From Staphylococcus phage VB_SavM_JYL01: a DNA stretch of 64,000 bases. Positions within the stretch are counted from its first letter, which is position 1. Each line of letters starts with the position of its first letter. Positions 1 through 64,000 of this stretch are shown here, piece after piece. A program made the position numbers and the translations under genes. The stretch is from the sequence record MH159197.1, one strand, 5' to 3'. The notes beneath the pieces are model-generated. The model worked only from the letters and a program-made list of their open reading frames with translations. It ran no database searches and was not told the origin of the DNA.

Positions 1-24
1 GAAAAGTATAATGAATTAGTATTT

Positions 25-243
25 ATGAAAAGGTTTGTTATGGTTGGGGAACATGGTAATGGATATTTTAAACAGATGGTTTCTCTTATAATAAAAGAAG
101 AACCTCATATATGTTTAACTATAAATAAAGATAATATTAAAGTAGCTGATATCTTAAATGAACTAGGATTTATTAATGCAGGAGAAGTAATTGATAGAAC
201 AGGAAAGTATACTTATGAATTATACCAAGGAGGAAGAGCTTAA
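25..243 (+). CDS. hypothetical protein
   Basis: ORF track; codirectional tight packing, stop 1 nt before next start. Confidence 0.4.
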   Translation: MKRFVMVGEHGNGYFKQMVSLIIKEEPHICLTINKDNIKVADILNELGFINAGEVIDRTGKYTYELYQGGRA

Positions 244-1268
244 TGAAGTTTGTATTTTTTACAGATAGTCATTTTCATTTATTTACAAACTATGCAAAAC
301 CTGATGATGAATTTGTAAATGATAGATTTAAAGAGCAAATAGAAGCATTACAGAAAGTTTTTGATATTGCTAGGAAAGAAAAGGCTAATGTTATTTTCGG
401 AGGAGATTTATTCCACAAACGTAATTCAGTAGATACTAGAGTATATAACAAAGTATTTAGTACATTTGCTAAAAATAAAGATGTCCCTGTATTATTACTT
501 CGAGGTAATCATGATGCTACAACTAATTCATTATATACCGATTCAAGTATAGATACATTTGAGTATTTATCTAATGTAAGTGTAATAAAGTCATTAAATA
601 CAATTTTAAAAGATAATGTTAATATTGTATTTACAGCTTATGGAGATGAAACAGAAGAAATAAAAACCTACATTAACAGTAACTATGATAAAGATATGGT
701 TAATATACTAGTAGGTCATCTAGGTGTAGAAGGGTCATTAACTGGTAAAGGTTCCCATAGATTAGAAGGAGCCTTTGGATATCAGGACTTATTACCTGAT
801 AAATATGATTTTATTTTACTAGGTCATTATCATCGTAGACAATATTTCCAAAACCCAAACCATTTTTATGGGGGTTCATTAATGCAACAATCATTTTCTG
901 ATGAACAAGAAGCTAACGGTGTTCACCTAATAGATACAGAAAAGATGACCACAGAATTTATTCCAATTCATACACGTAGATTTATTACTATCCAGGGAGA
1001 AGATATACCTGAAAACTTTGAACAATTAATAGAGGAAGATAATTTTATTAGAGTTATTGGTACCTCAAACCATGCTAAAGTTTTAGAGATGGATGATAGT
1101 ATGAAGGATAAAAACGTTGAAGTTCAAATTAAAAAAGAATATACTGTAGAGAAACGTATAGATAGTGATGTATCTGATGACCCTCTAACAATTGCTAGCA
1201 CTTATGCTAAGCAATACTCACCTGAATCAGAACAAGAAATACTTGAATGTTTGAAGGAGGTTTTATAG
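243..1268 (+). CDS. sbcD: Mre11/SbcD-family DNA repair nuclease (calcineurin-like phosphoesterase)
   Basis: Motifs FFTDSHFH, GGDLFH, GNHD, GHYH in order typical of Mre11/SbcD; sits directly upstream of an SbcC-like gene. Confidence 0.85.
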   Translation: MKFVFFTDSHFHLFTNYAKPDDEFVNDRFKEQIEALQKVFDIARKEKANVIFGGDLFHKRNSVDTRVYNKVFSTFAKNKDVPVLLLRGNHDATTNSLYTDSSIDTFEYLSNVSVIKSLNTILKDNVNIVFTAYGDETEEIKTYINSNYDKDMVNILVGHLGVEGSLTGKGSHRLEGAFGYQDLLPDKYDFILLGHYHRRQYFQNPNHFYGGSLMQQSFSDEQEANGVHLIDTEKMTTEFIPIHTRRFITIQGEDIPENFEQLIEEDNFIRVIGTSNHAKVLEMDDSMKDKNVEVQIKKEYTVEKRIDSDVSDDPLTIASTYAKQYSPESEQEILECLKEVL

Positions 1269-1645
1269 TGAGAAAATATAAAGAATATCTAAACAAGTCA
1301 GATGAAGAAAATTTAGCAGAAGATTGGGAACGGATAAAAGAAGATTTATGGAAAGTGTTTAAAGATATGAAACCTAAAATTAATACATTAGACATCAGTA
1401 ATGTAGTAAGTAAAGACTTAGATAAAAGTAAGCCTATTTTACAATTTCAAGATTCAGACAGAGTAATAGAGAACATTTGTAATGTTGAAGGTTTAGAAGA
1501 TGGTTTATCTAAAATGAAAAAGATTTTTGACGATAGTAATTTTGAAAAACATTACTATAATAGAATTGTAGAACATGATGAATATTATTGGATTGATTAT
1601 GGTTCTCATCATTGTTTCTTTAGGGTTACGAAAGGAGATAAGTAA
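1268..1645 (+). CDS. hypothetical protein (probable GTG start coupled to sbcD stop)
   Basis: ORF track frame from 1247; AGGAGG at 1255-1260 is 7 nt upstream of GTG 1268, which overlaps the sbcD stop (taGTG); the ATG at 1247 lacks an SD. Confidence 0.45.
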   Translation: MRKYKEYLNKSDEENLAEDWERIKEDLWKVFKDMKPKINTLDISNVVSKDLDKSKPILQFQDSDRVIENICNVEGLEDGLSKMKKIFDDSNFEKHYYNRIVEHDEYYWIDYGSHHCFFRVTKGDK

Positions 1646-3564
1646 TGGTCGTATTTAAACAAGTAGAAGTTAATAATTTTTTAGCAATTAAAGAGGCTAC
1701 ACTAGAGTTAGATAATAGAGGTTTAATACTTATTGAAGGTGAAAATAAATCCAATGAGTCATTCCATTCAAATGGTTCCGGTAAGTCAACTTTAATATCT
1801 GCCATTACTTATGCTTTATATGGTAAAACTGAAAAAGGATTAAAAGCAGATGATGTAGTAAATAATATTGAGAAGAAAAATACATCTGTTAAACTTAAGT
1901 TTGATATTGGAGAAGATAGCTATTTAATTGAACGTTATCGTAAAGATAAAGAGAATAAGAACAAAGTAAAATTATTTGTTAATGATAAAGAAATTACAGG
2001 CTCAACAAATGATGTTACTGATAAACAGATACAGGATTTATTTGGTATTGAGTTTAATACGTATGTTAATGCTATCATGTATGGTCAAGGAGATATTCCT
2101 ATGTTCTCTCAAGCAACAGATAAAGGGAAAAAAGAAATTCTTGAATCTATTACCAAGACAGACGTATATAAACAAGCACAAGATGTAGCAAAAGAGAAAG
2201 TTAAAGAAGTAGAAGAACAACAGAATAATCTAAGACACGAAATAGATAAACTAGGGTATCAGTTATCTACAAAAGATGAATACTTTCAAAAGGAAATTGA
2301 ACAGTATAATCAATATAAAGAACAATTGGCTCAAATAGAAAATAGTAATAAGGAAAAAGATAAATTAAGGGAGCAAGAGGAGAAGCAAATAGAAGCTCAA
2401 ATAGAGCAATTAACTTCACAGATACCAACAATACCTGAAGATGAATTTAAGCACTCAGAGGAGTATAATAAAGCTTCTCAAAGCCTAGATTTACTTTCTA
2501 ATAAATTAACTGAACTAAATCAAGTATATGCAGAGTATAATACTAAAGAGCAGGTACTAAAATCTGAAATAGCTACATTAAGTAATAGCTTAAATCAATT
2601 AGATACAAATGACCATTGTCCGGTTTGTGGTTCTCCTATAGATAATTCTCATAAATTAAAAGAGCAGGAAAATATTAATAATCAGATTGAGAATAAGAAA
2701 CAAGAGATTACTAGTGTACTAGAAATTAAAGATACGTATAAAGAAGCTATTGATAAAGTAAATAATAAATCACAAGAAATTAAAGACAAAATGTCTCAAG
2801 AAGACCAACAAGAACGAGAGCACAACACTAGGATTAATAATATCATTCAAGAGGCTTCCAAGATTAAATCAGATATTAGTTCATTAGAGAATAATAAAAC
2901 TTATTTAAAAGTGAAATATCAACATCAATCTGTTCAAGGATTAGAAAGAGAAGAACCAAGTAAAAAGAAACATGAAGAAGATAAAAAAGAATTACAAGAA
3001 TCTATTGACAAACATGAAGAGAATGTAGTACAATTAGAAACTAAGAAAGGTAAGTATCAACAAGCTGTAGACGCTTTTAGTAATAAAGGTATACGTTCAG
3101 TAGTGTTAGACTTTATTACACCCTTCTTAAATGAGAAAGCCAATGAATATCTTCAAACTTTATCAGGTTCAGATATTGAAATAGAGTTTCAAACTCAAGT
3201 GAAGAATGCTAAAGGAGAACTAAAAGATAAGTTTGATGTTATTGTTAAAAATAGTAAAGGTGGAGGCTCATATAAATCAAACTCAGCAGGAGAACAAAAA
3301 CGTATTGACTTAGCAATTAGTTTTGCAATCCAGGATTTAATTATGAGTAAGGATGAGATATCTACAAATATTGCACTTTATGATGAATGTTTTGATGGGT
3401 TAGACACTATAGGGTGTGAAAATGTAATTAAGTTATTAAAGGATAGACTTAATACAGTAGGAACTATATTTGTAATTACCCATAATACAGAACTTAAACC
3501 ACTGTTTGAGCAAACAATTAAAATAGTAAAAGAAAATGGAGTATCAAAACTGGAGGAAAAATAA
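1645..3564 (+). CDS. sbcC: SbcC/Rad50-family SMC-like ATPase
   Basis: N-terminal Walker A GSGKST, long coiled-coil, central CPVCG zinc hook, C-terminal ABC signature SAGEQKRIDLA and Walker B YDECFDGLD. Confidence 0.85.
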   Translation: MVVFKQVEVNNFLAIKEATLELDNRGLILIEGENKSNESFHSNGSGKSTLISAITYALYGKTEKGLKADDVVNNIEKKNTSVKLKFDIGEDSYLIERYRKDKENKNKVKLFVNDKEITGSTNDVTDKQIQDLFGIEFNTYVNAIMYGQGDIPMFSQATDKGKKEILESITKTDVYKQAQDVAKEKVKEVEEQQNNLRHEIDKLGYQLSTKDEYFQKEIEQYNQYKEQLAQIENSNKEKDKLREQEEKQIEAQIEQLTSQIPTIPEDEFKHSEEYNKASQSLDLLSNKLTELNQVYAEYNTKEQVLKSEIATLSNSLNQLDTNDHCPVCGSPIDNSHKLKEQENINNQIENKKQEITSVLEIKDTYKEAIDKVNNKSQEIKDKMSQEDQQEREHNTRINNIIQEASKIKSDISSLENNKTYLKVKYQHQSVQGLEREEPSKKKHEEDKKELQESIDKHEENVVQLETKKGKYQQAVDAFSNKGIRSVVLDFITPFLNEKANEYLQTLSGSDIEIEFQTQVKNAKGELKDKFDVIVKNSKGGGSYKSNSAGEQKRIDLAISFAIQDLIMSKDEISTNIALYDECFDGLDTIGCENVIKLLKDRLNTVGTIFVITHNTELKPLFEQTIKIVKENGVSKLEEK

Positions 3565-4160
3565 TGAAATTAAAGATTTTAGATAGAGATAATGCAACAC
3601 TTAATGTGTTTCATCGTAATAAGGAGCACAAAACGATAGATAATGTACCTACTGCTAACTTAGTTGATTGGTATCCTTTAAGTAATGCTTATGAATATAA
3701 GTTAAGTAGAAATGGAGAGTATTTAGAATTAAAAAGGCTACGTTCTACCTTACCTTCTTCTTATGGCTTAGAGGATAATAACCAAGATATTATTAGAGAT
3801 AATAACCATAGATGTAAAATAGGATATTGGTATAATCCTGCAGTACGTAAAGATAATTTAAAGATTATTGAGAAAGCTAAACAATATGGTTTACCGGTTA
3901 TAACAGAAGAATATGATGCTAATATTGTAGAACAAGGGTTTAGAGACATTGGAGTTATATTCCAAAGTCTTAAAACTATTGTTGTTACTAGATACCTAGA
4001 AGGTAAAACAGAAGAAGAATTGAGAATTTTTAACATGAAATCGGAAGAGTCACAATTAAATGAAGCACTTAAAGAGAGTGATTTTTCGGTAGATTTAACT
4101 TATAGTGACCTAGGGCAGATTTATAATATGTTACTATTGATGAAAAAAATTAGTAAATAG
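3564..4160 (+). CDS. hypothetical protein
   Basis: ORF track; ATGA overlap with sbcC stop. Confidence 0.5.
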   Translation: MKLKILDRDNATLNVFHRNKEHKTIDNVPTANLVDWYPLSNAYEYKLSRNGEYLELKRLRSTLPSSYGLEDNNQDIIRDNNHRCKIGYWYNPAVRKDNLKIIEKAKQYGLPVITEEYDANIVEQGFRDIGVIFQSLKTIVVTRYLEGKTEEELRIFNMKSEESQLNEALKESDFSVDLTYSDLGQIYNMLLLMKKISK

Positions 4161-4174
4161 TAAGGAAGGATATT

Positions 4175-5242
4175 ATGAGGTTTGAAGACTTTTTAACCCA
4201 AGAATTAGGAGAACCAAAAGAAAATACTATAGGTGAACTAAGATACTGTTGTCCGTTTTGCGGAGAAAAAAGTTATAAGTTCTATGTTAAGCAAGCTTTA
4301 GACTCTAGTAATGGTCAGTATCACTGTAAAAAATGTGATGAATCAGGTAATCCTATTACATTTATGAAGACTTATTATAACATTACAGGTAAACAAGCTT
4401 TTGATTTATTAGAGTCTAAGAATATAGATATAGAGAGAGCCCCTTTACTTACAACTAATAATAAGGATTTAACAGAATCAGAGAAACTTATATTAATGCT
4501 TAGAGGCGTACACCAAGATAAAGGAAACACTAATCTTAAACCTCCTAGATTACCTGAGGGATATAAGTTATTAAAAGATAACTTAAATAATAAAGAGATT
4601 ATACCTTTTTTAAAATACTTAAAAGGCAGAGGTATAACTTTAGAACAAATAATTAATAATAATATAGGTTATGTTATTAATGGGTGCTTCTATAAAGTTG
4701 ATGGAGAATCAAAAGTCTCATTAAGGAATAGCATTATATTTTTTACGTATGATAATGATGGAAACTACCAGTACTGGAATACACGAAGTATAGAGAAGAA
4801 CCCTTATATTAAATCTATCAATGCCCCTGCTAAACAAGATGAAGTAGGAAGAAAAGATGTCATATTTAATTTAAATATAGCAAGAAAGAAAAAATTCTTA
4901 GTTATAACCGAGGGTGTCTTTGATGCTTTAACCTTTCATGAATATGGAGTAGCAACACTAGGTAAACAAGTAACAGAAAATCAAATAAAAAAAATAATTG
5001 ATTATGTTAGCATAGATACATCAATATATATTATGTTAGATACTGATGCGTTAGATAATAATATAGATTTAGCTTATAAGCTAAAAACGCACTTTAACAA
5101 AGTTTATTTTGTACCGCATGGTGATGAAGATGCAAATGATATGGGAACAAGGAAAGCTTTTGAGCTATTAAAACAGAACCGAGTACTAGTAACACCTGAA
5201 AGTATACAGAGTTACAAAATACAACAAAAACTTAAACTTTAG
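4175..5242 (+). CDS. DNA primase (zinc-binding domain + TOPRIM)
   Basis: CCPFCGEKS...HCKKCDESG zinc finger at N-terminus; ITEGVFDALT TOPRIM-like motif; replication-module context. Confidence 0.8.
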   Translation: MRFEDFLTQELGEPKENTIGELRYCCPFCGEKSYKFYVKQALDSSNGQYHCKKCDESGNPITFMKTYYNITGKQAFDLLESKNIDIERAPLLTTNNKDLTESEKLILMLRGVHQDKGNTNLKPPRLPEGYKLLKDNLNNKEIIPFLKYLKGRGITLEQIINNNIGYVINGCFYKVDGESKVSLRNSIIFFTYDNDGNYQYWNTRSIEKNPYIKSINAPAKQDEVGRKDVIFNLNIARKKKFLVITEGVFDALTFHEYGVATLGKQVTENQIKKIIDYVSIDTSIYIMLDTDALDNNIDLAYKLKTHFNKVYFVPHGDEDANDMGTRKAFELLKQNRVLVTPESIQSYKIQQKLKL

Positions 5243-5244
5243 GC

Positions 5245-5273
5245 TTGACCTTAGAGAAGTTTTATGTTATACT
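5245..5273 (+). promoter_or_regulatory. sigma70-like promoter TTGACC-17-TATACT
   Basis: ttgacc 5245-5250, 17-nt spacer, tatact 5268-5273. Confidence 0.55.
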
Positions 5274-5306
5274 AATAATTAAGTAATTAATAAAGGAGAA
5301 AAAATA

Positions 5307-5645
5307 ATGTCAAATAATAAAAAAGATATTTTAGAATTTGTAGATGAATACATTACAGCTTTAAGAGTTGGTAATGAGCAACGACAACATCAATTAGAAG
5401 AAATGGGTAAAGAAGAAACAGCAACATTAACAGATGTAGCTAAAGCTATTACTAACCTTATGTTAGGTGTTAATGAGCAAATGACAGACTTGGAATACAA
5501 CAATGAGTTAAATTTAAATATTTTAATTGACGCTTTATATAAAGCAGAACTTATTAATGAAGATGTACTAGATTACATCCAAGAATCAATTGATAAATCA
5601 CAAGAAGAACCTAAAAATGAAGAAGAAAAAGGAGAACAAGAATAA
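5307..5645 (+). CDS. hypothetical acidic protein
   Basis: ORF track; promoter 5245-5273 and SD aaaggag upstream. Confidence 0.55.
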   Translation: MSNNKKDILEFVDEYITALRVGNEQRQHQLEEMGKEETATLTDVAKAITNLMLGVNEQMTDLEYNNELNLNILIDALYKAELINEDVLDYIQESIDKSQEEPKNEEEKGEQE

Positions 5646-6097
5646 TGGAAAAAAATATTAGCACACACACAAAAGGTATTAGTCAAGCAGACATGGAGAA
5701 ATGGATTGAAGCTGTAGTCCAAGGAACTGTTGATGGTAAACAAGTTGATGAAAAAACAGCTAAACAACTAGATAGAATTGGTTCACGCAGTGTTTCTTTA
5801 GAAGAAGCAACTCGTATTGCTAAAGTCATTAATGCTGTTACAGTTCAAGAGATGTCAGGAGATTTTAATGACGCATTTAACGCAATTGACTTAATGATGA
5901 TTGTTATGGAAGATGAGTTAGGAGTAACTCAAGAACAAGTTGGAAAAGCTAAAGATAAGTTAAATGAGAAACGAGAAGCTTATTTAAAAGAGAAGCAAGA
6001 AGAATTACGTCAAAAACAACAAGAAGAGACACAAAAAGAAACTGAATCTGACAGCAATGAAAAAGTAATTCAGTTGAAGAAAAATGACGAACAGTAA
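5645..6097 (+). CDS. hypothetical protein
   Basis: ORF track; ATGG overlap with previous stop. Confidence 0.5.
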   Translation: MEKNISTHTKGISQADMEKWIEAVVQGTVDGKQVDEKTAKQLDRIGSRSVSLEEATRIAKVINAVTVQEMSGDFNDAFNAIDLMMIVMEDELGVTQEQVGKAKDKLNEKREAYLKEKQEELRQKQQEETQKETESDSNEKVIQLKKNDEQ

Positions 6098-6692
6098 GAA
6101 AAAAGGAGATACATTCGAACGTAAAATAGCTAAAGAATTAACTGCTTGGTGGGGATACCAATTTAATAGGTCTCCTCAATCAGGTGGTGCCTCTTGGGGT
6201 AAAGATAATAATGCTGTCGGAGACATAGTAGTACCTCAGGAAGCTAATTTTCCTTTAGTAGTAGAATGTAAACATAGAGAAGAATGGACTATAGATAACG
6301 TTCTTTTAAACAATAGAGAACCACATACATGGTGGGAACAAGTAATTAATGATAGTAGCAAGGTGAATAAGACACCTTGCTTAATATTTACTAGAAACAG
6401 AGCTCAGAGTTACGTTGCTTTACCTTATGATGAGAAAGTATATGAGGACTTAAGAAATAATGAATATCCTGTTATGAGAACAGATTTTATTATTGATAAT
6501 ATTAGAAAAGATAAATTTTTTTATGATGTCCTTATAACTACCATGAATGGGTTGACCTCATTTACACCTTCTTATATTATATCTTGCTACGACAAAAAAG
6601 ATATAAAACCATACAAGAAGGTTGAGTCTAATTTATCTGAGGTAAGTAAGCATGAAGATGAATTGATTAATGACCTTCTTAATGATATATAA
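6084..6692 (+). CDS. Hjc-like Holliday-junction resolvase (PD-(D/E)xK fold)
   Basis: N-terminal KKGDTFERKIAKEL plus GDIVVP...VVECKHRE resembles the D..E.K catalytic core of the archaeal-Hjc/phage resolvase family. Confidence 0.55.
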   Translation: MTNSKKKGDTFERKIAKELTAWWGYQFNRSPQSGGASWGKDNNAVGDIVVPQEANFPLVVECKHREEWTIDNVLLNNREPHTWWEQVINDSSKVNKTPCLIFTRNRAQSYVALPYDEKVYEDLRNNEYPVMRTDFIIDNIRKDKFFYDVLITTMNGLTSFTPSYIISCYDKKDIKPYKKVESNLSEVSKHEDELINDLLNDI

Positions 6693-6709
6693 GGAAGGGT
6701 AAGATAGGT

Positions 6710-7102
6710 ATGACAAGTAAAGAAAGACCATTAATTGTATATTTTTCAGGTACAGGGCAGACAGAAAGACTAGTAAACAAAATTAATATTAATAACTCAT
6801 TTGAAACGTTTAGGGTTAAGAGTGGAAAAGAGAAAATAAATAAACCTTTTATACTAATAACACCGACTTATATGAAGGGTGCAATACCTAAACAAATAGA
6901 AAGATTCCTAGAAATTAATGGGAGCCCTAAGGAAGTCATTGGTACAGGAAATAAACAATGGGGCTCTAATTTCTGTGGAGCAAGTAAAAAGATTTCAGAG
7001 ATGTTTAAGATTCCTTTAATTGCTAAAGTAGAGCAATCAGGACACTTTAACGAGATACAACCAATATTAGAACACTTTAGTAATAAATATAAAGTAGCGT
7101 AA
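6710..7102 (+). CDS. nrdI: NrdI flavodoxin-like protein
   Basis: ~130 aa protein beginning PLIVYFSGTGQTERL immediately upstream of nrdE-nrdF (class Ib RNR operon order). Confidence 0.8.
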   Translation: MTSKERPLIVYFSGTGQTERLVNKININNSFETFRVKSGKEKINKPFILITPTYMKGAIPKQIERFLEINGSPKEVIGTGNKQWGSNFCGASKKISEMFKIPLIAKVEQSGHFNEIQPILEHFSNKYKVA

Positions 7103-7116
7103 AGGATGAGAGATAT

Positions 7117-9231
7117 ATGGCAACATATGGAAAATGGATTGAGTTAAATAATGAAATAACTCAATTAGATGACAATGGAAAAAATAAACTCTATAAAGAC
7201 CAAGAAGCTTTAGATGAGTATTTAAAATATATTGAAGATAATACAAGAAAGTTTAATAATGAAGTAGAAAGAATTAGAGTATTGACAAAAGAAGGAACAT
7301 ATGATAAAATATTTGATAAAGTTCCTGATACTATTATTGATGAAATGACTAAGCTAGCTTACAGTTTTAATTTTAAATTTCCTAGTTTTATGGCAGGGCA
7401 AAAGTTTTATGAGTCTTACGCATCAAAACAGTATGACGAGAATAAAAAACCTATTTTTGTTGAAGACTATGAGCAACATAACGTTCGAGTAGCTTTATAT
7501 TTATTTCAAAATGATTATGTAAAGGCTAGAGAGTTATTAGTACAACTTATGGAGCAAACATTTCAACCATCTACACCTACGTATAATAACTCAGGGCAAG
7601 CTAATAGAGGTGAACTAAGTTCATGTTATCTATTTGTAGTAGATGATTCAATTGAGTCCTTAAATTTTGTTGAGGATAGTGTAGCTAATGCTAGTTCTAA
7701 TGGTGGCGGAGTTGCAATTGATTTAACTAGAATTAGACCGAAAGGTGCTCCAGTACGTAATAGACCTAATTCAAGTAAAGGTGTTATTGCTTTTGCTAAA
7801 GCTATTGAACATAAAGTAAGTATATATGACCAAGGTGGGGTTCGACAAGGTAGTGGTGCAGTCTACCTTAATATATTCCATAATGATATTTTGGATTTAT
7901 TAAGTTCTAAGAAAATAAATGCTAGTGAATCTGTTAGACTTGATAAACTATCTATAGGTGTTACAATACCTAATAAGTTTATGGAATTAGTTAAAGAAGG
8001 TAAACCTTTCTACACGTTTGACACTTACGATATTAACAAAGTATATGGTAAATATTTAGATGAATTAAACATTGATGAGTGGTACGAAGAATTATTAAAT
8101 AATGATAAAATTGGTAAAGTAAAACATGATGCTAGAGAAGTCATGACAGATATTGCTAAAACACAATTAGAATCAGGTTACCCTTATGTATTTTATATTG
8201 ATAATGCTAATGACAATCACCCTCTTAAAAATCTAGGTAAAGTTAAAATGAGTAACTTATGTACAGAAATTTCACAATTACAAGAGGTATCAGAAATTTA
8301 TCCATATTCCTATAGTAATCAGAATGTTATTAATAGAGATGTTGTTTGTACATTAGGTTCACTTAACTTAGTTAATGTGGTTGAAAAAGGTTTATTAAAT
8401 GAGTCCGTAGATATTGGTACAAGAGCACTAACAAAAGTTACTGATATTATGGATTTACCATATCTACCTAGTGTTCAAAAAGCAAATGATGACATTAGAG
8501 CTATCGGTTTAGGTTCAATGAATTTACATGGACTTTTAGCTAAGAATATGATTAGTTATGGTTCTAGGGAAGCTCTAGACCTAGTAAACAGTTTATATAG
8601 TGCTATTAACTTCCAGTCTATTAAGACATCTATGTTAATGGCTAAAGAAACAGGAAAACCATTTAAAGGGTTTGAAAAGTCTGATTATGCTACAGGTGAA
8701 TACTTTGTAAGATATATTAGAGAGTCTAACCAACCTAAAACAGATAAAGCTAAGAAAGTCCTAAGCAAGGTCTATATTCCAACACAAGATGATTGGGATG
8801 AATTAGCTAAAGCAGTTAAAGTATATGGACTGTATAATGGGTATAGAAAAGCAGAAGCACCTACTCAATCTATATCATATGTACAGAATGCTACAAGCTC
8901 AATTATGCCTGTACCTAGTGCTATAGAGAACAGACAATATGGAGACATGGAAACATACTATCCAATGCCTTATTTAAGTCCTATAACTCAGTTTTTCTAT
9001 GAAGGAGAAACAGCTTATAAGATTGATAATAAACGTATTATTAATACAAGTGCAGTAGTGCAAAAACATACAGACCAAGCAGTATCTACTATACTTTATG
9101 TAGAATCAGAAATACCGACTAATAAGTTAGTATCATTATATTACTATGCTTGGGAACAAGGATTAAAATCATTATATTATACACGTTCACGTAAACTTTC
9201 TGTTATTGAATGTGAAACATGTTCGGTTTAG
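7117..9231 (+). CDS. nrdE: Ribonucleotide reductase class Ib large subunit
   Basis: 704 aa; active-site NLCTEI, C-terminal redox cysteines CETCSV; followed by R2 subunit. Confidence 0.9.
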   Translation: MATYGKWIELNNEITQLDDNGKNKLYKDQEALDEYLKYIEDNTRKFNNEVERIRVLTKEGTYDKIFDKVPDTIIDEMTKLAYSFNFKFPSFMAGQKFYESYASKQYDENKKPIFVEDYEQHNVRVALYLFQNDYVKARELLVQLMEQTFQPSTPTYNNSGQANRGELSSCYLFVVDDSIESLNFVEDSVANASSNGGGVAIDLTRIRPKGAPVRNRPNSSKGVIAFAKAIEHKVSIYDQGGVRQGSGAVYLNIFHNDILDLLSSKKINASESVRLDKLSIGVTIPNKFMELVKEGKPFYTFDTYDINKVYGKYLDELNIDEWYEELLNNDKIGKVKHDAREVMTDIAKTQLESGYPYVFYIDNANDNHPLKNLGKVKMSNLCTEISQLQEVSEIYPYSYSNQNVINRDVVCTLGSLNLVNVVEKGLLNESVDIGTRALTKVTDIMDLPYLPSVQKANDDIRAIGLGSMNLHGLLAKNMISYGSREALDLVNSLYSAINFQSIKTSMLMAKETGKPFKGFEKSDYATGEYFVRYIRESNQPKTDKAKKVLSKVYIPTQDDWDELAKAVKVYGLYNGYRKAEAPTQSISYVQNATSSIMPVPSAIENRQYGDMETYYPMPYLSPITQFFYEGETAYKIDNKRIINTSAVVQKHTDQAVSTILYVESEIPTNKLVSLYYYAWEQGLKSLYYTRSRKLSVIECETCSV

Positions 9232-9244
9232 AAAGGAAATAGAT

Positions 9245-10294
9245 ATGGATATTACACAAAAAGTAAAACAACATAATAAAAATGCAGTATTAAAGGCAAC
9301 AAATTGGAATATTGAAGATGACGGGATGTCTGATATTTATTGGGAGCAAGGAATCTCCCAATTTTGGACTCCTGAAGAGTTTGATGTATCAAGAGATTTA
9401 AGTTCTTGGAACAGTTTAACTGAGAGTGAAAAGAACACTTATAAGAAAGTCCTTGCAGGGCTCACAGGGCTCGATACGAAGCAAGGAGGGGAAGGTATGA
9501 ACTTAGTATCTTATCATGAACCAAGACCCAAATACCAAGCTGTATTTGCGTTTATGGGTGGTATGGAAGAGATACATGCTAAATCTTATAGTCATATCTT
9601 TACAACACTATTAAGTAATAAAGAAACAAGTTATTTACTAGATACTTGGGTTGAAGAAAATGACTTTTTAAAAGTAAAAGCTCAGTTTATTGGATATTAT
9701 TATGACCAATTATTAAAACCTAATCCTACTGTATTTGATAGATATATGGCTAAAGTAGCTAGTGCCTTTTTAGAAAGTGCATTATTTTACTCAGGATTTT
9801 ATTACCCTTTACTTCTTGCAGGAAGAGGGCAGATGACACAATCAGGAGCTATTATTTATAAAATTACCCAAGATGAAGCTTATCACGGTTCAGCAGTAGG
9901 ATTAACAGCTCAATATGATTACAATCTTTTAACAGAAGAAGAAAAAAAATTAGCAGATAGAGAAACTTATGAATTATTAAATATTCTTTATACTAATGAA
10001 GTAGCGTATACACATAGTCTATATGACCCGCTAGAGTTAAGTGAAGATGTAATTAACTACGTTCAGTATAACTTTAATAGAGCTCTTCAAAACCTTGGAA
10101 GAGAAGACTATTTTAACCCTGAACCTTATAACCCTATTGTAGAAAATCAAACTAATGTAGACAGATTAAGAAATGTTGATTTCTTTAGCGGTAAAGCAGA
10201 CTACGAAAAATCTACAAACATTAAAGATATTAAAGATGAAGATTTCTCATTCTTAGATAGTAAAGAGTATAGTACTGCTAAGGAATTCCTATAA
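9245..10294 (+). CDS. nrdF: Ribonucleotide reductase class Ib small subunit
   Basis: Ferritin-like R2 signatures; start moved to ATG 9245 (SD aagga 7 nt upstream, just after the nrdE stop) rather than the 9206 ATG inside nrdE. Confidence 0.85.
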   Translation: MDITQKVKQHNKNAVLKATNWNIEDDGMSDIYWEQGISQFWTPEEFDVSRDLSSWNSLTESEKNTYKKVLAGLTGLDTKQGGEGMNLVSYHEPRPKYQAVFAFMGGMEEIHAKSYSHIFTTLLSNKETSYLLDTWVEENDFLKVKAQFIGYYYDQLLKPNPTVFDRYMAKVASAFLESALFYSGFYYPLLLAGRGQMTQSGAIIYKITQDEAYHGSAVGLTAQYDYNLLTEEEKKLADRETYELLNILYTNEVAYTHSLYDPLELSEDVINYVQYNFNRALQNLGREDYFNPEPYNPIVENQTNVDRLRNVDFFSGKADYEKSTNIKDIKDEDFSFLDSKEYSTAKEFL

Positions 10295-10311
10295 AAAGGA
10301 GAAAAGATATT

Positions 10312-10641
10312 ATGGATAGAAAAGAAGCAATGGATTTATTAAGTAAAACAGAAATATTATTTAAAAAACATGATGAGTTTTCATGTGTGAGTGATATCAA
10401 TGACCCTATGAAGTTATTTAGTAACTCTAAAGATGCCAAAGCTGATGATACGTCTAAGTCTTTTCAGTTAGAGTTTATGCATGATATGACTATGTATACT
10501 TTATCTTATGGCTCAGGACAGTTAAAACTCATTGATTTATCAGAAGGTTATGAAGCACAAAAAGCTACAGCAGTTAACTCATTTCCCGAAATTATTAAAA
10601 CATTAGAAAAGGATGACTCAGAAGATGGAAAAAATGAATAA
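10312..10641 (+). CDS. hypothetical acidic protein
   Basis: ORF track; SD aaaaggag upstream. Confidence 0.5.
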   Translation: MDRKEAMDLLSKTEILFKKHDEFSCVSDINDPMKLFSNSKDAKADDTSKSFQLEFMHDMTMYTLSYGSGQLKLIDLSEGYEAQKATAVNSFPEIIKTLEKDDSEDGKNE

Positions 10642-10945
10642 TTTAGTAGATTTAAATACAGCAATTAGACAAAAGAAAGATGTTATTGTCATGATTACAC
10701 AAGATAATTGTGGTAAGTGTGAAATCTTAAAAAGTGTAATCCCTATGTTCCAGGATTCAGGGGATATTAAGAAACCTATTTTAACACTTAATTTAGATGC
10801 AGAAGATGTAGATAGAGAAAAGGCTGTTAAGTTATTTGATATCATGAGTACACCAGTATTAATTGGGTATAAAGATGGTCAGTTAGTTAAAAAATATGAA
10901 GACCAAGTTACACCAATGCAATTACAAGAATTAGAGTCACTTTAA
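10625..10945 (+). CDS. NrdH/thioredoxin-like redoxin (CGKC active site)
   Basis: ~105 aa protein with CxxC motif CGKC next to the RNR genes; start uncertain (10613/10625/10634). Confidence 0.6.
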   Translation: MEKMNNLVDLNTAIRQKKDVIVMITQDNCGKCEILKSVIPMFQDSGDIKKPILTLNLDAEDVDREKAVKLFDIMSTPVLIGYKDGQLVKKYEDQVTPMQLQELESL

Positions 10946-10954
10946 TTTGGAATT

Positions 10955-11004
10955 TCCTACTATCTGTGCTATACTATAATAGTACAAGGTAGTAGGATTT
11001 TTTT
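10955..11004 (+). terminator. hairpin + T-run after the redoxin gene
   Basis: tcctacta/tagtagga stem with a large loop, then ttttttt. Confidence 0.4.
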
Positions 11005-11152
11005 AATGAAAGGAAGATGACATATCGCAAAGAATAAAACATTAACGATATATAATAGTGATAGATATTTTAATATACACACAAAAGATAAAGATAAAAT
11101 TAATGAGGCTATTAAAGTCACACACGGTAATGAAGAAGAAATTGAAAAGAAT

Positions 11153-11749
11153 ATGGATGAACTAATATCTAAATCTAGACGATATATTATGAGAGATGAA
11201 AATCATTATATGTTATTTAATGAGAAATACAATAATGATAGGCTCATAGAGAAAGTATGTAAACATGGTGGTAAAGTTACATACTATACTGATTCAGTAT
11301 TACCTTATTATGTTTTAAAAGACTTATCTAGTCACCCTGATTCAGAAGTTGTTTATCGTATGCGTAACGGCTTTACTGCAAAAGAAGTAGATAATATAGC
11401 TTTATCATTTATGGGAACAAAAGTTATTATTGATATTTCTGTGGTATTTCCTTATGTAAATCCTTATGATATTATTAGAAGTTTACATGATATTAAAACA
11501 AATGTAGATGAAGTTCATTTATCATTTCCTCGTATATTAGAAGTAGATGAAAAACAAGAAAAATTTTATTTCTTTGATGGTGAAGCTTATGATTTAAAAC
11601 CTGAATATAAAGTTGATTTTGCAGATAAAATTAGAGTGTCCCTATCAGTATGGAAAATGTATATCTATATCTTAACAAGTAGTCGTGATTTTGAAGATGT
11701 AGACAATGTAATTACGAAACTAAAACAACAACGAAAGATTAAGATATAA
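11153..11749 (+). CDS. hypothetical protein
   Basis: ORF track. Confidence 0.5.
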   Translation: MDELISKSRRYIMRDENHYMLFNEKYNNDRLIEKVCKHGGKVTYYTDSVLPYYVLKDLSSHPDSEVVYRMRNGFTAKEVDNIALSFMGTKVIIDISVVFPYVNPYDIIRSLHDIKTNVDEVHLSFPRILEVDEKQEKFYFFDGEAYDLKPEYKVDFADKIRVSLSVWKMYIYILTSSRDFEDVDNVITKLKQQRKIKI

Positions 11750-11758
11750 GGTGATTAT

Positions 11759-12064
11759 ATGAGTACAGCAAATAGAAGAGATATAGCAAGGAAGATATCA
11801 GAGAACACAGGTTATTATATACAAGATGTAGAAGAGATACTAAGTGCAGAGACAGATGCTATTTCTGACTTACTAGAAGAAGGGTATACTAAAGTAAAGA
11901 ATCATAAATTTATGCAAATAGAAGTTATTGAAAGAAAAGGTAAAAAAGCTTGGGATGGGCTGAATAAAGAATATTTCCATTTACCTAATAGAAAAGCTAT
12001 AAAATTTAAACCACTTAAAGAATTAGAAGAGGTTATTGATAGACTTAATGAAGAAGAGAAATAA
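11759..12064 (+). CDS. HU/IHF-like DNA-binding protein
   Basis: ~100 aa; pattern RRDIARKISENTG...DVEEIL...KFKP consistent with the HU/IHF fold. Confidence 0.5.
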   Translation: MSTANRRDIARKISENTGYYIQDVEEILSAETDAISDLLEEGYTKVKNHKFMQIEVIERKGKKAWDGLNKEYFHLPNRKAIKFKPLKELEEVIDRLNEEEK

Positions 12065-12080
12065 TTCTCTTCTTTTTTTA
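12053..12080 (+). terminator. intrinsic terminator
   Basis: gaagagaa-ataa-ttctcttc followed by ttttttta. Confidence 0.6.
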
Positions 12081-12109
12081 TTGACAAGATTTAAAATATA
12101 TGGTATAGT
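12081..12109 (+). promoter_or_regulatory. promoter TTGACA-17-TATAGT upstream of the DNA polymerase gene
   Basis: Consensus -35, 17-nt spacer, TG-extended -10. Confidence 0.65.
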
Positions 12110-12139
12110 ATTATTAAGTTAAAAAAGGAGAGGAATTAA

Positions 12140-15100
12140 ATGAAAGTATTAATCTTATTTGACCACATTAGAGAAGAACATTTTTCTGTAAGTAAAGATG
12201 GGAGTGTGAAATCTAATGTATTAAATACACCTAATGGAAAAACACTTAAGAAATTACTTGAGAAGTGTTCTAACTTAAAGAGAGATAAAACAAACAGAGA
12301 CTATGATATTGATTTTCTCTATAACGCAGTACCTACACCTATTAGAAATGATTATGGTAAAATTATTAAATACCAAGATGTTAAACAAGCAGAAGTAAAA
12401 CCATATTATGAAAGAATGAATAACATTATTATTGATAACTCCTATGATATGATAATTCCTGTTGGTAAACTAGGTGTTAAATACTTATTAAATGTTACAG
12501 CTATAGGTAAAGTAAGAGGAGTACCAAGTAAAGTAACAATTGAAAATGAAATATCTTCTCATGATGTATGGGTACTACCTACGTATAGTATTGAATATAC
12601 GAATGTAAATAAAAATAGTGAACGTCATGTTGTATCAGATTTACAAACAGTAGGAAAATTTGTAGAACAAGGTGAAGAAGCATTTAAACCTAAAGAAGTA
12701 TCTTACGAATTAGTAGATAACATTGAAAGAGTAAGGGAAATATTTAATAAGGAAGTAAAGAATGATAATTATGATGGTGTAGATATCACCGCATGGGACT
12801 TAGAGACTAACTCATTAAAGCCTGATAAGGAAGGAAGTAAACCTTTAGTATTATCACTATCATGGAGAAATGGTCAAGGTGTGACTATACCTTTATACAA
12901 ATCGGACTTTAATTGGGAAAATGGTCAAGAAGATATTGATGAAGTACTAGAATTACTTAAGAATTGGTTAGCTAGTAAAGAAGATATTAAGGTGGCACAT
13001 AATGGTAAATATGATATTAAATTTTTAATGAGTACTGAGAACTTTAAAGATTTTGAGAACATTCAAGATACTAAAGTAGGTTGGTATTTAGCTGTCACAC
13101 AAGAAGTTAAAGAATCTTTGAGATTATCTGACTTAGCTTACGAGGTAACAGATGTCGGAGGTTATGATAAACCACTAGAAGATTTTAAATTATGGTTTGT
13201 TACTAAGTTATTAAGATTTTTCTCTGATAAAATTAAAGAAATACAGAAAGAAAATAAAAAAATTGCTAAGAAAGAGTATGATGTTAAAGCTCCTGAATAC
13301 AAAGAGTGGTTAGAGACTAAATTAAATGAAACAATAGTAGAATTAGATGATACTGAGAAGAAATTTAGAGTTAGTGAATTAGAGAAAAAATACATTCAGT
13401 TAGGTCTTTCACCTGAAATTGTAAACATGAATTTAGTTATGAACAACGATGAATTTATTAGTATTGCAGAGCAATCACCTGAATATATGGGATTATCTGA
13501 TTACGCTAAATCTTACACACTGAATACTGCAATTGATTTAATTAACAAGTATAGAGATGTAAAAGATGTAATTAATGATATTGATGGAGGTAACTTTAAC
13601 TATGATTGGTTCCCTATTGAGTTAATGCACCCGTACGCATCAGGAGACACTGATGTATGTAGAAGAATTCATTGTGATGTTGTTAAGAAACTTAAAGAGC
13701 AAGATAGACCTAAGTCAATGCATTTATTAGAAGTTAATTACCCAAGACTTACTAAATCATTAGCTAGAATTGAATCAAATGGTTTATACTGTGATTTAGA
13801 TTACATGAAAGAAAATGATGAGTCATACGAATCTGAGATGGCTAAGAACCACGCTACTATGAGAGAACATTGGGCTGTTAAAGAATTTGAAGAGTATCAA
13901 TATAACCTTTACCAAATGGCGTTAGAAGAGCATGAGAAAAAGCCAAAAGATAGAGACAAAGAGATTCATCAGTATAGAGATAAGTTTAAAGATGGTAAAT
14001 GGATGTTTTCTCCTAGCTCAGGAGACCATAAAGGTAGAGTAATTTATGATATTTTAGGAATTCAGTTACCTTATGATAAAGAGTATGTTAAAGAAAAACC
14101 ATTTAACGCTAATGTTAAAGAAGCAGACCTTACTTGGCAGGATTATAAAACAGATAAGAAAGCTATTGGTTATGCATTAGATAACTTAGAATTAAAAGAT
14201 GATGTTAAAGAACTTCTTGAATTACTTAAATATCATGCTAGTATGCAGACAAAACGTAACTCATTTACTAAGAAATTACCTAATATGATTAATAAACAAA
14301 AACGAACATTACATGGTTCTTTTTCTGAGACAGGTACAGAGACATCAAGATTAAGTAGTAGTAATCCTAACTTACAAAACTTACCTGCTCATACATCAGA
14401 TGTAAACAAGTTTGATTATAAACATCCAATTAAACGTTCATTTGTTTCTAGATTTGAAAATGGAGTACTACTAGGAGCCGACTATAGTGCCCTAGAGATG
14501 CGTATTATTGGATTATTTACTAAAGACCCTGATATGCTACAATCATTCTTAAATGGTGAGGATATTCATAAGGCTACGGCAAGTATTGTTTATAATAAAC
14601 CAGTAGAAGAAGTAACTAAAGAAGAGAGACAAGCAACTAAAGCAGTTAACTTTGGGCTAGCCTTTGGAGAATCACCATTCTCATTTGCAGGTAAAAATAA
14701 TATGGAAGTAAGTGAAGCAGAAGAAATATTTGAAAAGTACTTCCAAACAAAACCTAGTGTAAAAACTTCTATTGACAATGTACATGAATTTGTGCAACAA
14801 TATGGTTATGTTGATACAATGCACGGTCATAGAAGATTTATACGTTCAGCACAATCAACAGATAAAAAGATAAAAAATGAAGGTCTAAGACAATCATTTA
14901 ATACTATTATCCAGGGTTCAGGTAGTTTCCTAACAAATATGTCTTTAACTTACTTAGATGATTTTATTCAGTCTCGTAACTTGAAATCAAAAGTTATTGC
15001 TACAGTACACGATAGTATCTTAATTGATTGCCCTCCTGAAGAGGCTAAGATTATGGCTAAAGTGACAATTCATATTATGGAGAATTTACCGTTTGATTTC

Positions 15101-15358
15101 TTAAAAGCAGAAATTGACGGGAAAGAAGTACAATACCCAATAGAAGCTGATATGGAAATTGGTTTAAATTATAATGATATGGTTGAATACGATGAAGAAG
15201 AAATTGATACATTTAATTCTTACCAAGGTTATATTAAGTACATGATGAATTTACAGACTTTAGAAGATTATAAAGAGTCAGGTAAATTAACTGATGAACA
15301 ATTTGAAAAAGCTACTAATGTTGTTAAAAGTGAAAAACATATCTATCAAGAAATTTAA
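12140..15358 (+). CDS. DNA polymerase, family A, with 3'-5' exonuclease domain; uninterrupted
   Basis: 1072 aa; ExoI-like DLETNS, motif A ADYSALEMRI, motif C VHDSILID; single continuous frame. Confidence 0.9.
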   Translation: MKVLILFDHIREEHFSVSKDGSVKSNVLNTPNGKTLKKLLEKCSNLKRDKTNRDYDIDFLYNAVPTPIRNDYGKIIKYQDVKQAEVKPYYERMNNIIIDNSYDMIIPVGKLGVKYLLNVTAIGKVRGVPSKVTIENEISSHDVWVLPTYSIEYTNVNKNSERHVVSDLQTVGKFVEQGEEAFKPKEVSYELVDNIERVREIFNKEVKNDNYDGVDITAWDLETNSLKPDKEGSKPLVLSLSWRNGQGVTIPLYKSDFNWENGQEDIDEVLELLKNWLASKEDIKVAHNGKYDIKFLMSTENFKDFENIQDTKVGWYLAVTQEVKESLRLSDLAYEVTDVGGYDKPLEDFKLWFVTKLLRFFSDKIKEIQKENKKIAKKEYDVKAPEYKEWLETKLNETIVELDDTEKKFRVSELEKKYIQLGLSPEIVNMNLVMNNDEFISIAEQSPEYMGLSDYAKSYTLNTAIDLINKYRDVKDVINDIDGGNFNYDWFPIELMHPYASGDTDVCRRIHCDVVKKLKEQDRPKSMHLLEVNYPRLTKSLARIESNGLYCDLDYMKENDESYESEMAKNHATMREHWAVKEFEEYQYNLYQMALEEHEKKPKDRDKEIHQYRDKFKDGKWMFSPSSGDHKGRVIYDILGIQLPYDKEYVKEKPFNANVKEADLTWQDYKTDKKAIGYALDNLELKDDVKELLELLKYHASMQTKRNSFTKKLPNMINKQKRTLHGSFSETGTETSRLSSSNPNLQNLPAHTSDVNKFDYKHPIKRSFVSRFENGVLLGADYSALEMRIIGLFTKDPDMLQSFLNGEDIHKATASIVYNKPVEEVTKEERQATKAVNFGLAFGESPFSFAGKNNMEVSEAEEIFEKYFQTKPSVKTSIDNVHEFVQQYGYVDTMHGHRRFIRSAQSTDKKIKNEGLRQSFNTIIQGSGSFLTNMSLTYLDDFIQSRNLKSKVIATVHDSILIDCPPEEAKIMAKVTIHIMENLPFDFLKAEIDGKEVQYPIEADMEIGLNYNDMVEYDEEEIDTFNSYQGYIKYMMNLQTLEDYKESGKLTDEQFEKATNVVKSEKHIYQEI

Positions 15359-15366
15359 TAAAAGTA

Positions 15367-15395
15367 TTGACAATATGTTTCACTTATGTTATACT
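15367..15395 (+). promoter_or_regulatory. promoter TTGACA-17-TATACT
   Basis: Consensus hexamers with 17-nt spacer. Confidence 0.6.
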
Positions 15396-15670
15396 ATATA
15401 GGTAATAAGTATAAGGAGGAAAAAAGAGTGAATACAGGAGAGATTAGATTTAATCGTTCTATGGATGAATGGATTATAACAAGTATGTACCAGGATGAAT
15501 TAGGTGAAATGAATATTGTTGTTACATTCTATAATAGAGAAGAAAATAAACATGGCTCTACCGTTTTACCAACAGAGTCATCTACTGGAGAAGTAACAGA
15601 AGAATTAGCAAGTCTTGAAGAAGAATATCCTTTAGCTTTACCGTTAAGTAGTATTTCAGTTAATATTTAA
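15386..15670 (+). CDS. hypothetical protein (possibly GTG start near 15428)
   Basis: ORF track; AGGAGG precedes GTG. Confidence 0.4.
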   Translation: MLYYIGNKYKEEKRVNTGEIRFNRSMDEWIITSMYQDELGEMNIVVTFYNREENKHGSTVLPTESSTGEVTEELASLEEEYPLALPLSSISVNI

Positions 15671-15686
15671 AAGGAGGAACTGATAA

Positions 15687-16169
15687 ATGGAGATACACAT
15701 TGATTCCCTAGATTTTACAAATTTTACTATTAAAGATAGAAATGGGAACTCACAAGAGTTTGATATTACAGATGAATTAAAGATTACAGAATATACAATA
15801 CAAGAAGATTTTATGCAACAATCAGCTAAGTACGCTTTTTGGGCTTCTATATTAGAGAAGGTCAGAGCATATTCTGAAATGGAGCAAAGAAATTTAGAAA
15901 CAATTGGTAGTAAGCTTAATCTCACAATTAGACAAGAGTATGAACAACAAGGTAAAAAGCCTACTAAAGATATGATTGAGTCTAGTGTGTATATTCATGA
16001 TTCCTATCAACAACAACTTAAAGTTGTTGAGGCTTGGAATTATAAAGTTAAACAACTTCAATATGTTGTAAAAGCTTTTGAAACAAGAAGAGATATGATG
16101 ATTCAATTAGGTGCAGAGTTACGACAAACAAATAAAAATGGTGGAATTACTAACCCATTTTCACATTAA
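15687..16169 (+). CDS. hypothetical protein
   Basis: ORF track; SD aaggagga. Confidence 0.5.
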   Translation: MEIHIDSLDFTNFTIKDRNGNSQEFDITDELKITEYTIQEDFMQQSAKYAFWASILEKVRAYSEMEQRNLETIGSKLNLTIRQEYEQQGKKPTKDMIESSVYIHDSYQQQLKVVEAWNYKVKQLQYVVKAFETRRDMMIQLGAELRQTNKNGGITNPFSH

Positions 16170-16190
16170 AAAAGAAAGTAAAGAATATAA

Positions 16191-16219
16191 TTGACAAATA
16201 TAAAAAACTATGTTATAAT
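16191..16219 (+). promoter_or_regulatory. promoter TTGACA-17-TATAAT
   Basis: Perfect consensus. Confidence 0.65.
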
Positions 16220-16255
16220 AAATAAGTAAATTAATTAAAAGGAGAAAAGATAATT

Positions 16256-17527
16256 ATGGATTTCAATCAATTTATTAACAATGAGGCAAGCAAATTAGAA
16301 AGTAATAACAGTTCTTTTAACAACAATGTAGAGAGCTATAAACCTAAAAACCCTGTATTACGATTAGGTAATATTAAAGATGCAAATGGAAATAAAGTTA
16401 CTAAAGAAAATGCTTTTGTACGAGTATTACCTCCTGCACAAGGAACAAATGTTTTCTTTAAAGAATTTAGAACAACAGGTATTAACTACTCTAAGAAAGA
16501 TGGTTCTCAAGGATTCACAGGACTAACATTACCTGCAGAACCAGGTTCATCTGTCCTTGACCCTTACATTCAGGACTGGATAACAAATGGCGTTCAATTT
16601 AGTAGATTCCCTAATAAACCTGGAGTACGTTATTACATTCATGTTATTGAATACTTTAATAATAACGGACAAATTCAACCTAAAACAGATGAGCAAGGAA
16701 ATGTAATGATTCAACCTATGGAGTTATCAAACACAGGATATAAAGAATTGGTAGCAAACCTTAAGGATACTATGTTAAAACCGTCACCTAATGCACCTCA
16801 TAGTTTTATTTCAGCAAATGAAGCATTCTTAGTTAATATTGCTAAAGCTAAAAAAGGTGAAATGTCATGGAAAGTAAGTGTTTATCCTAATGCTCCTTTA
16901 GGTGCATTACCTCAAGGATGGGAACAACAATTATCAGACTTAGAACAATTAGCAAAACCAACAGAAGAACAAAACCCTAACTTTGTTAACTTCTTAATCA
17001 ATAACGTTAATAACACAGAGTTAAGTCATGATAACTTTAAATTTAACCGTGAGTCTAATGTATTAGGTGAAGAACCTTCAGAACCTAAACAAGCTCCTAC
17101 TCAACAAGATATTGATAGTCAGATGCCAAGTAATATTGGAGGTCAACCTAACCAACCACAACAAGGTCAAGTAGGTCAGTATACTCAACAAGGTCAAAAT
17201 AATGGTCAAGGACAGCAGTTACAAGGTAACCAACAGCCAATTAGTAATACTCAATTTGGTCAAGGAACACCTTCAGGACAACAACCTAATAATACAGGTT
17301 CAGTTGATTGGGATAACTTAGCTCAACAACAATCACAACCGGATTCAAATCCTTTTAATGACTTTGATGTAAACAGTGTTGATGATTCACAAGTACCTTT
17401 TGAGACACAACCTCAAAACACACAACAAGCACCTGAACCACAACAAACTACTCAGGAGCCTCCAAAACAAAAACAAACACAAAGTATTGACGATGTATTA
17501 GGTGGTCTAGACTTAGATAACCTATAA
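16256..17527 (+). CDS. hypothetical protein; SSB-like architecture (folded N-domain, Q/N/P-rich disordered linker, acidic-hydrophobic C-terminal tip)
   Basis: Composition only: ~280 aa domain, then ~120 aa QQGQ/PQ-rich low complexity ending DDVLGGLDLDNL; position between polymerase and recombinase. Confidence 0.5.
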   Translation: MDFNQFINNEASKLESNNSSFNNNVESYKPKNPVLRLGNIKDANGNKVTKENAFVRVLPPAQGTNVFFKEFRTTGINYSKKDGSQGFTGLTLPAEPGSSVLDPYIQDWITNGVQFSRFPNKPGVRYYIHVIEYFNNNGQIQPKTDEQGNVMIQPMELSNTGYKELVANLKDTMLKPSPNAPHSFISANEAFLVNIAKAKKGEMSWKVSVYPNAPLGALPQGWEQQLSDLEQLAKPTEEQNPNFVNFLINNVNNTELSHDNFKFNRESNVLGEEPSEPKQAPTQQDIDSQMPSNIGGQPNQPQQGQVGQYTQQGQNNGQGQQLQGNQQPISNTQFGQGTPSGQQPNNTGSVDWDNLAQQQSQPDSNPFNDFDVNSVDDSQVPFETQPQNTQQAPEPQQTTQEPPKQKQTQSIDDVLGGLDLDNL

Positions 17528-17532
17528 GATAT

Positions 17533-17559
17533 AGAGTGCCTTAGAGCACTCTTTTATTT
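17533..17559 (+). terminator. intrinsic terminator
   Basis: agagtgc-cttaga-gcactct then ttttattt. Confidence 0.6.
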
Positions 17560-17586
17560 GAGATATAATTACTAGGAGGATATTAA

Positions 17587-18843
17587 ATGGCAAGAGCAAA
17601 AAAAGGTAAAGAAGTAGATTTAACAGATTTAAATACAATTGATTTAGGTAAAGAATTAGGATTAACATTATTATCAGATACAAATAGAGCAGATATTAAG
17701 AATGTTATACCTACAATGGTACCTCAGTATGACTATATTTTAGGTGGAGGTATACCGTTAGGTAGATTAACAGAGGTTTATGGTTTAACTGGTAGTGGTA
17801 AATCAACATTTGCAGTTCATTTGTCTAGGATTGCAACACAATTAGGTGTTATTACCATTTGGATTGATATTGAAGGAACAGCAGACAATAATCGTATGGA
17901 ACAACTTGGAGTAGATGTTTCAAAATTATTCTCTATTCAATCAGGAGAAGGTAGACTTAAAAATACAGTAGAATTATCTGTAGAGGCTGTAGGTAAAGAA
18001 TTAGAGTACTGGATTGACACATTTAATGAAAAGATACCTGGAGTACCTATTGTGTTTATTTGGGACTCACTAGGAGCTACACGAACTCAGAAAGAGATTG
18101 ACGGCGGTATTGATGAGAAACAAATGGGTCTTAAAGCATCAGCTACTCAAAAAGTAATTAATGCAGTAACACCTAAATTAAATGATACAAATACAGGGTT
18201 AATTGTTATTAATCAAGCACGTGACGATATGAATGCAGGTATGTATGGTGACCCTATTAAGTCTACAGGTGGTAGAGCATTTGAACATAGTGCTAGTTTA
18301 CGTATTAAGGTTCATAAAGCATCACAATTAAAACAAAAAAGTGAATTAACTGGTAAAGATGAATATCATGGTCATATCATGCGTATTGAAACTAAGAAAT
18401 CTAAATTATCGAGACCGGGACAAAAAGCAGAAGCAGACTTACTATCTGATTATATGGTAGGTAAAGAAGATGACCCTATATTATTAAATGGTATTGACTT
18501 AGAACATACTGTATATAAAGAAGCAGTTGAAAGAGGTTTAATTACTAAAGGTGCATGGAGAAACTATGTTACATTGAATGGTGAAGAGATTAAACTTAGA
18601 GATGCTGAATGGGTTCCTGTATTAAAAGATAATAGAGAGTTATATTTAGAATTATTCAGTAGAGTATATGGAGAGCATTTCCCTAACGGTTACTCACCAT
18701 TGCTTAATAATAAAGTAATTGTAACTCAACTAGAAGAGTATCAAGCTCTTGAAAATTACTATAAAGAATGGGCTACAGATAATAAACAAAAGGAACAAGA
18801 GGAAGAACTAAAAGGAGAATCTCAAGAAAAGGATTCTGAATAA
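17587..18843 (+). CDS. RecA/UvsX-family recombinase
   Basis: Walker A GLTGSGKST, Walker B-like IVFIWDSLGA, RecA-fold loop-region length. Confidence 0.8.
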   Translation: MARAKKGKEVDLTDLNTIDLGKELGLTLLSDTNRADIKNVIPTMVPQYDYILGGGIPLGRLTEVYGLTGSGKSTFAVHLSRIATQLGVITIWIDIEGTADNNRMEQLGVDVSKLFSIQSGEGRLKNTVELSVEAVGKELEYWIDTFNEKIPGVPIVFIWDSLGATRTQKEIDGGIDEKQMGLKASATQKVINAVTPKLNDTNTGLIVINQARDDMNAGMYGDPIKSTGGRAFEHSASLRIKVHKASQLKQKSELTGKDEYHGHIMRIETKKSKLSRPGQKAEADLLSDYMVGKEDDPILLNGIDLEHTVYKEAVERGLITKGAWRNYVTLNGEEIKLRDAEWVPVLKDNRELYLELFSRVYGEHFPNGYSPLLNNKVIVTQLEEYQALENYYKEWATDNKQKEQEEELKGESQEKDSE

Positions 18844-18846
18844 TAA

Positions 18847-19200
18847 ATGGATAATTTAATAGATAAAAACATGAATCAGGTAAAAGAATCTTTGGGGAAT
18901 GCAAATTCCTCAGATGTTCTTCCTTTACCTTATAAAGATATAGCAAAGAAATTTGAAGAAGTAAAAGAAAAAGGTGAATCAATTATCATTGAAGAAGGTG
19001 GATTCCCTTACACAGATTCTACAGTGATGTATATAGAACATGTAACAGATAGATGGGCAGGAGGATACTCCTTAATTAGACATGAAGGTGAAGAGGTTAA
19101 AGTGCCTAAAACTATCCATTTCTCTGATATATATGTTAAGGATAAGTCACATAAAGTAAGAATAATCTTCGAGGGGGCTAATCCTTATGAAGAAAGCTAA
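18847..19200 (+). CDS. hypothetical protein
   Basis: ORF track. Confidence 0.5.
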   Translation: MDNLIDKNMNQVKESLGNANSSDVLPLPYKDIAKKFEEVKEKGESIIIEEGGFPYTDSTVMYIEHVTDRWAGGYSLIRHEGEEVKVPKTIHFSDIYVKDKSHKVRIIFEGANPYEES

Positions 19201-19849
19201 CAATGGTAATAGATATGTAATAGATATAGATGGTATTCCTGTTGATTTTGAAAGAGACTTGGATAGTTTACTTAACAGGTATAAAAACCTTAGATGGTCG
19301 TTGTATCATAGATATGCAGGTATATTATCTAATGACTTTGAAAGACAAGAATTAAGAGAATATATTGATGAGCAATTTATTAAACTAGTTAAAGAATATA
19401 ATATTAGAAGTAAAGTAGATTTTCCAGGGTATATTAAAGCTAAATTAACTTTGAGAGTTCAAAATAGTTATGTTAAAAAGAATGAAAAGTATAAACGTAC
19501 TGAAATTATCGGTAAAAAAGATTATACGGTAGAGTCCTTAACAGAAGATTTAAATGAGGACTTTGAGGATAATCAAATTATGAGTTATGTATTTGATGAT
19601 ATAGAATTTACAGAAGTTCAAAGTGAGCTACTTAAAGAATTACTTATTAATCCTGAAAGAGAAGATGATGCCTTTATAGTTTCTCAAGTAGCGGAGAAGT
19701 TTGATATGAAAAGAAAAGAAGTAGCAAGTGAATTGACAGAATTAAGAGATTATGTTAGATTTAAAATAAATGCATATCATGAGTACTACGCAAAGAAAGA
19801 ATTAAATAATCATAGAGTTAATACTGAAAATCATATTTGGGAAAACTAG
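19187..19849 (+). CDS. sigma-factor-like protein (region 2/4-like)
   Basis: 220 aa; C-terminal helix-turn-helix-like DAFIVSQVAEKFDMKRKEVASELTELR; Kayvirus-like position after the recombinase. Confidence 0.5.
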   Translation: MKKANNGNRYVIDIDGIPVDFERDLDSLLNRYKNLRWSLYHRYAGILSNDFERQELREYIDEQFIKLVKEYNIRSKVDFPGYIKAKLTLRVQNSYVKKNEKYKRTEIIGKKDYTVESLTEDLNEDFEDNQIMSYVFDDIEFTEVQSELLKELLINPEREDDAFIVSQVAEKFDMKRKEVASELTELRDYVRFKINAYHEYYAKKELNNHRVNTENHIWEN

Positions 19850-19976
19850 TTACAGTGCCTTCCTTGTGTTATATTATTATCGAGAATTCAATAATAAAGC
19901 ATAGGGAAGGCTTTTTTCTATGTCTTATAGAATGCTTTAAAATAGATTACTAAAATAAAGATTGGAGATTAAGCTT

Positions 19977-20609
19977 ATGGCTAAAAAGAATGTTAATGAT
20001 GTATTACAACAAGAATCTGTTACAGTAGCAGATAAGTATTTACAAGTTAAAGTTAACCGTGACGGTTATACTCGTACACACGAAGGACAATATGCGTACA
20101 AAGTAGTTTCAGAGGGAGAAGAGTTATTCTTATACCCAGTACAAACAGATGGTAAAGGTACATTAAATGTAATGAAGAAATCACCTATTGCTTACACTGA
20201 TGGAGACAATATCCATTTTGTAGTAAATACAGTAGTAGACCCTTATAATCACTCATTTATCCGTACTGAAGATATTAAAGGATTAGATAAAGGTAAACAA
20301 CTTATTCAAGCTTTCTTAGCTTTCGTTGAAGACCGTTTCAAATTTGGTGTTTATAACGTATTTGTTGCAAATAACAAAGAAGATGTATTATCTATCGTAG
20401 ACCCTGCAGATAATGATGCAGATGAAGTTAAAGATAGTTTAGAGCATGCACATGAAGATGTAATTGCGGATTTCCCTGCTAGCCCTGCTCGTAAGGACGT
20501 TAAAGGCGTAGATTCAGGAGAAGGTCAAGGAGACACTTCAGAACCATCAGCACCTAAGAACGTTCAAGTTACTCCTAAGGAAGACGGAGCAGACGTATCA
20601 GCAGAATAA
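19977..20609 (+). CDS. hypothetical protein
   Basis: ORF track from a TTG at 19962; ATG 19977 has ggag 9 nt upstream. Confidence 0.5.
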   Translation: MAKKNVNDVLQQESVTVADKYLQVKVNRDGYTRTHEGQYAYKVVSEGEELFLYPVQTDGKGTLNVMKKSPIAYTDGDNIHFVVNTVVDPYNHSFIRTEDIKGLDKGKQLIQAFLAFVEDRFKFGVYNVFVANNKEDVLSIVDPADNDADEVKDSLEHAHEDVIADFPASPARKDVKGVDSGEGQGDTSEPSAPKNVQVTPKEDGADVSAE

Positions 20610-20621
20610 TATAGATAAAGG

Positions 20622-21143
20622 ATGGTAAATTTGGCTAAGTTAAATTTATACAAAGGTAATGAGTTACTAAACAGCGTAGAGAAAACAGAAGGAAAATCAA
20701 CAATCACGATTGAGAATTTAGATGCTAACACAGATTACCCTAAAGGTACTTTTAAAGTATCATTCTCAAATGATTCAGGAGAATCAGAGAAGGTCGATGT
20801 CCCTCAGTTTAAGACAAAAGCAATTAAAGTTATTTCAGTTACCCTTGACGTTGATAGTTTAGACCTTACAGTTGGAGATACTCACCAACTATCAACAACT
20901 ATCACGCCTAGTGAAGCATCTAACAAAAATGTGTCATTTGAATCAGACAAATCAGGTGTTGCTAGTGTAACATCAGAAGGATTAATTGAAGCAGTTAGTG
21001 CAGGAACAGCTAATATTACTGTAACTACTGAGGATGGTAGTCATACTGATATTGTTGCGGTAACAGTTAAGGAACCTATTCCTGAAGCACCTACAGATGT
21101 AACAGTTGAACCTGGTGAAAATAGCGCAGATATTACTGCATAG
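20622..21143 (+). CDS. Big_2 (bacterial Ig-like group 2) domain protein
   Basis: C-terminal VTLDVDSLDLTVGDTHQLSTTITPSEASNKNVSFESD...ANITVTTEDG matches Big_2 pattern. Confidence 0.65.
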   Translation: MVNLAKLNLYKGNELLNSVEKTEGKSTITIENLDANTDYPKGTFKVSFSNDSGESEKVDVPQFKTKAIKVISVTLDVDSLDLTVGDTHQLSTTITPSEASNKNVSFESDKSGVASVTSEGLIEAVSAGTANITVTTEDGSHTDIVAVTVKEPIPEAPTDVTVEPGENSADITA

Positions 21144-21157
21144 GAGGACAATAAAGA

Positions 21158-21385
21158 ATGGAAAAGACATTAAAAGTTTATAGTAATGGTGAAGTTGTAG
21201 GCTCTCAAGTAGCTAATAACGATGGAGCTACTACAGTATCTATTACAGGCTTAGAAGCCGGAAAAACTTATGCTAAGGGAGCTTTTAAAGTAGCATTTGC
21301 TAATGATTCAGGTGAATCAGAAAAAGTAGATGTTCCTGAATTTACAACTAAAACTCCTGCTGAAGAACCTTCAGAAGAAGCATAA
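21158..21385 (+). CDS. hypothetical protein; paralog of the N-terminal module of 20622..21143
   Basis: Shares ...TYAKGAFKVAFANDSGESEKVDVPEFTTK with ...DYPKGTFKVSFSNDSGESEKVDVPQFKTK. Confidence 0.55.
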   Translation: MEKTLKVYSNGEVVGSQVANNDGATTVSITGLEAGKTYAKGAFKVAFANDSGESEKVDVPEFTTKTPAEEPSEEA

Positions 21386-21390
21386 TAATT

Positions 21391-21420
21391 AAGACCAACT
21401 AAAAAGTTGGTCTTTTTTTA
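21391..21420 (+). terminator. intrinsic terminator
   Basis: aagaccaact-aaaa-agttggtctt (10-bp stem) then ttttttta. Confidence 0.7.
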
Positions 21421-21449
21421 TTGACAATTTATAATATCTATGATACACT
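21421..21449 (+). promoter_or_regulatory. promoter TTGACA-17-TACACT
   Basis: Directly abuts the terminator. Confidence 0.55.
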
Positions 21450-21479
21450 ATATAAGAATTAAGAAAAGGAGGGAAAGTA

Positions 21480-21740
21480 ATGGATATTCCAACAATATTA
21501 TTTAGAAATCCATATGATTACACAAAAGTAAAAAAATTAATGGAAAACAAAGAACAGTACATTGTAGTAAAATTTGATTCAGTTTCTGTTCATAATTTAA
21601 ATGTTCAAGGTATGATGAATGTTATTCAAGATTACCTGCACATCTATGGTTACAGAGTCAAAGAATACGGACAAGAAAATGCTTCTAAAGATGATGAAAG
21701 AGACGTTAAAGGTTACTTATACGAAAGAGTAGGTGAGTAA
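21480..21740 (+). CDS. hypothetical protein
   Basis: ORF track; promoter 21421-21449 and SD aaaggaggg. Confidence 0.55.
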   Translation: MDIPTILFRNPYDYTKVKKLMENKEQYIVVKFDSVSVHNLNVQGMMNVIQDYLHIYGYRVKEYGQENASKDDERDVKGYLYERVGE

Positions 21741-21743
21741 GGT

Positions 21744-22499
21744 ATGGGTGTTATAATAAATTCTAACCATATTCAGTCAGATACTTTATATGAGTACGAT
21801 AGTTTTTTTGATATTGAGAAAGTAGATACGTTTGAAGAAGGATTACTATCAATACAGGATGAACCAACTGTTTTAGCAGGATTTATCTATGATGATATTA
21901 CATTTAATAAGGTTATTAACTCTAATTCAAATATTGATAACAATATTAAGAATAATGATATTTATTATGTTTCTGATATAGGGTTACTTCCGGATACTTT
22001 TATCACTGTTGATTCTAATAAAAAATACTATTCATTATTACAGCAGATAGTTGAGTTAAGTAAAGACCCTTTCCCTAAATGGGTAGAAACGGATGCAAAA
22101 GATTTAACTAGGTATTATAACTTTCAAGATTTTGAAGATGTATTCGATTTAAATAGTTTTTATAAAAAAGAAGTTGACATGGTAAGAGAAAAGTGCTATA
22201 ATAATGGTAATGTATATTTATTATATGAAGTCTTGCCTGATTATAAATTACCTCTAGCTTATAGTTTACTTTCAAATAAAGAGCATGGTATTGTTATTAT
22301 CGGTTCACAGACACGTTCTAATAATGATATACTGACTTTTTACGTTAAAGGTATGGATGCTAAGGCAATAGCTAGCATGTTTAATGTAGAACATGATTAT
22401 GATTCTAATATTTTTCATACATTCGTAAATAGTCACATTAATATTTTAGGAAATCAAATAACTAAGTTTATAAGAGAGAAAGGAAGCAGTTATGAGTAA
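21744..22499 (+). CDS. hypothetical protein
   Basis: ORF track. Confidence 0.5.
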   Translation: MGVIINSNHIQSDTLYEYDSFFDIEKVDTFEEGLLSIQDEPTVLAGFIYDDITFNKVINSNSNIDNNIKNNDIYYVSDIGLLPDTFITVDSNKKYYSLLQQIVELSKDPFPKWVETDAKDLTRYYNFQDFEDVFDLNSFYKKEVDMVREKCYNNGNVYLLYEVLPDYKLPLAYSLLSNKEHGIVIIGSQTRSNNDILTFYVKGMDAKAIASMFNVEHDYDSNIFHTFVNSHINILGNQITKFIREKGSSYE

Positions 22500-23742
22500 C
22501 TATAAAACAATAGAAGAAGTACAAGCAGTTATTATCGGAGTATTATTTAAAGATGAAGGTAAAATTGTAACATCTAAGTTTAATAAAATTACTAAAGAGT
22601 TTGGTTTAGATAGAATTGGTAAAGACGACCTTAAAGAAATTGTTGAAGATATTAGACAAGATGCCTATCTAAATGAGCTTAAGAATAAAGCAATTAAAGG
22701 TAAGGTAACTTTAGGAGACCTTAAAGATGTTGCAGATAATCAAGTATTCGAAGGTAATAACTATCATGAAGAAGTCTCTACTTATGTAGTAGCTAAAGAA
22801 AAAGAACTATCTCACTTGAGAGAACAACGTAAGCACAACAGACATACCGCATACCCTCAAATTATGTTTGATGAACTTAAAGAACATATGGTTAAAGAAT
22901 TACAAGGGGAAACATTAGTAGAGCATCATGGAAGTAAAGTTAACATTAATGATACAGAGTTAATTGTATTACTATCAGATTTCCATATTGGAAGTATTGT
23001 ATCCGATATGACTAATGGTAAATATGATTTTGAAGTATTGAAGTCAAGACTAAATCACTTTATTGATACGACAGTTAAAGAGATTGAGGATAGAGAGATT
23101 TCTAATGTAACTGTTTACTTTGTTGGAGACTTAGTAGAACATATTAATATGAGAGACGTTAACCAGGCATTTGAAACAGAGTTTACTTTAGCAGAACAAA
23201 TCTCTAAAGGTACTCGATTACTTATTGATATCTTAAATGTACTATCTAATGTAGTTACAGGAGAATTAAGATTTGGTATTATTGGTGGTAATCATGACCG
23301 TATGCAAGGTAACAAAAATCAGAAGATTTATAATGATAATATTGCTTATGTAGTACTAGACTCTTTATTGCTATTCCAAGAGCAGGGATTATTAAACGGT
23401 ATAGATATTATTGATAATCGTGAAGATATTTATACTATTAGGGATAATTTCGGAGGTAAATCTATTATCGTTAACCACGGTGATGGATTAAAAGGTAAAG
23501 GCAATCATATTAATAAATTTATCTTAGATAGCCATATTGATTTACTAATTACAGGTCACGTACACCATTTCTCAGTAAAACAAGAAGATTTTAATAGAAT
23601 GCATATTGTAGCTTCATCTCCGATGGGATATAATAATTATGCTAAAGAGCTACATTTATCAAAAACTAAACCTTCACAGCAATTATTATTTGTAAATAAA
23701 GAAAATAAAGATATTGATATTAAAACAGTATTTTTAGATTAA
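22492..23742 (+). CDS. calcineurin-like metallophosphoesterase
   Basis: Motifs LLSDFHIGS, GNHDRMQGN, GHVHHF. Confidence 0.7.
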   Translation: MSNYKTIEEVQAVIIGVLFKDEGKIVTSKFNKITKEFGLDRIGKDDLKEIVEDIRQDAYLNELKNKAIKGKVTLGDLKDVADNQVFEGNNYHEEVSTYVVAKEKELSHLREQRKHNRHTAYPQIMFDELKEHMVKELQGETLVEHHGSKVNINDTELIVLLSDFHIGSIVSDMTNGKYDFEVLKSRLNHFIDTTVKEIEDREISNVTVYFVGDLVEHINMRDVNQAFETEFTLAEQISKGTRLLIDILNVLSNVVTGELRFGIIGGNHDRMQGNKNQKIYNDNIAYVVLDSLLLFQEQGLLNGIDIIDNREDIYTIRDNFGGKSIIVNHGDGLKGKGNHINKFILDSHIDLLITGHVHHFSVKQEDFNRMHIVASSPMGYNNYAKELHLSKTKPSQQLLFVNKENKDIDIKTVFLD

Positions 23743-23755
23743 GGATGGTTAATAA

Positions 23756-24124
23756 ATGGATACAATTTTTATTATAGGTGTAGCGTTTATAACTTTTGCA
23801 ACATTTAATATAGTCTTTAGATTATTTGATTTATGGACTACAGAGAAGAAAATGGTAAGTCAAGGACAACCTCCACTAAGTAATTTTGAGTACTATCATG
23901 TGATAGTACCCTACTTAGTTGGTGTTATTGTTATTATACTGAGTATTATTTTTAGAGATTCCTTGTATTCTGCGCAATCAGGATTCGGTGTTATTATTAC
24001 AAGCTTTATTTATATGCTAGTTTATGTTATAATCGGTCTTGTAGGGTCGTTTGTACTTACAATATTCCAAGCTAGAAAGGCTAGACAGTATCAAACACAG
24101 GAGGATAATAATGAAGTTCAATGA
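23756..24124 (+). CDS. membrane protein (3 predicted TM segments)
   Basis: Hydrophobic stretches in ORF-track translation. Confidence 0.5.
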   Translation: MDTIFIIGVAFITFATFNIVFRLFDLWTTEKKMVSQGQPPLSNFEYYHVIVPYLVGVIVIILSIIFRDSLYSAQSGFGVIITSFIYMLVYVIIGLVGSFVLTIFQARKARQYQTQEDNNEVQ

Positions 24125-24422
24125 TATTTATGAGCAATTAATTAAAAATGATACAATACAAAACATTCATGAATCTCAAGATGATGAAGGAAATATTTAT
24201 ACAATACAATTTGATAAAGGTAATGATAAGTATTTATTTAATGTTATCAATGATGGATTCTTGAAAGAAATGACAAATGGTATGGTAGACCATCCTAAAG
24301 GTCAACCATATTCAGTAAGTCTAATCAATAAAGAAACTCCTAGTATGTCAGTGAAACAATATTTAACAGACGTAGAAGATATTGTACCTACTATTAGAAA
24401 AATGGAAAAGGATTTCTTATAG
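24111..24422 (+). CDS. hypothetical protein
   Basis: ATG 24111 with SD aggagga; the ORF-track start at 24051 lies inside the previous gene. Confidence 0.5.
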   Translation: MKFNDIYEQLIKNDTIQNIHESQDDEGNIYTIQFDKGNDKYLFNVINDGFLKEMTNGMVDHPKGQPYSVSLINKETPSMSVKQYLTDVEDIVPTIRKMEKDFL

Positions 24423-24465
24423 AGTCAAGTCTTTACTTGACTCTTTTTACTATATATGGTATATT
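24421..24465 (+). promoter_or_regulatory. terminator hairpin fused to a promoter (TTGACT -35 inside the descending stem; -10 TATATT)
   Basis: agagtcaag-tcttta-cttgactct + ttttt; ttgact 24437-24442, 17 nt, tatatt 24460-24465. Confidence 0.55.
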
Positions 24466-24485
24466 AATATAGAGGTGACTTAAAA

Positions 24486-25022
24486 ATGGATTTTAATTTT
24501 AGTGCTTTTGATAATAGCTCATTAGCAATGAGAATTAGTGAGGGTGTATACTATTTCAATGATACCCCTTATTACTTTATTGAACATATAGAAGAAGAAA
24601 TGTCTGAGTATGTTATTGTGTATGACATACATGATAGAGAGGAAAAAGAAAATCCTCAGAAGAAATATAGAGTAGAACCTTACCAACGGACAATACCTGG
24701 AGGTACACCTCTTAGTAATTTGATTAAGAGTATGATGCCTCAACGTAAATATCCTAAGAAGGTTGTAGAAGACCCTATATTTGTAGCTAATGTTATTCCT
24801 TTAGGAACAGATACAGTTACAGGTAAAACTGGAAAAGGTTTTTTTGAAAGAGATAAGGATAGAACTATTTACTCACAGAAAGAACCAACTAAGGTAGTCC
24901 ATGGTCAATACACAGGTGTTTTCATAGGTCTAACAAGTGTTAAATGGAATAGAACATATACTCCTTTAGAAAGTGTTGTTGAGTATTGCAAGAGAGTAAA
25001 AGGAGATAGGTTAAATGTCTAA
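24486..25022 (+). CDS. hypothetical protein
   Basis: ORF track; downstream of terminator/promoter 24421-24465. Confidence 0.55.
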   Translation: MDFNFSAFDNSSLAMRISEGVYYFNDTPYYFIEHIEEEMSEYVIVYDIHDREEKENPQKKYRVEPYQRTIPGGTPLSNLIKSMMPQRKYPKKVVEDPIFVANVIPLGTDTVTGKTGKGFFERDKDRTIYSQKEPTKVVHGQYTGVFIGLTSVKWNRTYTPLESVVEYCKRVKGDRLNV

Positions 25023-25782
25023 TGATGTAGTTAAGTTTTATGAAAAAGATATTAAAGACCTTATAAGAACTAAAAAACACATGTTTAAAGACGATGAGAT
25101 AACTAGTGATATAAATGATATACGTATATTTAATGAGAAAGTAATTTGTCAAGGTAAGTGTAGAACAGATTGCTTAGTACTAGACCGTAATGGTACTGTC
25201 ATGGGTATAGAAATAAAAACGGAAAGAGATTCTACACAGAGATTAAATAACCAATTAAAATATTATAGTCTAGTATGTAAGTATGTATATGTAATGTGCC
25301 ATGATAAACATGTACCTAAAGTAGAGCAGATACTTAAAAGATATAAACATAATCATGTAGGTATAATGAGTTACATTAATTTTAAAGGTAAACCTGTTGT
25401 AGGTAAATATAAAGATGCTACACCATCACCACATAGAAGCCCTTATCATACAATGAATATACTATGGAAGACAAATTTAATGACAATACTTAGGTTGATT
25501 AGAGACCCTCATACTTATAGAACAGGGTATAGTTATAATGCTAGCGGTAGGTATAGTGGTGGGGAAGGCAACTTCTCTCAAACAACTCAAAGTAAAAGAA
25601 TGAAAAAACCTGCTATTATTAACCAAATAATTCATTATGTAGGGGTAGATAATACTTATAAACTCTTTACAAGAGGTGTTATTTATGGTTATAATAATAG
25701 ATGGGAAGTTATAGAAGAAGATTTCTTTAATACTATGAAAAATGGGGTAAGAGTAATCAATGAGCAAAGACAAACCAAATAG
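25015..25782 (+). CDS. hypothetical protein, possible PD-(D/E)xK nuclease
   Basis: DCLVLDRNGTVMGIEIK resembles an hhhD...ExK nuclease core; weak. Confidence 0.5.
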   Translation: MSNDVVKFYEKDIKDLIRTKKHMFKDDEITSDINDIRIFNEKVICQGKCRTDCLVLDRNGTVMGIEIKTERDSTQRLNNQLKYYSLVCKYVYVMCHDKHVPKVEQILKRYKHNHVGIMSYINFKGKPVVGKYKDATPSPHRSPYHTMNILWKTNLMTILRLIRDPHTYRTGYSYNASGRYSGGEGNFSQTTQSKRMKKPAIINQIIHYVGVDNTYKLFTRGVIYGYNNRWEVIEEDFFNTMKNGVRVINEQRQTK

Positions 25783-26206
25783 ACGTAAAGAGATACAGCA
25801 TCAACCTGTTAACTTTGCCCCAACAAATACTTTAACAGGAGCTAATAATAGTTTCTTTGCTAAAAAGCCCTCAGAACCTAAGGATACAACATCTGTTATT
25901 GAATATAGAATACTTTTTATTAAAAGATTTGATAATGTAACAAGTACAGATGTTAAGTTACAAAAAAAATATGCATTAAATCTTATTAGTGAGGCACTTG
26001 ATGTTAAAGAAACTTATCTATCTCTTAAACAAAAAGGAAAGAAAACAGAATCTATTTTACACACAGATAGAGTTTATTATGTGCATAGAGGTAAAAAACT
26101 TATTGGAAAATGTAGTATTAGGGAGCAAAGAACATTTAAAGGTAAACATTTGATATTTATATTTAAGACAAGACATAGAGTTAAAGCAGAAAGGAAAGAT
26201 AAATAA
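25760..26206 (+). CDS. hypothetical basic protein
   Basis: ORF track. Confidence 0.45.
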   Translation: MSKDKPNRRKEIQHQPVNFAPTNTLTGANNSFFAKKPSEPKDTTSVIEYRILFIKRFDNVTSTDVKLQKKYALNLISEALDVKETYLSLKQKGKKTESILHTDRVYYVHRGKKLIGKCSIREQRTFKGKHLIFIFKTRHRVKAERKDK

Positions 26207-27069
26207 TGTTAAAAGGATTTTCAGAACATGTAGATAAACCTACAACTATTAAAACCTTATATAAGACCTTAACAAGTGGTAAAGTAGAATTACTAGGTGT
26301 ATCTTATGGTAGTGATTACTTCCCTTCAGGTGTTACAGTACAAGCTTATATTGAAGATATAGGTAATGAAGATGAAGGTCTGCAGTTTGTTAATAAAGTA
26401 AACGTAGTGGAATCAATGAAACAGGCTGTAGTAGGTATGAACAATCAATTAGGTTCCTCAGGTCTTGGATATGTTAGAACTGAACAACTTAAAAAAGAGC
26501 TAGAAGAAACTGGATTAATGACAGATTTACTTGCTAGAGGTACTAACTTAACTTCTACTAAGAAAGTGGATATTGTAAGTACTTTTATTGAGCCTGAAGT
26601 AACATATCAAGACATTACTATAGCTAAAGATATTAAGTTACGTCTATACAAACTAGAAGAAGAGTCACCATTAAACGGTTATACACATATTGTATATCTT
26701 CTTACTACAGAGAAATTATATGATGGTCAAACACTATTTGGTATGCTATCTAAGAAAGATAAGTTATCTAAAGGAGATACTGATAAATTATTAGCATTCT
26801 TTAGAAATAATAGTTTAATAAGTAAAAGTGTATTTTGTGTTAAGTTATTAAGTAAAGACTACTACTTCAATTTATATAATACACATGAAACAGGTATATT
26901 CTTTTTAGAAGATACGGATATTATTACTATTGCTTGTGGTCAGTCATACGTTAAAGTTAATACTAAAGATATTAAATCTAGTCATGTTAAAATTGAAGAT
27001 GAGACTCATAAATTAACTGAGCTAGTAATTAACTTAAAAGGTGACGACACATTAACTATTTTATTCTAA
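26206..27069 (+). CDS. hypothetical protein
   Basis: ORF track; ATGT overlap. Confidence 0.5.
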   Translation: MLKGFSEHVDKPTTIKTLYKTLTSGKVELLGVSYGSDYFPSGVTVQAYIEDIGNEDEGLQFVNKVNVVESMKQAVVGMNNQLGSSGLGYVRTEQLKKELEETGLMTDLLARGTNLTSTKKVDIVSTFIEPEVTYQDITIAKDIKLRLYKLEEESPLNGYTHIVYLLTTEKLYDGQTLFGMLSKKDKLSKGDTDKLLAFFRNNSLISKSVFCVKLLSKDYYFNLYNTHETGIFFLEDTDIITIACGQSYVKVNTKDIKSSHVKIEDETHKLTELVINLKGDDTLTILF

Positions 27070-27440
27070 TAGAATGTTATAAATATGTGATAATTAAGTA
27101 TAAATATACGTTATATAGAAAGTTTTCATAATGTTTTTAATACAGAAACTAGTTAAGTTTTTTACACTTGTCCTAGTTTCTGTGAAATTATATTTATGAA
27201 AAGTTAAAATATCTTTTAGGTAAAGGCTTTGTAAATAGTTAAAAAATATATTAAAATTTTATACAAAGTAGTTAATAAAATTATATTACATTTATATATT
27301 ATGAAATAATAACAGAAATTGTGATATATTATATAGTGTAACCTTGAAACAGTTGATGTTGTAGGGTTTGTTTATGTTCGTTAAACTGGTTTCAGAACAT
27401 CAGTTACCATAAATAAATGACAGTTAAGGAGAGCTATATA

Positions 27441-28172
27441 ATGGCTAGAAAAAAGAATTTACGAAATAAAAACAGTGATATAAAAGTTGTTCCTGATAAA
27501 GAAAAAGAAAGTATATTATCTAAGCTATACCATAATAAATTACTACGCTCAAAGGTAGATAATGCTTTAGATGAAGATATGAGTTATGATGATATTATAG
27601 AACTATGTAAAGAATATGATTTAGAATTGTCTAAATCAGCTATTACAAGATACAAAAGTAAAAGAAAAGAAGCTATTGAAAATGGTTGGGATTTAGGAGA
27701 ATTAATTGATAAACGTAAAAAAACAAGCGTAAAAGATATTAAGGAAAAAGAAACTCCTATATTAGAAGAGGAGCAACTTTCTCCATTTGAACAATCAAAA
27801 CATCACACACAAACAATCTATGATGATATTCAAGTACTAGATATGATTATTTCTAAAGGTGCAAAAGGATTAGAATTTGTGGAAACTTTAGACCCTGCTT
27901 TAATGATACGTGCAATGGAAACTAAAGATAAGATTACCGGAAACCAATTAAAAGGTATGTCATTTATTGGACTTAGAGAATTACAATTAAAACAAACAGC
28001 TCAAGATACGGCTATGAGTGAAGTATTATTAGAGTTTATACCTGAAGAAAAACATGAAGAGGTATTACAACGATTAGAAGAACTACAAAATGAATTCTAC
28101 AAAAATCTAGATTTAGATGAAGAAAGTAGAAAATTAAAAGAAGCTCTTGATAGAGTAGGCTATACAATTTAG
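27441..28172 (+). CDS. hypothetical protein
   Basis: ATG 27441 with SD aaggagag (the ORF-track start at 27417 is unlikely). Confidence 0.5.
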   Translation: MARKKNLRNKNSDIKVVPDKEKESILSKLYHNKLLRSKVDNALDEDMSYDDIIELCKEYDLELSKSAITRYKSKRKEAIENGWDLGELIDKRKKTSVKDIKEKETPILEEEQLSPFEQSKHHTQTIYDDIQVLDMIISKGAKGLEFVETLDPALMIRAMETKDKITGNQLKGMSFIGLRELQLKQTAQDTAMSEVLLEFIPEEKHEEVLQRLEELQNEFYKNLDLDEESRKLKEALDRVGYTI

Positions 28173-28189
28173 ATAGTGAGGTTAGAGTA

Positions 28190-28648
28190 ATGGCAGATGA
28201 GATTAGTTTAAATCCAATACAAGATGCTAAGCCAATTGATGATATAGTAGATATCATGACATACTTAAAAAACGGAAAAGTACTGAGAGTTAAACAAGAC
28301 AACCAAGGGGATATCCTTGTTAGAATGAGTCCAGGGAAACATAAATTTACTGAAGTATCTAGAGACTTGGATAAAGAATCATTCTACTATAAAAGACATT
28401 GGGTTCTCTATAATGTATCTGTTAACTCTCTTATAACATTTGATGTTTACCTAGATGAAGAATACTCAGAAACAACTAAGGTTAAGTATCCTAAAGATAC
28501 TATTGTAGAATATACAAGAGAAGACCAAGAAAAAGATGTTGCTATGATTAAAGAAATACTTACAGATAATAATGGTAATTATTTCTATGCACTTACAGGA
28601 GAAACAATGCTCTTTGATGAAAATAAATTAAATAAAGTTAAAGATTAG
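28190..28648 (+). CDS. hypothetical protein
   Basis: ORF track; SD gaggttagag. Confidence 0.5.
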   Translation: MADEISLNPIQDAKPIDDIVDIMTYLKNGKVLRVKQDNQGDILVRMSPGKHKFTEVSRDLDKESFYYKRHWVLYNVSVNSLITFDVYLDEEYSETTKVKYPKDTIVEYTREDQEKDVAMIKEILTDNNGNYFYALTGETMLFDENKLNKVKD

Positions 28649-28650
28649 GG

Positions 28651-28679
28651 TTGACAGTTCTGAAAGTATATGATATAGT
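28651..28679 (+). promoter_or_regulatory. promoter TTGACA-17-TATAGT
   Basis: Consensus spacing. Confidence 0.55.
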
Positions 28680-28712
28680 ATATGTATACTAAAAATAAAG
28701 GAGCTAACAATT

Positions 28713-29156
28713 ATGTTTATTTCATTAAATCAAGAAGAGAAAGAATTATTAACTAAAGAGGAAAACAAGTATACACCATTAGAAACATCAAGAGAGTTTA
28801 ACACACCTAAAGAAGAATTCATTGTAACAAGTTATAATGAAGGTAAACCTTTAGATTACATTGCAAAAGAAGCTAAAGTAAGTATGGGATTAATTTACAC
28901 AGTCTTAAACTACTATAAAGTAGGTAAGCGTAACAAGAAATCACCTGTAGAAGAAAGAATTGCACATATCTTGAAAGACAAAAACTTAGTTAAAGAGATT
29001 ATTAAGGATTACCAGTATATGAATTTACAGGACATTTATAGTAAATATAATCTTCATAAGAATGGTTTATATTACATCTTGGATTTATACCATGTGGAAA
29101 GAAAATCTGAACTTAAGGACAAAGCATTGGAAGAGGATAATATTGTCGTTGAGTAA
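28713..29156 (+). CDS. hypothetical protein
   Basis: ORF track; promoter 28651-28679, SD aaaggag. Confidence 0.55.
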   Translation: MFISLNQEEKELLTKEENKYTPLETSREFNTPKEEFIVTSYNEGKPLDYIAKEAKVSMGLIYTVLNYYKVGKRNKKSPVEERIAHILKDKNLVKEIIKDYQYMNLQDIYSKYNLHKNGLYYILDLYHVERKSELKDKALEEDNIVVE

Positions 29157-29172
29157 GTAAAGAGGTTATAAT

Positions 29173-29877
29173 ATGAGAAATAAAAAATCATTTCAAGAGC
29201 AATTAAATGACATGCGTAATAAAGAGAAATGGGTATCTGAAGAGGAGTTCACTGAAGAAGTGACTCCTTCTGAAGAACCTGAAGTAGAAGAAGAAAAGTT
29301 ATATACTTTAAATGAGTTAAAAGAAAATTTATTGGATGCTCAGGGATTAAAAGATGTTGTCGATAATTTTCCTGCATCTAAGCCAGTATATGAATCTAAT
29401 AAGCTTTATATTTGTACAATACCAAAAGGATATCGTTCTACAGAAGTACAACCAGGTCAATATATTGGTATCAGTACAGGGTTATTATCAGAATCAGAAG
29501 ATTTTAGTCATTTAAGAGGTCAAATGCCTAGAAATCTTTATGAAACTTCTCATGTTTTAAAACCTTTAGTACGTATTAATAATACAAATCTCGAATATCA
29601 ACAGCATGAGTTACTTGAAGATATTAAAGATGACAAGAAGATATATGATGTTGAATTAGAAGACCTGAGGTTAGTAACAGGAGAAGAAATATCCCATTTA
29701 GAAATTGTCGATAGTAAGTTTTTTGAAAGTCGTATTAATGAAATTCTCGACCGCTATACTGAATTAACGGATTCCGATGATTTGCTTATATACTATAGTA
29801 AATTACGAGAATTAGTAGGCAGTGACAAAATGATTTATTGCTCACTTCTAGATAAATGTGTTAAAATTATAGATTAA
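29173..29877 (+). CDS. hypothetical protein
   Basis: ORF track; terminator 29884-29925 follows. Confidence 0.55.
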   Translation: MRNKKSFQEQLNDMRNKEKWVSEEEFTEEVTPSEEPEVEEEKLYTLNELKENLLDAQGLKDVVDNFPASKPVYESNKLYICTIPKGYRSTEVQPGQYIGISTGLLSESEDFSHLRGQMPRNLYETSHVLKPLVRINNTNLEYQQHELLEDIKDDKKIYDVELEDLRLVTGEEISHLEIVDSKFFESRINEILDRYTELTDSDDLLIYYSKLRELVGSDKMIYCSLLDKCVKIID

Positions 29878-29883
29878 TAGTTA

Positions 29884-29925
29884 GTCTCCTCTTATATTAT
29901 AACTGTAAGAGGAGACATTTTTTAT
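29884..29925 (+). terminator. intrinsic terminator
   Basis: gtctcctctta/taagaggagac 11-bp stem then attttttat. Confidence 0.65.
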
Positions 29926-29938
29926 AGAGGTGTTAATT

Positions 29939-30337
29939 ATGTCAAGAAAAGCAAGTATATTCTATATACTAGTAGTTATTGTTTTGGCTTTTTCTATTTC
30001 ATCTTATTATATATCTTCTTTCATGTATCACGACAAAGCAAAGAATGAAGTCTCTACTGAGTTATCAAACACGGGAAAGATTAAAGAAGAAAAGAACGTA
30101 GAATTTGTCGGTGACTATACACTTAAAAAAGTGGAAAATAATAAAGCTTACTTTATGGAAACATTACCTACTTACCTACCCGGTAGAACAGGAGATAACA
30201 GCATAGATATGAGGTACTACAAAACAAGTAGATTTAAAGAAGGGGTAAATTTCAAGCTTATTAGGGTATATACTGAAGATGGGGAAGATAATCCAATTCA
30301 TAAGTATAGGTTTGAAGCAGTACCAACCAAAAAGTAA
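29939..30337 (+). CDS. membrane-anchored protein (N-terminal TM)
   Basis: ATG 29939 (the ORF-track start is a TTG 9 nt upstream). Confidence 0.5.
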   Translation: MSRKASIFYILVVIVLAFSISSYYISSFMYHDKAKNEVSTELSNTGKIKEEKNVEFVGDYTLKKVENNKAYFMETLPTYLPGRTGDNSIDMRYYKTSRFKEGVNFKLIRVYTEDGEDNPIHKYRFEAVPTKK

Positions 30338-30414
30338 TAAGGAGGTGACTTAAATGACAACATTAATTGTCGTCATCTTTATTGCTATCATTTATTACTT
30401 ATGGAACAGTGATT

Positions 30415-30458
30415 GAGTCAAGTTAATTCTTGACTCTCTTTTTGTTTTATGGTATATT
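30415..30458 (+). promoter_or_regulatory. terminator hairpin fused to a promoter; paralogous to the module at 24421-24465
   Basis: gagtcaag-ttaatt-cttgactc + ctttttgtttt; ttgact 30430-30435, 17 nt, tatatt 30453-30458. Confidence 0.55.
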
Positions 30459-30483
30459 AATATATAGAAAGGAGAGATTAATT

Positions 30484-30726
30484 ATGGAAATGGCAGATTT
30501 AGAAAGATTTGATACGTTTGTAAGATTAGTTTCAGACGATGAGCTTTCGGAGGAAAGAATATTAGAATTGAGTGTAGACTTATTAAATCCGATACTAGAA
30601 GGAGGTACAGCTTACCAAGCTAAAAAACGCATTAGAAGTAAGTTCGGTAAAATAGAAGCAAAAAACTTTAAAAGAAATTATAAATTCTTACTCAAGTCGA
30701 TAGCTCAAATAGACCAAGGGAGATAG
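30484..30726 (+). CDS. hypothetical protein
   Basis: ATG 30484 with SD aaaggagag; ORF-track N-extension read through the promoter. Confidence 0.5.
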   Translation: MEMADLERFDTFVRLVSDDELSEERILELSVDLLNPILEGGTAYQAKKRIRSKFGKIEAKNFKRNYKFLLKSIAQIDQGR

Positions 30727-30730
30727 GACA

Positions 30731-31288
30731 ATGACAGAAAGGGAAAAGTTAGTTAAAGAGATTGAAGATGCTAATAGGGACATACAATTAAGGTTAAAAG
30801 AAGTAGATGATTATAAGGATAGTATACGTTCTAAAGGAACAAGAAACTATGTATCTACTAAGGTATTAGATTCAGTTATGGTAGGGCTAATTATAAGTTT
30901 CTTTATTCTTGTAATGTTACGTGTACTTGAATATTTTGTAACAGGTAATGCTGTTTATTCACCTTTAGCGCCTGCAGTTATTATTATGTTTGTTTTAGCC
31001 TTAGGTACATGGAAAGTAAGTAAAATGAATAAAATAGTATCCTACAGGGGAACTATTAAAATGTATTGGGAATTAAGTAATGCTGAGCAGAACCAAGCTA
31101 AGATATTTAAGTATCCTAATGATGAAGTAGATATCGTATCAAAACATAACTTAAGACAAATAACTTTTAGTGAGATTAATATCCTTCATCTTAAATATAT
31201 GAGATATAATAAGGCAGTAGAACAGCATACTAAGTTATCTAAAGAACTTTTTAAAAAAGATAAAGAAACTATTGACAAGAACAAATAA
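30731..31288 (+). CDS. membrane protein (2 TM)
   Basis: ORF track. Confidence 0.5.
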   Translation: MTEREKLVKEIEDANRDIQLRLKEVDDYKDSIRSKGTRNYVSTKVLDSVMVGLIISFFILVMLRVLEYFVTGNAVYSPLAPAVIIMFVLALGTWKVSKMNKIVSYRGTIKMYWELSNAEQNQAKIFKYPNDEVDIVSKHNLRQITFSEINILHLKYMRYNKAVEQHTKLSKELFKKDKETIDKNK

Positions 31289-31323
31289 GTGTAGTATAGT
31301 ATTACTAAAGGAGGAGAGATATT

Positions 31324-31500
31324 ATGGTTATACCTAGTATTAAAGCACAAAATAAATTCAAGAATGAATTAGAGTATTATAAGCAAGGTCACATTAGTGA
31401 AAGTAAAATGTTAGAATTAGCTTTTGATTACATTCAAGAATTAGAACAAAATAATGAATATGTTACTAATTTGCTAGAAGAGGAGAGATATGGTGAGTAA
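31324..31500 (+). CDS. small protein (58 aa), not in ORF track
   Basis: SD aaggaggag 8 nt upstream of ATG 31324; stop TAA 31498-31500; fills an otherwise empty gap. Confidence 0.5.
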   Translation: MVIPSIKAQNKFKNELEYYKQGHISESKMLELAFDYIQELEQNNEYVTNLLEEERYGE

Positions 31501-31741
31501 ATTTATCGGAGTGTACTTATTTAATTTATTAGTAGTAGCGCTAATTTATACAGTAGGATTTTTATTCTTTTATGGTGTAGCTAGTTTAGTTATTATTATA
31601 ACTCATGCCACTATTGACCCATTTGTATTAGCTACTTTCTTAGGAATAGGATTCTTGGTTATTAGAACTGCACACAGAATCATGGCACGAGTAATCAATG
31701 ATGCAGTAGCCCAAGCCATTAAGGATAAAGAAAATGAATAA
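31490..31741 (+). CDS. membrane protein (2 TM)
   Basis: ORF track. Confidence 0.5.
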   Translation: MVSKFIGVYLFNLLVVALIYTVGFLFFYGVASLVIIITHATIDPFVLATFLGIGFLVIRTAHRIMARVINDAVAQAIKDKENE

Positions 31742-31754
31742 AGGGGAATTTATT

Positions 31755-31967
31755 ATGGATAAAACATTACCAAAGTTTAGTGTATATGAAGTTATTGTAA
31801 AGACTGTAATTATGACACCAACAGAAGGAAGTTCTGACCGAGAATCATTTTACTTTTCAACTCAAGAGTTAGCAGAAAGATTTGTTAAAGAAAACCAAGT
31901 AGAAACAAAAGATGGAAAGCGTGTATCTTTTTCTATTAAAGAGCGTAAAGTAAATCAACCAGGCTAA
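31755..31967 (+). CDS. hypothetical protein
   Basis: ATG 31755 with SD aaggggaa. Confidence 0.5.
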   Translation: MDKTLPKFSVYEVIVKTVIMTPTEGSSDRESFYFSTQELAERFVKENQVETKDGKRVSFSIKERKVNQPG

Positions 31968-31989
31968 CATTAATTTGTTAGCTTTTTTT
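31963..31989 (+). terminator. intrinsic terminator
   Basis: gctaaca-ttaattt-gttagc + ttttttt. Confidence 0.6.
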
Positions 31990-31990
31990 A

Positions 31991-32019
31991 TTGACAAATC
32001 ATTTTATATAGTGTATAGT
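31991..32019 (+). promoter_or_regulatory. promoter TTGACA-17-TATAGT
   Basis: Consensus. Confidence 0.6.
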
Positions 32020-32047
32020 AATATTATACTGAAAAGGAGGAATTATT

Positions 32048-32692
32048 ATGAAAGTTTCAGAAGAAGTAAAACAGAGCTACTTAGAGAATAAAGCTAATAC
32101 TAAAATGGATAAGATAAGTTGGTCTGAGTTAAGGTCTAGTCCTGCAGGTAGAACATTAGGAGACTTAATATACTTTAGTGTAGTTATAATAAATAATATC
32201 ATAGCTATAGCATTAACATTAATGCTTGGAGATATTATCAAAGATTTAACGGATAGTACCCTAGTAAAAATAATAAGTATATTACTTATTATCATCGTTG
32301 TATACGGTATACTATCGGCTTTAATACCTATACTAATATTTAAATCTGTATTTCCTGGATGGGAATATACTGAATGGAATAATTCTTACTATTTGAGATT
32401 ACCTGGAGAAAAAGATTATAAATACTATAGCTACTGGTATTTAAATTTATTAGGTGTTACTGAGTTTTATCGGACAAATGATGAGGGTAAAGAAATTAAA
32501 GAAACTAGTTTAAGTTGGGTTTTTTATACTAAGGTTGATAGACCTGAGGATATTGACCATTGGAAAAATCAATTAATAACTAATAGACCTTTAACAATTT
32601 CTGAGTACAAAAAACTAAAGAAGCTAGATAAAGAAAGTGAAATTAGAAAACAAGAAGATTTAGAAGAATACAAGCAATACAATAGTAATTAA
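32048..32692 (+). CDS. membrane protein (2 TM)
   Basis: ORF track; promoter 31991-32019, SD aaaggagg. Confidence 0.55.
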   Translation: MKVSEEVKQSYLENKANTKMDKISWSELRSSPAGRTLGDLIYFSVVIINNIIAIALTLMLGDIIKDLTDSTLVKIISILLIIIVVYGILSALIPILIFKSVFPGWEYTEWNNSYYLRLPGEKDYKYYSYWYLNLLGVTEFYRTNDEGKEIKETSLSWVFYTKVDRPEDIDHWKNQLITNRPLTISEYKKLKKLDKESEIRKQEDLEEYKQYNSN

Positions 32693-32707
32693 AGAGGTGA
32701 AAAACCA

Positions 32708-32956
32708 ATGATAAGTTCATTTGATAGTGTATTACTTGTAATATACATTATTATAGCTTTTGCAGTAGCTATGGCAATACTTTATTTAGTATTTAAAGGT
32801 ATGACCCTTTTATTAGATAAACTAATGATGTTATTACTAAGTAAAACTACCTTAGATGTAGAAGCTTGCTCCATGATAATGGCAGTAGTCAGTACAATTG
32901 TGTTTGGAATTATTGTACTTTTAATATGGTTAGCAGTAAATAATATTTTATTGTAA
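32708..32956 (+). CDS. membrane protein (2-3 TM)
   Basis: ORF track. Confidence 0.5.
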   Translation: MISSFDSVLLVIYIIIAFAVAMAILYLVFKGMTLLLDKLMMLLLSKTTLDVEACSMIMAVVSTIVFGIIVLLIWLAVNNILL

Positions 32957-32967
32957 GGAGTTTTACT

Positions 32968-33144
32968 ATGGATTTTAATGACTTTATAAACAGTGAATCA
33001 GATAGAGTGGGTAAACCTAAACAAAAGAAGAAGGTAGAAAATAAACTACCTTCTTCTACTCCTATTGAAGAGAAGGAAAAAATGTTGAAAAGAATAAGAG
33101 AAAAATCATTATACATTGATTTAAGGAGAAAAAGAAATGACTAA
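32968..33144 (+). CDS. small basic protein (58 aa), not in ORF track
   Basis: SD taaggag upstream of ATG 32968; stop 33142-33144 overlaps the next start. Confidence 0.5.
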   Translation: MDFNDFINSESDRVGKPKQKKKVENKLPSSTPIEEKEKMLKRIREKSLYIDLRRKRND

Positions 33145-33433
33145 AGAAACAAATGTACTTTACAAAGATAAGTATAGAGATTATACTATAGTTGTAAGAC
33201 TAGTAGGTAATATTATTGTTACTGAAGTAGATAAGAAGCATAAAACAAAATTTTCACCTATTATATTTGATAATGGTCGAGAAGGTGTAGAGCTTGTAAT
33301 GCGTATCGGCTCAGAAGAACTTGATATGAAAGAACTTAGAGAATTTACTAAAGAGGTATCAACAGCTCAGAAAGCTTTAGAATATTTTAATAAAAAACTT
33401 TACATTAAAGGCTTGACAGATGAAGCCTTTTAA
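33137..33433 (+). CDS. hypothetical protein
   Basis: ORF track. Confidence 0.5.
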   Translation: MTKETNVLYKDKYRDYTIVVRLVGNIIVTEVDKKHKTKFSPIIFDNGREGVELVMRIGSEELDMKELREFTKEVSTAQKALEYFNKKLYIKGLTDEAF

Positions 33434-33471
33434 TATATACTAAGATTATAACTAAAACAAAGAAAAGAGGA

Positions 33472-33663
33472 ATGATTATTATGTTATTAGGAATTTTATG
33501 GTTTATATGGGGATTTGTATCTTATTTTGTAGTGATGTTTGGAATTGAATTTTGGAAAGACAGATGGTTACCAGGAGTTATTGGTGCAGGAGTTTTATTA
33601 ATATTCTTATTTTGGATTATGAAGTCTATTCATAATGCTATGACAGTAGTTTACTTGTATTAG
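33472..33663 (+). CDS. small membrane protein (2 TM)
   Basis: ORF track. Confidence 0.5.
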   Translation: MIIMLLGILWFIWGFVSYFVVMFGIEFWKDRWLPGVIGAGVLLIFLFWIMKSIHNAMTVVYLY

Positions 33664-33675
33664 GAGGTAATATAG

Positions 33676-34044
33676 ATGAATATATTAGTTATCCATTATG
33701 AAGAAACAAATAAACGAGTTCTAAAAGAAACAATAAAAACAATACAAAATCATTTAAACGATGAACATGGTTTGGTTAAAATGACAGCAACAAGACTTAG
33801 TAGAAAAGCCATAGAAGAAGAGTTTAATGATTACAATATAGTTATTGCAGAAAATGACCCTGATAGTTTTTACAGCTACTCAGATGCAGTAGACGATGTA
33901 GATTTTGTTATAGATATACCAATTTCATATTTAGATATACATGCAGGTGTAGAGTGGGATGTTGATAATCCTGTAGATATGCTAGATAGGAACCCTGATT
34001 TTATAGAAGCTATGGGTCAATTAAACGAGGACTTAATGTTATAA
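33676..34044 (+). CDS. hypothetical acidic protein
   Basis: ORF track; SD taggaggt. Confidence 0.5.
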   Translation: MNILVIHYEETNKRVLKETIKTIQNHLNDEHGLVKMTATRLSRKAIEEEFNDYNIVIAENDPDSFYSYSDAVDDVDFVIDIPISYLDIHAGVEWDVDNPVDMLDRNPDFIEAMGQLNEDLML

Positions 34045-34056
34045 GGAGGAAATAAA

Positions 34057-34404
34057 ATGTTAAATGAAAAACTAAAAAATTTAGAAGATACGAAAGTGTA
34101 TATGATTAATAGTATTGCAAGTTTACTAAGTGCAAGTACAGGTAAATCAAGTAAAGTATTTTTTGATGAAGGAACTATTAAAATTGTAAGTGGTGATACA
34201 AAAGCGGTAGAAGTTATTGATAATTTAGTTCACCCTCATTCAGGACGTTTACCTATTAAAACAACAGAACGTATTGCTCTTGGTAGACTAACAGATTCTT
34301 TACAGTTTGTTATTTCAGAAATAGAGTCGGTTAAAGACCAAATTATAGATGAAGAAAATGAAGCTTACATTGATTTTGTAATGGAAGACTGGAATTGGGA
34401 TTAA
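34057..34404 (+). CDS. hypothetical protein
   Basis: ORF track; SD aaggagga. Confidence 0.5.
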   Translation: MLNEKLKNLEDTKVYMINSIASLLSASTGKSSKVFFDEGTIKIVSGDTKAVEVIDNLVHPHSGRLPIKTTERIALGRLTDSLQFVISEIESVKDQIIDEENEAYIDFVMEDWNWD

Positions 34405-34682
34405 TGCCTATGGACTTAATGACAATAGCTTCTGTTGCCTTTATAGCTGTCGTTATTATTGATTTAATTAATGATGATATGAGCTATATGTTAACTGGTA
34501 CTGCAATATTAATAAACATTTGGGCAGGTTTTTATGGATGGTTCTTTTTACTACAAGCAGGTATGCTACTTTTCTTACTCTTAGCTAGAAAAGTTAAAGA
34601 TGATAAGGAATCAATACTATACTCAGGTGCTTCGTTAATATGTGCATTAGGGATGATAATAAATCTTCTTATATTTTCTTAA
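34395..34682 (+). CDS. membrane protein (3 TM)
   Basis: ORF track. Confidence 0.5.
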   Translation: MGLMPMDLMTIASVAFIAVVIIDLINDDMSYMLTGTAILINIWAGFYGWFFLLQAGMLLFLLLARKVKDDKESILYSGASLICALGMIINLLIFS

Positions 34683-34691
34683 AAATAAGTG

Positions 34692-34720
34692 TTGACACTT
34701 CTAAACTTTTGTATTATACT
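34692..34720 (+). promoter_or_regulatory. promoter TTGACA-17-TATACT with a small aagtgt/acactt palindrome over the -35
   Basis: Sequence inspection. Confidence 0.5.
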
Positions 34721-34751
34721 ATAAGTATAACAAGTACAGGAGATGATTAAT

Positions 34752-35057
34752 ATGAGTAAAGAAACAATTAGAAGACAATTTTCAAACGCAATTGAGATTA
34801 TGGCAACAACTAAGGAATGGTGGAATTTCCCTAAAAGCTTTAATACAAATAAAGAGTTTAAAATTAAAACTTTTAAAAATGACACACTTGTATTTGAAGT
34901 TCGAGAAGGTAATAGAAACTTAGGAAGCTTTGTAGTTTTCACATGTATTGACTTTGATTATGATAAACTTGAAGGAACTTCAACACAGTATATGATTAAT
35001 TACTTTGCTAAGAAATTAACTAAAGATATGTTTAACTATCATAAGTTACAACTATAG
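34752..35057 (+). CDS. hypothetical protein
   Basis: ATG 34752, 11 nt after aggag; promoter 34692-34720. Confidence 0.5.
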   Translation: MSKETIRRQFSNAIEIMATTKEWWNFPKSFNTNKEFKIKTFKNDTLVFEVREGNRNLGSFVVFTCIDFDYDKLEGTSTQYMINYFAKKLTKDMFNYHKLQL

Positions 35058-35071
35058 TAGGAGGTGGAAAG

Positions 35072-35422
35072 ATGAGAGAGGAATTAAAACCTTTTAATAG
35101 AAAACAAGTTAATGTTAAAGGGTACTTAGATGATGTTAAGTACTCAAAGCGTAGAAGACATAAAGGTAATCAACATGGATGTGTAAAAATAACAGTTACT
35201 GACGTAAAGATTAATGGTATATCTATTGACCATGTTAATATTGAAGTTGGAATTTCTTTTTATGAAAAACTAAAAGAATTACAAGGAAAAAGAATTCAAT
35301 TTGTAGGTACTGTCTACAAATACGTTAAACATGCTAGAGGTCATAAAGGTAGAATTAAAGGATTTTATAAAGAGGATTATAGTGTAACTTTGGATAAGAA
35401 GTTACAAAAGGAGGAAAAATAA
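35072..35422 (+). CDS. hypothetical basic protein
   Basis: ORF track; SD taggaggtgg. Confidence 0.5.
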   Translation: MREELKPFNRKQVNVKGYLDDVKYSKRRRHKGNQHGCVKITVTDVKINGISIDHVNIEVGISFYEKLKELQGKRIQFVGTVYKYVKHARGHKGRIKGFYKEDYSVTLDKKLQKEEK

Positions 35423-36024
35423 TGATTAAAAGAAGAAAACATTTAGACCATACAGTACAACCTGAGAAAGGATGGAGAACAGTACCTTTTAATGGTTACT
35501 ATGAAGCCCACCCTTCAGGTTTAATTAGAAATAAAGTAACAAGAAAACTAATTAAAGGAACACAGACAAGGAAAAATCATCCTAAGTGGACTGCTCATGA
35601 GATTGTATATTTAATTAACCCTAAGAAAACAAGTTATTCACGAGGTGTTGTTATTGCACATACCTTTCCTGAAATGATTAGCCAATCACGAGGAGACCTT
35701 AAGAACGGTCACGTATGTTTTAAAGATGGTGACAGAAGTAATTGTCATGTAAATAATATGTTTATTGGTAAAGGTAATGTTAATAAGAATATCTACAAAT
35801 TAAATGATTCCTATTTGACTAGAAAAGATATTGAAGAGGATATCAACAACTTAGTTAATGAGAGACTATTCTCTCAGTTAGAGTTACTTATTAAGAAAAA
35901 TGAACCTGAAAGAATTACACCTAGCAATCACTTTATTAAAAGAGATAATAATGTATTCAGTATCACGGATTTATCTAAAAACTCTTTAGTAGAATTTGAA
36001 TTAGAAATCAAAAATATTAAATAA
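35422..36024 (+). CDS. free-standing HNH homing-endonuclease-like protein (NUMOD4 + HNH_3 type)
   Basis: WRTVPFNGYYEAHPSGLIRNKVTRKLIKG resembles the NUMOD4/HNH_3 N-terminus of phage homing endonucleases. Confidence 0.55.
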   Translation: MIKRRKHLDHTVQPEKGWRTVPFNGYYEAHPSGLIRNKVTRKLIKGTQTRKNHPKWTAHEIVYLINPKKTSYSRGVVIAHTFPEMISQSRGDLKNGHVCFKDGDRSNCHVNNMFIGKGNVNKNIYKLNDSYLTRKDIEEDINNLVNERLFSQLELLIKKNEPERITPSNHFIKRDNNVFSITDLSKNSLVEFELEIKNIK

Positions 36025-36037
36025 GGTGGCTATATAA

Positions 36038-36217
36038 ATGAATGAGTGGTATGCTTTATGTTACTATGATAAAGTAGGTAAAAAGAAAATACCTAGGCAA
36101 GTTAGAGCACACAGAGATATTTCAGTATTAGAAGAGCTAAAAGAAAGATTAGAAGAAAGAAATCCTAGTACAGAATACTCTATAAAAACAACAAAAGAAT
36201 TTGATGAGGAGAGATAG
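36038..36217 (+). CDS. small protein (59 aa), not in ORF track
   Basis: SD aaggtgg 8 nt upstream of ATG 36038; stop TAG 36215-36217. Confidence 0.45.
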   Translation: MNEWYALCYYDKVGKKKIPRQVRAHRDISVLEELKERLEERNPSTEYSIKTTKEFDEER

Positions 36218-36291
36218 GGATGTTAACACCACAGCAAAAAGATTCATTAAAAAAGCAACAAAAGAAATTAAGTAAAAAGAAGAAATAACTG

Positions 36292-36320
36292 TTGACAAAT
36301 GAGTGTACATAGGTTATACT
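36292..36320 (+). promoter_or_regulatory. promoter TTGACA-17-TATACT
   Basis: Consensus. Confidence 0.5.
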
Positions 36321-36442
36321 TAAGTTAACAAATAAAGAGGAGGTATGACCTATGTTATTCATAATTTTTTTCTTAGCAGTATTCTTTGTATTAGGATTTA
36401 TTAACGGATGGAACTCAGAAGACTAAAAAAGGAGTGGTTATA

Positions 36443-36853
36443 GTGAAGTTAGAAGATAAAGTATTAGAAAGAATTGATTCTCTTGGAGGTAAGTTAGGTG
36501 ATATTAGCCAACATGCTTGGGAAGCTTTAGTAAAGTATCAAATTATATATGGTATTATAGACCTTATAGTAGGTATTATAGTTATAGCATTAACTGTATT
36601 TTTATGGAAGTTATTTATTAACCAACATAAAAAGGTAAATGATATAGATAGAGATGATGATTATAGTTTACTATTTGAAGATTGTGAAGATTTATCAGGT
36701 ATAGGTTTGTTTTATGTAATAGCTACATCAATCATATCACTATTTGCATTTATATACTTAGTATATGGAATACCTATGGATATTATAAAAATACTGAACC
36801 CTGAGGTATTTGCAGTAAAAGATTTAATCGAACAAGCTAAAGGAGGAAACTAA
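36443..36853 (+). CDS. membrane protein (2 TM), probable GTG start
   Basis: ggag 36431-36434, 8 nt upstream of GTG 36443; the ORF-track start 36434 overlaps the SD. Confidence 0.45.
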   Translation: MKLEDKVLERIDSLGGKLGDISQHAWEALVKYQIIYGIIDLIVGIIVIALTVFLWKLFINQHKKVNDIDRDDDYSLLFEDCEDLSGIGLFYVIATSIISLFAFIYLVYGIPMDIIKILNPEVFAVKDLIEQAKGGN

Positions 36854-36854
36854 A

Positions 36855-37148
36855 ATGAAACAAAGAGATTTTGAATTTGAGGAAGATTTTGTATTAACTT
36901 ACGAGTGTGAGGATTGCAAACATTTTGAAGATTGGGGTCATGATGAAGAGCCTGAAGAATGTAGTGAATGTGGTAGTAGTGACTTAATTAACAATACAAG
37001 TCATGAAGACACTGAGTGTGACATGTGTAAAGGGTACATTGATATGTGGCAAGATGGATATAGATACATGGGAGATAATAAAGCATACCTTGAAAAAGAA
37101 GATTCAGGTTTAATTTGTGAAGATTGTTATGAGAAATTAGATATTTAA
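36855..37148 (+). CDS. Cys-rich zinc-ribbon-like protein (four CxxC pairs)
   Basis: CEDC...CSEC...CDMC...CEDC spacing. Confidence 0.5.
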   Translation: MKQRDFEFEEDFVLTYECEDCKHFEDWGHDEEPEECSECGSSDLINNTSHEDTECDMCKGYIDMWQDGYRYMGDNKAYLEKEDSGLICEDCYEKLDI

Positions 37149-37164
37149 TAAGGAGGAAATTAAA

Positions 37165-37452
37165 ATGAACAAAGCAGTAGAGCAAGCAAGTAGTGCATTA
37201 GGGCAAGGTTTTTCAGCTATGGTATGGCACCAGGTGTTAGTAGGTTTAGGATTTATTTTACTAGGGGTGTTATTATCTTTATTAGTTTGGGTACTAGTAA
37301 AAAAATTACAGGTACCATTTAACCATCCAACAGCTTTTGTAGTATACTCAATTATGTTAGTTAGTATTGTTGCTAGTTTTATTTGGGGTGGTTTACACGT
37401 AATTAACCCTGAGTATTATGCTATTTTAGAACTTAAAGGGTTTATAAAGTAG
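37165..37452 (+). CDS. membrane protein (2 TM)
   Basis: ORF track; SD aaggagga. Confidence 0.5.
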   Translation: MNKAVEQASSALGQGFSAMVWHQVLVGLGFILLGVLLSLLVWVLVKKLQVPFNHPTAFVVYSIMLVSIVASFIWGGLHVINPEYYAILELKGFIK

Positions 37453-37462
37453 GAGGAATTCT

Positions 37463-37576
37463 ATGACTAAAGAAGAGTTAGAGCAAAGAGTAAAAGAACT
37501 TGAAGCAGAGAATAAAGAACTTAAAAAACAAATAGAACGTTTTGAAGACGAGGGAGGAAAAACAAAAGATGAATAG
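37463..37576 (+). CDS. 37-aa coiled-coil micro-protein, not in ORF track
   Basis: AGGAGG 8 nt upstream of ATG 37463; MTKEELEQRVKELEAENKELKKQIERFEDEGGKTKDE; stop overlaps the next start. Confidence 0.45.
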   Translation: MTKEELEQRVKELEAENKELKKQIERFEDEGGKTKDE

Positions 37577-37838
37577 TAGACAAAAGAAAATTCTAACATT
37601 AACAATAAATAATTTTTTAATGTTAGCCTTAGATACTGTAGCACTAATTAGATATAAAAAAGGTAAAATTAAACAAGAGAACTATAATACAGGACAGATT
37701 ACAAGAACAATAGTTACAACAGCTAACTCATTAGGTATTCTTTACTTAGAAGAACAAGAGCGTAAAGAAGTTAAAGATATTAAAATAGGTACTTTTGAAA
37801 CTGGAGACCTTAAAAGATTTATGAATACAAATAAATAA
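37569..37838 (+). CDS. hypothetical protein
   Basis: ATG 37569 after ggagg; the ORF-track start 37542 lies inside the micro-ORF. Confidence 0.5.
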   Translation: MNSRQKKILTLTINNFLMLALDTVALIRYKKGKIKQENYNTGQITRTIVTTANSLGILYLEEQERKEVKDIKIGTFETGDLKRFMNTNK

Positions 37839-37848
37839 AAAGTTTAAG

Positions 37849-37884
37849 AAACCTATTGACATTAGGTTTCTTTTATTATATACT
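37849..37884 (+). promoter_or_regulatory. terminator hairpin with the -35 in the loop (aaaccta-TTGACAt-taggttt + cttttatt), -10 TATACT
   Basis: Stem 37849-37855/37863-37869; ttgaca 37856-37861; tatact 37879-37884. Confidence 0.6.
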
Positions 37885-37913
37885 AATATTATAAGAAATA
37901 AGGAGGTTAACTT

Positions 37914-38219
37914 ATGAAAGGTATTATTATATTTTACAAAGAAGAGACCAAAGAGGATTTAGGATATTTTCTTGGGTTTATAAACTTTAAGCTAGAAGGA
38001 TTATCTTACACAACTGAAGGTACTTTAGTAGATAATGATGTAGTAGTTTTAAAGGATAACCAAATTAATGAGGATAATTTAGAACAGTTTAGTATGTCAA
38101 ACAATAATTTAGTTATTGGAATACTAGGTCATTCATCTCTTTCAGTACGTATCTATGAAAAAGGTATTAGACAAGAAATTGAAAGAGTAGAAGAATATTT
38201 AGAGGAGTTGAGACAATAA
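37914..38219 (+). CDS. hypothetical protein
   Basis: ORF track; promoter with fused terminator at 37849-37884. Confidence 0.55.
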   Translation: MKGIIIFYKEETKEDLGYFLGFINFKLEGLSYTTEGTLVDNDVVVLKDNQINEDNLEQFSMSNNNLVIGILGHSSLSVRIYEKGIRQEIERVEEYLEELRQ

Positions 38220-38626
38220 TGTTAGCAATATTTGCATTAATTTTTGGTTTACTATTTATTTTATCTTTATTAGGTATTTTTATTTATTCTATATTTTTAC
38301 GAAAGAAAAAACAATTAATAGAAGAAAGAGAATCATTTGGTATTTATAATAGAACGAAAGAAAAACTGGGTGATGTAACACGTTTAGGGTATGAGGAAGA
38401 TGTATATAAGTTAATCCATAACCAATCTAATAAGACAATCATAGAGGATAAAAAGAGTAAAGTTGTAGATACAATTAAAAAGATGTATGAATTAGAATTA
38501 ACATCTGTAGATGTTTCTAAGGTAGAAGGATTATCTCCACTCGATACAGAACCTATGACAAATATGAAATTACTTTCATATAAGCTAGATAGAGAAGGAT
38601 TATATAGTTTGAGTAAATTTATTTAG
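38219..38626 (+). CDS. membrane-anchored protein
   Basis: ORF track. Confidence 0.5.
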   Translation: MLAIFALIFGLLFILSLLGIFIYSIFLRKKKQLIEERESFGIYNRTKEKLGDVTRLGYEEDVYKLIHNQSNKTIIEDKKSKVVDTIKKMYELELTSVDVSKVEGLSPLDTEPMTNMKLLSYKLDREGLYSLSKFI

Positions 38627-38636
38627 GAGTGATACA

Positions 38637-38873
38637 ATGGAATTTATAGATAAAAATAATGTGATTAAAGCTTACGATATACCAAATGTTTATTTAAAAG
38701 GTTATGTATTACAGGCATGTGATAAAAATGGAGATACAACAGCTTATGATGGTTATGACCAAATACACTATAAAAAAGGTAGAGTATTAACATTCCCTTT
38801 TGATAAACCATTAAGAAAGATAAATGTACTATCAGGATATTACAAACTATTTAAAAAGGAGGACATAATATGA
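38637..38873 (+). CDS. hypothetical protein
   Basis: ORF track. Confidence 0.5.
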   Translation: MEFIDKNNVIKAYDIPNVYLKGYVLQACDKNGDTTAYDGYDQIHYKKGRVLTFPFDKPLRKINVLSGYYKLFKKEDII

Positions 38874-39397
38874 TTTATTTTGTTAGTGATTTACATTTTG
38901 GTCATGATAATATTAGAGAATTTGAAGCACCTACAAGAAGTCACTGGAACTCAGTAGAAGAGATGGATGAAGGTTTAATTGAGTTGTGGAATAATACAAT
39001 TACAAATAACGATATTGTTTATAATATTGGAGACTTCTTTTTCAATATGAAACCGTCTAAAGTAGAAGATATACTTAATAGACTAAATTACAAAGAGATG
39101 ATACTGATTGCAGGTAACCATGACCATAAGAAACTTATAAAACTATATGAACGTAATGGTATTACAGTAAAGTACGCAGATATGATTAAAAAGGATGGTA
39201 AAAGATTTTATCTAAGCCATTACCCTACGCTAATAGGTAGAAAAAACATGTTTAATATTCATGGTCATATACATTCACAGTTAATGGATACAGAGTATCA
39301 CATTAATGTAGGTTATGATGTAGAGGGTAAGATTGCCTATAGTTTTGATGATATTATAAGTAGAGCAGGTGAATATAATGGAGAAATTCAAAGGTAA
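38870..39397 (+). CDS. calcineurin-like metallophosphoesterase
   Basis: FVSDLHFGHDN, AGNHDH, HGHIH motifs. Confidence 0.7.
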   Translation: MIYFVSDLHFGHDNIREFEAPTRSHWNSVEEMDEGLIELWNNTITNNDIVYNIGDFFFNMKPSKVEDILNRLNYKEMILIAGNHDHKKLIKLYERNGITVKYADMIKKDGKRFYLSHYPTLIGRKNMFNIHGHIHSQLMDTEYHINVGYDVEGKIAYSFDDIISRAGEYNGEIQR

Positions 39398-39689
39398 AGA
39401 TTTATATAAAACTAGAATTAGAAAGCAAACAATTAAAAATTTAGTTATAAAAACAGAGAAGCTACATAATAAACATGGAAAGTATAGACCTATCGGTCAT
39501 GTCTATTATTACCCGAAAACAAAAGAGTTTACTTTATCCAAACCTGAGCAGAAAATATTTATAGAGTACATGAAGGCATTAGGTTTTAGTGTTAAACACA
39601 AGAGACGTAAGAAAATAATTATAGTATACAAGAATGTGTCAGATGAATATCTTAGTATGTATCAGGAAGCAATTGAAAGTACGTGTTGA
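39369..39689 (+). CDS. hypothetical basic protein
   Basis: ORF track. Confidence 0.45.
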   Translation: MNIMEKFKGKDLYKTRIRKQTIKNLVIKTEKLHNKHGKYRPIGHVYYYPKTKEFTLSKPEQKIFIEYMKALGFSVKHKRRKKIIIVYKNVSDEYLSMYQEAIESTC

Positions 39690-39734
39690 CAATTAAGGTA
39701 TACTATGTTATAGTATAGAAAAGGAGGTTAACTG

Positions 39735-39914
39735 ATGAAGCATTTTATTTTGATTTTAGGAATTGTAATTCTAGTTATTGCATTAGGTATTGTTTTACCT
39801 GCATGGATTTTACAATTAGTGTTATCTGCATTTGGTGTTAAAGTAAGTATTTGGGTATGTATCGGGATATTTATCTTAATCAGTGCAGTAGGAAGTATGT
39901 TTAGTAGAAATTAA
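39735..39914 (+). CDS. small membrane protein (59 aa, 2 TM), not in ORF track
   Basis: aaggagg upstream of ATG 39735; stop TAA 39912-39914. Confidence 0.5.
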   Translation: MKHFILILGIVILVIALGIVLPAWILQLVLSAFGVKVSIWVCIGIFILISAVGSMFSRN

Positions 39915-39928
39915 AGGAGGAACTATAA

Positions 39929-40192
39929 ATGGCAAAATATGAATCAAATATCAACGGAGAAAATTATATTGCAACACCATCACAAGCTTTAAGAGAGGCA
40001 CTAGCAGAATTAATTAAAGAAGAAAAGAACTTTGCAGATTACCAAACTAAGGGTGAGGAACAGTATGAATCACAGTTACAACTAAGACACTTCGATGCAA
40101 TGATTTCTCAGTATGAAGAAGCTATTCGAGTATTAGAGGATAGATATTTATCTCAGATTTTTATTCCAAAAGATAATAAGGAGGAAAAGTAA
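39929..40192 (+). CDS. hypothetical protein
   Basis: ORF track; SD aaaggagga. Confidence 0.5.
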   Translation: MAKYESNINGENYIATPSQALREALAELIKEEKNFADYQTKGEEQYESQLQLRHFDAMISQYEEAIRVLEDRYLSQIFIPKDNKEEK

Positions 40193-40194
40193 TT

Positions 40195-40512
40195 ATGAAA
40201 GCAGAGTCAATAGCACGATTTTTTCAGGATAAGGTATTACAAATAGAAGGGTATAAGGTAAGATTCACTCAAGCTAGTTCATCATATATTTTAGATATAG
40301 ATACTATGGATGAATCAGTATTGTTTTTAGATACTGTAGTTTTCACTCTATCAGGCAAGTACTTATTAGATACACATATTACGATTAATAAACCTGAAAC
40401 ACTAAGCTCTAAGGAATTATACACAGAGATTGGTAATAAACTACAAGAGATTGTAGGAGACCAAACGAAAACAGATATCGAATTAACTCGATACTTTAAG
40501 GAGGTAAAATAA
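40195..40512 (+). CDS. hypothetical protein
   Basis: ORF track. Confidence 0.5.
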   Translation: MKAESIARFFQDKVLQIEGYKVRFTQASSSYILDIDTMDESVLFLDTVVFTLSGKYLLDTHITINKPETLSSKELYTEIGNKLQEIVGDQTKTDIELTRYFKEVK

Positions 40513-41166
40513 ATGAAATCAGATGCTATTATAAATTCATTATTAAATATGAAACATATAAATATACAAAAACACAATATAAAAGTAACACTTGAGAAAG
40601 GTAGATATAAGGGTGTAGGGTATCTAATAGAGTTTGAAACCTCAATACAATACAGAAATAATTATAAATTACAATCTCCAATAATTATATCTTACGAAAA
40701 TGAAGAGCCTAAAGAAATCATTACTCAAATTAAAGATAAAGTATTGAAAATTGTAGAAGAGCAGATAAAGACAGATGATTTATTTATTGAAGCAATTGAT
40801 GATATTAATAAGGAGACAGCTCTTAGAAAACTAAAGCCTTATATTAATGAAGAATACTACTCAGTGTTTAAATCATCTATTGATAAGGGAGTACCTGTAG
40901 TTTTACCTTCTGAACTTTTAGATAGATGCACAGGAAAAACATCAACAATGGCTTATTTAGCTATAGAATATGATTTACCTCTTATAGTATCAAACACAGT
41001 CATGGTTAGAGTGCTATTAAATGATTATCCGACTATTAAAGTTACATCGAAAAAAAGAGAAGGTTACAAAGACTCAATAGTGTTAATTGACGAGCCTGAC
41101 TCTGAAATACTAAATCTTTACTTAGGTATGCCTGAGTGTGATATTATTGGTATTACGAAAAAATAA
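40513..41166 (+). CDS. hypothetical protein
   Basis: ORF track. Confidence 0.5.
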   Translation: MKSDAIINSLLNMKHINIQKHNIKVTLEKGRYKGVGYLIEFETSIQYRNNYKLQSPIIISYENEEPKEIITQIKDKVLKIVEEQIKTDDLFIEAIDDINKETALRKLKPYINEEYYSVFKSSIDKGVPVVLPSELLDRCTGKTSTMAYLAIEYDLPLIVSNTVMVRVLLNDYPTIKVTSKKREGYKDSIVLIDEPDSEILNLYLGMPECDIIGITKK

Positions 41167-41180
41167 ATAAATTTATAAAT

Positions 41181-41214
41181 ACCTGTTGACAACAGGTATT
41201 TTTTATAGTATACT
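41181..41214 (+). promoter_or_regulatory. terminator hairpin with embedded -35 (acctgtTGACAacaggt + attttttat), -10 TATACT
   Basis: ttgaca 41186-41191; 17-nt spacer; tatact 41209-41214. Confidence 0.6.
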
Positions 41215-41243
41215 TTAGATATAAAGAAAAAGGAGAGGTTAAC

Positions 41244-41447
41244 ATGAATAACAAACAAATTGAAAGATTACACAAGAAAGCAAACGAGGTAGTAAGTAAA
41301 TCAGAAGATATTGAAGATTTAGGTTATGTGCAGGCACATAAAATTATTAAAGGATATCTTGATTTACCAGTGTCTGATTTTGAAAAGAGAGATGTAATGA
41401 CTGAATTACTATTAGCGTTAGATAAAGCTAATAAATCTATAGATTAA
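41244..41447 (+). CDS. hypothetical protein
   Basis: ORF track; promoter 41186-41214. Confidence 0.5.
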   Translation: MNNKQIERLHKKANEVVSKSEDIEDLGYVQAHKIIKGYLDLPVSDFEKRDVMTELLLALDKANKSID

Positions 41448-41462
41448 TAAGGGGGTAGTAAT

Positions 41463-41621
41463 ATGGTAGATATTATAATTTTAATTGTCGGTTTAATATT
41501 ATTTTTAGCTAGCGGATATAAATTAGTTTTAGGTAAATATTATGATAACACAGATTTAAAAATGTTATTTACAATCTTTGGTATCGGTACTATACTATTA
41601 CTTGTAGGATTTATATTATAA
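41463..41621 (+). CDS. small membrane protein (52 aa), not in ORF track
   Basis: SD aagggggtag upstream of ATG 41463; stop 41619-41621. Confidence 0.45.
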   Translation: MVDIIILIVGLILFLASGYKLVLGKYYDNTDLKMLFTIFGIGTILLLVGFIL

Positions 41622-41636
41622 AGGAGGAAATTATAA

Positions 41637-41861
41637 ATGAACTATAAAGAAGTACTAGAAGTTATTAAAAAGAATAAGCCATGTAAGGTTAGATTTACTG
41701 GAAGTATTTTAGCAATTGTTAATAAGGAATTTAACGCAGATACTGATAAAGGTGTGTTACAAATTGATGTATCAAATATTAATAAAAATGACTACATTAA
41801 GTTACAACAGTATTGTTTAGAAAGAGATGATTATACTGTAGCAGGAGCTATTTTATTTTAA
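41637..41861 (+). CDS. hypothetical protein
   Basis: ORF track; SD aaaggagga. Confidence 0.5.
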   Translation: MNYKEVLEVIKKNKPCKVRFTGSILAIVNKEFNADTDKGVLQIDVSNINKNDYIKLQQYCLERDDYTVAGAILF

Positions 41862-41873
41862 GGGGGAGTAATT

Positions 41874-42074
41874 ATGAATTATAGAGATTTTATTACGGAT
41901 TGTATTAGCGGGGGTTATAACGTCCACATTAGTGTTACTGAGAAAAGAGTTCATATTATTTCAGAAATGACATCAGCATCTTATCCGAAGAAAGAAATTA
42001 ATTTGGATGAACTGCAAGCTTATGTTTATTATATGAATAATTTTGGAAGTCAGATTACAACGGAGGGATTATAA
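41874..42074 (+). CDS. hypothetical protein
   Basis: ORF track; SD aagggggag. Confidence 0.5.
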   Translation: MNYRDFITDCISGGYNVHISVTEKRVHIISEMTSASYPKKEINLDELQAYVYYMNNFGSQITTEGL

Positions 42075-42365
42075 ATGGAATTAGTTATTAATATTATAGC
42101 AGTATTAATTGGTATGTACGGTATTTACTTTTATGTTACAAAATTTAGTACTGGTCTATCAGGTATTTTAATTGTACTAGGTATGGCTGTAGGTCTTTAC
42201 TTTTACTTAGATTACTTAAATGTTAGAGAGAATGTTATTCGATTAGTATCTGTAATGTTTGGTGCTTTCTTATTTAGTATCGAGATGATTTATAATAAGA
42301 TTATGTTCGAAATTAAAAAATCTAAGTATGATAAGACTGTTAGAACGTACAGAGGAGACCAATAA
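42075..42365 (+). CDS. membrane protein (3 TM)
   Basis: ORF track. Confidence 0.5.
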   Translation: MELVINIIAVLIGMYGIYFYVTKFSTGLSGILIVLGMAVGLYFYLDYLNVRENVIRLVSVMFGAFLFSIEMIYNKIMFEIKKSKYDKTVRTYRGDQ

Positions 42366-42457
42366 GAATTTTACTATAAAGAGTACTTAAAATAGGTTAA
42401 GTGCTCTATATGGTACCTTAAAATGGCTTAGAATTGAAATTAAGGAGATGAAAAGTT

Positions 42458-42751
42458 ATGTATCCTGATATAGGTGAGTTAGCTTATAAATTAAAAAGTA
42501 CTAGAGAAAGACTAGAAGGTATTATGATGGAGGAAGTTTGGGAAATACATCATAGAGAGACAGGAAAATTAGTTTTTAAAGGTGGATACTTAGAAGTAAA
42601 AGAAATATTAAGAAAAATGTATAAGGAGAATTTAACATTAGTAGATGTAGACACAATGTTAAATATCGGTCAAGGGTTTTTTGATGTTGCTAAAAGTATA
42701 TCAGCAGAAAATGTATTTCAAATAAACTATAAAAAGGAGTTACCACGATGA
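42458..42751 (+). CDS. hypothetical protein
   Basis: ORF track; SD taaggagatg. Confidence 0.5.
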   Translation: MYPDIGELAYKLKSTRERLEGIMMEEVWEIHHRETGKLVFKGGYLEVKEILRKMYKENLTLVDVDTMLNIGQGFFDVAKSISAENVFQINYKKELPR

Positions 42752-43656
42752 TTAAAGTATTTTCAGAAATGGATACAAAATATAGAACGATTGTACCGGA
42801 GAAATTCCCTAATGGAGAAATTAATTTTAAATATGATGACCTAAAATATTTAGTAGAAGGAGAACTATGGTTTGATGTTTTCTTTAAATGGGAAACTGAT
42901 GCAGACTTAATGCATTTGTATATGTTTACTAAGTATCTAGAACAATTAGGTATTAAAAATAATGTTTCCTTCCTGGAAATTGCATATTTACCTTATAGTA
43001 GAATGGATAGAGTAGAAAAAGGTCATAGCAATATGTTTAGTCTTAAGTATATTGCAGAATTTATTAACAATCTTAATTATAAATCTGTGTTAATAGCAGA
43101 AGCTCATAGCCCTGTCACAGAAAATCTAATTAAAAATTCTGTTTCTATAGGTGTCACACTTAAATTATTAGACCAATATATTGAAATGTCTGAAGAACCT
43201 GCAACAATTGTACTACCGGATAAGGGAGCTTATGACAGATACCTATCTGATGTGGAAGACATCTTAAGGGATTCCAATATTGAAAATTATTCAATTGTAT
43301 ATGGTGAAAAGAAACGTGATTTTGAAACAGGTAAAATTAAAGGTATTAAAATTGTTAAAGATAAAAATACTCTATATGATAACTGTATTATACTAGATGA
43401 TTTAACAAGTTATGGTGGTACATTTGTAGGTTGTAAAAAAGCCCTTGACAATCTTAAGGTAGATAATGTATCATTAATATTGACTCATGCAGAAAAAGTA
43501 TTTCAAGACGGTAAATTATTTGAGTCAGGATTTAAAGATATTATTGTAACAGACTCAATGTTACCTGATAATCAGTGGGAAAAAGCTATTGCTAAACATA
43601 GAGCACAAGAAAACGAAACAGAATTACAAATAAAGAGTATCGAAAGATATTTATAA
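42748..43656 (+). CDS. ribose-phosphate pyrophosphokinase (Prs)-like phosphoribosyl/ADP-ribosyl pyrophosphokinase
   Basis: 302 aa with Prs-family layout (N-domain, then PRPP-binding-loop-like region DDLTSYGGT); sits directly upstream of the NAMPT-like gene. Confidence 0.65.
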   Translation: MIKVFSEMDTKYRTIVPEKFPNGEINFKYDDLKYLVEGELWFDVFFKWETDADLMHLYMFTKYLEQLGIKNNVSFLEIAYLPYSRMDRVEKGHSNMFSLKYIAEFINNLNYKSVLIAEAHSPVTENLIKNSVSIGVTLKLLDQYIEMSEEPATIVLPDKGAYDRYLSDVEDILRDSNIENYSIVYGEKKRDFETGKIKGIKIVKDKNTLYDNCIILDDLTSYGGTFVGCKKALDNLKVDNVSLILTHAEKVFQDGKLFESGFKDIIVTDSMLPDNQWEKAIAKHRAQENETELQIKSIERYL

Positions 43657-43673
43657 AAGGAGAAGAATAAACT

Positions 43674-45143
43674 ATGCTAAATCCAACATTAATGTGTGAC
43701 TTTTATAAATTAAGTCACAGAGAACAATACCCTGAAGGTACAGAAATTGTATACAGTACACTTGTACCTAGAAGTAATAAGTACTATGAACATAGTGATA
43801 ATATTGTAGTATTTGGTATTCAATCACTTGTTAAAAAATATTTTATTGATATGTTTAATAAAGAATTCTTTAATAGACCTAAAGAGGAAGTTATTAATGA
43901 ATATAAACGTACAGTTAAATTCACATTAGGACAAGAAAACCCTGACGCTAAACATTTAGAGCAGTTACATGACCTAGGTTACTTACCTATTGATGTAAGA
44001 GCTTTAAAAGAAGGTACAGTAGTTCACCCTAATACACCTGTTATGACAATTGAAAATACCCACTCAGATTTCTTTTGGCTAACTAATTATTTAGAAACTA
44101 TTATTAGTACTCAAACATGGCAAGCAATGACTAGTGCTACACTAGCATATGATATGCGTAAAATGCTAGATAAGTATGCATTAGAAACAGTAGGTAATAT
44201 TGAAGCAGTAGATTTCCAAGGTCATGACTTTAGTATGCGTGGAATGAGTTCATTAGAAACAGCTCAATTAAGCTCTGCAGGACATGCAATTAGTTTTAAA
44301 GGTAGTGACACTGTACCTGTAGTAGACTTTTTAGAATCTTACTACAATGCAGATGTAGAAAAAGAAATGGTCGTTGCTTCCATCCCTGCTACCGAACATT
44401 CGGTTATGTGTGCAAATGGTGATTACGAGACAATGGATGAATATGAAACATACAAACGTATGTTAACAGAAATTTATCCAACAGGAGTATTCTCTATTGT
44501 ATCTGATACTTGGGATTTTTGGGGTAATATGACTAAAACTTTACCTAGATTAAAAGATATTATTATGGAACGTGACGGTAAAGTAGTAATCAGACCTGAT
44601 AGCGGAGACCCTGTTAAGATTATTTGTGGAGACCCTGATGCAGATACTGAGTATGAACGTAAAGGTGCTGTAGAAGTACTTTGGGATACTTTTGGAGGTA
44701 CTGAAACTGAAAAAGGATATAAAGTACTAGATGAACATGTAGGATTAATCTATGGTGATTCTATTAACTATGAGCGTGCTCAGCAAATTTGTGAAGGATT
44801 AAAAGAAAAAGGTTTTGCAAGTATTAACGTTGTATTAGGTGTAGGTAGCTTCTCTTACCAATTTAATACTCGTGATACTCATGGGTTTGCAATCAAAGCA
44901 ACATATGCTAAGATTAAAAATGAAGAGAAACTTATCTATAAGAATCCTAAAACAGACAGTGGGAAACGTTCACATAAAGGTAGAGTAGCTGTTTACAAAG
45001 ATGGTTCATGGGAAGATAACCTAACTCTTCATCAGTGGTTAAATAAACAAAATTTAAACCAATTAGAACGAGTATTTGAAGACGGTAAACTGTACAGAGA
45101 CCAGTCACTAAGTGAAATTAGAGAAAGAATTAAAAATAATTAA
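43674..45143 (+). CDS. nicotinamide phosphoribosyltransferase (NAMPT)-like enzyme
   Basis: 489 aa; type II PRTase NAMPT-like length and motifs (GSDTVPV, ATEHSVM, DSGDP). Confidence 0.7.
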   Translation: MLNPTLMCDFYKLSHREQYPEGTEIVYSTLVPRSNKYYEHSDNIVVFGIQSLVKKYFIDMFNKEFFNRPKEEVINEYKRTVKFTLGQENPDAKHLEQLHDLGYLPIDVRALKEGTVVHPNTPVMTIENTHSDFFWLTNYLETIISTQTWQAMTSATLAYDMRKMLDKYALETVGNIEAVDFQGHDFSMRGMSSLETAQLSSAGHAISFKGSDTVPVVDFLESYYNADVEKEMVVASIPATEHSVMCANGDYETMDEYETYKRMLTEIYPTGVFSIVSDTWDFWGNMTKTLPRLKDIIMERDGKVVIRPDSGDPVKIICGDPDADTEYERKGAVEVLWDTFGGTETEKGYKVLDEHVGLIYGDSINYERAQQICEGLKEKGFASINVVLGVGSFSYQFNTRDTHGFAIKATYAKIKNEEKLIYKNPKTDSGKRSHKGRVAVYKDGSWEDNLTLHQWLNKQNLNQLERVFEDGKLYRDQSLSEIRERIKNN

Positions 45144-45154
45144 TAAATATTTAA

Positions 45155-45192
45155 ACTCCCTATTGACAAAGGGAGTTTTTTATTATATAGTA
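45155..45192 (+). promoter_or_regulatory. terminator hairpin with -35 in the loop (aactccct-aTTGACAa-agggagtt + tttttatt), -10 TATAGT
   Basis: Follows the NAMPT-like gene stop. Confidence 0.6.
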
Positions 45193-45222
45193 TAACTATA
45201 GTAAATAAAGGAGTGAAAGAGA

Positions 45223-45467
45223 TGATTTATAAAATATCAAAACATAATTATTATAGTAGGTTTGAGTATTCTACTTACCCTCCTGATGAAGGGTTTGCGT
45301 ATGTAGATTATGTAGATGTGATTCTTATCGGTGTAGATAATCCTAAGAAAAAAAAGGTTATTACCTTAAAAGTAAATGAGTTCAATTCGGATGACTATAA
45401 AGTAGGTCATAAGTACAATATTATAAAAATACTATGGTTTGAAAAATGGGAATGGTTAAAGCCATAA
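45223..45467 (+). CDS. hypothetical protein
   Basis: ATG 45223, 8 nt after aaggag; the ORF-track start is a GTG inside the SD. Confidence 0.5.
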
Positions 45468-45486
45468 GTAAAAGGAGAGAAATAAA

Positions 45487-45879
45487 ATGATTATAGATAA
45501 ATTAAATGGAGTTAAACTAGAAATAAGCGGTCATGTCGTATCATTTAGTGTAAGAAAGTTTGATACAATTAATGGTGAGAGACAATTAATAGACTACCAT
45601 CATATTAAAAGAAATAGACAAAAGTACTTTAGAACTACTGAAGAATTTTATAATGAATATAAAGAAATTAAGCCTGACAAAAATGAAATAGATGAAATGT
45701 TTGAATCTCTAGGTTACGTAGATACTGAGTTAGATGATGTAGTAAGACACCTGGAAAAGGTTACTGAAATATTAGGAGTTAGTGAACAATATTTAAATCA
45801 GTTATCTTATAAAGCTATAGAAGAGTATGTAGATAAAGTAGTTACACTTGAAATTAAAGAGTTGAAAGGAGAGAAATAG
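45487..45879 (+). CDS. hypothetical protein
   Basis: ORF track; SD aaaggagag. Confidence 0.5.
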   Translation: MIIDKLNGVKLEISGHVVSFSVRKFDTINGERQLIDYHHIKRNRQKYFRTTEEFYNEYKEIKPDKNEIDEMFESLGYVDTELDDVVRHLEKVTEILGVSEQYLNQLSYKAIEEYVDKVVTLEIKELKGEK

Positions 45880-45880
45880 C

Positions 45881-46078
45881 ATGAATAATAACTGGGAAAA
45901 AGAAAGGGTTAACTATTGGGAAAACGAAGACTGTCCGAGGGAATACTTAGAAAAAGCATTCATTGACCTAGTAGAATATGTCGAAGGAGTTACAGTATCA
46001 TCTAAAGATGTTAAGCAGTTAAGAGAAGATAAACTTAGAGAAGATATTGGGTTTTATGAGTACGTAGCTGATAAATAA
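45881..46078 (+). CDS. hypothetical protein
   Basis: ORF track. Confidence 0.5.
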   Translation: MNNNWEKERVNYWENEDCPREYLEKAFIDLVEYVEGVTVSSKDVKQLREDKLREDIGFYEYVADK

Positions 46079-46084
46079 ATTAGT

Positions 46085-46122
46085 ATCTACCTATTGACTT
46101 AGGTAGATATCTATTATATAAT
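46085..46122 (+). promoter_or_regulatory. hairpin with -35 in the loop (atctaccta-TTGACT-taggtagat), -10 TATAAT
   Basis: ttgact 46094-46099; 17 nt; tataat 46117-46122. Confidence 0.6.
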
Positions 46123-46143
46123 AGTATACAAGGAGATGAAAAT

Positions 46144-46455
46144 ATGAAAAAGTTAATAGTATTACTTACAATTACTATTTCTCTATTACTAGGAGGTTGC
46201 TCTCCTGATAACCATGAGGGTAAAGTAGTAGGGGTAGGTGAATACAGAGAACCAACTACTTATATAAAATCAGGTAGCGTTACTGTCCCAGTCATTGGTG
46301 AAATGAAATATTATGTAGATTTAGAGACAGATAAAGGAGAAGACCGTGTATATCTTAATAAAGAGGTCTATCATAAGTTTGATAAAGGTGATGGTTTCTC
46401 TAATGTAGGTAAGAAAGTGTACAAGAATGATGAATTAATATATAAAGGAGACTAA
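46144..46455 (+). CDS. putative lipoprotein
   Basis: Signal peptide plus lipobox LLLGGCSP. Confidence 0.55.
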   Translation: MKKLIVLLTITISLLLGGCSPDNHEGKVVGVGEYREPTTYIKSGSVTVPVIGEMKYYVDLETDKGEDRVYLNKEVYHKFDKGDGFSNVGKKVYKNDELIYKGD

Positions 46456-46460
46456 GTAGT

Positions 46461-46760
46461 ATGACACAATTTATACATGATAAGAAAGATAGTTATAATA
46501 GTACAAATCGTAATTTTGATACTCAATATTATAAAAATATACCTTTACAACAAATTGATAGGGGCTATGGTCAAGCAAAAGCTAGGAGGTTTACAATAAA
46601 TAATACGAACCAAAATATATGGATACCTATGACATATTTAAGACCTAACGGTACTCTTAAAAATAATATTGATATAGATTGGATATTTGTTAAAGAAAAA
46701 AATAGTTTAAAGAAAGCAGGATTAGAAATAAAAATAGAAATTACAGAAGGTGGATTATAA
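46461..46760 (+). CDS. hypothetical protein
   Basis: ORF track. Confidence 0.5.
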   Translation: MTQFIHDKKDSYNSTNRNFDTQYYKNIPLQQIDRGYGQAKARRFTINNTNQNIWIPMTYLRPNGTLKNNIDIDWIFVKEKNSLKKAGLEIKIEITEGGL

Positions 46761-46999
46761 TGTATATACTAGAGAGAACAATTAAAGGTTTTGTAGGTCA
46801 AAAAGATGATATCTTACCTTATTACTTCAGAAGTAAAAGGGAAATTGTTCATTTCTTAAAATTAATGGAATTCCGTAAGAAAGAAACAAATTATTGGGTT
46901 AAAAAGAATGGTGATTTTACTATTATAATAAGAGCTAAAAAATTATTATATATTGAAGAATATATACAAAAACTAAAGGAGTGGGAAAATGACTTATGA
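46760..46999 (+). CDS. hypothetical protein
   Basis: ORF track. Confidence 0.5.
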   Translation: MYILERTIKGFVGQKDDILPYYFRSKREIVHFLKLMEFRKKETNYWVKKNGDFTIIIRAKKLLYIEEYIQKLKEWENDL

Positions 47000-47150
47000 T
47001 GTGTTTGTATTATACAAAAGAAGAGAACCTATTGCACAAGGTAGTATGGAACATTGTTTAGATGTCTATTATTGGGAAAGATTACATGGATATAGTAATA
47101 AAGGGTATGAGCTATTACCTATAGAATATGACCAGGAGGAACAATTATGA
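46989..47150 (+). CDS. small protein (53 aa), not in ORF track
   Basis: ATG 46989 after ggag; stop TGA 47148-47150 forms an ATGA overlap with the next start. Confidence 0.4.
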   Translation: MTYDVFVLYKRREPIAQGSMEHCLDVYYWERLHGYSNKGYELLPIEYDQEEQL

Positions 47151-47482
47151 ATAGTACAAAATTAGTAGATTATTTTACAAGTAAACAAGGTAAATATCTA
47201 ATATTACCTGATGAAACTAAAGTTAGGTTATCTAATGTAGATTTAATGTCTTACATTATGAGACTCACTTTTACTTATAACACAGAAGTTGTGTCTATAG
47301 ATATTGATAAGTTATACTCAGATTCTATAGAAATGCATATACCACAAGGTCTTTATATGACAACTGTTGTTAAAATTCCTAATACACAGAGTGTTAGTTC
47401 AGTTCTTCATAAGGTATTAGAGGAATGGGTAAGACAAGTACAAAATGATGGTATATTCGGATTCGTATGGGAGGAATTTTAA
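47147..47482 (+). CDS. hypothetical protein
   Basis: ORF track; SD accaggagga. Confidence 0.5.
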   Translation: MNSTKLVDYFTSKQGKYLILPDETKVRLSNVDLMSYIMRLTFTYNTEVVSIDIDKLYSDSIEMHIPQGLYMTTVVKIPNTQSVSSVLHKVLEEWVRQVQNDGIFGFVWEEF

Positions 47483-47700
47483 TGTATAGATTTTTATTGT
47501 TTAGCTATTCTGATTATTACCCTTGCGGTGGGATGGATGATGTAGAGCTTAAGTTTAATGGTTTTTCTGAGTTAATAAGTAACAAAGATGATTTGTATTT
47601 AAGTGAAAATATTGAAATATACGATACTAAGTATGACAATATACTATATATTAGTAACAAAGAAACGATATTAAGTGAATTTAGAGACTATTTAGGATAA
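47467..47700 (+). CDS. hypothetical protein (start may be the ATG at about 47482)
   Basis: ORF track. Confidence 0.45.
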   Translation: MGGILMYRFLLFSYSDYYPCGGMDDVELKFNGFSELISNKDDLYLSENIEIYDTKYDNILYISNKETILSEFRDYLG

Positions 47701-47737
47701 TGGTAAAAATAATTAAAAAATAAAGGAGAAATGTAAA

Positions 47738-48013
47738 ATGGCAAGAGAAGCTAAACAAACAGTAAATACATTATTACAAAGATACAGAACAGCATTAAGA
47801 GCAAAGAAAATTATTTTTAACTTAACAGATGACCAAATTGAAGAAATGGACTTAGAAGTAACACTTACTACAAAGTATAGTAATAGTGTGACAAATCAGG
47901 TAATTAAAGGTACTGACAAGGATGTTTCAATGCTTATCCTGATTTTAAGTAACGAAGAATTTAATGATAAGGTTATTAATATTGAAATTGAAGAAATCAA
48001 TATTATTTTATAA
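47738..48013 (+). CDS. hypothetical protein
   Basis: ORF track; SD aaaggagaa. Confidence 0.5.
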   Translation: MAREAKQTVNTLLQRYRTALRAKKIIFNLTDDQIEEMDLEVTLTTKYSNSVTNQVIKGTDKDVSMLILILSNEEFNDKVINIEIEEINIIL

Positions 48014-48074
48014 AAACTTTAACTCTATTAAGAGAAGGGCAACTAGTATTTAATTTTAAATGGGAGGAATTAAT

Positions 48075-48242
48075 ATGATAAATAGATATAAAAAGGTATG
48101 GGATGAAATAACCCAACAAATTGTTAATGTAGAAATTATTAACTTTAAAAATGAAACAGTAACAATAGAATCTACAGATGATTCAGGATTATCAGAGATA
48201 AGAGGTTTTGAAGAAGTAGAGTTTATAGATTACTATGGATAA
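48075..48242 (+). CDS. hypothetical protein
   Basis: ATG 48075 after gggagg; the ORF-track start 48060 is inside the SD. Confidence 0.5.
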   Translation: MINRYKKVWDEITQQIVNVEIINFKNETVTIESTDDSGLSEIRGFEEVEFIDYYG

Positions 48243-48278
48243 GATGTTTAAAGTATATAATTTATAAGGAGGAAACAT

Positions 48279-48380
48279 ATGGACTTGTTTGCAAAAATAA
48301 TTATTATGTCTATAGGAGTTGTCCCTTTAATTACATTTATGGTATGTTTAGCTATAACAGATTATTATAATAGACATTAG
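48279..48380 (+). CDS. 33-aa membrane micro-protein, not in ORF track
   Basis: aaggagga 7 nt upstream of ATG 48279; single TM; last + strand gene before the 0.7-kb non-coding stretch. Confidence 0.4.
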   Translation: MDLFAKIIIMSIGVVPLITFMVCLAITDYYNRH

Positions 48381-48918
48381 GACTAATAGGAGTATGTTGA
48401 CTAATAAGGAAGATATATAGGAGAGGAGTTAATCAAGTAAAACCAATAAAATCAATTAAAACCAAGTAAAGTAACTAAACAATACCTAGAGCCTGGGAAA
48501 ACTTTTACCTCTCCCACTCAGCCTATTACTTACTACCGACTTCCCTAACTATGTATTCTATAGTTATAATATTCATTTATTATACAATACTTAAACTATA
48601 GTATTGTAACCTTAATCTATACTGAAGCGGTATTAATCTATTGTTATTATATAATAATCTTATATAATGGTGGTATAATCTAGGTTATTACATTAGAATC
48701 ATTCTAATCTAGAATTTTAATCTTTAGACCCTAGGAAAAGTGGTACTAAAATATAGAACCCTATAGGTATGGGATTCTTATTTTTAAAATTACTAAAAAG
48801 TATTAGGTTTTCCCTAGGGTAAAGTTTTAATGTACCTAAAATCGTAAGTAGCTCCTTATCATTTAGGTCTGTTTAATTGAGAATATTAGAAGATATCCGC
48901 TTCAATTACAATTAAAGG

Positions 48919-48947
48919 TTGACAACTATGAAGCGGTATGTTATACT
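48919..48947 (+). promoter_or_regulatory. promoter TTGACA-17-TATACT driving a short non-coding transcript; spacer contains GAAGCGG
   Basis: ttgaca 48919-48924, tatact 48942-48947. Confidence 0.55.
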
Positions 48948-48953
48948 TAGTAT

Positions 48954-49053
48954 TGTAGGGGTGGTTCCCTACAGACCTAGACTATGGTCGTGATTTTGGT
49001 TTGCATATTAGTGTCATTCATAACCCCTACTGGAATAGGGGTTATTTTTATTT
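48954..49053 (+). ncRNA. candidate ~100-nt small RNA (promoter to intrinsic terminator, no ORF)
   Basis: Consensus promoter at 48919; 5' hairpin tgtaggg-gtggtt-ccctaca (48954-48973); terminator aacccct-actggaat-aggggtt + attttttattt (49022-49053); no SD or start codon; next promoter begins at 49059. Confidence 0.4.
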
Positions 49054-49058
49054 AAGTA

Positions 49059-49087
49059 TTGACATACTCTAAGTAGTATGGTATGAT
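49059..49087 (+). promoter_or_regulatory. promoter TTGACA-17-TATGAT for the first paralog-A gene
   Basis: ttgaca 49059-49064; 17 nt; tatgat 49082-49087. Confidence 0.55.
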
Positions 49088-49110
49088 TAGTATATAAGGA
49101 GATGAATAAT

Positions 49111-49407
49111 ATGATTGATATATACTTAGGGGAAAACTATAATACTGATTACTTATCTACTATTATGAATATTATAAAGACTTCCGCTTCAAGAGAGTTA
49201 AGTTATGGGTTTAATAATAAAGAAGCGGATGTAAATATAGAGGATATGAAGTATGAAGGTGATGTTATGCATGTATATGGTACGATGTCTATGGATTATC
49301 CAGGCTGTATTATTATATGTATTACTAGTGAAGAGACTAAGGTTATATATGGTGGTAACTTTCTAACAGGTACAGGTCTTAGTCAAGAAGTTAGAGAAAA
49401 ATTCTAG
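49111..49407 (+). CDS. host-takeover-region small protein, paralog family A member
   Basis: Shares the I.I.L.E.Y...L..L..I......RELTYG pattern with 50057, 50384, 50674 and 50961; ATG 49111, 9 nt after aaggag. Confidence 0.6.
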   Translation: MIDIYLGENYNTDYLSTIMNIIKTSASRELSYGFNNKEADVNIEDMKYEGDVMHVYGTMSMDYPGCIIICITSEETKVIYGGNFLTGTGLSQEVREKF

Positions 49408-49418
49408 GGGGAGTTATT

Positions 49419-49589
49419 ATGATTATACCATTAATTATATTCATGATGACCTTCGGTACATTTGCATTCAGTTATGTTGCACATGATGCATACAAAGTAG
49501 ATGAAAAAGGTATCATGTATGCTATGGTAGTTGGTATTGTAGTTATAAATGGGATTGGTTTAGAAATGATAATTGTAGAATGTTTATAA
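49419..49589 (+). CDS. 56-aa membrane micro-protein, not in ORF track
   Basis: SD ggggga upstream of ATG 49419; stop 49587-49589. Confidence 0.45.
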   Translation: MIIPLIIFMMTFGTFAFSYVAHDAYKVDEKGIMYAMVVGIVVINGIGLEMIIVECL

Positions 49590-49602
49590 AGGAGGTAGTA
49601 AA

Positions 49603-49788
49603 ATGATAGGTCAAATTATACTATTAGCTATTGTTAGTATAGTTACAATAGGTTGTGTAGGATTATTTTTCTATGAGACGTTCAAGAGTATTAAGTATGA
49701 TGCTAATGATAAAATCTTTATGATTACTGGGAGTATATTAATGTTAGTTATTATCGTTAGTGGTGCATTAGCTATACTTGGCATTTAG
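49603..49788 (+). CDS. small membrane protein (2 TM)
   Basis: ORF track; SD aaggaggtag. Confidence 0.5.
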   Translation: MIGQIILLAIVSIVTIGCVGLFFYETFKSIKYDANDKIFMITGSILMLVIIVSGALAILGI

Positions 49789-49895
49789 AGCTCATTTAAG
49801 AAGCGGTTAAGTAGTTCATGATAAATTGGTCTAGAAATATATGACCGCTTCTCTATGGAAGGCTGAGAGGGTTTAGAATTGAAAGGAGAGATATA

Positions 49896-50042
49896 ATGGC
49901 TATATTTTTTAGTATTTTATTATTGATTAACATATACTTAATATACTATGAATGTACTTCAGTTACGTTTGATTGGTGTGCACTGCTTATTTACGTATGC
50001 TCATTATGCTCTTGTATTTATTTAATAGTATATTTTGTATAA
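49896..50042 (+). CDS. 48-aa membrane micro-protein, not in ORF track
   Basis: SD gaaaggagag upstream of ATG 49896; stop 50040-50042. Confidence 0.4.
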   Translation: MAIFFSILLLINIYLIYYECTSVTFDWCALLIYVCSLCSCIYLIVYFV

Positions 50043-50056
50043 AAGGAGGAGATATA

Positions 50057-50371
50057 ATGCAAGCAACTATATACTGTGCTAATAGGTATAGTAAAAATAC
50101 ATTAAAGAGTCTTTTAGAAAAATTAGAAGCGGAGAATAGAAACTTAACATATAGTACTGACATATCAGATATGGAGGAAGTGGATGTTATTGTACAACAC
50201 ACTGACTTATCTTTTGCAGAGTTAATGGATTCTTGTGATAGAGTAAGTAAAGGGTCTGACCGCTTCCAAGTATTTGTAGGTAATCACGCAGGGTATTATA
50301 TAAACGGTGATTTATATATTAACGAAGTAGGTAAGTTTATTGTACCTAGGAAAACGAATATGATGATGTAA
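50057..50371 (+). CDS. paralog family A-like protein
   Basis: ATG 50057 after aaaaggagga; the ORF-track N-extension (49973) is unlikely. Confidence 0.55.
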   Translation: MQATIYCANRYSKNTLKSLLEKLEAENRNLTYSTDISDMEEVDVIVQHTDLSFAELMDSCDRVSKGSDRFQVFVGNHAGYYINGDLYINEVGKFIVPRKTNMMM

Positions 50372-50383
50372 GGAGGAAATATA

Positions 50384-50674
50384 ATGATTCATATATTTGT
50401 AAAAGAGGATTATAATAAAGAAACATTAAGGAGTTTACTTGAATATATTAATGATACTGTAGGTAGGGAATTAACTTATGGTATTAATACAGACTATGAT
50501 AAGGATGTAGTGATTGAAACCGATGACCCTATAGATGAGGAGAATACGATTGATTTATCAAATCTTCCTCACTTTAAAGATGACTTATGTATTCTTATAG
50601 AAGAATTATACTGTAAGGCATTTGTTAATGGGGAACCTATTATTATACGTAAGTATGTAGAGGGGATGTTATAA
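50384..50674 (+). CDS. paralog family A member
   Basis: MIHIFVKEDYNKETLRSLLEYINDTVGRELTYG... Confidence 0.6.
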   Translation: MIHIFVKEDYNKETLRSLLEYINDTVGRELTYGINTDYDKDVVIETDDPIDEENTIDLSNLPHFKDDLCILIEELYCKAFVNGEPIIIRKYVEGML

Positions 50675-50961
50675 TGATTATAATATTTTTAACTGAAAAA
50701 TATGATGCCAAGGCTTTAAAGAAAGTATTAGAACATATTGATAATTGTAGTAGCAGAGGTCTTAGCTATTTAATGGGAAAAGGAGAAGCGGATGTATGTA
50801 TAGAGAAGAATGTATTCAGAGAAAGAGATGATGTAAGGATTAACTCAAACATTATTGATGAAGGTAAACTTTGTATACTCATAAATAAAAATGGTTTAGA
50901 ATGTAGTTACTATAGAGGTGTATCATGTAATATTGGTGCCTTTGTAAAGGAGAGATTATAA
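50674..50961 (+). CDS. paralog family A member
   Basis: MIIIFLTEKYDAKALKKVLEHIDNCSSRGLSY...; ATGA overlap. Confidence 0.6.
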   Translation: MIIIFLTEKYDAKALKKVLEHIDNCSSRGLSYLMGKGEADVCIEKNVFRERDDVRINSNIIDEGKLCILINKNGLECSYYRGVSCNIGAFVKERL

Positions 50962-51254
50962 TGATAGAAATATATCTCAGTGAAAACTATGATAGGGATT
51001 TACTCAAAGCAGAATTAAAATGGATTAAAGAGACCGCTTCAAGAGAACTAACTTATGATGTTAATAGAAGCCCAGGATTAGATGTACATATTAGTCCTTT
51101 TAGATATACCAAGGATGAGGTTGAAGAAATGAGCTTACATCCTCAGTTTGAAGATGATGTATGTGTATTTATAGCTGAAACATGGATACATGAGTATCGT
51201 AATGGTAAATCAATAGGTGTAGATAGTATGGAAGAATATGTAAAGGAGATGTAA
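50961..51254 (+). CDS. paralog family A member
   Basis: MIEIYLSENYDRDLLKAELKWIKETASRELTY...; ATGA overlap. Confidence 0.6.
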   Translation: MIEIYLSENYDRDLLKAELKWIKETASRELTYDVNRSPGLDVHISPFRYTKDEVEEMSLHPQFEDDVCVFIAETWIHEYRNGKSIGVDSMEEYVKEM

Positions 51255-51257
51255 TTA

Positions 51258-51506
51258 ATGGTAGAAACTTATTATACAGTATATCATAAGAATAGTATGA
51301 AAACTATTAAGGATTACTTAAGTAGAAGTGATTTAATTGACTTCTTATATAAGACTTGGCATAAGGATATAAGTAATATATACCCAACAGATTATACTAC
51401 GTATGAAACAAAATTCTGTATAGACATAGATGTAGTTAGATTAATTGAAGCGGTTAATGAAGAAGGTGTATTACTTATTAATGAAGGTAATATTGTAGAG
51501 TGGTAG
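51258..51506 (+). CDS. paralog family B member
   Basis: TYxVYHK...KxxxxxL.....L...M pattern shared with 51519 and 51870. Confidence 0.55.
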   Translation: MVETYYTVYHKNSMKTIKDYLSRSDLIDFLYKTWHKDISNIYPTDYTTYETKFCIDIDVVRLIEAVNEEGVLLINEGNIVEW

Positions 51507-51518
51507 GAGGAGATAAAT

Positions 51519-51758
51519 ATGAGTCAGTTTTTCACGTATACAGTGTATCATACAGAAACAGCTAAAGTAGTAGCTAAGAATTTGTTTGATGCATCATTGG
51601 TGCACCTTATTAACAAGATGATAGAGAAAGATATAGTTAAGGATATTAATTTAGAATATTACATGAATACACGTGGTGTAGTTATAGATATGAGTAGACT
51701 ACTGGATGATATAGAATCACAGGGTGTATTTCTATTCAAACGTAAGCTACATGGATAA
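51519..51758 (+). CDS. paralog family B member
   Basis: MSQFFTYTVYHTETAKVVAKNLFDASLVHLINKMIEKDIVKDI... Confidence 0.6.
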   Translation: MSQFFTYTVYHTETAKVVAKNLFDASLVHLINKMIEKDIVKDINLEYYMNTRGVVIDMSRLLDDIESQGVFLFKRKLHG

Positions 51759-51869
51759 TAGGTTAGACCCTAAAAAGTTTGAGATACAATAGGATGCTTA
51801 GGATAATAGGATAAAAATAACTTAGGATGCTTAGGATGAAATACGATACGATAGGGAGGTTAAGTTAAG

Positions 51870-52109
51870 ATGCAAGAGTTAATAACTTATATAATTTACC
51901 ATAAAGAATCAGGTAAAGTAGTAGCACAGGATTTAAGTGAATTAGAAACTATTGAACTTATATACAAAATGATAGAAGAGGGATTAGTAAAAGATATAGA
52001 ATTATCTAACTACCGTCTTTTTAGTGGGAATATAGATATACTTAACTTATTAGTAGACATACGTAAACAAGGTATATTTGATTTTGAACATACTTGGCAC
52101 ACAAGATAA
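51870..52109 (+). CDS. paralog family B member
   Basis: MQELITYIIYHKESGKVVAQDLSELETIELIYKMIEEGLVKDI... Confidence 0.6.
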   Translation: MQELITYIIYHKESGKVVAQDLSELETIELIYKMIEEGLVKDIELSNYRLFSGNIDILNLLVDIRKQGIFDFEHTWHTR

Positions 52110-52120
52110 GGAGGGATAGG

Positions 52121-52465
52121 ATGATAGTTATATATTCAGATGAGTCTAGGGATTACTTAAGAGATGAGTTCTTACCTTGGCTTAATGATAGAGATAGATA
52201 TTTAAAATATTATAAGAATGAGTTACCTGAAGATATAGACTCTTCTTATGTTGTATCAGTTGTATACTGTAGGGATATGGAAGGTCTTATGAATAGGAAA
52301 GATATTCTTATTGGTAATAGTTATAGAGAGCCTGTAGCTGTATTAGGTGTTCCTGAATTTTTTGGTAACTATTCTAATTATTACTATTATAAAGGAGAGC
52401 ATATAAGTAAGCATGACCTAGGAGAGATAATTAGGTTAAAGGCTTGGCAACGTAATTTTGACTAA
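52121..52465 (+). CDS. hypothetical protein
   Basis: ATG 52121 after aaggaggg; the ORF-track start was a TTG. Confidence 0.5.
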   Translation: MIVIYSDESRDYLRDEFLPWLNDRDRYLKYYKNELPEDIDSSYVVSVVYCRDMEGLMNRKDILIGNSYREPVAVLGVPEFFGNYSNYYYYKGEHISKHDLGEIIRLKAWQRNFD

Positions 52466-52543
52466 GTAGCTCTCTCTAATTTCACTAAGTAGCTCCCTAG
52501 GAATTGCCTAAGTAGCTCGGTGTGATTTTACCCTAAGTAGCTC
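52462..52543 (+). repeat. four direct copies of CTAAGTAGCTC at 23-25 bp spacing
   Basis: Copies at 52462, 52485, 52508, 52533; a degenerate copy TAAGTAGCTCC at 48845. Confidence 0.8.
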
Positions 52544-52949
52544 CCTCTGTTTTCTATTAGTTTATTTTAACCGCTTCACGTGTCTATATATAGACAATCG
52601 GAATAATAGCAGACCGCAAAAAGAAATACACTAGGATATTATTCCCAGTGTATTGTATAATTTTTTTATATAATATTTGTAGAAGCGGTTGGGGTTTGTC
52701 CCTTGCCTTACTACACTTAATATATTACAGTATAGTTATTCAGAAGTCAATACTTTTGAGTAACTTTTTTTTAAATTCTTTTTTCTTCTATATAATAGTA
52801 GTTTTTAGCCCTAAAAAAAGTTTTTTAAAAGAATTTACATTTTCTTATTGACTTATTAATCATATGATAGTAATATAAAGGTACAGCAAGAGAACAGCAA
52901 CAAGGTATTAGAATTATATAAAAAAATTATTTAATTGGAGATGATTTAA

Positions 52950-53258
52950 ATGGATGTAAAAGAAATTGCAGACACTATAATGGAGTTGTGGCAAATGGAC
53001 GGATACAGATGTACAGAACCGCCATTATATGAAAGCACATTAAACCACACACGCACATACACGGCTTTAATTGTAAGCATTAAAGGTAATTACGACACTG
53101 TTCAAATGTTCCGTAAAACGCCTATAATGAGCATGAGAGGGCAAAGCCAACCGGCTAGCATGTTAGTAAATGTAATTGATGACGTGATTATAATCGTATA
53201 TGAAAATACGGTTTACGGGGTACAGAATAAAGAAATAAAATTTATTGAAGAAATTTAA
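52950..53258 (+). CDS. hypothetical protein
   Basis: ORF track; leader GGAGATGATTTAAATG. Confidence 0.55.
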   Translation: MDVKEIADTIMELWQMDGYRCTEPPLYESTLNHTRTYTALIVSIKGNYDTVQMFRKTPIMSMRGQSQPASMLVNVIDDVIIIVYENTVYGVQNKEIKFIEEI

Positions 53259-53357
53259 AAATAGGGGTTGCAATACCCCTTAAGATGTAGTAATATAATA
53301 GATGTAAGGGATAGCAACACACCTTAAAAAACTTTTTAAAAAAGTTAAAGAAAAGTG

Positions 53358-53386
53358 TTGACACCTTACAAGATACATGTTAATAT
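53358..53386 (+). promoter_or_regulatory. promoter TTGACA-17-TAATAT (TGT-extended)
   Basis: Same -10 context tgttaatatt as the promoters at 54671 and 56591. Confidence 0.6.
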
Positions 53387-53463
53387 TAGTATAGAAGTTA
53401 AGACAAGCCACATAGCAAATAACGAAATTAAATAAAAAAATTATAGAATAGGATTTGATTATT

Positions 53464-53751
53464 ATGACAAACAAAAATTACTTATACGAAGAAACTCACA
53501 CAGTACAAGGGCAAGATATTACGGCTTTCAGAATTCCAAATGACACAAACGGCAACCCACGTTATGTAGTGCATTTCATGGATTTAGACATTAAACTAGC
53601 AGACTATGACAACATCAATAAGCTATACGGATTTAAAAAATATACTGCTAAATGGTTTGGCGGTGGTGTAGTATTCCAAAGCTATAATATTGAAGATACA
53701 TTAAATTACGCACTATCTAATGTTAAAGAAATAGAAGCGGTTAAGAATTAA
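53464..53751 (+). CDS. hypothetical protein
   Basis: Promoter 53358-53386; leader GGATTTGATTATTATG; hairpin 53734-53760 at the stop. Confidence 0.55.
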   Translation: MTNKNYLYEETHTVQGQDITAFRIPNDTNGNPRYVVHFMDLDIKLADYDNINKLYGFKKYTAKWFGGGVVFQSYNIEDTLNYALSNVKEIEAVKN

Positions 53752-53800
53752 AACCGCTTCTGAATTAAATAAAAAAATTATATAAAAAGGGTATGATATT

Positions 53801-53992
53801 ATGAAATTTAAAATAGAAAAAAATAACAGTGATATAAAAACTTTATGGAATTTAGCTAAAAATGGATATATGAGTTATCAAACTGTACACAATATATTTA
53901 AAAATGAATCAGATGAATTTATTATATTTAACAGTAAACAAACTTATAATAAATTTATGGAATTAAGATATAATAGAAGTGCAATTCAATAG
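53801..53992 (+). CDS. hypothetical protein
   Basis: ORF track; terminator 54012-54045 follows. Confidence 0.5.
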   Translation: MKFKIEKNNSDIKTLWNLAKNGYMSYQTVHNIFKNESDEFIIFNSKQTYNKFMELRYNRSAIQ

Positions 53993-54011
53993 TATAAAAA
54001 AGTTATATAAT

Positions 54012-54045
54012 TCCCTAGGATTAAATTCCTAGGGATTTTTATTTG
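54012..54045 (+). terminator. intrinsic terminator
   Basis: tccctagga-ttaaat-tcctaggga + ttttt. Confidence 0.6.
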
Positions 54046-54099
54046 TTTTAATTTATATAAAAAAATTATTTAATAAATAAATTAGTGTAAAATTGACTG

Positions 54100-54129
54100 T
54101 TGACAAGAATATATTTTTTATGGTATAAT
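54100..54129 (+). promoter_or_regulatory. promoter TTGACA-(17/18)-TATAAT heading a non-coding cassette
   Basis: ttgaca 54100-54105; ggtataatg. Confidence 0.55.
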
Positions 54130-54508
54130 GAAGTGAAGACCTTTTTTAGTATAAAAAAATTATTATATAAAAAAATTATATAAAAAAGTTTAGTTCCGGT
54201 CTTTCTCCCCACCTTGTCATATTTATAGTGGAAGGGTTAGGCGGGTTACCACTGTTTTACTTTCTATATATAGTATACTATGAATAATGGTAATTGTCAA
54301 CACCTTTCAGAAACTTTTTTTACTTTATTTTATTATTATATAAAAAAATTATACATATTTTAGGGCTCCACTTCCATTATATAATAATTCGGTCTTAATG
54401 TCAATACTTTTATTCAAAAAAGTTTTTTAAATTAGTTTCAACAAATCTATTGACTTATGTTTATTTCTATAGTAATATATAGTTATACCAACAAGGGAGG
54501 CAATACAA

Positions 54509-54667
54509 ATGCTAAAATTTAAATGGAAAAACAAAACAATCAAATCAACTCAAAAAACGGATAACATTCTTTTACTTCTTATAGGTGGTTTAGTTGCAAC
54601 AGTCACACCTAAACTTGTAAACTGGTTTTTACTACTACAAGATAATATAAATATTTTTTTAAGATAA
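54509..54667 (+). CDS. 52-aa membrane micro-protein, not in ORF track
   Basis: aagggagg 8 nt upstream of ATG 54509; promoter ttgact...taatat upstream. Confidence 0.45.
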   Translation: MLKFKWKNKTIKSTQKTDNILLLLIGGLVATVTPKLVNWFLLLQDNINIFLR

Positions 54668-54670
54668 CTA

Positions 54671-54699
54671 TTGACAACTTAGAAACAACGTGTTAATAT
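54671..54699 (+). promoter_or_regulatory. promoter TTGACA-17-TAATAT; transcript begins with a GGAAGCGG-ttga-CCGCTTCC hairpin
   Basis: ttgaca 54671-54676; taatat 54694-54699; hairpin 54716-54735. Confidence 0.6.
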
Positions 54700-54765
54700 T
54701 AAGATACAAGGTAAGGGAAGCGGTTGACCGCTTCCGACCTAAATAAAAAAAGTTTAAAAAAACTA

Positions 54766-54794
54766 TTGACAGTCACTTGAAACCATGATATTAT
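54766..54794 (+). promoter_or_regulatory. second tandem promoter TTGACA-17-TATTAT
   Basis: ttgaca 54766-54771. Confidence 0.5.
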
Positions 54795-54833
54795 TAAGAT
54801 AACAAAAAACAAACAGAAAAGGAATTGATTATA

Positions 54834-55157
54834 ATGAAATTTATCAAAACTATCGAAAACTTATTAGAAAAAGCAGAAAACAAAGGGCAAGCAATTTTAA
54901 ACGGTCGTTACTTTGATGGGTATAGCAAAGGTGAGCTTGAGGAAAAATATGCAATTGAAATTGATGGCAACAAATTGATTATGCGTCACTGGGGTACACA
55001 AACAATTGAGATTGATTTAAGCATAAATGAGATTGTTTCATATTACGGTGAAAGCAATTCAGACCGTGACAGTTTAAACACACTTGTATATTGCTTAGGA
55101 ATTGCGCCAAACTTTAGATACTTACCAAGCAAAAACTTATTCATTTACGAAAATTAA
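54834..55157 (+). CDS. hypothetical protein
   Basis: Tandem promoters 54671-54699 and 54766-54794; leader GGAATTGATTATAATG. Confidence 0.55.
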   Translation: MKFIKTIENLLEKAENKGQAILNGRYFDGYSKGELEEKYAIEIDGNKLIMRHWGTQTIEIDLSINEIVSYYGESNSDRDSLNTLVYCLGIAPNFRYLPSKNLFIYEN

Positions 55158-55256
55158 TTAAATAAAGGGCTTGACTTCCAAGCCCTACCATGTTATTATT
55201 AAATTGTAAGGTAATCAAGCACAACGACAAAATAAACTGAAAAGGGATTGATGAAA

Positions 55257-55763
55257 ATGACAAATAATAAGGATTTTAATAAAAATTTCTTAAGACTACT
55301 AAAAGTTAAAAATGTAAATGACAAAAGGGTGCAAGGTTTCATAAACAAGCATGACATTAAACTTAAAGACAAAGAAGAAAGCTCACAAGGATATGTTAAC
55401 GTATTATATAAGGGTTATGACTTTGTAATATCAAAAGACTATGCAGGTCAAACGGCGTTATATGTTAACATGCGTAATTTAGGGGTTGACTACAAACATT
55501 TTAAACATTTAGATTTTAATAATATTGTTCAAGCGTTAGACAGAAAAAATAATAATCGTGTTGAATGTAAGGAAACAAAAACACAACAATATAAAGAATT
55601 TAAACACCGTCAAAAGACAGAAAAAGAAATGTTAACATACTATGAAAAGGATATCGAAAAGCTAAAAGAAGAACTGGAACGAACACAAAAAATCTACAAT
55701 GATAAAATAAAGAAAATAGAAAATTACGATAAAAAAATATCTAGACTAAAAAAATCAAAATAA
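55257..55763 (+). CDS. hypothetical Lys-rich coiled-coil protein
   Basis: Leader GGGATTGATGAAAATG; start could also be 55251. Confidence 0.5.
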   Translation: MTNNKDFNKNFLRLLKVKNVNDKRVQGFINKHDIKLKDKEESSQGYVNVLYKGYDFVISKDYAGQTALYVNMRNLGVDYKHFKHLDFNNIVQALDRKNNNRVECKETKTQQYKEFKHRQKTEKEMLTYYEKDIEKLKEELERTQKIYNDKIKKIENYDKKISRLKKSK

Positions 55764-55832
55764 GGCTTGACACTTTCAAGCCCTCATGATATACTTAGTA
55801 TAACAAATCAAAAAGAAAAGGAATTGATGAAA

Positions 55833-56213
55833 ATGTTCAAATTACAAAATAAAGTGGAAATTATCGTACCTAAGGAAGATAACAACGGCGTTGAGATTGC
55901 AGACAAACGTATTAAAGAATATGTAAATAGCATCACAATGGAAGCGGGTGGTTGTACTATTACAGAAATCAAAGGGCAATGGTACTCAGAAGATGAAAAA
56001 CGTATAATGGAAGATAACAACTTAAATCTTGAGTGGTACTACATGCAAGACAGTGCCAAATTCATGACAGTTGAATTAAAAGGCATTGTAAGACGTTTAA
56101 TTGAAGTTTACGGACAAGAAGCAATAAGCATTAAAGTTAACGGCACATTGTACATTGTAGACCAATCAGACATTGAAGAATTACACACAACATTATTAAA
56201 TATCATGAAATAA
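55833..56213 (+). CDS. hypothetical protein
   Basis: Leader GGAATTGATGAAAATG; start could also be 55827; terminator 56226-56266 follows. Confidence 0.5.
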   Translation: MFKLQNKVEIIVPKEDNNGVEIADKRIKEYVNSITMEAGGCTITEIKGQWYSEDEKRIMEDNNLNLEWYYMQDSAKFMTVELKGIVRRLIEVYGQEAISIKVNGTLYIVDQSDIEELHTTLLNIMK

Positions 56214-56225
56214 AAAATTTATATA

Positions 56226-56266
56226 AACCGCTTCGGATTAAATTCTTGAAGTGGTTATTTTCTTTT
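56226..56266 (+). terminator. intrinsic terminator (stem built on a CCGCTTC element)
   Basis: aaccgcttc-(13 nt)-gaagtggtt + attttcttttaaat. Confidence 0.55.
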
Positions 56267-56590
56267 AAATTAGTGCTTGACAAATGTACTAAAAAATGAG
56301 ATAATGAAGTGAACGCATTTTTTAGTATAAAAATAATATTATATAAAAAAATTATATAAATGAATTTATTTCAGGTCTTTCCCGTAACCCCTCTTGGGCT
56401 ACCCTGGTATCTCTACAATTATTATTATACTATAGGTCATGAAGATTGTCAATAACTTTCTTCAAAATAATTTATTTAAAAAAGTTTCATAAATCTATTG
56501 ACTTACTATTAATTATGGTGTAATATATAGATATAAGGTTAAGGAAGCGGAACACCTAAAAAAGAAATTAAAAAAACTTTTAAAAAGGTG

Positions 56591-56619
56591 TTGACAAACT
56601 TCAAACCACATGTTAATAT
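56591..56619 (+). promoter_or_regulatory. promoter TTGACA-17-TAATAT
   Basis: ttgaca 56591-56596; taatat 56614-56619. Confidence 0.6.
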
Positions 56620-56655
56620 TAAGATAACAAATAAAACAAAAAGGAATTGATAATT

Positions 56656-56877
56656 ATGAACAGATTAGAAATAATAAAAGACACGGCAATGGAATACATC
56701 ATTATGATGGATAACGGAGTTATGGACGGACAATTGACACAAGAAGAATACAACGAAGCGGTTAGCTTTGAAAAGGTTTACGATTACACTTTATCAGAAG
56801 CAAATCAAGAATGTAAATTCTTAGGCGGTAAAATTTTAACTTTCCTAGTACATGAAGCAATTGAAGAATACGCATAA
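56656..56877 (+). CDS. hypothetical protein
   Basis: Promoter 56591-56619; leader GGAATTGATAATTATG. Confidence 0.55.
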   Translation: MNRLEIIKDTAMEYIIMMDNGVMDGQLTQEEYNEAVSFEKVYDYTLSEANQECKFLGGKILTFLVHEAIEEYA

Positions 56878-56958
56878 AAAAACTTAATCAAAGGGGTTGA
56901 CATTCAACCCCTTACCATGTTAATATTAATATATACCAAATGAGAGGAATTGATAATT

Positions 56959-57096
56959 ATGAGATACGAAATCGTAACATTAGTTAATGGAGAATTATTC
57001 ATGTTTGCAACATTTAAGAAAGCAGAGGCAGAAAATAAATATCAAGAATGGTGTGACTTGTACGGTCAAGAAAATGTAAGCATGGAAAAAAATTAA
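56959..57096 (+). CDS. 45-aa protein, not in ORF track
   Basis: Promoter gttgacattcaacccctt...taatat; leader GGAATTGATAATTATG; stop 57094-57096. Confidence 0.45.
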   Translation: MRYEIVTLVNGELFMFATFKKAEAENKYQEWCDLYGQENVSMEKN

Positions 57097-57166
57097 AATA
57101 AGGGGTTGACACTTAACCCCTTAGATGTTATTATTAATATATACTAAAGAAAAGGAAATGATAAAA

Positions 57167-57403
57167 ATGAAATTATTAAACCAAGAAAATGAAATCGTAA
57201 AAGAAATGGTAACTTTTAGAGACGTAAAACAAGCCCTAATTTGGGAATACATCGACCACATAGATAATAACATCCTAAACAATGAAATTCATGACACAGA
57301 AGCGGTTGTGGTTACTTCTGAGACTCTACAATCAATCAAATTTGCAGACACTATGGAAGACCTGCAGGAATACATTGCAGATATCAATTGGAAATTAGTT
57401 TAA
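57167..57403 (+). CDS. hypothetical protein
   Basis: Promoter gttgacacttaacccctt...tattat; leader GGAAATGATAAAAATG. Confidence 0.5.
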   Translation: MKLLNQENEIVKEMVTFRDVKQALIWEYIDHIDNNILNNEIHDTEAVVVTSETLQSIKFADTMEDLQEYIADINWKLV

Positions 57404-57497
57404 AAAAAGTTTTAAATAACTGTTGACACCTTAGCAAATAGATGGTAATATAAGAGTATAAAGAAAAACAAAAAAAAACGAAAAGGATTTGATTATA

Positions 57498-57842
57498 ATG
57501 ACAAACTTACTAAACACTATTGAGATGGATTTTGAATACTATGGAGTACAATTTGAAAATGGATGGAAACACAATGCCTACACTGTAGAGCTAACACATA
57601 ATGGAGTTACCGAAGAATTTGACTGGAAACAAGGAATAGGAATTCACGAAGAGCCTGAACTAGAAAGCATCTTAGAAAGCTTAATGCTAGATATTCATTA
57701 CTATGAAGAAGATATTTATTCAATGTATGAGGACGAAGAACAGGCAGAAAAAATAATTGAGAAGTTAGAAGAACAAACTAAAAAGGTAAATAAACTATTT
57801 ACAGATGAGGAACAAGCAGACCTAGTTGAATACTTTGAATAG
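57498..57842 (+). CDS. hypothetical acidic protein
   Basis: Promoter ttgacacc...ggtaatat; leader GGATTTGATTATAATG; palindrome hairpin 57867-57890 after the stop. Confidence 0.55.
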   Translation: MTNLLNTIEMDFEYYGVQFENGWKHNAYTVELTHNGVTEEFDWKQGIGIHEEPELESILESLMLDIHYYEEDIYSMYEDEEQAEKIIEKLEEQTKKVNKLFTDEEQADLVEYFE

Positions 57843-57916
57843 TATCAGGAAACACACAGAGACCCACAGAAGCGGATTAATCCGCTTCTAATATAATTAA
57901 TCAGGAGATGTTAAAG

Positions 57917-58081
57917 ATGACAATTAAAGAGGTTATAAGCCAATTAGAATTAGTAGAAAATAAAGAACTTGAATTGTACGTATGCGACAAGGAAAATAAT
58001 AACATTTCAATTAATGATATTATTTTGTTCGATAGTGAAGCAGAGCACACAGAAAACAACCCACTAGGGATTAATTATTAG
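57917..58081 (+). CDS. 54-aa protein, not in ORF track
   Basis: Leader GGAGATGTTAAAGATG; stop TAG 58079-58081. Confidence 0.4.
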   Translation: MTIKEVISQLELVENKELELYVCDKENNNISINDIILFDSEAEHTENNPLGINY

Positions 58082-58093
58082 GAGATGTTGAAC

Positions 58094-58267
58094 ATGAACA
58101 CAAGAAGGGTAAACAAAGCGTTAAACGAAGCAGTTAGATTATTAGACAAGCAAATAGCAGACACACAGAAAACAATGCAGGAGTTAAATAAACAACTAGA
58201 ACAACAGATAAAAGCTAAGCAGGAGCTAATGACATTAGTTGATGCTATGACTGGTGATGATGAGTAA
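58094..58267 (+). CDS. small coiled-coil protein
   Basis: Leader GGAGATGTTGAACATG; ORF-track frame from 58085. Confidence 0.45.
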   Translation: MNTRRVNKALNEAVRLLDKQIADTQKTMQELNKQLEQQIKAKQELMTLVDAMTGDDE

Positions 58268-58536
58268 TGAACGTTAGAGAGGTTCATGATGTCGTTAAGA
58301 GTGCAAAGAGCAAACTCCTGCAGGAGCAGAATAATATTAATAATGTAATGATATATGAATACATCACAGAAGAGCTTCACAGACGCACACAGAGAAGCGG
58401 AACAATACAGATGAACAATAACACCGCTTCATATAGTAATGGCTCATATGGTAGCTTAGAAGAGCTTAGAGAAGCTTATGACCTCTCTTCTCTATCTACT
58501 GATGAGATTAAAGAACTACTTGAAACATTTGTTTAA
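58267..58536 (+). CDS. hypothetical protein
   Basis: ORF track; ATGA overlap. Confidence 0.5.
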   Translation: MNVREVHDVVKSAKSKLLQEQNNINNVMIYEYITEELHRRTQRSGTIQMNNNTASYSNGSYGSLEELREAYDLSSLSTDEIKELLETFV

Positions 58537-58620
58537 ATTATTTTATCAAAACGCTTTACAATCTTTTAGTTTGTATGATATAATGAACTTAACAAATTAA
58601 AAGAAAAGGAAATGATGAAC

Positions 58621-58842
58621 ATGAGAGACTTACAAGAGAGAAAAAGAGAATTAAAAACATTACTATTTAACTTAGCCATAGAGAAGAATAGAGCAACGGA
58701 TGAGCAGTTAAGAGAAGTATTAGAACAATCACATCAAGAAGTGATGTATCAATTAAATAAAGTTAGAAAAGAAATTGAAATTTTAGTTGAAGAAAAAGAA
58801 AGAGAATTTTGGAATGATTTCGATTTTAATGGATTAGATTAA
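58621..58842 (+). CDS. hypothetical coiled-coil protein
   Basis: Leader GGAAATGATGAACATG; terminator 58842-58870 follows. Confidence 0.5.
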   Translation: MRDLQERKRELKTLLFNLAIEKNRATDEQLREVLEQSHQEVMYQLNKVRKEIEILVEEKEREFWNDFDFNGLD

Positions 58843-58870
58843 GAGGGAATAAAATCCCTCTTTTATTTTT
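58842..58870 (+). terminator. intrinsic terminator ending the rightward small-gene block
   Basis: agaggga-ataaaa-tccctct + tttattttt. Confidence 0.65.
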
Positions 58871-59004
58871 ATCCTATTATATAATTTTTTTATATTATAC
58901 GGGGGCAGGGGTAAAATGCCACTCAATGGGGGTGGGTCTATATACCCCTACGGTCTACCCAGGTACTTATTTTTTGGGGAAAATTATGAAAATAAATATT
59001 TAAA

Positions 59005-59126
59005 AGTCAACACATAAAATATAGAAAGTAAGTCAACATCCCTTATAATAAGTCAACATTATAACCTTACTTGGTAAGTCAACAATTTATAGTACAAATA
59101 TAAAGCCTCTAAATATAAAGTCAACA
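59005..59126 (+). repeat. five direct copies of AGTCAACA (iteron-like) in the convergent intergenic region
   Basis: Copies at 59005, 59031, 59051, 59077, 59119. Confidence 0.8.
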
Positions 59127-59129
59127 TAT

Positions 59130-59160
59130 ATAAAATAAGAAGAGAGGTATATCCTCTCCT
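59130..59160 (-). terminator. minus-strand intrinsic terminator ending the leftward operon
   Basis: gagagg-tatat-cctctc hairpin; on the minus strand it is followed by tcttatttta. Confidence 0.55.
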
Positions 59161-59167
59161 CTCTTAA

Positions 59168-59458
59168 CTAGATAAGTACGATTCTATTATTTAGTTCCTG
59201 TTCTATTCTATTTAAATGCTCCCAAACCTCAATCCAGTTTACTCTTGAATCATCATAATAAAGGTGGAAATCTTGAGGGTTTTCTAAATATGCTTCTAGT
59301 TCATCATAGTATAGAACATCAAAAGCTGTGTCATCAAGACCTATTTGAATCTTTAGTATATCTCTATATCCTAATTGTTTATTACCGCAATAAGCTGTAT
59401 CTTCTAACCGCTTCTCTAGTTTATTAAATAGTGTTTGTATACCTTGTAGTTCATTCAT
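59168..59458 (-). CDS. hypothetical protein (first gene of the leftward-transcribed arm)
   Basis: ORF track; minus-strand terminator at 59130-59160 just past its stop. Confidence 0.55.
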   Translation of the reverse strand: MNELQGIQTLFNKLEKRLEDTAYCGNKQLGYRDILKIQIGLDDTAFDVLYYDELEAYLENPQDFHLYYDDSRVNWIEVWEHLNRIEQELNNRIVLI

Positions 59459-59547
59459 AATGTATGACCTCCTAATTGATTATATACTTAGTATAAAGGA
59501 TAGGTGTTAGAATGTCAACCTTTATATATAAAAAAAGAGAAAGAATA

Positions 59548-59796
59548 TTATTCTTCCTCTAAGGTATTACTAATAACTTCTAATTCATGAATAGTAATCA
59601 TATCCATTCTATCGAATCCTCTTGGGTCTCCTTTAATGAACTCTTGTTCTCCTCTATGGGTTATACTTTCTTTGTATCCTTCTTCTTTAATACGTTTAAT
59701 TAAGTTCTCCTTATTTGTGTATATCTCATCTTCCCTGAAATGGAAATTATCTTCATAAGGTTCACAATTATCGTGTTCTACTTGATATAGTTTCAT
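59548..59796 (-). CDS. hypothetical protein
   Basis: ORF track. Confidence 0.5.
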   Translation of the reverse strand: MKLYQVEHDNCEPYEDNFHFREDEIYTNKENLIKRIKEEGYKESITHRGEQEFIKGDPRGFDRMDMITIHELEVISNTLEEE

Positions 59797-59811
59797 ATTA
59801 GTTATCCTCCT

Positions 59812-60057
59812 TTACTCTCTATAATAATCATATATTTCTAAGTAAGGTGAGAATGGTGAGTCACCTCTAGTATTAATAATAACTTCTCCCTCTTTGTTAC
59901 TTAACTCTATAAGCTCTTCTAAGCTATTAATTTCTACACACCAACGTTCTATAGTAAATGGATTACCTTTTTGGTCTACACGTTCTAATTCCTTTATATA
60001 GGCACCTTCTATAGGCTTTTTATTAATTGTGCTTGTTCTATCTATAAAAAATTCCAT
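59812..60057 (-). CDS. hypothetical protein
   Basis: ORF track. Confidence 0.5.
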   Translation of the reverse strand: MEFFIDRTSTINKKPIEGAYIKELERVDQKGNPFTIERWCVEINSLEELIELSNKEGEVIINTRGDSPFSPYLEIYDYYRE

Positions 60058-60073
60058 TAGTTACCCTCCTTTT

Positions 60074-60262
60074 TTAAAATTTAATAACTACTTCTATCTT
60101 TACACTAGGTTCTTTTTGTTTTGCTAATTGTTTTGCAATTAAATCTTTATTTTTTAGTTCTTCTTGTATTTCATACATAGACTTCATGCTTAATCCTCCT
60201 TTATATTCTCTTCTAATATTTGTTTTAATGTTTGACAATCTTTTTGGTCTAGGGTGTCCCAA
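60074..60262 (-). CDS. hypothetical small protein (start uncertain)
   Basis: ORF track; overlaps 60190..60432 in another frame. Confidence 0.35.
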   Translation of the reverse strand: MGHPRPKRLSNIKTNIRREYKGGLSMKSMYEIQEELKNKDLIAKQLAKQKEPSVKIEVVIKF

Positions 60263-60432
60263 CTCTCTAGATTCTGTAATTGATAGTGGAGTTCATTTGC
60301 AATTTCATCGAAGGCTTTTGCTTTTTGATAGACTTCTTGTAACTCTTCTAATTCTTTTTCATTATCAATACACCAGTAGTTCTCGTTGTCAGTTATAATA
60401 TCTTGAATTTTATTTTTATATTCATAAGCCAT
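60190..60432 (-). CDS. hypothetical acidic protein
   Basis: ORF track. Confidence 0.5.
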   Translation of the reverse strand: MAYEYKNKIQDIITDNENYWCIDNEKELEELQEVYQKAKAFDEIANELHYQLQNLESWDTLDQKDCQTLKQILEENIKED

Positions 60433-60623
60433 TATTTATCCCTCCTATCTTCTATCCTTTGTTTTATCTCTTCTCTCTTGCGGTGGTGTTCTTTACTCAT
60501 TTCTTTACGTTCCTTATTTGTTAATCTTATTCTATAAATAAGGTAATTAATATATAATGTTCCGGCTGACCATAGTAGTAGAAATGATATTAGGTAAGTC
60601 CATGAGACACTTATTTCTATCAT
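60432..60623 (-). CDS. small membrane protein
   Basis: ORF track. Confidence 0.5.
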   Translation of the reverse strand: MIEISVSWTYLISFLLLWSAGTLYINYLIYRIRLTNKERKEMSKEHHRKREEIKQRIEDRRDK

Positions 60624-61105
60624 TGTGAGCCCTCCTTATATTCTTTATAACTTTTAATAACAATCTTACAGATACCTCTATTAACAGCTAAGAATAACAT
60701 AAATAATAATAAAGTTATAACTGCTCTAATGTCTCCTGTAAAAGGTAATAATTTAAATAGTAAAACACTTTCTAAAATACTTGTAGCTGTAATAATTGTA
60801 AGATATAAGATAGATAGTAAATAATCTTTTAATTTTAGTTTAACGAAAGGTTTTTTATTATCTTGTGTTCTTACTATACCATATAGAATTATAAACCATG
60901 CAACAGGTATGAGCTGAGTTATAAAGTCATTGTTTATGCCTAATGCATATAAACCATAAATGATACCCGCAGGAATACCAATAATGAATGCTAAGAATAC
61001 AGAGAATATAATTAGCATTATAGGAAGAGCTACAAGTAATCCTAATCCTTGTATTGAATACTCTAGTGTATTCTTTCCTAAGGCTTTAAAGAATGTTTTA
61101 TTCAT
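60620..61105 (-). CDS. multi-pass membrane protein (4-5 TM)
   Basis: ORF track. Confidence 0.55.
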   Translation of the reverse strand: MNKTFFKALGKNTLEYSIQGLGLLVALPIMLIIFSVFLAFIIGIPAGIIYGLYALGINNDFITQLIPVAWFIILYGIVRTQDNKKPFVKLKLKDYLLSILYLTIITATSILESVLLFKLLPFTGDIRAVITLLLFMLFLAVNRGICKIVIKSYKEYKEGSQ

Positions 61106-61352
61106 CTTCTACCTCCTTGTAATATACAGTATCTATATGAGTAATATTATCTTTAAACCATAGAGATGTATCCCCTTTGTTAGACTCTAAAGTTTTAGCA
61201 CCATTAAAAACAAGACCCTCAATAAAAGAATTTAAATTAGTTTTAGTATCTTTTTGTTGTACAATAATAGAAGACCCTGATACATCACAAATTCTTATAA
61301 AATTAATATCTTTTTTTATTTCTTTTTCTACTTTATTATTTTTAAATATCAT
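61098..61352 (-). CDS. hypothetical protein
   Basis: ORF track. Confidence 0.5.
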   Translation of the reverse strand: MIFKNNKVEKEIKKDINFIRICDVSGSSIIVQQKDTKTNLNSFIEGLVFNGAKTLESNKGDTSLWFKDNITHIDTVYYKEVEDE

Positions 61353-61810
61353 TATAATTCCCCCTCTATATAATCAACTGTTTTAATATACTCACTATTT
61401 TTTAGTACCTTTTTCACATTTTCACTAATAAATTTTTCTTGCTCTATTTCATCTATTTTTGTCTGTATTCTAAGATACAACACTTTGGGAACACATGAAG
61501 GGTTTTCTAGCTCTTCTTCTGTAACTGAGTCGGTAAAACTTGCCATATCATCATTAGCTAGAATAAGACAATCTGTTATTCTAGTCAATTCCTCTCCATC
61601 AGGTTTATAATATATAACTTCATAAATCTCTTCATTTTTAAATAACTCCTCACGAGGTATTCTTCTAGAGGTAAAGCTATAACCATTTTTAAAGGTGATA
61701 ATTGTATTTTGAGTTTCTCTTAAAAATACTCTTAAAGTATTTTCAAAAATATCCCATTTTTTCTTTTCTTCATCTGTTATAGTTATATTTTCCTTGCTTT
61801 TTTTAAACAT
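61352..61810 (-). CDS. hypothetical protein
   Basis: ORF track. Confidence 0.5.
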   Translation of the reverse strand: MFKKSKENITITDEEKKKWDIFENTLRVFLRETQNTIITFKNGYSFTSRRIPREELFKNEEIYEVIYYKPDGEELTRITDCLILANDDMASFTDSVTEEELENPSCVPKVLYLRIQTKIDEIEQEKFISENVKKVLKNSEYIKTVDYIEGEL

Positions 61811-61815
61811 CGTTA

Positions 61816-62247
61816 TTATTCCTCCTCTTCTTCTATAGAATTACTTTCCGTAATAGTTACTTCTAGCATACTATTGTAATACTCATTCTTTTGATTAATA
61901 TTATAGTTATCATTATATTCATTGAAGTCTACATAAATGTATTCATTTGTTCCATCTTCATAAATAATATCTATAGCTGTAATATCTGAATAAGCTGTAA
62001 TCATTTCATAAGCATTTGTATTATCGGGGTAAGAAAAACCAACTTGAGGTATTTCTTTAGGCTTATTAATGAGAATACCAAAGTAAGTACAATGACGTGT
62101 TCTATTTATGTGTGAAGTCCCTTTATACGTACCATAGTAATCTATTCCTCCTGTAACACCTTCTATATGGAACCTGTTTACATCTTTAGGTTCTAACCTT
62201 ACTACATCACAATTTTCTAATACTAAGTCTATATATTTTATATCCAT
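61816..62247 (-). CDS. hypothetical acidic protein
   Basis: ORF track. Confidence 0.5.
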   Translation of the reverse strand: MDIKYIDLVLENCDVVRLEPKDVNRFHIEGVTGGIDYYGTYKGTSHINRTRHCTYFGILINKPKEIPQVGFSYPDNTNAYEMITAYSDITAIDIIYEDGTNEYIYVDFNEYNDNYNINQKNEYYNSMLEVTITESNSIEEEEE

Positions 62248-62262
62248 TTTAACTCTCCTTTT

Positions 62263-62757
62263 TTATTTGTATTTGTTGTATACACAATGTACTCGAACGT
62301 CTTCCATTACTTTACCTAATAGATTCTGACCTTTCCAGTTACTCTCATCTAATATTTTAGGGTCACTTGCTTTAAGACCTACTCCCCATATTTTATCATA
62401 AGGTGATGCCTCTACGAAATCTTTACGTAAATCTGTATCGAGTATTTCCCGTTTTAAGTGTGTAGTCATAAATTTACCTTTAACCACTTCTACCATAATG
62501 TCATATCTTACCTTATTCCATTGCTCTTCATTAAAATTACGAACTTTACGACCTAGACTTTTAGCATGGTTCGGATTCTTAGCATTTAATATTTCTCCTG
62601 CTATTTGCCAGTCTTTAAAATATTGCGCTTTGCGCCACATAAAAGCTTGTTCTGAGTTATTAAATGTTCTCCCTTTATGTTTAAATGTTATTGGGTAAAA
62701 GTTAGAATAAATATCTTCCTTACCCCAAAACATAATGTATCTGCTTGTTTCTTTCAT
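62263..62757 (-). CDS. NADAR/YbiA (DUF1768) family protein, putative N-glycosidase acting on NAD/ADP-ribose-related substrates
   Basis: FWGKEDIYSNFYPITF...SEQAFMWRKAQYF...AKSLGRKV matches the conserved NADAR core pattern. Confidence 0.6.
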   Translation of the reverse strand: MKETSRYIMFWGKEDIYSNFYPITFKHKGRTFNNSEQAFMWRKAQYFKDWQIAGEILNAKNPNHAKSLGRKVRNFNEEQWNKVRYDIMVEVVKGKFMTTHLKREILDTDLRKDFVEASPYDKIWGVGLKASDPKILDESNWKGQNLLGKVMEDVRVHCVYNKYK

Positions 62758-62769
62758 AATATCTCTCCT

Positions 62770-63174
62770 TTAATTCCATAATGATGGTAACACAATTTTG
62801 AAATTATCTAATATTTTATTTTGTACTTGTTCAAGCTCATCATACTTATCCATATCAAAATCATCCATTTCTTCATGATAATATTGTATTAAGCTTAAAA
62901 TATGTTTTATCATATCTATTTGTGTTCTTTCTTCACCATCTACATCTACAAAAGTATTCCATTCCATATCTATACAAGAACGTTCACTACTTTCTATAAA
63001 GGCATTTAAATCGGCATATAATTGAACAAAAAAGGACATATCATAGTTCCAATACTTAGGTTCATTTCTTCCTAATTTTTTATTCATTTTTCTATACTTT
63101 TTATTTCTCTTTAACCCAAAAACTTCTTTTTCAAAATCATTTAATTTTAAACCTTTAAAATATTTTTTCTTCAT
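62770..63174 (-). CDS. hypothetical protein
   Basis: ORF track. Confidence 0.5.
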   Translation of the reverse strand: MKKKYFKGLKLNDFEKEVFGLKRNKKYRKMNKKLGRNEPKYWNYDMSFFVQLYADLNAFIESSERSCIDMEWNTFVDVDGEERTQIDMIKHILSLIQYYHEEMDDFDMDKYDELEQVQNKILDNFKIVLPSLWN

Positions 63175-63878
63175 ATATAATCCTCCAATTTAATAAGTGG
63201 TAAATCTATATCTCTAAATACAGAACCTACGTCACACAGCAGTATATCATTATGTTCTTCTACTTCACCACTACTAGTAGGTGTATGACCACACACATAT
63301 ATAAATCCATCTTTTCTAGGTTGGAAGTCTCTAGACCATATTAACTGGTCTACTGTTTGTTCTTCTATAGGCTTCCAACTAACTCCTCCTGAGTGAGAAA
63401 ATATATACTTACCTTCTTTATAATACTTTCTACAGTTGACCATAAGTATTTTAAACTTTCTATAATCTTCAGATTCTTTAAGTTTTTTTAGTTCACTTTT
63501 AATAAAATCATAATGATTTCTTAAATTATCTTCTACACTTTTATATTTTAAAGTTACAGTACTAACACCGTAAGAGTTAAGTGTTTCTATGCAATACCTT
63601 GATAACCATTCAATATCATAGATACTTAACCGGTCTACGTTTTCCATAATATTATAAAACTCATCATCGTGATTTCCTAGTAAAGCTACTACATTATCAT
63701 CATTTGATAGTAAATCAAACATGTAGTTAACAACGTCTTTTGACCTTTTACCTCTATCTACGTAATCTCCTAGAAATACAATAGTATCTTCAGGTCTTCT
63801 TTCTTCATTTATCTTACTCATTAATGTTAGTAGTTTATTATACTCTCCGTGAATATCAGGAACCACGTATATAGCCAT
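63171..63878 (-). CDS. Ser/Thr protein phosphatase-like metallophosphoesterase (lambda-PPase/PPP family)
   Basis: Motifs DIHGE, GDYVDRG, GNHD near the N-terminus. Confidence 0.75.
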   Translation of the reverse strand: MAIYVVPDIHGEYNKLLTLMSKINEERRPEDTIVFLGDYVDRGKRSKDVVNYMFDLLSNDDNVVALLGNHDDEFYNIMENVDRLSIYDIEWLSRYCIETLNSYGVSTVTLKYKSVEDNLRNHYDFIKSELKKLKESEDYRKFKILMVNCRKYYKEGKYIFSHSGGVSWKPIEEQTVDQLIWSRDFQPRKDGFIYVCGHTPTSSGEVEEHNDILLCDVGSVFRDIDLPLIKLEDYI

Positions 63879-64000
63879 TTAATCTCCTCCTTACTGTATA
63901 TAACTATCTTACCATACTTAGTAAAAAAAGTCAATAAAAAAACACCTATTTGAATTAATAGGTGTTTTAGTATTTACTTATATGTTATTTTAATAGGGAT

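What the first reader, a model, noticed from the sequence alone, without database searches (positions are those of the whole stretch)
42748..45143. Adjacent Prs-like and NAMPT-like genes: candidate NAD+ reconstitution (NARP1-type) counter-defence pair, plus a NADAR gene in the left arm
A 302-aa ribose-phosphate-pyrophosphokinase-family gene sits 17 nt upstream of a 489-aa nicotinamide-phosphoribosyltransferase-family gene. The pair is followed by a terminator-promoter hairpin, making it a two-gene unit. Such phage pairs have classically been annotated as nucleotide or NAD salvage. Recent work showed that a Prs-like/NAMPT-like pair converts ADP-ribose to ADPR-pyrophosphate and then to NAD+, rebuilding NAD+ destroyed by Thoeris, DSR, SEFIR and other NADase defences. 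The minus-strand NADAR/YbiA gene (62263..62757) points to additional ADP-ribose/NAD-related chemistry encoded by the same phage.
Basis: partly seen in the sequence, partly recalled or inferred. Interest (0 to 1): 0.55.

Follow-up and report, generated by a model that had tools for sequence, protein, structure and literature searches.

The report
Known NAD+-rebuilding gene pair in Kayvirus
This Staphylococcus phage carries the two-enzyme NARP1 pathway that rebuilds NAD+ after bacterial defences destroy it, but the same genes in near-identical phages were already listed in the 2024 paper that discovered the pathway, so the finding is correct and not new.

Summary
The window is a Kayvirus, 100% identical to vB_SauM-SDQ at this locus.

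Sequence tests place the pair in NARP1 (Adps + Namat), not in canonical Prs/NAMPT.
- The 489-aa protein is 60% identical to crystallised SPbetaL1 Namat. It carries the Namat-specific motif (GSFSYQFNTRD) with both clamp aromatics.
- The 302-aa protein sits in a 100%-bootstrap subclade with the validated Bacillus-phage Adps enzymes. It keeps the catalytic Lys and fails every curated Prs cutoff.

This is already known. Osterman et al. list phage K, G1, G15 and other Kayviruses in their Adps table with a neighbouring Namat, and label their Namats "Adps-associated". I found no experimental test in Staphylococcus.

Corrections:
- Transcription probably starts about 1.5 kb upstream and includes five small ORFs.
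- NADAR lies about 17 kb away in an opposite-strand block and is unlinked.

New detail: Kayvirus Metroid lacks exactly window 42748..45221 (both genes plus the hairpin), with ATGATT at both edges. That makes it a natural NARP1-less control.

The parts
41177..41214 (+). Upstream terminator/promoter hairpin (11-bp stem at 41177..41201, TTGACA in the loop, TATACT ending at 41214). Likely start of the transcript that reads into adps-namat.
   Evidence: RNA fold -11.1 kcal/mol, z = -3.3.
41463..42365 (+). Four small co-oriented ORFs of unknown function (41463..41621, 52 aa; 41637..41861, 74 aa; 41874..42074, 66 aa; 42075..42365, 96 aa, membrane-like).
   Evidence: PHROGs of unknown function. No significant Pfam hit.
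42366..42457 (+). Intergenic stem-loop of about 18 bp with no U-tract. Role unknown.
   Evidence: -22.7 kcal/mol, z = -4.07. Conserved in 4 Kayviruses with no real covariation. Replaced by a hairpin promoter in phage Golestan-105-M.
42458..42751 (+). 97-aa ORF whose stop overlaps the adps start (ATGA). Unknown function (phrog_1099).
   Evidence: Found only in Staphylococcus phages (179 records).
42748..43656 (+). adps: ADP-ribose pyrophosphate synthetase, a PRPS-like enzyme (302 aa).
   Evidence: 38% identity and 136 bits to validated SPbetaL1 Adps, against 20% and 45 bits to E. coli Prs. Sits in a Firmicute-phage Adps subclade with 100% bootstrap. Conserves K188, R85, H120, D158, D217, D218, F226 and F20. 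Falls below all NCBIfam Prs cutoffs.
43674..45143 (+). namat: nicotinamide ADP-ribose transferase, a NAMPT-like enzyme (489 aa).
   Evidence: 664 bits to PDB 9W5X/9W5W (SPbetaL1 Namat), against about 228 bits to human NAMPT. 60% identity to SPbetaL1 Namat. Carries the motif GSFSYQFNTRD, and all NAM, NMN and catalytic residues are conserved.
45153..45191 (+). Terminator hairpin (45153..45178) with an embedded promoter (-35 TTGACA at 45163, -10 TATAGT ending at 45191).
42748..45221 (.). 2,474-bp presence/absence cassette (adps + namat + hairpin), bounded by ATGATT at both edges. Absent from Kayvirus Metroid.
   Evidence: Metroid aligns to window 41446..42753 and then jumps to 45222..46140. Only 1 of 135 records has the cassette-less junction.
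62263..62757 (-). NADAR-domain gene (164 aa). A separate left-arm gene, not part of the NARP1 unit.
   Evidence: Pfam NADAR 136 bits. PDB 8BAU 85 bits against YbiA 28 bits. Lies in the minus-strand block beyond the terminal-repeat region.

Best explanation
The pair is a Kayvirus copy of NAD+ reconstitution pathway 1 (NARP1). When a host NADase defence (SIR2, TIR or SEFIR effectors, for example in Thoeris, DSR or SIR2-HerA systems) splits NAD+ into ADP-ribose and nicotinamide, two steps follow.
1. The 302-aa PRPS-like enzyme (Adps) uses ATP to pyrophosphorylate the terminal ribose of ADP-ribose, giving ADPR-PP.
2. The 489-aa NAMPT-like enzyme (Namat) swaps that pyrophosphate for nicotinamide, giving NAD+ directly.

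Shown here: homology, clade membership, conservation of catalytic and specificity residues, gene order and adjacency, and cassette structure. Inferred from characterised homologues (SPbetaL1, Bas63, FADO, ICP1): the actual substrates and the counter-defence phenotype in Staphylococcus.

The genes are probably transcribed from a hairpin-embedded promoter near 41.2 kb together with five small ORFs, ending at the hairpin at 45153..45178.
For: - Namat homology: the best PDB match is SPbetaL1 Namat (9W5X/9W5W) at 664 bits, against about 228 bits for human NAMPT (entry identity confirmed). Identity is 60% to SPbetaL1, 48% to ICP1 and 43% to Bas63 Namat.
- Namat signature: the published motif GS-X-phi-X-phi-X-phi-TRD (PMC12774641) is present as GSFSYQFNTRD, with aromatics F393 and F397. 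Human NAMPT, 7YQO and a NARP2-type Nampt have G/A and K/D at those positions.
- Namat core: all NAM, NMN and catalytic residues are conserved (D9, Y11, F186, R189, D212, A239, H242, R307, D309).
- Adps homology: closest to the biochemically validated SPbetaL1 Adps at 38% identity and 136 bits, against 45 bits to E. coli Prs.
- Adps tree: in a neighbour-joining tree with 200 bootstraps, phage Adps form a clade (88.5%) that excludes three canonical Prs. The window protein falls in a 100% subclade with SPbetaL1 and FADO Adps.
- Adps residues: the catalytic Lys (K188, equal to SPbetaL1 K162 and ICP1 K185) and R85, H120, D158, D217, D218, F226 and F20 are conserved. The PP loop DDLTSYGGTF matches SPbetaL1's DDLSSFGGTF rather than the Prs form DDMIDTGGT(L/I).
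- Canonical Prs thresholds: the protein fails all of them, at best 76 bits against 113. Validated SPbetaL1 Adps also fails.
- Gene order: adps is followed by namat with a short gap, as in SPbetaL1, ICP1 and Bas63.
- Published catalogue: phage K, G1, G15 and other Kayviruses appear in the Adps/Prs table with 'Namat within 10 genes: Yes', and the G1 and G15 Namats are labelled 'Adps-associated'. G15 proteins are 96.4% and 99.6% identical to the window's.
- Phage restriction: no close relative was found in 185k bacterial species genomes.
Against: - No biochemical or genetic data exist for any Kayvirus copy.
- 38% identity to the nearest validated Adps is a moderate basis for inferring substrate specificity.
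- Some residues named in the structural papers differ. Namat clamp-loop R40 is Lys (K36), although Lys also occurs in the in-vivo-validated Bas63 Namat and in the ICP1 Namat. ICP1 Adps F92 and D216 have no counterpart, although the same is true of validated SPbetaL1 Adps.
- The reported 'loss of the C-terminal alpha11-alpha12 module' could not be confirmed. The protein has a tail of about 33 aa after the last conserved motif.
- Namat enzymes keep PRPP-to-NMN activity in vitro (PMC12774641).
- Metroid shows the cassette is dispensable for growth on its isolation host.
Confidence: 0.84

Rival explanations
1. Classical salvage as annotated. The first enzyme is a true PRPP synthase and the second a true nicotinamide phosphoribosyltransferase. 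Together they make NMN, which host enzymes then convert to NAD+ or which feeds nucleotide synthesis.
For: - GenBank annotations of nearly all Kayviruses say so.
- The NAMPT-like protein passes NCBIfam NF006629 at 566 bits against a cutoff of 405.
- Namat enzymes keep PRPP-dependent NMN synthesis in vitro.
- The PRPS acceptor-site residues are retained.
Against: - The Prs-like protein fails every curated Prs cutoff.
- It lies in the phage Adps clade away from canonical Prs.
- Its PP loop is the Adps type.
- The NAMPT-like protein has the adenine clamp that canonical and NARP2 Nampts lack.
- Validated SPbetaL1 Namat passes NF006629 too, so that model does not discriminate.
- No NMN adenylyltransferase-like neighbour was seen within the adjacent genes.
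- In Bas63 the same annotation was shown experimentally to be wrong.
Confidence: 0.05
2. The chemistry is NARP1 (ADP-ribose plus nicotinamide to NAD+), but its main role in Kayviruses is general NAD+ upkeep during infection rather than countering a defence system. It might recycle ADP-ribose released by ADP-ribosylation turnover, or supply the phage's own NAD+-dependent enzymes.
For: - The pair is nearly universal in Kayviruses whatever the host: about 195-200 Staphylococcus phage records, with only one cassette-less junction in 135.
- Chromosomal NARP1 homologues in bacteria have been suggested to be housekeeping (PMC11724313).
- The phage also encodes another ADP-ribose-handling enzyme, NADAR.
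Against: - In every system tested, the pathway acts only when a defence NADase produces ADP-ribose, and deleting it gives a defence-specific phenotype.
- The discovery paper notes that ADP-ribose is normally scarce in uninfected cells.
- The cassette is dispensable in Metroid.
Confidence: 0.09

Closest known systems
NARP1 of Bacillus phage SPbetaL1 (Adps WIT26982.1 / Namat WIT26983.1; Namat structures 9W5X and 9W5W)
   Same: - Same gene order with tight adjacency.
- Namat is 60% identical and carries the same clamp motif.
- Adps is 38% identical, with the same catalytic Lys and the same Firmicute-type PP loop DDL(S/T)S(F/Y)GGTF.
- Both Adps fall below the canonical Prs cutoffs.
   Different: - The window Adps is 30 aa longer, with an N-terminal extension and a longer C-terminal tail.
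- Namat clamp-loop R40 is Lys.
- SPbetaL1 is a temperate phage; this is a lytic myovirus.
- The SPbetaL1 enzymes are biochemically proven; these are not.
NARP1 of E. coli phage Bas63 (gp79-80) and Bacillus phage FADO
   Same: Same two-gene architecture. These are the copies with in-vivo deletion phenotypes. Bas63 Namat also has Lys at the clamp-loop position.
   Different: Only 28% (Adps) and 43% (Namat) identical to Bas63. Bas63 Namat is 593 aa with an insertion, and its PP loop is the Gram-negative type DDICDGG-TF.
Vibrio phage ICP1 Adps (gp228; apo, substrate-bound and product-bound structures, PMC13586617)
   Same: Catalytic Lys (K185 to K188), R87, H121, D161, D212 and D213, the adenine-capping Phe (F221 to F226) and F18 (to F20) are conserved.
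   Different: 28% identity. ICP1 F92 and D216 have no counterpart. ICP1 ends about 17 residues after the last core motif, while the window protein has about 33 more.
NARP2 (Vibrio phage KVP40 Nampt + Nmnat)
   Same: A NAMPT-family enzyme used by a phage to restore NAD+.
   Different: NARP2 Nampt prefers PRPP and pairs with an NMN adenylyltransferase rather than a PRPS-like gene. A NARP2-type sequence lacks the clamp aromatics. The Kayvirus Namats in the published table are labelled 'Adps-associated'.
Extended NARP1 operons: NARP1-AP (Macro-domain phosphatase Adpp) and RyDEP-containing NARP1
   Same: The core Adps and Namat genes.
   Different: No Macro or RyR (PF02026) domain was detected in the flanking ORFs. 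This is a core two-enzyme version, so it would be predicted not to counter aRES-type cleavage.
Canonical class I ribose-phosphate pyrophosphokinase (Prs) and nicotinamide phosphoribosyltransferase (NAMPT)
   Same: Same folds and the same catalytic-core residues.
   Different: The Prs-like protein fails the curated family cutoffs and has an altered PP loop. The NAMPT-like protein has the adenine clamp.

Membership tests
NARP1 (Adps + Namat) | Adps belongs to the phage clade that is separate from cellular Prs | tested here: met
   In a neighbour-joining tree with 200 bootstraps, the phage Adps clade (88.5%) excludes E. coli, Sulfolobus and Mycobacterium Prs. The window protein sits in a 100% subclade with SPbetaL1 and FADO Adps. 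Bit scores are 136 to SPbetaL1 Adps against 45 to E. coli Prs.
NARP1 (Adps + Namat) | Adps catalytic Lys (ICP1 K185 / SPbetaL1 K162) and the acceptor-site residues R87, H121, D161, D212 and D213 | tested here: met
   K188, R85, H120, D158, D217 and D218 align to these positions.
NARP1 (Adps + Namat) | Remodelled PP loop / donor site conserved among Adps homologues | tested here: met
   DDLTSYGGTF matches the validated SPbetaL1 (DDLSSFGGTF) and FADO forms. F226 equals the ICP1 adenine cap F221, where Prs has L or I. It differs from the ICP1 form DDICDGAASF, so this is a lineage variant.
NARP1 (Adps + Namat) | Loss of the PRPS C-terminal alpha11-alpha12 module | tested here: inconclusive
   The protein has about 33 residues after the last core motif, against about 17 in ICP1 and about 43 in E. 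coli Prs. The alignment in this region is unreliable. No structure model was made.
NARP1 (Adps + Namat) | ICP1 Adps adenine-stacking residues F18 and F92 | tested here: inconclusive
   F18 aligns to F20. F92 has no counterpart, and none exists in validated SPbetaL1 Adps either. This feature is probably not family-defining.
NARP1 (Adps + Namat) | namat immediately next to adps (97% of the Adps clade) | tested here: met
   Same strand, 17-nt gap, adps first. SPbetaL1, ICP1 and Bas63 have the same order.
NARP1 (Adps + Namat) | Namat keeps the Nampt-like catalytic core (SPbetaL1 D13, Y15, F189, R192, D215, A242, H245, R306, D308) | tested here: met
   The window has D9, Y11, F186, R189, D212, A239, H242, R307 and D309.
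NARP1 (Adps + Namat) | Namat clamp-helix signature GS-X-phi-X-phi-X-phi-TRD with aromatics at positions 3 and 7 | tested here: met
   GSFSYQFNTRD with F393 and F397. Human NAMPT has GGGLLQKLTRD, 7YQO has GGALLQKVDRD, and a NARP2-type sequence has GGGMATADMDRD (motif definition).
NARP1 (Adps + Namat) | Namat clamp-loop Arg40 stacking on adenine | tested here: inconclusive
   Lys (K36) is present instead of Arg. Lys also occurs in Bas63 (validated in vivo) and in ICP1 Namat, and the loop is described as variable.
NARP1 (Adps + Namat) | Enzyme activities: ADP-ribose + ATP to ADPR-PP, then ADPR-PP + nicotinamide to NAD+ | not testable with these tools
   This needs purified proteins and LC-MS. No published data were found for any Kayvirus copy.
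NARP1 (Adps + Namat) | Rescues the phage from NAD+-depleting defences | not testable with these tools
   No Kayvirus experiment was found. The staphylococcal Thoeris study does not mention Kayviruses or NARP.
Canonical ribose-phosphate pyrophosphokinase (Prs) | Reaches the curated family score cutoffs | tested here: not met
   TIGR01251 scores 76 bits against a cutoff of 113. The equivalog models score at most 68 bits against cutoffs of 296 or more. Pfam PF13793 scores 17 bits against 25.
NARP2 (Nampt + Nmnat) | PRPP-preferring Nampt clade without the adenine clamp, partnered with an NMN adenylyltransferase | tested here: not met
   The clamp is present and the partner is a PRPS-like gene. No adenylyltransferase was recognised in the adjacent ORFs. 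The rest of the phage genome was not scanned.
NARP1-AP / RyDEP-extended NARP1 | Macro-domain phosphatase (Adpp) or RyR-domain glycosidase (PF02026) within the operon | tested here: not met
   No Pfam hit in the flanking ORFs, even at E <= 10 for four upstream ORFs and one downstream ORF. Sensitivity at HHpred level was not reproduced.
NADAR superfamily (side claim) | NADAR domain above threshold, with the conserved catalytic Glu/Lys and the Glu/Asp/Trp set | tested here: met
   Pfam NADAR scores 136 bits against a cutoff of 35. The alignment to 8BAU conserves the SEQ Glu, the Lys, and the E..D..W residues (residue roles). The actual substrate is not testable here.

The most novel reading that the evidence does not exclude
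The ORFs co-transcribed with adps-namat may be Kayvirus-specific accessory factors. The strongest candidate is the 97-aa ORF (42458..42751), whose stop overlaps the adps start. Such a factor could widen what NARP1 can use or counter, as Macro-domain Adpp and RyR-domain RyDEP do in other phages, or it could be an unrelated new anti-defence gene riding in the same early transcript.
Probability: 0.06. Interest if true: 0.5.

Novelty: already known. Interest (0 to 1): 0.18.

Why it matters
Kayviruses are among the main therapeutic phages against S. aureus. Carrying NARP1 would let them ignore a whole class of NAD+-depleting defences, which could contribute to their broad host range. That idea has been implicit in the literature since 2024, because these very genes are listed in the NARP1 homologue tables. 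What remains open is experimental proof in staphylococci. The one useful addition here is practical. The genes and their hairpin form a clean 2.47-kb cassette, and phage Metroid is a natural isolate that lacks exactly this cassette.

Tried and rejected
- Accessory genes: I looked for Macro/Adpp and RyR/RyDEP domains in the flanking ORFs. Pfam found none, even at E <= 10 for the five ORFs searched at that threshold.
- The 97-aa upstream ORF: I tested whether it travels with adps outside Kayviruses. It occurs only in Staphylococcus phages, so its linkage cannot be separated from common descent.
- Intergenic hairpin at 42366..42457: I tested it for covariation. It is conserved but almost invariant, so the test is uninformative.
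- Expression timing: two Kayvirus transcriptome papers do not mention these genes in their main text.
- Experimental evidence: searches for Kayvirus NARP1 tests and for Kayvirus tests against staphylococcal Thoeris found nothing.
- PDB 9KE8/9KEO: this is the second-best Namat-like hit, with a deviating motif (GAQTYQRNTRD). No paper describing it was found.
- NCBIfam: it has no Adps- or Namat-specific model. Its 'nicotinate phosphoribosyltransferase' model accepts validated Namat too, so it cannot discriminate.
- Heavy searches: I did not run the large protein-database searches or structure prediction, because they would not have changed the verdict.
- N-terminal alignment error: the first MAFFT alignment misplaced ICP1 F18. 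A local-pair alignment corrected it.
Full report
**Observation.** The window holds ORFs at 42748..43656 (+, 302 aa) and 43674..45143 (+, 489 aa), both starting at ATG and separated by 17 nt. Each has an AGGAG-type ribosome-binding site upstream. The first matches the PHROG 'ribose-phosphate pyrophosphokinase' at 294 bits. The second matches 'nicotinamide phosphoribosyl transferase' at 729 bits, and Pfam NAPRTase and NAMPT_N. Pfam alone barely detects the Prs relationship: 17 bits against a cutoff of 25. A 9-bp hairpin followed by a T-run lies at 45153..45178. TTGACA sits in its loop and TATAGT lies 17 nt downstream. It folds at -12.3 kcal/mol, z = -3.4. The NADAR ORF is at 62263..62757 (-). 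All stated coordinates are correct.

**Source.** The locus is 100% identical to Staphylococcus phage vB_SauM-SDQ and 98.6% identical to GH15 (G15) and many other Kayviruses. In GH15 the genes are ORF202 and ORF203, annotated as putative Prs and NAMPT. The GH15 proteins are 96.4% and 99.6% identical to the window's. Phage K Adps is 82.5% identical.

**Is the NAMPT-like protein a Namat?**
- Against all PDB chains, the top hits are 9W5X and 9W5W at 664 bits, against about 228 bits for human NAMPT.
- These entries are the SPbetaL1 Namat-nicotinamide and Namat-NAD+ structures (PMC12774641).
- That paper defines a Namat-specific 'selectivity clamp'. It consists of a helix motif GS-X-phi-X-phi-X-phi-TRD, whose aromatics at positions 3 and 7 stack on the adenine of ADPR-PP, plus a variable loop carrying Arg40.
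- The window protein has GSFSYQFNTRD, with F393 and F397. Human NAMPT, PDB 7YQO and a NARP2-type ('Nmnat-associated') phage Nampt have G/A and K/D at those two positions.
- All nicotinamide-binding, NMN-binding and catalytic residues are conserved.
- The loop Arg is Lys (K36) here. It is also Lys in Bas63 Namat, which is validated in vivo, and in ICP1 Namat.

**Is the Prs-like protein an Adps?**
- By BLASTP it is closest to SPbetaL1 Adps at 38% identity and 136 bits. That is the enzyme shown to pyrophosphorylate ADP-ribose. Next come Listeria phage A511 (32%), Bas63 (28%), ICP1 (28%) and E. coli Prs (20%, 45 bits).
- In a bootstrapped distance tree the phage proteins form a clade (88.5%) that excludes E. 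coli, Sulfolobus and Mycobacterium Prs. The window protein and phage K sit in a 100% subclade with SPbetaL1 and FADO. FADO is the phage whose NARP1 deletion sensitises it to DSR2.
- The catalytic lysine (SPbetaL1 K162, ICP1 K185) is K188 here. R85, H120, D158, D217, D218, F226 and F20 align with the ICP1 residues R87, H121, D161, D212, D213, F221 and F18.
- The PP loop is DDLTSYGGTF. This is the SPbetaL1/FADO type, distinct from the Prs form DDMIDTGGT(L/I).
- The protein falls below every NCBIfam Prs cutoff, at best 76 bits against 113. Validated SPbetaL1 Adps behaves the same way, at 106 against 113.
- Two published ICP1 features are absent (F92 and D216). They are equally absent from SPbetaL1 Adps.
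- The reported loss of the C-terminal alpha11-alpha12 module could not be judged from sequence.
- Adps retains the ancestral PRPS acceptor-site residues.

**Prior knowledge.**
- Supplementary Table 1 of Osterman et al. (bioRxiv 10.1101/2024.02.11.579819) lists phage K, G1, A5W, ISP, S25-3, phiSA12, phiSA039, G15 and others with 'Namat within 10 genes: Yes'.
- Table 2 of the same paper labels the G1 and G15 Namats 'Adps-associated'.
- AntiDefenseFinder carries NARP1 models.
- I found no experiment on a Kayvirus copy and no Kayvirus test against staphylococcal Thoeris.
- The pair is therefore an already catalogued NARP1 member whose function in Staphylococcus rests on homology.

**Mechanism.** By analogy with SPbetaL1, Bas63, FADO and ICP1, Adps converts ADP-ribose and ATP into ADPR-PP. 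Namat then joins ADPR-PP and nicotinamide to give NAD+. Together they undo NAD+ cleavage by SIR2, TIR or SEFIR effectors. No Macro-domain Adpp or RyR-domain RyDEP accessory is present. This is the core version, which would not be expected to handle aRES-type products.

**Unit structure.**
- Hairpins with a -35 box in the loop and a -10 box 17 nt downstream recur ten times on the + strand of the window. The ones flanking the pair are at 41177..41214 and 45153..45191.
- No promoter-like site lies directly upstream of adps. Its ATG overlaps the stop of a 97-aa ORF (42458..42751, phrog_1099, no Pfam hit).
- The predicted transcript therefore carries five small ORFs plus adps-namat.
- A strong stem-loop without a U-tract lies at 42366..42457 (-22.7 kcal/mol, z = -4.1). 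It may subdivide the unit. It is conserved but nearly invariant. In phage Golestan-105-M a typical hairpin promoter occupies that spot.

**Cassette.** Kayvirus Metroid has the same neighbouring genes but no adps-namat. It aligns to window 41446..42753 and then jumps to 45222..46140. The missing 2,474 bp (42748..45221) is adps + namat + the hairpin, and both edges read ATGATT. Only Metroid among 135 matching records has this junction, yet its flanks are 96-99% identical to those of cassette-bearing phages. A recent precise deletion is the simplest reading.

**NADAR.**
- The gene lies beyond the terminal-repeat region in the left-arm minus-strand block, about 17 kb from the pair.
- It matches PDB 8BAU, an entry cited in the Schuller et al. 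NADAR structure paper, at 85 bits, against E. coli YbiA at 28 bits. It keeps the catalytic Glu/Lys and the Glu/Asp/Trp set.
- Phage and orphan NADARs remove ADP-ribose from guanine in DNA and counter DarT1. NCBIfam's generic model names the domain a riboflavin-intermediate N-glycosidase.
- Nothing links this gene to NARP1.

**Distribution.** Adps-like genes occur in 1,316 phage records, 195 of them from Staphylococcus. Namat-like genes occur in 2,020 records, 197 from Staphylococcus. A pattern-based scan of 185,579 bacterial species genomes, which reaches only close relatives, found just two distant hits and none in Staphylococcus.

**Verdict.** The feature is already known, so interest is low.

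Noticed in passing
window 42748..45221; L012 (Metroid MT411892.1) 2232..2782: Kayvirus Metroid lacks exactly adps + namat + the terminator/promoter hairpin. The junction falls at the two start codons, and both edges read ATGATT. It is the only one of 135 matching records with this junction. This looks like a natural precise deletion.
   Followed up: yes
window 45213..45467: The ORF after the hairpin most likely starts at ATG 45222 (81 aa), not at the GTG 45213 that the ORF lister reports. Metroid's homologue starts at the equivalent ATG, and the alignment begins there.
   Followed up: yes
window + strand: 28645, 33407, 37846, 41177, 45153, 46083, 55166, 56270, 56891, 57099: Ten hairpins carry TTGAC(A/T) in or at the loop and a -10-like hexamer 17-18 nt downstream. 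This is a recurrent combined terminator/promoter design between gene blocks.
   Followed up: partly
window 42366..42457: A strong stem-loop of about 18 bp (-22.7 kcal/mol, z = -4.1) without a U-tract lies between the fourth small ORF and the 97-aa ORF. It is conserved in GH15, K and Metroid with almost no variation. Its role is unknown.
   Followed up: partly
L011 (Golestan-105-M LC648442.1) 323..400: In this S. saprophyticus phage the equivalent intergenic spot holds a typical hairpin promoter (CTCTACCTATTGACATGGGTAGAG, then TATACT) instead of the long stem-loop.
   Followed up: no
window 42458..42751: A 97-aa ORF (phrog_1099, no Pfam hit) has a stop that overlaps the adps start. It is confined to Staphylococcus phages (179 records). 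In Metroid it is coupled in the same way to the 81-aa ORF.
   Followed up: partly
window 63171..63878 (-): A calcineurin-like metallophosphatase (Pfam Metallophos, 72 bits) lies two genes from NADAR. It is annotated as a Ser/Thr or NinI-like phosphatase in related phages.
   Followed up: partly
window 54000..64000: The window runs from the right arm through the terminal-repeat region into the left-arm minus-strand block. The repeat region has several short ORFs with TTG starts and 'MIIM' N-termini, each preceded by a hairpin promoter. The 100%-identical GenBank record is permuted differently.
   Followed up: partly
PDB 9KE8/9KEO (external): An undescribed 'nicotinamide phosphoribosyltransferase' structure scores 532 bits to the window Namat. 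Its motif is GAQTYQRNTRD, with no aromatic at positions 3 and 7. No paper describing it was found.
   Followed up: partly
L007 (Acetoanaerobium sp. MAG JBHASY010000096.1) 1413..2009: This is the only bacterial-genome relative of the window Adps above 30% identity (35% over residues 76-279). Its neighbours were not examined.
   Followed up: no

What the first reader, a model, noticed from the sequence alone, without database searches (positions are those of the whole stretch)
48624..59414. Host Chi heptamer (GAAGCGG) massively enriched, in both orientations, only across the terminal host-takeover region
I counted 28 copies of GAAGCGG/CCGCTTC in about 10.8 kb (16 top strand, 12 bottom strand, interleaved). 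I found none in the other ~53 kb of the window. At ~30% GC the chance expectation for this GC-rich 7-mer is about 0.2 copies in 10.8 kb on both strands combined. GAAGCGG is the sequence reported as the Chi site of the S. aureus AddAB (RexAB) helicase-nuclease (Halpern et al. 2007, as I recall it). Chi acts in one orientation only and attenuates degradation by AddAB entering from a double-strand end. A long terminal repeat is present at both physical ends of the virion DNA in the same orientation, so protecting both ends would require Chi in both orientations within the repeat. That is what is seen. The copies occur in intergenic DNA and inside genes in several different codon phases (gaa-gcg-g encoding EA; a-gaa-gcg-g; tcc-gct-tca; gac-cgc-ttc), so selection is on the DNA word rather than on a peptide. 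Many copies are arranged as palindromes (GAAGCGGTT...AACCGCTTC at 53734-53760; GGAAGCGGttgaCCGCTTCC at 54716-54735; AGAAGCGGATtaATCCGCTTCT at 57867-57890), each giving both orientations at once. This looks like a built-in Chi shield for the ends of the linear genome, complementing or replacing a Gam-type inhibitor. I am not aware of it being described for Kayvirus terminal repeats.
Basis: partly seen in the sequence, partly recalled or inferred. Interest (0 to 1): 0.88.

Follow-up and report, generated by a model that had tools for sequence, protein, structure and literature searches.

The report
Host Chi array in terminal repeat
The roughly 10.5-kb terminal repeat of this Staphylococcus myovirus carries 27 exact copies, in both orientations, of the 7-base host signal (Chi) that switches the bacterial DNA-end-degrading enzyme from destruction to recombination; related phages show the same pattern, and I found no published description of it for this phage family.

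Summary
GAAGCGG/CCGCTTC occurs 28 times in the window (16 +, 12 -), all between 48624 and 59414, against 0.78 expected for the whole 64 kb. By homology to annotated relatives, the long terminal repeat (LTR) spans 48496-58959. It holds 27 copies. The 28th (59408) lies outside the LTR and is not conserved.

Only the exact heptamer is enriched. It is the top LTR-specific 7-mer, its one-mismatch variants sit at background, and the flanks of the copies are unrelated. Copies show no substitutions against a 93%-identical relative, whose flanks differ at 6.9% of positions.

The same LTR-confined array occurs in four staphylococcal genera with largely unrelated LTR genes. Bacillus subtilis phages carry GAGCGG, which contains that host's Chi (AGCGG), in their terminal repeats.

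The best reading is a selected array of host AddAB/RexAB Chi sites. It would confine end degradation to redundant DNA and load RecA for LTR-LTR recombination. This function is inferred, not shown.

The principle is known for Gram-negative phages (LLS, MD8, P1). The LTR-restricted, bipolar form in phages that encode their own recombinase appears undescribed.

The parts
48496..58959 (+). Long terminal repeat (single collapsed copy in this assembly). It carries the host-takeover 'tre' genes and holds 27 of the 28 Chi heptamers.
   Evidence: BLAST to the Stab20 LTR (1-10814) and to the SAP23 repeat_region. The Fi200W LTR is annotated.
48624..48630 (+). Chi heptamer, intergenic, 128 bp inside the left LTR boundary
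   Evidence: conserved in Stab20, SAP23 and Fi200W
48897..48903 (-). Chi heptamer, intergenic. It is the first copy oriented to act on AddAB entering from the left genome end (401 bp in).
48930..48936 (+). Chi heptamer, intergenic, in the spacer of the predicted promoter 48919-48947
49184..49190 (-). Chi heptamer inside gene 49102-49407 (TCC-GCT-TCA)
49222..49228 (+). Chi heptamer inside gene 49102-49407 (GAA-GCG-GAT, rare Ala codon GCG)
49800..49806 (+). Chi heptamer, intergenic; 5' arm of the long hairpin 49799-49852
49845..49851 (-). Chi heptamer, intergenic; 3' arm of the same hairpin
50126..50132 (+). Chi heptamer inside gene 50057-50371 (GAA-GCG-GAG)
50260..50266 (-). Chi heptamer inside gene 50057-50371 (GAC-CGC-TTC)
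50785..50791 (+). Chi heptamer inside gene 50674-50961 (GAA-GCG-GAT)
51034..51040 (-). Chi heptamer inside gene 50961-51254 (ACC-GCT-TCA)
51447..51453 (+). Chi heptamer inside gene 51258-51506 (GAA-GCG-GTT)
52571..52577 (-). Chi heptamer, intergenic
52682..52688 (+). Chi heptamer, intergenic
53734..53740 (+). Chi heptamer at the end of gene 53455-53751 (GAA-GCG-GTT); 5' arm of the hairpin 53732-53762
53754..53760 (-). Chi heptamer, intergenic; 3' arm of that hairpin (-14.6 kcal/mol, no U-tract)
54717..54723 (+). Chi heptamer, intergenic; 5' arm of the palindrome GGAAGCGGttgaCCGCTTCC
54728..54734 (-). Chi heptamer, intergenic; 3' arm of that palindrome
55941..55947 (+). Chi heptamer inside gene 55767-56213 (GAA-GCG-GGT)
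56228..56234 (-). Chi heptamer, intergenic
56544..56550 (+). Chi heptamer, intergenic
56755..56761 (+). Chi heptamer inside gene 56647-56877 (GAA-GCG-GTT)
57299..57305 (+). Chi heptamer inside gene 57125-57403 (GAA-GCG-GTT)
57869..57875 (+). Chi heptamer, intergenic; 5' arm of the palindrome AGAAGCGGATtaATCCGCTTCT
57882..57888 (-). Chi heptamer, intergenic; 3' arm of that palindrome
58394..58400 (+). Chi heptamer inside gene 58267-58536 (AGA-AGC-GGA). It is the outermost copy oriented to act on AddAB entering from the right genome end (559 bp in).
58424..58430 (-). Chi heptamer inside gene 58267-58536 (ACC-GCT-TCA)
59408..59414 (-). Heptamer about 450 bp outside the LTR, in the leftward gene 59168-59458. 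It is probably not part of the selected array.
   Evidence: Present in HSA30 but TCTCTTC in Stab20 and absent in Fi200W

Best explanation
The 27 heptamers are functional Chi sites of the host AddAB (RexAB) helicase-nuclease, maintained by selection throughout the LTR.

Proposed mechanism.
1. The virion DNA is linear, with the same LTR in direct orientation at both ends.
2. After injection, AddAB loads on a free end and degrades inwards.
3. It reads Chi only on the 3'-ended strand. Minus-strand copies therefore act at the left end and plus-strand copies at the right end.
4. Recognition of a single Chi is inefficient, so a series of 11 (left) and 16 (right) copies makes recognition inside the repeat nearly certain.
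5. After Chi, the 3' strand is spared and RecA is loaded.

Consequences.
(i) Loss is confined to DNA that exists in a second copy at the other end.
(ii) A recombinogenic LTR tail is produced that can invade the other LTR copy (same or sister genome), repairing the end and giving circles or concatemers.
(iii) The stretch of phage DNA that AddAB converts into CRISPR spacer substrates is shortened.

Shown: exact identity to the published Chi word, confinement to the LTR, both orientations, purifying selection, convergence across genera, and the Bacillus parallel.
Inferred: every step that involves AddAB, RecA or DNA fate.
For: 1. Over-representation. There are 28 copies against 0.78 expected. GAAGCGG ranks first of 3911 heptamers for LTR-versus-rest enrichment, 27 versus 1, binomial p=1e-20.

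2. The word has the exact borders of the published Chi. In the LTR, GAAGCG = AAGCGG = AGCGG = 27. The 21 one-mismatch variants total 6 against 6.05 expected. Flanks are unrelated, with mean identity 9.2 of 30 positions.

3. Selection on the DNA.
- Against Stab20 there are 0 mismatches in 154 motif positions of 22 aligned LTR sites, versus 94 of 1357 (6.9%) in the flanks, P=1.6e-5. A 23rd site has no partner in Stab20, and the copy outside the LTR is not conserved.
- Nine of the 12 GCG alanine codons in the analysed genes lie inside GAA-GCG-G.
- SAP23 has 9 more copies in cassettes that are not homologous to the window.

4. Convergence across staphylococcal phages.
- Fi200W: 20 in the LTR, 0 outside.
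- Twort: 15 versus 0, with mostly unrelated LTR genes.
- Romulus: 8 versus 0.
- SEP1: 16 versus 2.
- HSA30 whole genome: 29 of 31 in the LTR.

5. Host specificity.
- SPO1 GAGCGG (G plus B. subtilis Chi AGCGG): 24 in the terminal repeat versus 12 in 117 kb.
- CampHawk: 26 versus 1.
- Grass: AGCGG 2.6-fold enriched.
- A511 (Listeria): no GAAGCGG.

6. Orientations alternate more than chance: 21 of 26 neighbours are opposite, P=0.0005.

7. Literature.
- Identity of the S. aureus Chi.
- AddAB sequesters the 3' strand at Chi, with recognition efficiency traded for selectivity.
- Chi limits spacer acquisition in staphylococci.
- LTR genes are transcribed within 2 min of infection.
Against: - There is no experimental link between Kayvirus DNA and RexAB/AddAB.
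- Chi does not stop unwinding or 5'-strand degradation, and the outer 400-560 bp would still be lost.
- The phage encodes its own RecA-family recombinase and SbcCD-like nuclease. This differs from the published rule that Chi-rich phages lack Rec functions.
- Listeria phage A511 shows no comparable word, and T5 has only 2 E. coli Chi in its LTR, so the strategy is not universal among LTR phages.
- In SPO1 the enriched word is GAGCGG rather than every AGCGG, which the published 5-mer Chi does not predict.
- A quarter to a half of the copies sit in inverted pairs or hairpins, which could have a function of their own.
- The window holds one collapsed LTR copy. Its terminal position is inferred by homology.
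Confidence: 0.66

Rival explanations
1. The heptamer is the recognition site of another sequence-specific DNA-binding protein, from the phage or the host. Candidates include an early-gene shut-off factor, a nucleoid or packaging organiser, or a factor controlling stepwise injection of the LTR. Its identity with the host Chi would then be coincidental.
For: The word is exact, LTR-restricted and often arranged as inverted pairs, as dimeric binding sites can be. SPO1-type phages shut off early LTR promoters with DNA-binding proteins (established knowledge; the tf1, gp44, gp50 and gp51 annotations appear). In SPO1 the enriched word is the 6-mer GAGCGG, not simply the 5-mer Chi.
Against: - Offsets to predicted promoters range from -576 to +459 bp with no preferred position, and half the copies are inside genes.
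- Spacing within inverted pairs varies from 11 to 45 bp and beyond.
- There is no degenerate halo of near-matches.
- The chance that the top word of 3911 equals the host Chi, and that the top Bacillus-phage hexamer contains the Bacillus Chi, is very small.
- The word tracks the host genus rather than phage phylogeny: it is absent in A511.
Confidence: 0.12
2. The array exists mainly to starve CRISPR adaptation. Chi stops AddAB from producing spacer substrates, so dense terminal Chi restricts spacer capture to a few hundred redundant base pairs. End protection and recombination would be secondary.
For: In staphylococci, spacer-acquisition hotspots start at free DNA ends, depend on AddAB and are bounded by Chi sites. 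The first correctly oriented copies lie 401 and 559 bp from the LTR ends.
Against: CRISPR-Cas is uncommon in S. aureus (general knowledge, not tested here). The same pattern occurs in B. subtilis phages. One or two copies per end would nearly suffice if recognition were efficient. This reading is a consequence of the best explanation rather than an alternative reader of the word.
Confidence: 0.08
3. The word is just a favoured G+C-rich stem for LTR hairpins (terminators, RNA-stabilising or processing structures), and the isolated copies are by-products.
For: Seven neighbour gaps are 45 bp or less, and all seven are inverted (2.85 expected). Four form stable hairpins of -14 to -21 kcal/mol. In SEP1, 14 of 16 copies are in inverted pairs, several annotated as terminators. 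One Romulus pair is an annotated terminator.
Against: - None of the 15 terminator-like sites predicted in the window LTR uses the word; they use AGGGGTT, CCCTAGGA or AGGGCTTG stems.
- The Chi hairpins lack U-tracts.
- At least 13 copies are solitary or inside genes, where they use rare codons.
- Hairpins outside the LTR never use the word.
- Using Chi in stems is what selection for a bipolar Chi pair in spare intergenic DNA would produce.
Confidence: 0.05
4. The pattern is a chance or compositional artefact, or host-derived DNA that brought host Chi density with it.
For: None beyond the fact that GAA is a frequent codon and the word is among the commoner host heptamers.
Against: None of 100 shuffles exceeds 3 copies. 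LTR G+C content equals the rest of the phage. Density is 22-fold the host's. The sites are conserved under selection. Phage phi11 has only host-like density, 5 in 43.6 kb.
Confidence: 0.01

Closest known systems
Chi site of the S. aureus AddAB (RexAB) helicase-nuclease, 5'-GAAGCGG-3' (Halpern et al. 2007, as cited in bioRxiv 10.1101/2021.07.08.451572 and PMC8022716)
   Same: The 7-base sequence is identical and the exact word is required. It is read on one strand only, so orientation matters.
   Different: Chromosomal Chi occurs at 0.12 per kb, and about 90% of copies are co-oriented with replication. Here the density is 2.6 per kb, both orientations alternate, and the copies are confined to a 10.5-kb phage repeat. 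Activity of these copies has not been tested.
Terminally clustered Chi sites in lambdoid phages without a Rec module (E. coli phage LLS, P. aeruginosa phage MD8; Zheng et al., Genome Res 2025, PMC12315714)
   Same: A phage genome is strongly enriched in the host's own Chi word, concentrated near a genome end. The enrichment is interpreted as recruiting the host helicase-nuclease for recombination-dependent growth.
   Different: Those phages have cos ends, and their Chi copies are almost all in one orientation near the right end (20 versus 3; 32 versus 0). They use RecBCD hosts and lack phage recombinases. The present phage has direct LTRs, both orientations, an AddAB host and its own RecA-family recombinase and SbcCD-like nuclease.
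Phage P1 and T5-like phages: Chi over-representation in phages that need concatemers (Bobay et al. 2013, PMC3784561). P1's terminal redundancy is recombined by host RecA/RecBCD (introduction of PMC12315714).
   Same: The genome is terminally redundant, and host recombination between the terminal repeats circularises or concatemerises it. Chi is over-represented.
   Different: In those phages the enrichment is reported genome-wide, not as an LTR-restricted array. In the T5 LTR I found only 2 E. coli Chi in 10.2 kb.
Protein inhibitors of RecBCD/AddAB (lambda Gam and analogues)
   Same: The same problem is solved: survival of linear phage DNA ends in the presence of the host end-processing nuclease.
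   Different: Those are trans-acting proteins that block the enzyme. This would be a cis-acting DNA signal that reprogrammes the enzyme, and it is available before any phage gene is expressed.
SPO1 terminal redundancy (host-takeover module)
   Same: It is the homologous genome architecture: a 13.2-kb direct terminal repeat carrying early genes. Here it is shown to carry 24 copies of GAGCGG, which contains B. subtilis Chi.
   Different: The word differs and matches the different host. It is a hexamer one base longer than the published 5-base Chi.

Membership tests
Functional Chi sites of S. aureus AddAB/RexAB | Sequence identical to the experimentally defined 5'-GAAGCGG-3' | tested here: met
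   28 exact matches. The Chi sequence is as cited.
Functional Chi sites of S. aureus AddAB/RexAB | Strict dependence on the exact word (single changes abolish activity) | tested here: met
   This is indirect evidence. Only the exact heptamer is enriched, and the 21 one-mismatch variants sit at background, 6 versus 6.05 expected. There are 0 substitutions in 154 motif positions against Stab20.
Functional Chi sites of S. aureus AddAB/RexAB | Orientation-dependent attenuation of AddAB degradation, or accumulation of high-molecular-weight DNA, that depends on AddAB | not testable with these tools
   This needs biochemistry or genetics.
Chi-enriched phage genomes (LLS / MD8 / P1 class) | Host Chi far above chance and above host density | tested here: met
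   2.58 per kb, against 0.012 per kb by chance and 0.12 per kb in the host.
Chi-enriched phage genomes (LLS / MD8 / P1 class) | Copies clustered next to a physical genome end and oriented to act on enzyme entering from that end | tested here: met
   All conserved copies lie in the LTR. There are 11 copies in the orientation active at the left end and 16 in the orientation active at the right end. The first active copies are 401 and 559 bp from the boundaries. The terminal position is inferred by homology to phages with annotated direct terminal repeats.
Chi-enriched phage genomes (LLS / MD8 / P1 class) | Absence of a phage-encoded recombination module | tested here: not met
   The window encodes a RecA-family protein at 17587-18843 (PF00154, E=2e-32), an SbcD/Mre11-like phosphoesterase at 243-1268 and an SbcC/Rad50-like ATPase at 1645-3564.
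Chi-enriched phage genomes (LLS / MD8 / P1 class) | Growth enhanced by the host helicase-nuclease and/or RecA | not testable with these tools
   This needs plating on rexAB and recA mutants.
Intrinsic transcription terminators | G+C-rich hairpin followed by a U-tract | tested here: not met
   None of the 15 terminator-like sites in the LTR contains the word. The Chi hairpins are stable but are followed by A-rich sequence.
Operator or transcription-factor sites | Fixed position relative to promoters and a degenerate consensus | tested here: not met
   Offsets range from -576 to +459 bp. There are no near-match variants. Fourteen of the 28 copies are inside genes.
Dispersed repeat element or iterons | Conserved sequence extending beyond the core, or regular spacing | tested here: not met
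   Flank identity averages 9.2 of 30 positions and the best pair reaches 17 of 30. Gaps between copies range from 11 to 1213 bp.

The most novel reading that the evidence does not exclude
LTRs of Firmicute-infecting Herelleviridae may be self-rescuing ends. On this reading, a dense bipolar array of the host's own Chi turns AddAB, the enzyme that should destroy incoming linear DNA, into the engine that recombines the two terminal repeats into circles or concatemers before any phage protein is made. The same array would minimise CRISPR spacer capture.

A corollary is that the word most enriched in a phage's terminal repeat reads out the host's Chi. That would predict an extended B. subtilis Chi, GAGCGG. 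It would also predict an AGCGG-type Chi for Enterococcus faecalis: phiEF24C has 10 copies versus 5, all on one strand, in its putative LTR.
Probability: 0.35. Interest if true: 0.85.

Novelty: new variant of a known kind. Interest (0 to 1): 0.72.

Why it matters
Kayviruses are the main therapeutic phages against S. aureus, and little is known about how their linear DNA survives the first minutes of infection.

A cis-acting Chi array would be a defence-evasion and genome-maintenance device that needs no gene expression. It would give the 8-13-kb terminal redundancy a rationale beyond gene dosage. It would also make host rexAB/recA status a predictable determinant of phage efficacy.

It would extend the 'phages enrich host Chi' principle from RecBCD hosts and lambdoid phages to AddAB hosts and large virulent myoviruses that have their own recombinases.

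It also offers a cheap computational way to infer Chi words in Firmicutes where they are unknown.

The hypothesis is directly testable with existing S. aureus rexAB mutants and purified AddAB.

Tried and rejected
- Terminator stems. The promoter/terminator scan of the LTR found 15 terminator-like sites, none using the word.
- Operator sites. There is no fixed offset to predicted promoters.
- Longer repeat or paralogous duplication. Flanks are unrelated. Only two or three pairs (for example 49184/51034 and 49222/50785) share short context from paralogous tre genes.
- Degenerate motif. One-mismatch variants sit at background.
- Listeria phage A511. No LTR-enriched G+C-rich word, and AGCGG only 2-fold up and not significant. 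This is uninformative because the Listeria Chi is unknown.
- T5. Only 2 E. coli Chi in the LTR, so LTRs are not automatically Chi-rich.
- First phiEF24C fetch (1-30000). This was the structural region, not the LTR. A second fetch gave the putative LTR block, whose boundaries are my inference.
- Halpern et al. 2007 is not held in the library, so the Chi identity rests on two citing papers.
- Literature searches for Chi with Kayvirus, Twort-like, Herelleviridae, SPO1 or terminal repeat found no prior description. Their curated GenBank records (Fi200W, Twort) annotate no Chi features.
- Technical note. Loci fetched in parallel or longer than 30 kb were not exported to the script machine, so some counts were made with the DNA search instead.

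Full report
**1.
An exact search finds 28 copies of GAAGCGG (16 on the + strand, 12 on the - strand). All lie between 48624 and 59414, and none elsewhere in the 64-kb window. Dinucleotide-preserving shuffles of the window give 0.78 copies on average and never more than 3. G+C content is flat at about 29-30% across the region, so composition does not explain the count.

**2. The region is the long terminal repeat.**
- The window is a Kayvirus (Herelleviridae, Twortvirinae) genome, 97% identical over this stretch to phages such as HSA30 and OPT-SX11.
- In relatives with annotated direct terminal repeats, the repeat begins at the position matching window 48496 and ends about 118 bp after treU. 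This places the LTR at 48496-58959, or 10,464 bp (Stab20 LTR 1-10814, SAP23, ESa1, Fi200W).
- The window is a collapsed or circularised assembly: right arm, one LTR copy, then the leftward early genes.
- 27 copies lie in the LTR (2.58 per kb).
- The 28th copy (59408) is about 450 bp outside the LTR, in the first leftward gene. It reads TCTCTTC in Stab20 and has no counterpart in Fi200W. I do not count it as part of the array.

**3. The enrichment is genome-wide specific to the LTR.**
- The whole 140-kb genome of the close relative HSA30 has 31 copies. Of these, 29 are in the LTR block, one is the 59408 orthologue, and one lies elsewhere. There are none in the first 97 kb.
- The unique region is therefore at chance density, neither enriched nor depleted.
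- The S. aureus chromosome has 335 copies in 2.82 Mb, or 0.12 per kb. The LTR is about 22-fold denser than the host and about 200-fold above chance.
- The temperate S. aureus phage phi11 has only host-like density, 5 copies in 43.6 kb.

**4. The selected unit is exactly the heptamer.**
- In an unbiased comparison of LTR against the rest of the window, GAAGCGG ranks first of 3911 heptamers (27 versus 1; binomial p=1e-20).
- Its borders are sharp. GAAGCG, AAGCGG and AGCGG each occur 27 times in the LTR, always inside the heptamer. The 8-mers split among several flanking bases.
- The 21 one-mismatch variants together occur 6 times against 6.05 expected.
- The 15-bp flanks of the copies are unrelated to each other: mean 9.2 of 30 identities, best pair 17 of 30. 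The only context preference is A or T at the next base, in 27 of 28 copies.
- This is not a dispersed repeat, an iteron or a degenerate protein-binding consensus.

**5. Selection acts on the DNA word.**
- Fourteen copies are intergenic (4.1 per kb of intergenic LTR) and 13 LTR copies are in genes (1.8 per kb), in several phases and on both coding orientations.
- Nine are in-frame GAA-GCG-G. These account for 9 of the 12 GCG alanine codons in the analysed genes, a codon otherwise rare here.
- Against Stab20 (93% identity), 22 of 23 aligned LTR sites are intact, with 0 substitutions in 154 motif positions. The 30-bp flanks differ at 94 of 1357 positions (6.9%), giving P=1.6e-5.
- SAP23 carries 9 further copies in LTR cassettes that have no homology to the window.
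- SPO1 and CampHawk differ in several sites while keeping the total similar. This looks like turnover at maintained density.

**6. The pattern is convergent in other genera.**

| Phage (genus, host) | Copies in LTR | Copies outside |
|---|---|---|
| Fi200W (Kayvirus G1 species; curated LTR 1-8402) | 20 | 0 in the next 1.6 kb |
| Twort (Twortvirus, S. hyicus; LTR genes mostly unrelated) | 15 in 9.2 kb | 0 in the next 20.8 kb |
| Romulus (Silviavirus) | 8, all in the LTR-equivalent block | 0 in 52 kb sampled |
| SEP1 (Sepunavirus, S. epidermidis) | 16 on the LTR side | 2 in 15 kb of unique DNA |

In Twort the word ranks first among heptamers.

**7.
- The S. aureus Chi is reported as GAAGCGG and the B. 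subtilis Chi as AGCGG.
- In B. subtilis phage SPO1, the top LTR-enriched hexamer is GAGCGG. It occurs 24 times in the 13.2-kb terminal redundancy (15 +, 9 -), against 12 in the remaining 117 kb, which is chance level.
- CampHawk has 26 versus 1.
- Grass, from a different subfamily with a 4.2-kb LTR, has AGCGG at 13 versus 31 (2.6-fold) and GAGCGG at 6 versus 3.
- Listeria phage A511 has no GAAGCGG at all in 30 kb and no strongly enriched word. The Listeria Chi is unknown, so this excludes a family-wide phage-specific GAAGCGG site but says nothing more.
- In the putative LTR block of Enterococcus phage phiEF24C, AGCGG is 10 versus 5 (P=1.6e-4), with all ten copies on one strand. The boundaries there are my inference.
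- The T5 LTR has only 2 E. coli Chi, so long terminal repeats are not Chi-rich by default.

**8. Arrangement of the copies.**
- Orientation in the Kayvirus LTR alternates much more than chance: 21 of 26 neighbouring pairs are opposite, permutation P=0.0005. Stab20 and SAP23 show the same.
- Seven neighbour gaps are 45 bp or less, and all seven are inverted, against 2.85 expected.
- Four of these pairs fold into stable hairpins of -14 to -21 kcal/mol, but without U-tracts.
- None of the 15 terminator-like sites predicted in the LTR uses the word.
- In SEP1, most copies are in such palindromes, and some are annotated as terminators.
- Offsets to predicted promoters are scattered from -576 to +459 bp.
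- My reading is that a palindrome is the cheapest way to place both polarities in spare intergenic DNA, and that it sometimes doubles as a hairpin.

**9. Mechanism (inferred).**
- AddAB enters at a duplex end and recognises Chi on the 3'-ended strand. It then spares that strand while unwinding continues. Recognition of a single site is inefficient by design.
- With direct LTRs at both ends, minus-strand copies act at the left end. The first is at 48897, 401 bp in, and there are 11 in all. Plus-strand copies act at the right end. The outermost is at 58394, 559 bp in, and there are 16 in all.
- Serial copies make recognition within the repeat nearly certain.
- This explains why selection stops at the LTR boundary. 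Degradation that ends inside redundant DNA is harmless and yields a RecA-coated LTR tail homologous to the other end. Degradation that goes beyond the LTR destroys unique genes.
- The likely outcome is therefore more than a shield. It is end rescue by LTR-LTR recombination, giving circles or concatemers. It would be available before phage proteins exist; LTR transcripts appear by 2 min.
- A further expected consequence is restriction of AddAB-dependent CRISPR spacer capture, which in staphylococci is bounded by Chi.
- None of these steps was or could be tested here.

**10. Comparison with what is known.**
- Enrichment of host Chi in phages is established for enterobacterial and Pseudomonas phages. 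LLS and MD8 have 20-32 Chi clustered near one end in one orientation, and they lack a Rec module. P1 needs RecA/RecBCD to recombine its terminal redundancy. T5-like and P1-like genera show Chi over-representation.
- The present case shares the principle. It differs in four ways: strict confinement to a direct LTR, the alternating bipolar arrangement, the AddAB-type host, and a phage that encodes its own RecA-family recombinase and SbcCD-like nuclease.
- I found no paper linking Chi to Kayvirus, Twort-like, SPO1 or Herelleviridae terminal repeats. Carefully curated GenBank records annotate no such feature.
- One non-open review (Lobocka et al. 2012) could not be checked.

**11. Verdict.**
The identification of the word as host Chi under selection in the LTR is well supported. 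The function (AddAB reprogramming at genome ends) is the most parsimonious inference, at a confidence of about two-thirds. I classify it as a new variant of a known kind, and it is directly testable.

Noticed in passing
window 48496-58959; also L001 (Stab20) 1-10814 and L002 (SAP23) 1997-13677: Orientation of successive Chi copies alternates far more than chance: 21 of 26 neighbours are opposite, P=0.0005. Seven close inverted pairs are 11-45 bp apart, and four of them form stable hairpins without U-tracts.
   Followed up: partly
L007 (SPO1) 1-13185; L017 (CampHawk) 1-13772: The terminal redundancy of the B. subtilis phages is enriched specifically in GAGCGG (24 versus 12 in 117 kb; 26 versus 1). 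AGCGG preceded by A, C or T is at background. This hints that the effective B. subtilis Chi context may be one base longer than the published 5-mer.
   Followed up: partly
L018 (Grass) 1-4208: AGCGG copies in this 4.2-kb LTR are polarised, reading ----++++++++- from left to right. Minus-strand copies hug the left boundary and plus-strand copies fill the right part (P=0.01 for so few alternations). This is the arrangement that would give each physical end its active copies first.
   Followed up: no
L019 (phiEF24C) about 5700-11950 (record about 101.7-107.9 kb): In the putative LTR block of this Enterococcus phage, AGCGG occurs 10 times against 5 in the other 24 kb, and all ten are on the same strand. 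This is a candidate Chi-type word for E. faecalis. The LTR boundaries are inferred only from gene orientation and a non-coding gap.
   Followed up: partly
window 56248-56254 and two other LTR sites: GAAGTGG occurs 3 times in the LTR (0.2 expected). The copy at 56248 aligns with an intact GAAGCGG in Stab20, so it is a site recently lost or gained by a single C/T change.
   Followed up: partly
window 48431-48479 and 52457-52548: Short tandem repeats (10/19-bp units) lie immediately left of the LTR boundary. Phage 812 has a variable 35-bp tandem repeat at the same place (PMC6445280). A 23-bp unit repeated 3.9 times lies in an LTR intergenic region.
   Followed up: no
window 56452-56424 and 54404-54376 (minus strand): Perfect consensus sigma-70 promoters (TTGACA-17-TATAAT) point leftward inside an LTR whose genes run rightward. 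These are possible sources of the small or antisense RNAs reported in the phage K terminal repeat (PMC9241854).
   Followed up: no
window 48496-58959: Other LTR-enriched words are TTATATAA (19 versus 6), AAAAAAGTT (10 versus 1), AACCCCT (9 versus 0) and CCTAGGA (6 versus 0). They correspond to extended -10 and upstream promoter elements and to shared terminator stems of the early transcription units.
   Followed up: partly
window 243-1268, 1645-3564, 17587-18843: The phage encodes an SbcD/Mre11-like phosphoesterase, an SbcC/Rad50-like ATPase and a RecA-family recombinase. It therefore breaks the published 'Chi-rich phages lack Rec functions' rule.
   Followed up: yes
L020 (phi11) 21511-41619: All 5 GAAGCGG copies of this temperate pac-type siphovirus are on the same strand, downstream of the terminase genes (1.85 expected; 3 of 100 shuffles reach 5). 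This may be a mild one-orientation Chi bias along the packaging direction.
   Followed up: no

What the first reader, a model, noticed from the sequence alone, without database searches (positions are those of the whole stretch)
58843..59167. Convergent intergenic island with a G-rich block and five AGTCAACA direct repeats at the junction of rightward and leftward gene blocks
Rightward transcription ends at a terminator (58842-58870) and leftward transcription ends at a minus-strand terminator (59130-59160). Between them lies about 260 bp with no ORF. It contains (i) a G-rich island, cgggggcaggggtaaaatgccactcaatgggggtgggtctatatacccctacggtctacccagg (58910-58973), which is anomalous in ~30% GC DNA and has a G4-like GGGGG/GGGG/GGGGG/GGG arrangement, and (ii) five direct repeats AAGTCAACA spaced 20-42 bp apart (59005-59126). 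They are not correctly spaced to act as -35/-10 promoter pairs on either strand. This is the type of architecture seen at terminase recognition/cleavage regions or replication origins. It sits where one physical boundary of the long terminal repeat is expected.
Basis: seen in the sequence. Interest (0 to 1): 0.6.

Follow-up and report, generated by a model that had tools for sequence, protein, structure and literature searches.

The report
Right border signal of phage terminal repeat
This 325-bp gene-free stretch is the right-hand junction of a Staphylococcus Kayvirus long terminal repeat: the packaged DNA ends inside it, and its AAGTCAACA repeats sit about 45 bases beyond that end in Staphylococcus, Listeria and Enterococcus phages, which points to a shared, undescribed part of the genome-end cutting signal.

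Summary
Five exact AAGTCAACA copies lie at 59004-59126; they are the only five in 64 kb, against about one expected. Terminator hairpins flank the region on both strands.

Alignment to Kayviruses with annotated ends places the last base of the long terminal repeat (LTR) at 58959. The known border repeat CCCAGGTACTTA sits at 58958-58969.

Most of the parts have been noted before:
- the border inverted repeat;
- the G/C tracts at the genome tip (a 2026 cryo-EM paper);
- a minus-strand RNA across the region in phage K;
- the 9-mers, annotated as 'possible recombination sites' in GenBank AY842851.

What looks undescribed is the comparative pattern. The first AAGTCAACA starts 44-46 nt beyond the repeat end in Kayvirus, Silviavirus, Listeria A511/P100 and two Enterococcus genera. 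SPO1 has a different five-copy repeat starting at +49.

The G-quadruplex, structured-RNA and promoter-cluster readings fail conservation tests.

My best reading is a protein-binding outer arm of the signal that cuts or nicks the right LTR border. That function is inferred from sequence and has not been shown.

The parts
58841..58872 (+). Terminator hairpin AAGAGGGAATAAAATCCCTCTT plus T-tail, ending the treU-like gene. In phage K the homologous hairpin is listed as a terminator for both strands.
   Evidence: Terminator scan. Phage K RNA-seq supplement lists position 8370 as a terminator for gp021(+) and gp022(-).
58873..58923 (.). Near-invariant inner block: an A/T-rich stretch followed by CGGGGGCAGGGGTAAAATGCCACT. 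The G-tract half is identical in Kayvirus and Silviavirus apart from one variable base between the two G-runs.
   Evidence: Alignments. BLAST of the 42-mer finds 287 Staphylococcus phage records plus one record named Silviavirus.
58924..58954 (.). Variable GC-rich half of the terminal block. It carries G-runs in this genome and C-runs in BT3, PSU5, EW1 and 184DA.
   Evidence: GC is 0.55-0.63 over the last 62 bp of the repeat in every lineage checked.
58955..58969 (.). LTR right border, CTACC|CAGGTACTTA. The last base of the LTR is 58959. The known 12-bp border repeat CCCAGGTACTTA occupies 58958-58969.
   Evidence: Alignment to annotated and PhageTerm LTR ends. Motif location. Border repeat described in PMC6022877.
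58960..59003 (.). 44-nt A/T-rich spacer (CAGGTACTTATTTTTTGGGGAAAA...). Its length is held at 43-45 nt across genera. Its start reads nGGGTAC + T-run + GG in the Listeria and Enterococcus phages, with Kayvirus close to this (CAGGTAC...).
59004..59012 (+). AAGTCAACA copy 1. This is the copy present in all five genera checked, starting 44-46 nt beyond the repeat end.
59030..59038 (+). AAGTCAACA copy 2.
59050..59058 (+). AAGTCAACA copy 3.
59076..59084 (+). AAGTCAACA copy 4. It reads AAGTCAATA in A3R and 812h1.
59118..59126 (+). AAGTCAACA copy 5.
59137..59163 (-). Terminator-like hairpin ending the leftward gene 59168-59458. It marks the outer edge of the conserved module.
   Evidence: Homology with many Kayviruses stops at about 59147.
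48486..48505 (.). Left LTR border of the same genome, ...CTAGAGCCTG|GGAAAACTTTT. The first LTR base is 48496. It matches 8 of 12 positions of the canonical TAAGTACCTGGG.
   Evidence: BLAST of A3R bases 1-457 and the 812h1 R-LTR junction. Sequence. Left borders of seven phages.

Best explanation
The interval is the right-hand junction of the long terminal repeat (LTR) of a Kayvirus. In this window the LTR spans 48496-58959.

The GC-rich block (58900-58959) is the last roughly 60 bp of packaged DNA, the tip that sits in the neck and tail channel of the virion. The cut, or strand nick, falls at CTACC|CAGGTAC.

I propose that the AAGTCAACA copies are binding sites for a conserved phage protein. 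Candidates are the terminase, an unidentified recognition subunit, or a border nickase. Copy 1 is held 44-46 nt, about four helical turns, outside the cut. The bound protein would position or trigger the sequence-specific cleavage that ends packaging at the right border, or the nick that primes duplication of the repeat. The extra copies would add avidity, as the repeated terminase sites of lambda cosB or SPP1 pac do.

Shown here: the location of the border by homology to annotated ends, the conservation of the motif, and its offset. Inferred: protein binding, the identity of the protein, and the role in cutting.
For: - Border position. Annotated or PhageTerm LTR ends of A3R, 812h1, Staph1N and fGPyoSau01 all align to 58959|58960. 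The published border repeat CCCAGGTACTTA is at 58958-58969.
- Selective conservation. Many Kayviruses with different flanking genes keep 58842-59147 at about 93-95% identity. Within the array the 9-bp cores are nearly invariant while the spacers vary.
- Offset. The first exact AAGTCAACA starts at +45 in this window, the four annotated Kayviruses and Silviavirus Romulus (border by homology), at +44 in 184DA, and at +45 in Listeria A511 (annotated repeat end). It starts at +46 in Enterococcus EF1TV and UTI-EfS3 (annotated ends). P100, EFLK1 and two metagenomic relatives carry the same junction sequence.
- Orientation is always the same. Copy number ranges from 1 to 5.
- SPO1 has the same layout with a different motif: a GC-tract block at the repeat end, then five CATTCAAAACTA-type repeats from +49. 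AF031901 ends at the same base.
- The motif occurs nowhere else in the 64-kb window.
- Packaging runs from the left end in to the right end last (PMC12886913). The array therefore lies just ahead of the motor when the right-end cut is made.
Against: - No binding protein is identified and nothing here tests binding or cutting.
- The left border has no matching array. It has one 8-of-9 inverted copy at a variable distance (about 40-91 nt), absent in PM22 and Silviavirus, and possibly just part of a mini-ORF.
- For a classical cosB or pac site the array would lie on the DNA packaged next. Virions do not start at CAGGTAC.
- One read-start study of three Kayviruses found a sharp left end but 'random right ends' (PMC3896407).
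- The border in this particular genome is inferred by homology, not measured.
- Silviavirus lacks the CCCAGG core at the predicted site.
- Lobocka 2012, Klumpp 2008 and Stewart 2009 could not be read, so prior description cannot be excluded.
Confidence: 0.55

Rival explanations
1. The repeats are -35 boxes (TTGACT on the minus strand) of a cluster of leftward promoters. These would make a small C-rich RNA across the LTR border (snc004 of phage K), ending at the bidirectional terminator.
For: The reverse complement TGTTGACTT contains TTGACT. Copies 1 and 5 have CATAAT and TATATT 16 nt downstream. Stranded RNA-seq of phage K reports minus-strand RNA snc004 at 8370-8665, which is this intergenic region. 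The minus strand folds better than shuffles (z = -3.45), though the folded stretch includes the terminator hairpin.
Against: Only 2 of 5 copies have a -10. Both use a 16-nt spacer, which none of the other 32 good promoter matches in the window uses; 30 of those use 17 nt and 2 use 18 nt. Of all 34 matches, 28 read TTGACA, whereas all five array copies read TTGACT. The -10 of copy 5 is lost in A3R (TCTATT). Copy 1 has no -10 in A511 or the Enterococcus phages although the 9-mer is kept. The phage K promoter table lists none here and assigns the 8370 terminator to gp022, so snc004 looks like a 3' extension of that unit. No Rfam match.
Confidence: 0.1
2. The repeats are iterons of a replication origin placed next to the LTR.
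For: There are several direct repeats in A/T-rich non-coding DNA. The motif is conserved across subfamilies, as the replication genes are.
Against: The core is only 9 bp with uninformative flanks. Spacing is irregular in this genome (26/20/26/42) and differs between genera (31/29, 20, 13, or a single copy). The site is a point of convergent transcription and a maximum of cumulative GC skew. An origin would not need a fixed offset from the cut site. Listeria A511 has one copy only.
Confidence: 0.1
3. The repeats have no dedicated function. They are short repeats that serve only as substrates for illegitimate or homologous recombination, as annotated in GenBank AY842851.
For: The four TGTTGACTT copies in phage 812b are annotated 'possible recombination site'. 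Copy number varies between 4 and 5, with two different four-copy forms, as unit deletions between repeats would produce. Silviavirus Romulus carries a roughly 265-bp duplication-flanked insertion inside the array.
Against: Neutral repeats would not keep an identical 9-mer, orientation and +44 to +46 offset across Staphylococcus, Listeria and Enterococcus phages whose surrounding DNA has diverged too far to align. Recombination between copies is a side effect of having repeats.
Confidence: 0.1
4. The G-rich block works as a G-quadruplex, or as a structured RNA or single-stranded DNA hairpin.
For: This genome has four G-runs (GGGGG, GGGG, GGGGG, GGG). An ssRNA fold of -27.8 kcal/mol is possible.
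Against: The central loop is 16 nt. In 184DA the third and fourth G-runs are replaced by C-runs, and in PSU5 the third run is broken (GTGGTGTGGG). BT3 and EW1 keep those G-runs but turn the last segment before the border C-rich. The fold is no better than shuffles (z = -0.83). The consensus fold shows no supporting covariation (1 of 14 pairs, positive covariation term). What is conserved is G:C-tract richness on either strand plus an invariant 24-mer, which fits a duplex-DNA property or protein site, as PMC12886913 proposes.
Confidence: 0.05

Closest known systems
Kayvirus LTR border inverted repeats TAAGTACCTGGG / CCCAGGTACTTA (Lobocka et al. 2012, as cited in PMC6022877)
   Same: The right-border 12-mer is present exactly at 58958-58969. 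The LTR end maps inside it, as in A3R, 812h1, Staph1N and fGPyoSau01.
   Different: In this genome the left border keeps only 8 of 12 positions (CTAGAGCCTGGG). The held literature describes only the 12-mers, not the array at +45 or its spread to other subfamilies.
Phage lambda cos (cosN nick site plus cosB R3/R2/R1 terminase-binding repeats, cosQ). Comparison from established knowledge.
   Same: A specific cut site with partial two-fold symmetry, then a spacer of a few helical turns, then several short repeats on the not-yet-packaged side of the terminating cut.
   Different: In lambda, cosB starts the next chromosome. Here virion DNA does not begin at the cut next to the array; it begins about 10.5 kb upstream, at the left LTR border. 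No small terminase subunit or binding data are known. Ends are taken to be blunt with a long direct repeat, not cohesive.
T7/T3 concatemer junction (direct terminal repeat flanked by short repeat arrays; nick plus strand-displacement duplication of the repeat). Comparison from established knowledge.
   Same: A single repeat copy sits between genomes in the concatemer and must be duplicated. Short repeats lie just outside the repeat. The inverted border sites here would place nicks on opposite strands, as that model needs.
   Different: The repeat is about 10 kb instead of 160-230 bp. There is no phage RNA polymerase promoter at the junction, and the motifs are unrelated.
Bacillus phage SPO1 right end of the 13,185-bp terminal redundancy
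   Same: A GC-tract block lies at the repeat end (GGGGTACCCCGGAGGGGGTATAGACCCCTCCCCCC). Five direct repeats start 49 nt outside it, spaced 32, 22, 33 and 28 nt.
   Different: The repeat core is CATTCAAAACTA, not AAGTCAACA. The spacer is GC-rich (0.61). The cut-site sequence differs.
Terminal G:C tracts of phage 812 DNA in the neck and tail channel (PMC12886913, 2026)
   Same: It is the same sequence block. [quoted passage not shown]
   Different: That work does not treat the block as part of a cutting signal and does not discuss the repeats beyond the end. The comparison here shows that tract richness is kept on either strand, while one 24-mer is invariant apart from a single base.
T5 long terminal repeat with its injection-stop region. 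Comparison from established knowledge.
   Same: A non-coding, repeat-rich region at the inner edge of an LTR that carries pre-early host-takeover genes.
   Different: In phage 812 the right end leaves the capsid first. The inner edge of the first-entering repeat is therefore the left border, not this array, so the array is badly placed to act as an injection stop.

Membership tests
Kayvirus/Twortvirinae LTR right border | The 12-bp motif CCCAGGTACTTA separates the LTR from unique DNA. | tested here: met
   There is an exact match at 58958-58969, the only one in the window. The motif is described in PMC6022877.
Kayvirus/Twortvirinae LTR right border | The position aligns with measured or annotated LTR ends of relatives, between treU and bofL. 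| tested here: met
   The ends of A3R (8306), 812h1 (8432), Staph1N (8455) and fGPyoSau01 (8422, PhageTerm) all align to 58959.
Kayvirus/Twortvirinae LTR right border | An inverted copy, TAAGTACCTGGG, lies at the left border. | tested here: inconclusive
   The left border at 48495|48496 reads CTAGAGCCTG|GG, matching 8 of 12 positions. The CCTG|GG core is kept in all eight left borders compared, this window's among them.
Kayvirus/Twortvirinae LTR right border | A physical DNA end at this base in virions of this phage. | not testable with these tools
   No reads or virion DNA are available. One study reported non-unique right ends in three Kayviruses.
Terminase recognition site with repeated binding motifs (lambda cosB / SPP1 pac type) | Short repeated motifs at a defined distance from the cleavage position. 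| tested here: met
   Copy 1 lies at +44 to +46 in five genera. There are 1-5 copies in the same orientation.
Terminase recognition site with repeated binding motifs (lambda cosB / SPP1 pac type) | The motifs lie on the DNA that is packaged starting from that cut. | tested here: not met
   Virion DNA starts at the left LTR border (GGAAAAC...), not at CAGGTAC. Packaging runs left end first.
Terminase recognition site with repeated binding motifs (lambda cosB / SPP1 pac type) | Bound by a terminase subunit and required for cutting or packaging. | not testable with these tools
   This needs EMSA or footprinting and phage mutants.
Iteron-type replication origin | Regularly phased repeats of about 17-22 bp, with strand-composition and transcription patterns of an origin. 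| tested here: not met
   The core is 9 bp. Spacing is irregular and differs by genus. The cumulative GC skew has a maximum here and the genes are convergent.
Sigma-A promoter cluster | A -35 box, a 17±1 nt spacer and a conserved -10, with transcription-start evidence. | tested here: not met
   Only 2 of 5 copies have a -10, both at 16 nt. The -10 is not conserved. The phage K promoter table lists nothing here.
G-quadruplex | Four G-runs of at least 3 with short loops, kept in relatives. | tested here: not met
   The loops are 2, 16 and 1 nt. Runs 3 and 4 are replaced by C-runs in 184DA, and run 3 is broken in PSU5.
Known RNA family (Rfam) | A match at or near the family's gathering score. | tested here: not met
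   Within 58843-59167 the best matches are terminator-like chance hits far below threshold.

The most novel reading that the evidence does not exclude
Herelleviridae share an ancient two-part right-end signal. A conserved phage protein bound to AAGTCAACA about 45 bp outside the terminal repeat would act as a ruler or roadblock for the incoming packaging motor, or as a loading site for a border nickase. It would so fix where the long terminal repeat ends, with the GC-tract block as the braking or A-form tip. If true, this would be the first defined cis-element for end formation in SPO1-like phages, and it would make the unsolved problem of how their long repeats are cut and duplicated directly testable.
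Probability: 0.35. Interest if true: 0.7.

Novelty: new member of a known kind. Interest (0 to 1): 0.55.

Why it matters
How SPO1-like phages (Herelleviridae) cut concatemers at two fixed sites thousands of bases apart, and how they duplicate the long terminal repeat, is not understood. This family includes the Staphylococcus, Listeria and Enterococcus phages used in therapy and food safety. No recognition element beyond the border 12-mers of Kayvirus appears in the literature I could read.

A 9-mer kept at one fixed distance from the repeat end in three subfamilies gives a concrete target for mutagenesis and protein pull-down. It is also practical. The motif and its offset could let annotators place the right end of the repeat from sequence alone. 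Engineers of therapeutic phages should avoid disturbing this intergenic stretch.

If the repeats prove dispensable, the finding reduces to a correct re-identification of a known LTR border.

Tried and rejected
- Rfam scan of 58000-60000 at permissive E-values: only weak, terminator-like chance hits.
- Single-sequence folds. The + strand of the G-block is no better than shuffles. The minus strand scores well, but the folded stretch includes the terminator hairpin.
- Consensus fold of eight G-blocks: no covariation. The RNA or hairpin reading was dropped.
- G-quadruplex: loop too long and G-runs not conserved.
- Promoter cluster: checked against the window's own promoter population and the phage K promoter and terminator tables. 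Rejected as the main function.
- A symmetric array at the left border: only one 8-of-9 copy, at variable distance, absent in PM22 and Silviavirus, and readable as ATG-TTG-ACT of a mini-ORF. Left inconclusive.
- IMG/VR scan for two copies of the 9-mer: the output was not examined further; most hits are presumed chance, and it added nothing.
- IMG/VR scan for the Kayvirus cut site plus motif: two contigs, both chance hits in coding-looking DNA.
- Full-text search for the motif strings: only primer noise. Searches for descriptions of conserved sequences at Herelleviridae repeat ends found none.
- Lobocka 2012, Klumpp 2008 and Stewart 2009 are not held, so prior description there cannot be ruled out.
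- From memory, I compared the motif with the DnaA box, parS, LexA, dif, Ter and Chi sites. None resembles it. This is not a tool result.
- Origin of replication: disfavoured by skew, convergent transcription and the properties of the repeats.

Full report
**What is in the sequence**

The window between 58843 and 59167 has no ORF of 40 aa or more. It lies between a rightward ORF (58612-58842) and a leftward ORF (59168-59458).

- A hairpin with a T-tail follows the rightward ORF at 58841-58872. A second hairpin ends the leftward ORF at 59163-59137.
Local GC reaches 0.50 against roughly 0.28 nearby.
- AAGTCAACA occurs exactly five times in the 64-kb window, all on the + strand, at 59004, 59030, 59050, 59076 and 59118. 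Shuffles give 0.97 on average and never five.

**Which genome, and where the repeat ends**

The region is 100% identical to Staphylococcus phage vB_SauM-SDQ and about 80-95% identical to some 240 Kayvirus-like records.

Four relatives carry an annotated left long terminal repeat (LTR): A3R (1..8306), 812h1 (1..8432), Staph1N (1..8455) and fGPyoSau01 (1..8422, from PhageTerm). All four ends align to the same column, window 58959|58960, reading ...GGTCTACC|CAGGTACTTA.

The 12-bp motif CCCAGGTACTTA is published, together with its inverse TAAGTACCTGGG, as the marker that separates the LTR from unique DNA in K-like phages (PMC6022877). It sits at 58958-58969 and nowhere else in the window.

The left border of the same LTR maps to 48495|48496, reading ...CTAGAGCCTG|GGAAAAC. 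The LTR is therefore about 10.46 kb. Only 8 of 12 positions of the canonical left motif survive here. The CCTG|GG core is kept in all eight left borders I compared, this window's among them and one a Silviavirus.

The border in this genome is inferred by homology. I could not measure it.

**What was already described**

[quoted passage not shown] It finds this notable in a genome with more than 70% AT. [quoted passage not shown] It also shows that the left end is packaged first and the right end leaves first (PMC12886913).
- *A minus-strand RNA.* Stranded RNA-seq of phage K lists a putative small RNA, snc004, at 8370-8665 between gp021 and gp022. That is this intergenic region. The same paper's tables list the hairpin at 8370 as a terminator for both gp021(+) and gp022(-) and list no promoter in between. 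The RNA therefore looks like the 3' extension of the gp022 unit.
- *The 9-mers.* GenBank AY842851 (phage 812b) annotates the four TGTTGACTT copies as 'possible recombination site'.

**Conservation within Staphylococcus phages**

Many Kayviruses that differ in both flanking genes still match 58842-59147 at about 93-95%. The module is a conserved island between variable genes.

In an alignment of 11 Kayvirus junctions, the stretch from the terminator tail through CGGGGGnAGGGGTAAAATGCCACT is almost invariant. The next roughly 30 bp vary. They carry G-runs in this genome, and 184DA is C-rich across this stretch, while BT3, PSU5 and EW1 are C-rich only just before the border. The block always ends in CTACC|CAGG.

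The AAGTCAACA cores are nearly invariant while the spacers between them change. Copy number is four or five, with two different four-copy arrangements. That pattern fits unit deletions between repeats.

Silviaviruses (Romulus, LSA2311, SAP_01) are otherwise too diverged to align at the DNA level. They keep the TATATTATACGGGGGCAGGGGTAAAATGCCACT block, a related CTACC|TAAGG site, and three to five AAGTCAACA-like copies.

**Conservation beyond Staphylococcus phages**

I anchored each genome on the annotated end of its terminal repeat and located the first exact AAGTCAACA.

| Lineage | Start of first AAGTCAACA after the repeat end | Copies |
|---|---|---|
| This window, A3R, 812h1, fGPyoSau01, Staph1N | +45 | 4-5 |
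| 184DA (border by homology) | +44 | 4 |
| Silviavirus Romulus (border by homology) | +45 | 5 |
| Listeria A511 (repeat 1..3125) | +45 | 1 |
| Enterococcus EF1TV, Kochikohdavirus (repeat 1..1911) | +46 | 2 (20 nt apart) |
| Enterococcus UTI-EfS3, Schiekvirus (repeat 1..1911) | +46 | 2 (13 nt apart) |

Copy counts are those within the array and include near-exact copies. BT3 carries a one-mismatch copy at +46.

An IMG/VR pattern scan recovered P100, EFLK1 and two metagenomic relatives with the same junction sequence. The three other hits were chance.

All lineages share three further features:
- GC of 0.55-0.63 in the last 62 bp of the repeat.
- A spacer of 0.18-0.34 GC.
- An outer flank that starts nGGGTAC, then a T-run, then GG in the Listeria and Enterococcus phages. 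Kayvirus is close to this (CAGGTAC...); Silviavirus departs from it.

A logo built from 46 distinct instances shows a sharp 9-bp core and uninformative flanks. The instances were selected on the core, so only the flat flanks carry information.

From base composition, I estimate the chance of an exact 9-mer within a 3-nt window in one lineage at about 2×10^-5. The agreement therefore reflects conservation.

SPO1 shows the same layout with other words. A GC-tract block lies at the end of its 13,185-bp redundancy, the base at which record AF031901 also stops. Five CATTCAAAACTA-type repeats then follow from +49, spaced 32, 22, 33 and 28 nt.

B. cereus SPO1-like phages have primer-walked termini such as GGGTCTACCC-3', close to the Kayvirus GGTCTACC (PMC5418689).

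**Readings that fail**

- *Promoters.* On the minus strand the repeat contains TTGACT. Copies 1 and 5 have -10-like hexamers, but at 16 nt. The window holds 34 good promoter matches. Of these, 28 use TTGACA. Among the 32 outside the array, 30 use a 17-nt spacer and none uses 16 nt. The -10 of copy 5 is lost in A3R. Copy 1 has no -10 in A511 or the Enterococcus phages.
- *G-quadruplex.* The central loop is 16 nt. The third and fourth G-runs are replaced by C-runs in 184DA, and the third is broken in PSU5.
- *Structured RNA or single-stranded DNA.* The + strand fold is no better than shuffles, the consensus fold has no covariation, and Rfam gives nothing.
- *Origin.* Transcription is convergent, cumulative GC skew is at a maximum, the core is 9 bp, and spacing is irregular and differs by genus.

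**Most likely mechanism (inferred)**

In the concatemer one LTR lies between unique regions. Packaging starts at the left border and runs rightward. The motor therefore meets, in order:
1. the terminator;
2. the GC block;
3. the cut site;
4. the 44-nt spacer;
5. the array.

I propose that a conserved phage protein bound to AAGTCAACA, about four helical turns beyond the cut, positions or triggers the terminating cleavage at CTACC|CAGG. The extra copies would raise occupancy.

A variant fits the inverted orientation of the two border sites. The same enzyme would nick after TAAGTACCTG on the top strand at the left border and on the bottom strand at the right border. Strand-displacement synthesis from those nicks would duplicate the LTR, as in the classical model for T7. 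The array would then lie on the primer side of the right-hand nick.

The GC block would serve as the A-philic tip described by cryo-EM, and its invariant 24-mer could be a second protein site.

None of this is tested here.

**Caveats**

- The left border has no matching array.
- One read-start study found sharp left ends but not sharp right ends in three Kayviruses.
- The geometry differs from lambda cosB, because virions do not begin next to the array.
- Three key older papers could not be read.

**Verdict**

Most of its parts are already known. The element that appears undescribed is the family-wide AAGTCAACA at a fixed offset outside the repeat. It is a plausible and testable piece of the end-formation signal of Herelleviridae.

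Noticed in passing
window 48624-58430 (inside the LTR, 48496-58959), plus one site at 59408: The 7-mer GAAGCGG is given as the Chi sequence of S. aureus RexAB in PMC11442139. It occurs 28 times in the window against 0.78 expected. Of these, 27 lie inside the LTR (16 on +, 11 on -), one lies at 59408, and none lies in the 48.5 kb upstream. The density ratio is about 138-fold. The next most common permutation of the same bases occurs 5 times in the LTR. In the other Kayvirus loci held, all hits also fall inside the LTR part; the two Silviavirus loci have none. The two orientations would suit protection of both genome ends from RexAB, since the same repeat sits at both ends. No paper pairing 'Chi site' with Kayvirus appeared among the listed results of a search of the held library.
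   Followed up: partly
window 48897-48936: An inverted pair CCGCTTC-N26-GAAGCGG brackets the -35 box of the first strong LTR promoter (TTGACA at 48919). Several other GAAGCGG copies form close inverted pairs (53734/53754, 54717/54728, 57869/57882, 58394/58424) that look like hairpin stems or operators.
   Followed up: no
window 48395-48403 (- strand); L004 1194-1202: A single TGTTGACTA (8 of 9 of the inverted repeat motif) lies outside the left LTR border, within a conserved GGAGTATGTTGACTAATRAGGAAG element. It sits about 40-91 nt from the cut, depending on the phage. It is absent in PM22 and Silviavirus LSA2311 and degraded to TATTGACTA in PG-2021_10. It can be read as the start of an 8-9 codon mini-ORF with a ribosome-binding site.
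   Followed up: partly
window 48431-48469 and 48613-48720: Just outside the left border there are two tandem 19-nt units (AATCAAGTAAAACCAATAA). Phage 812 and K instead carry a variable 35-bp tandem repeat there that contains TAAGTACCT (PMC6445280). Just inside the LTR there are about five TAATCTA-type repeats in a roughly 480-bp non-coding leader.
   Followed up: no
L144 524-765 (SPO1, record 13123-13364): SPO1 has a GC-tract block at the end of its terminal redundancy, followed by five CyTyCATTCAAAACTAy direct repeats just outside it. These are conserved in CampHawk (98% identity over the aligned stretch). The record's first bases, GTCCCG, recur one base after the repeat end, as A|GTCCCG read as ...AGG|AGTCCCG.
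   Followed up: partly
L006 683-987 (Silviavirus Romulus): The array is interrupted by a roughly 265-bp insertion bounded by a 43-nt direct duplication (TAGTGAGTAATATTATATAACTTATTATTAAAAGTCAACATTA). SAP_01 lacks the insertion. This indicates repeat-mediated rearrangement inside the array.
   Followed up: no
literature: PMC3896407: [quoted passage not shown] This is at odds with the annotated and PhageTerm right ends. It may reflect an end that ligates poorly, for example because of the GC-tract tip.
   Followed up: no
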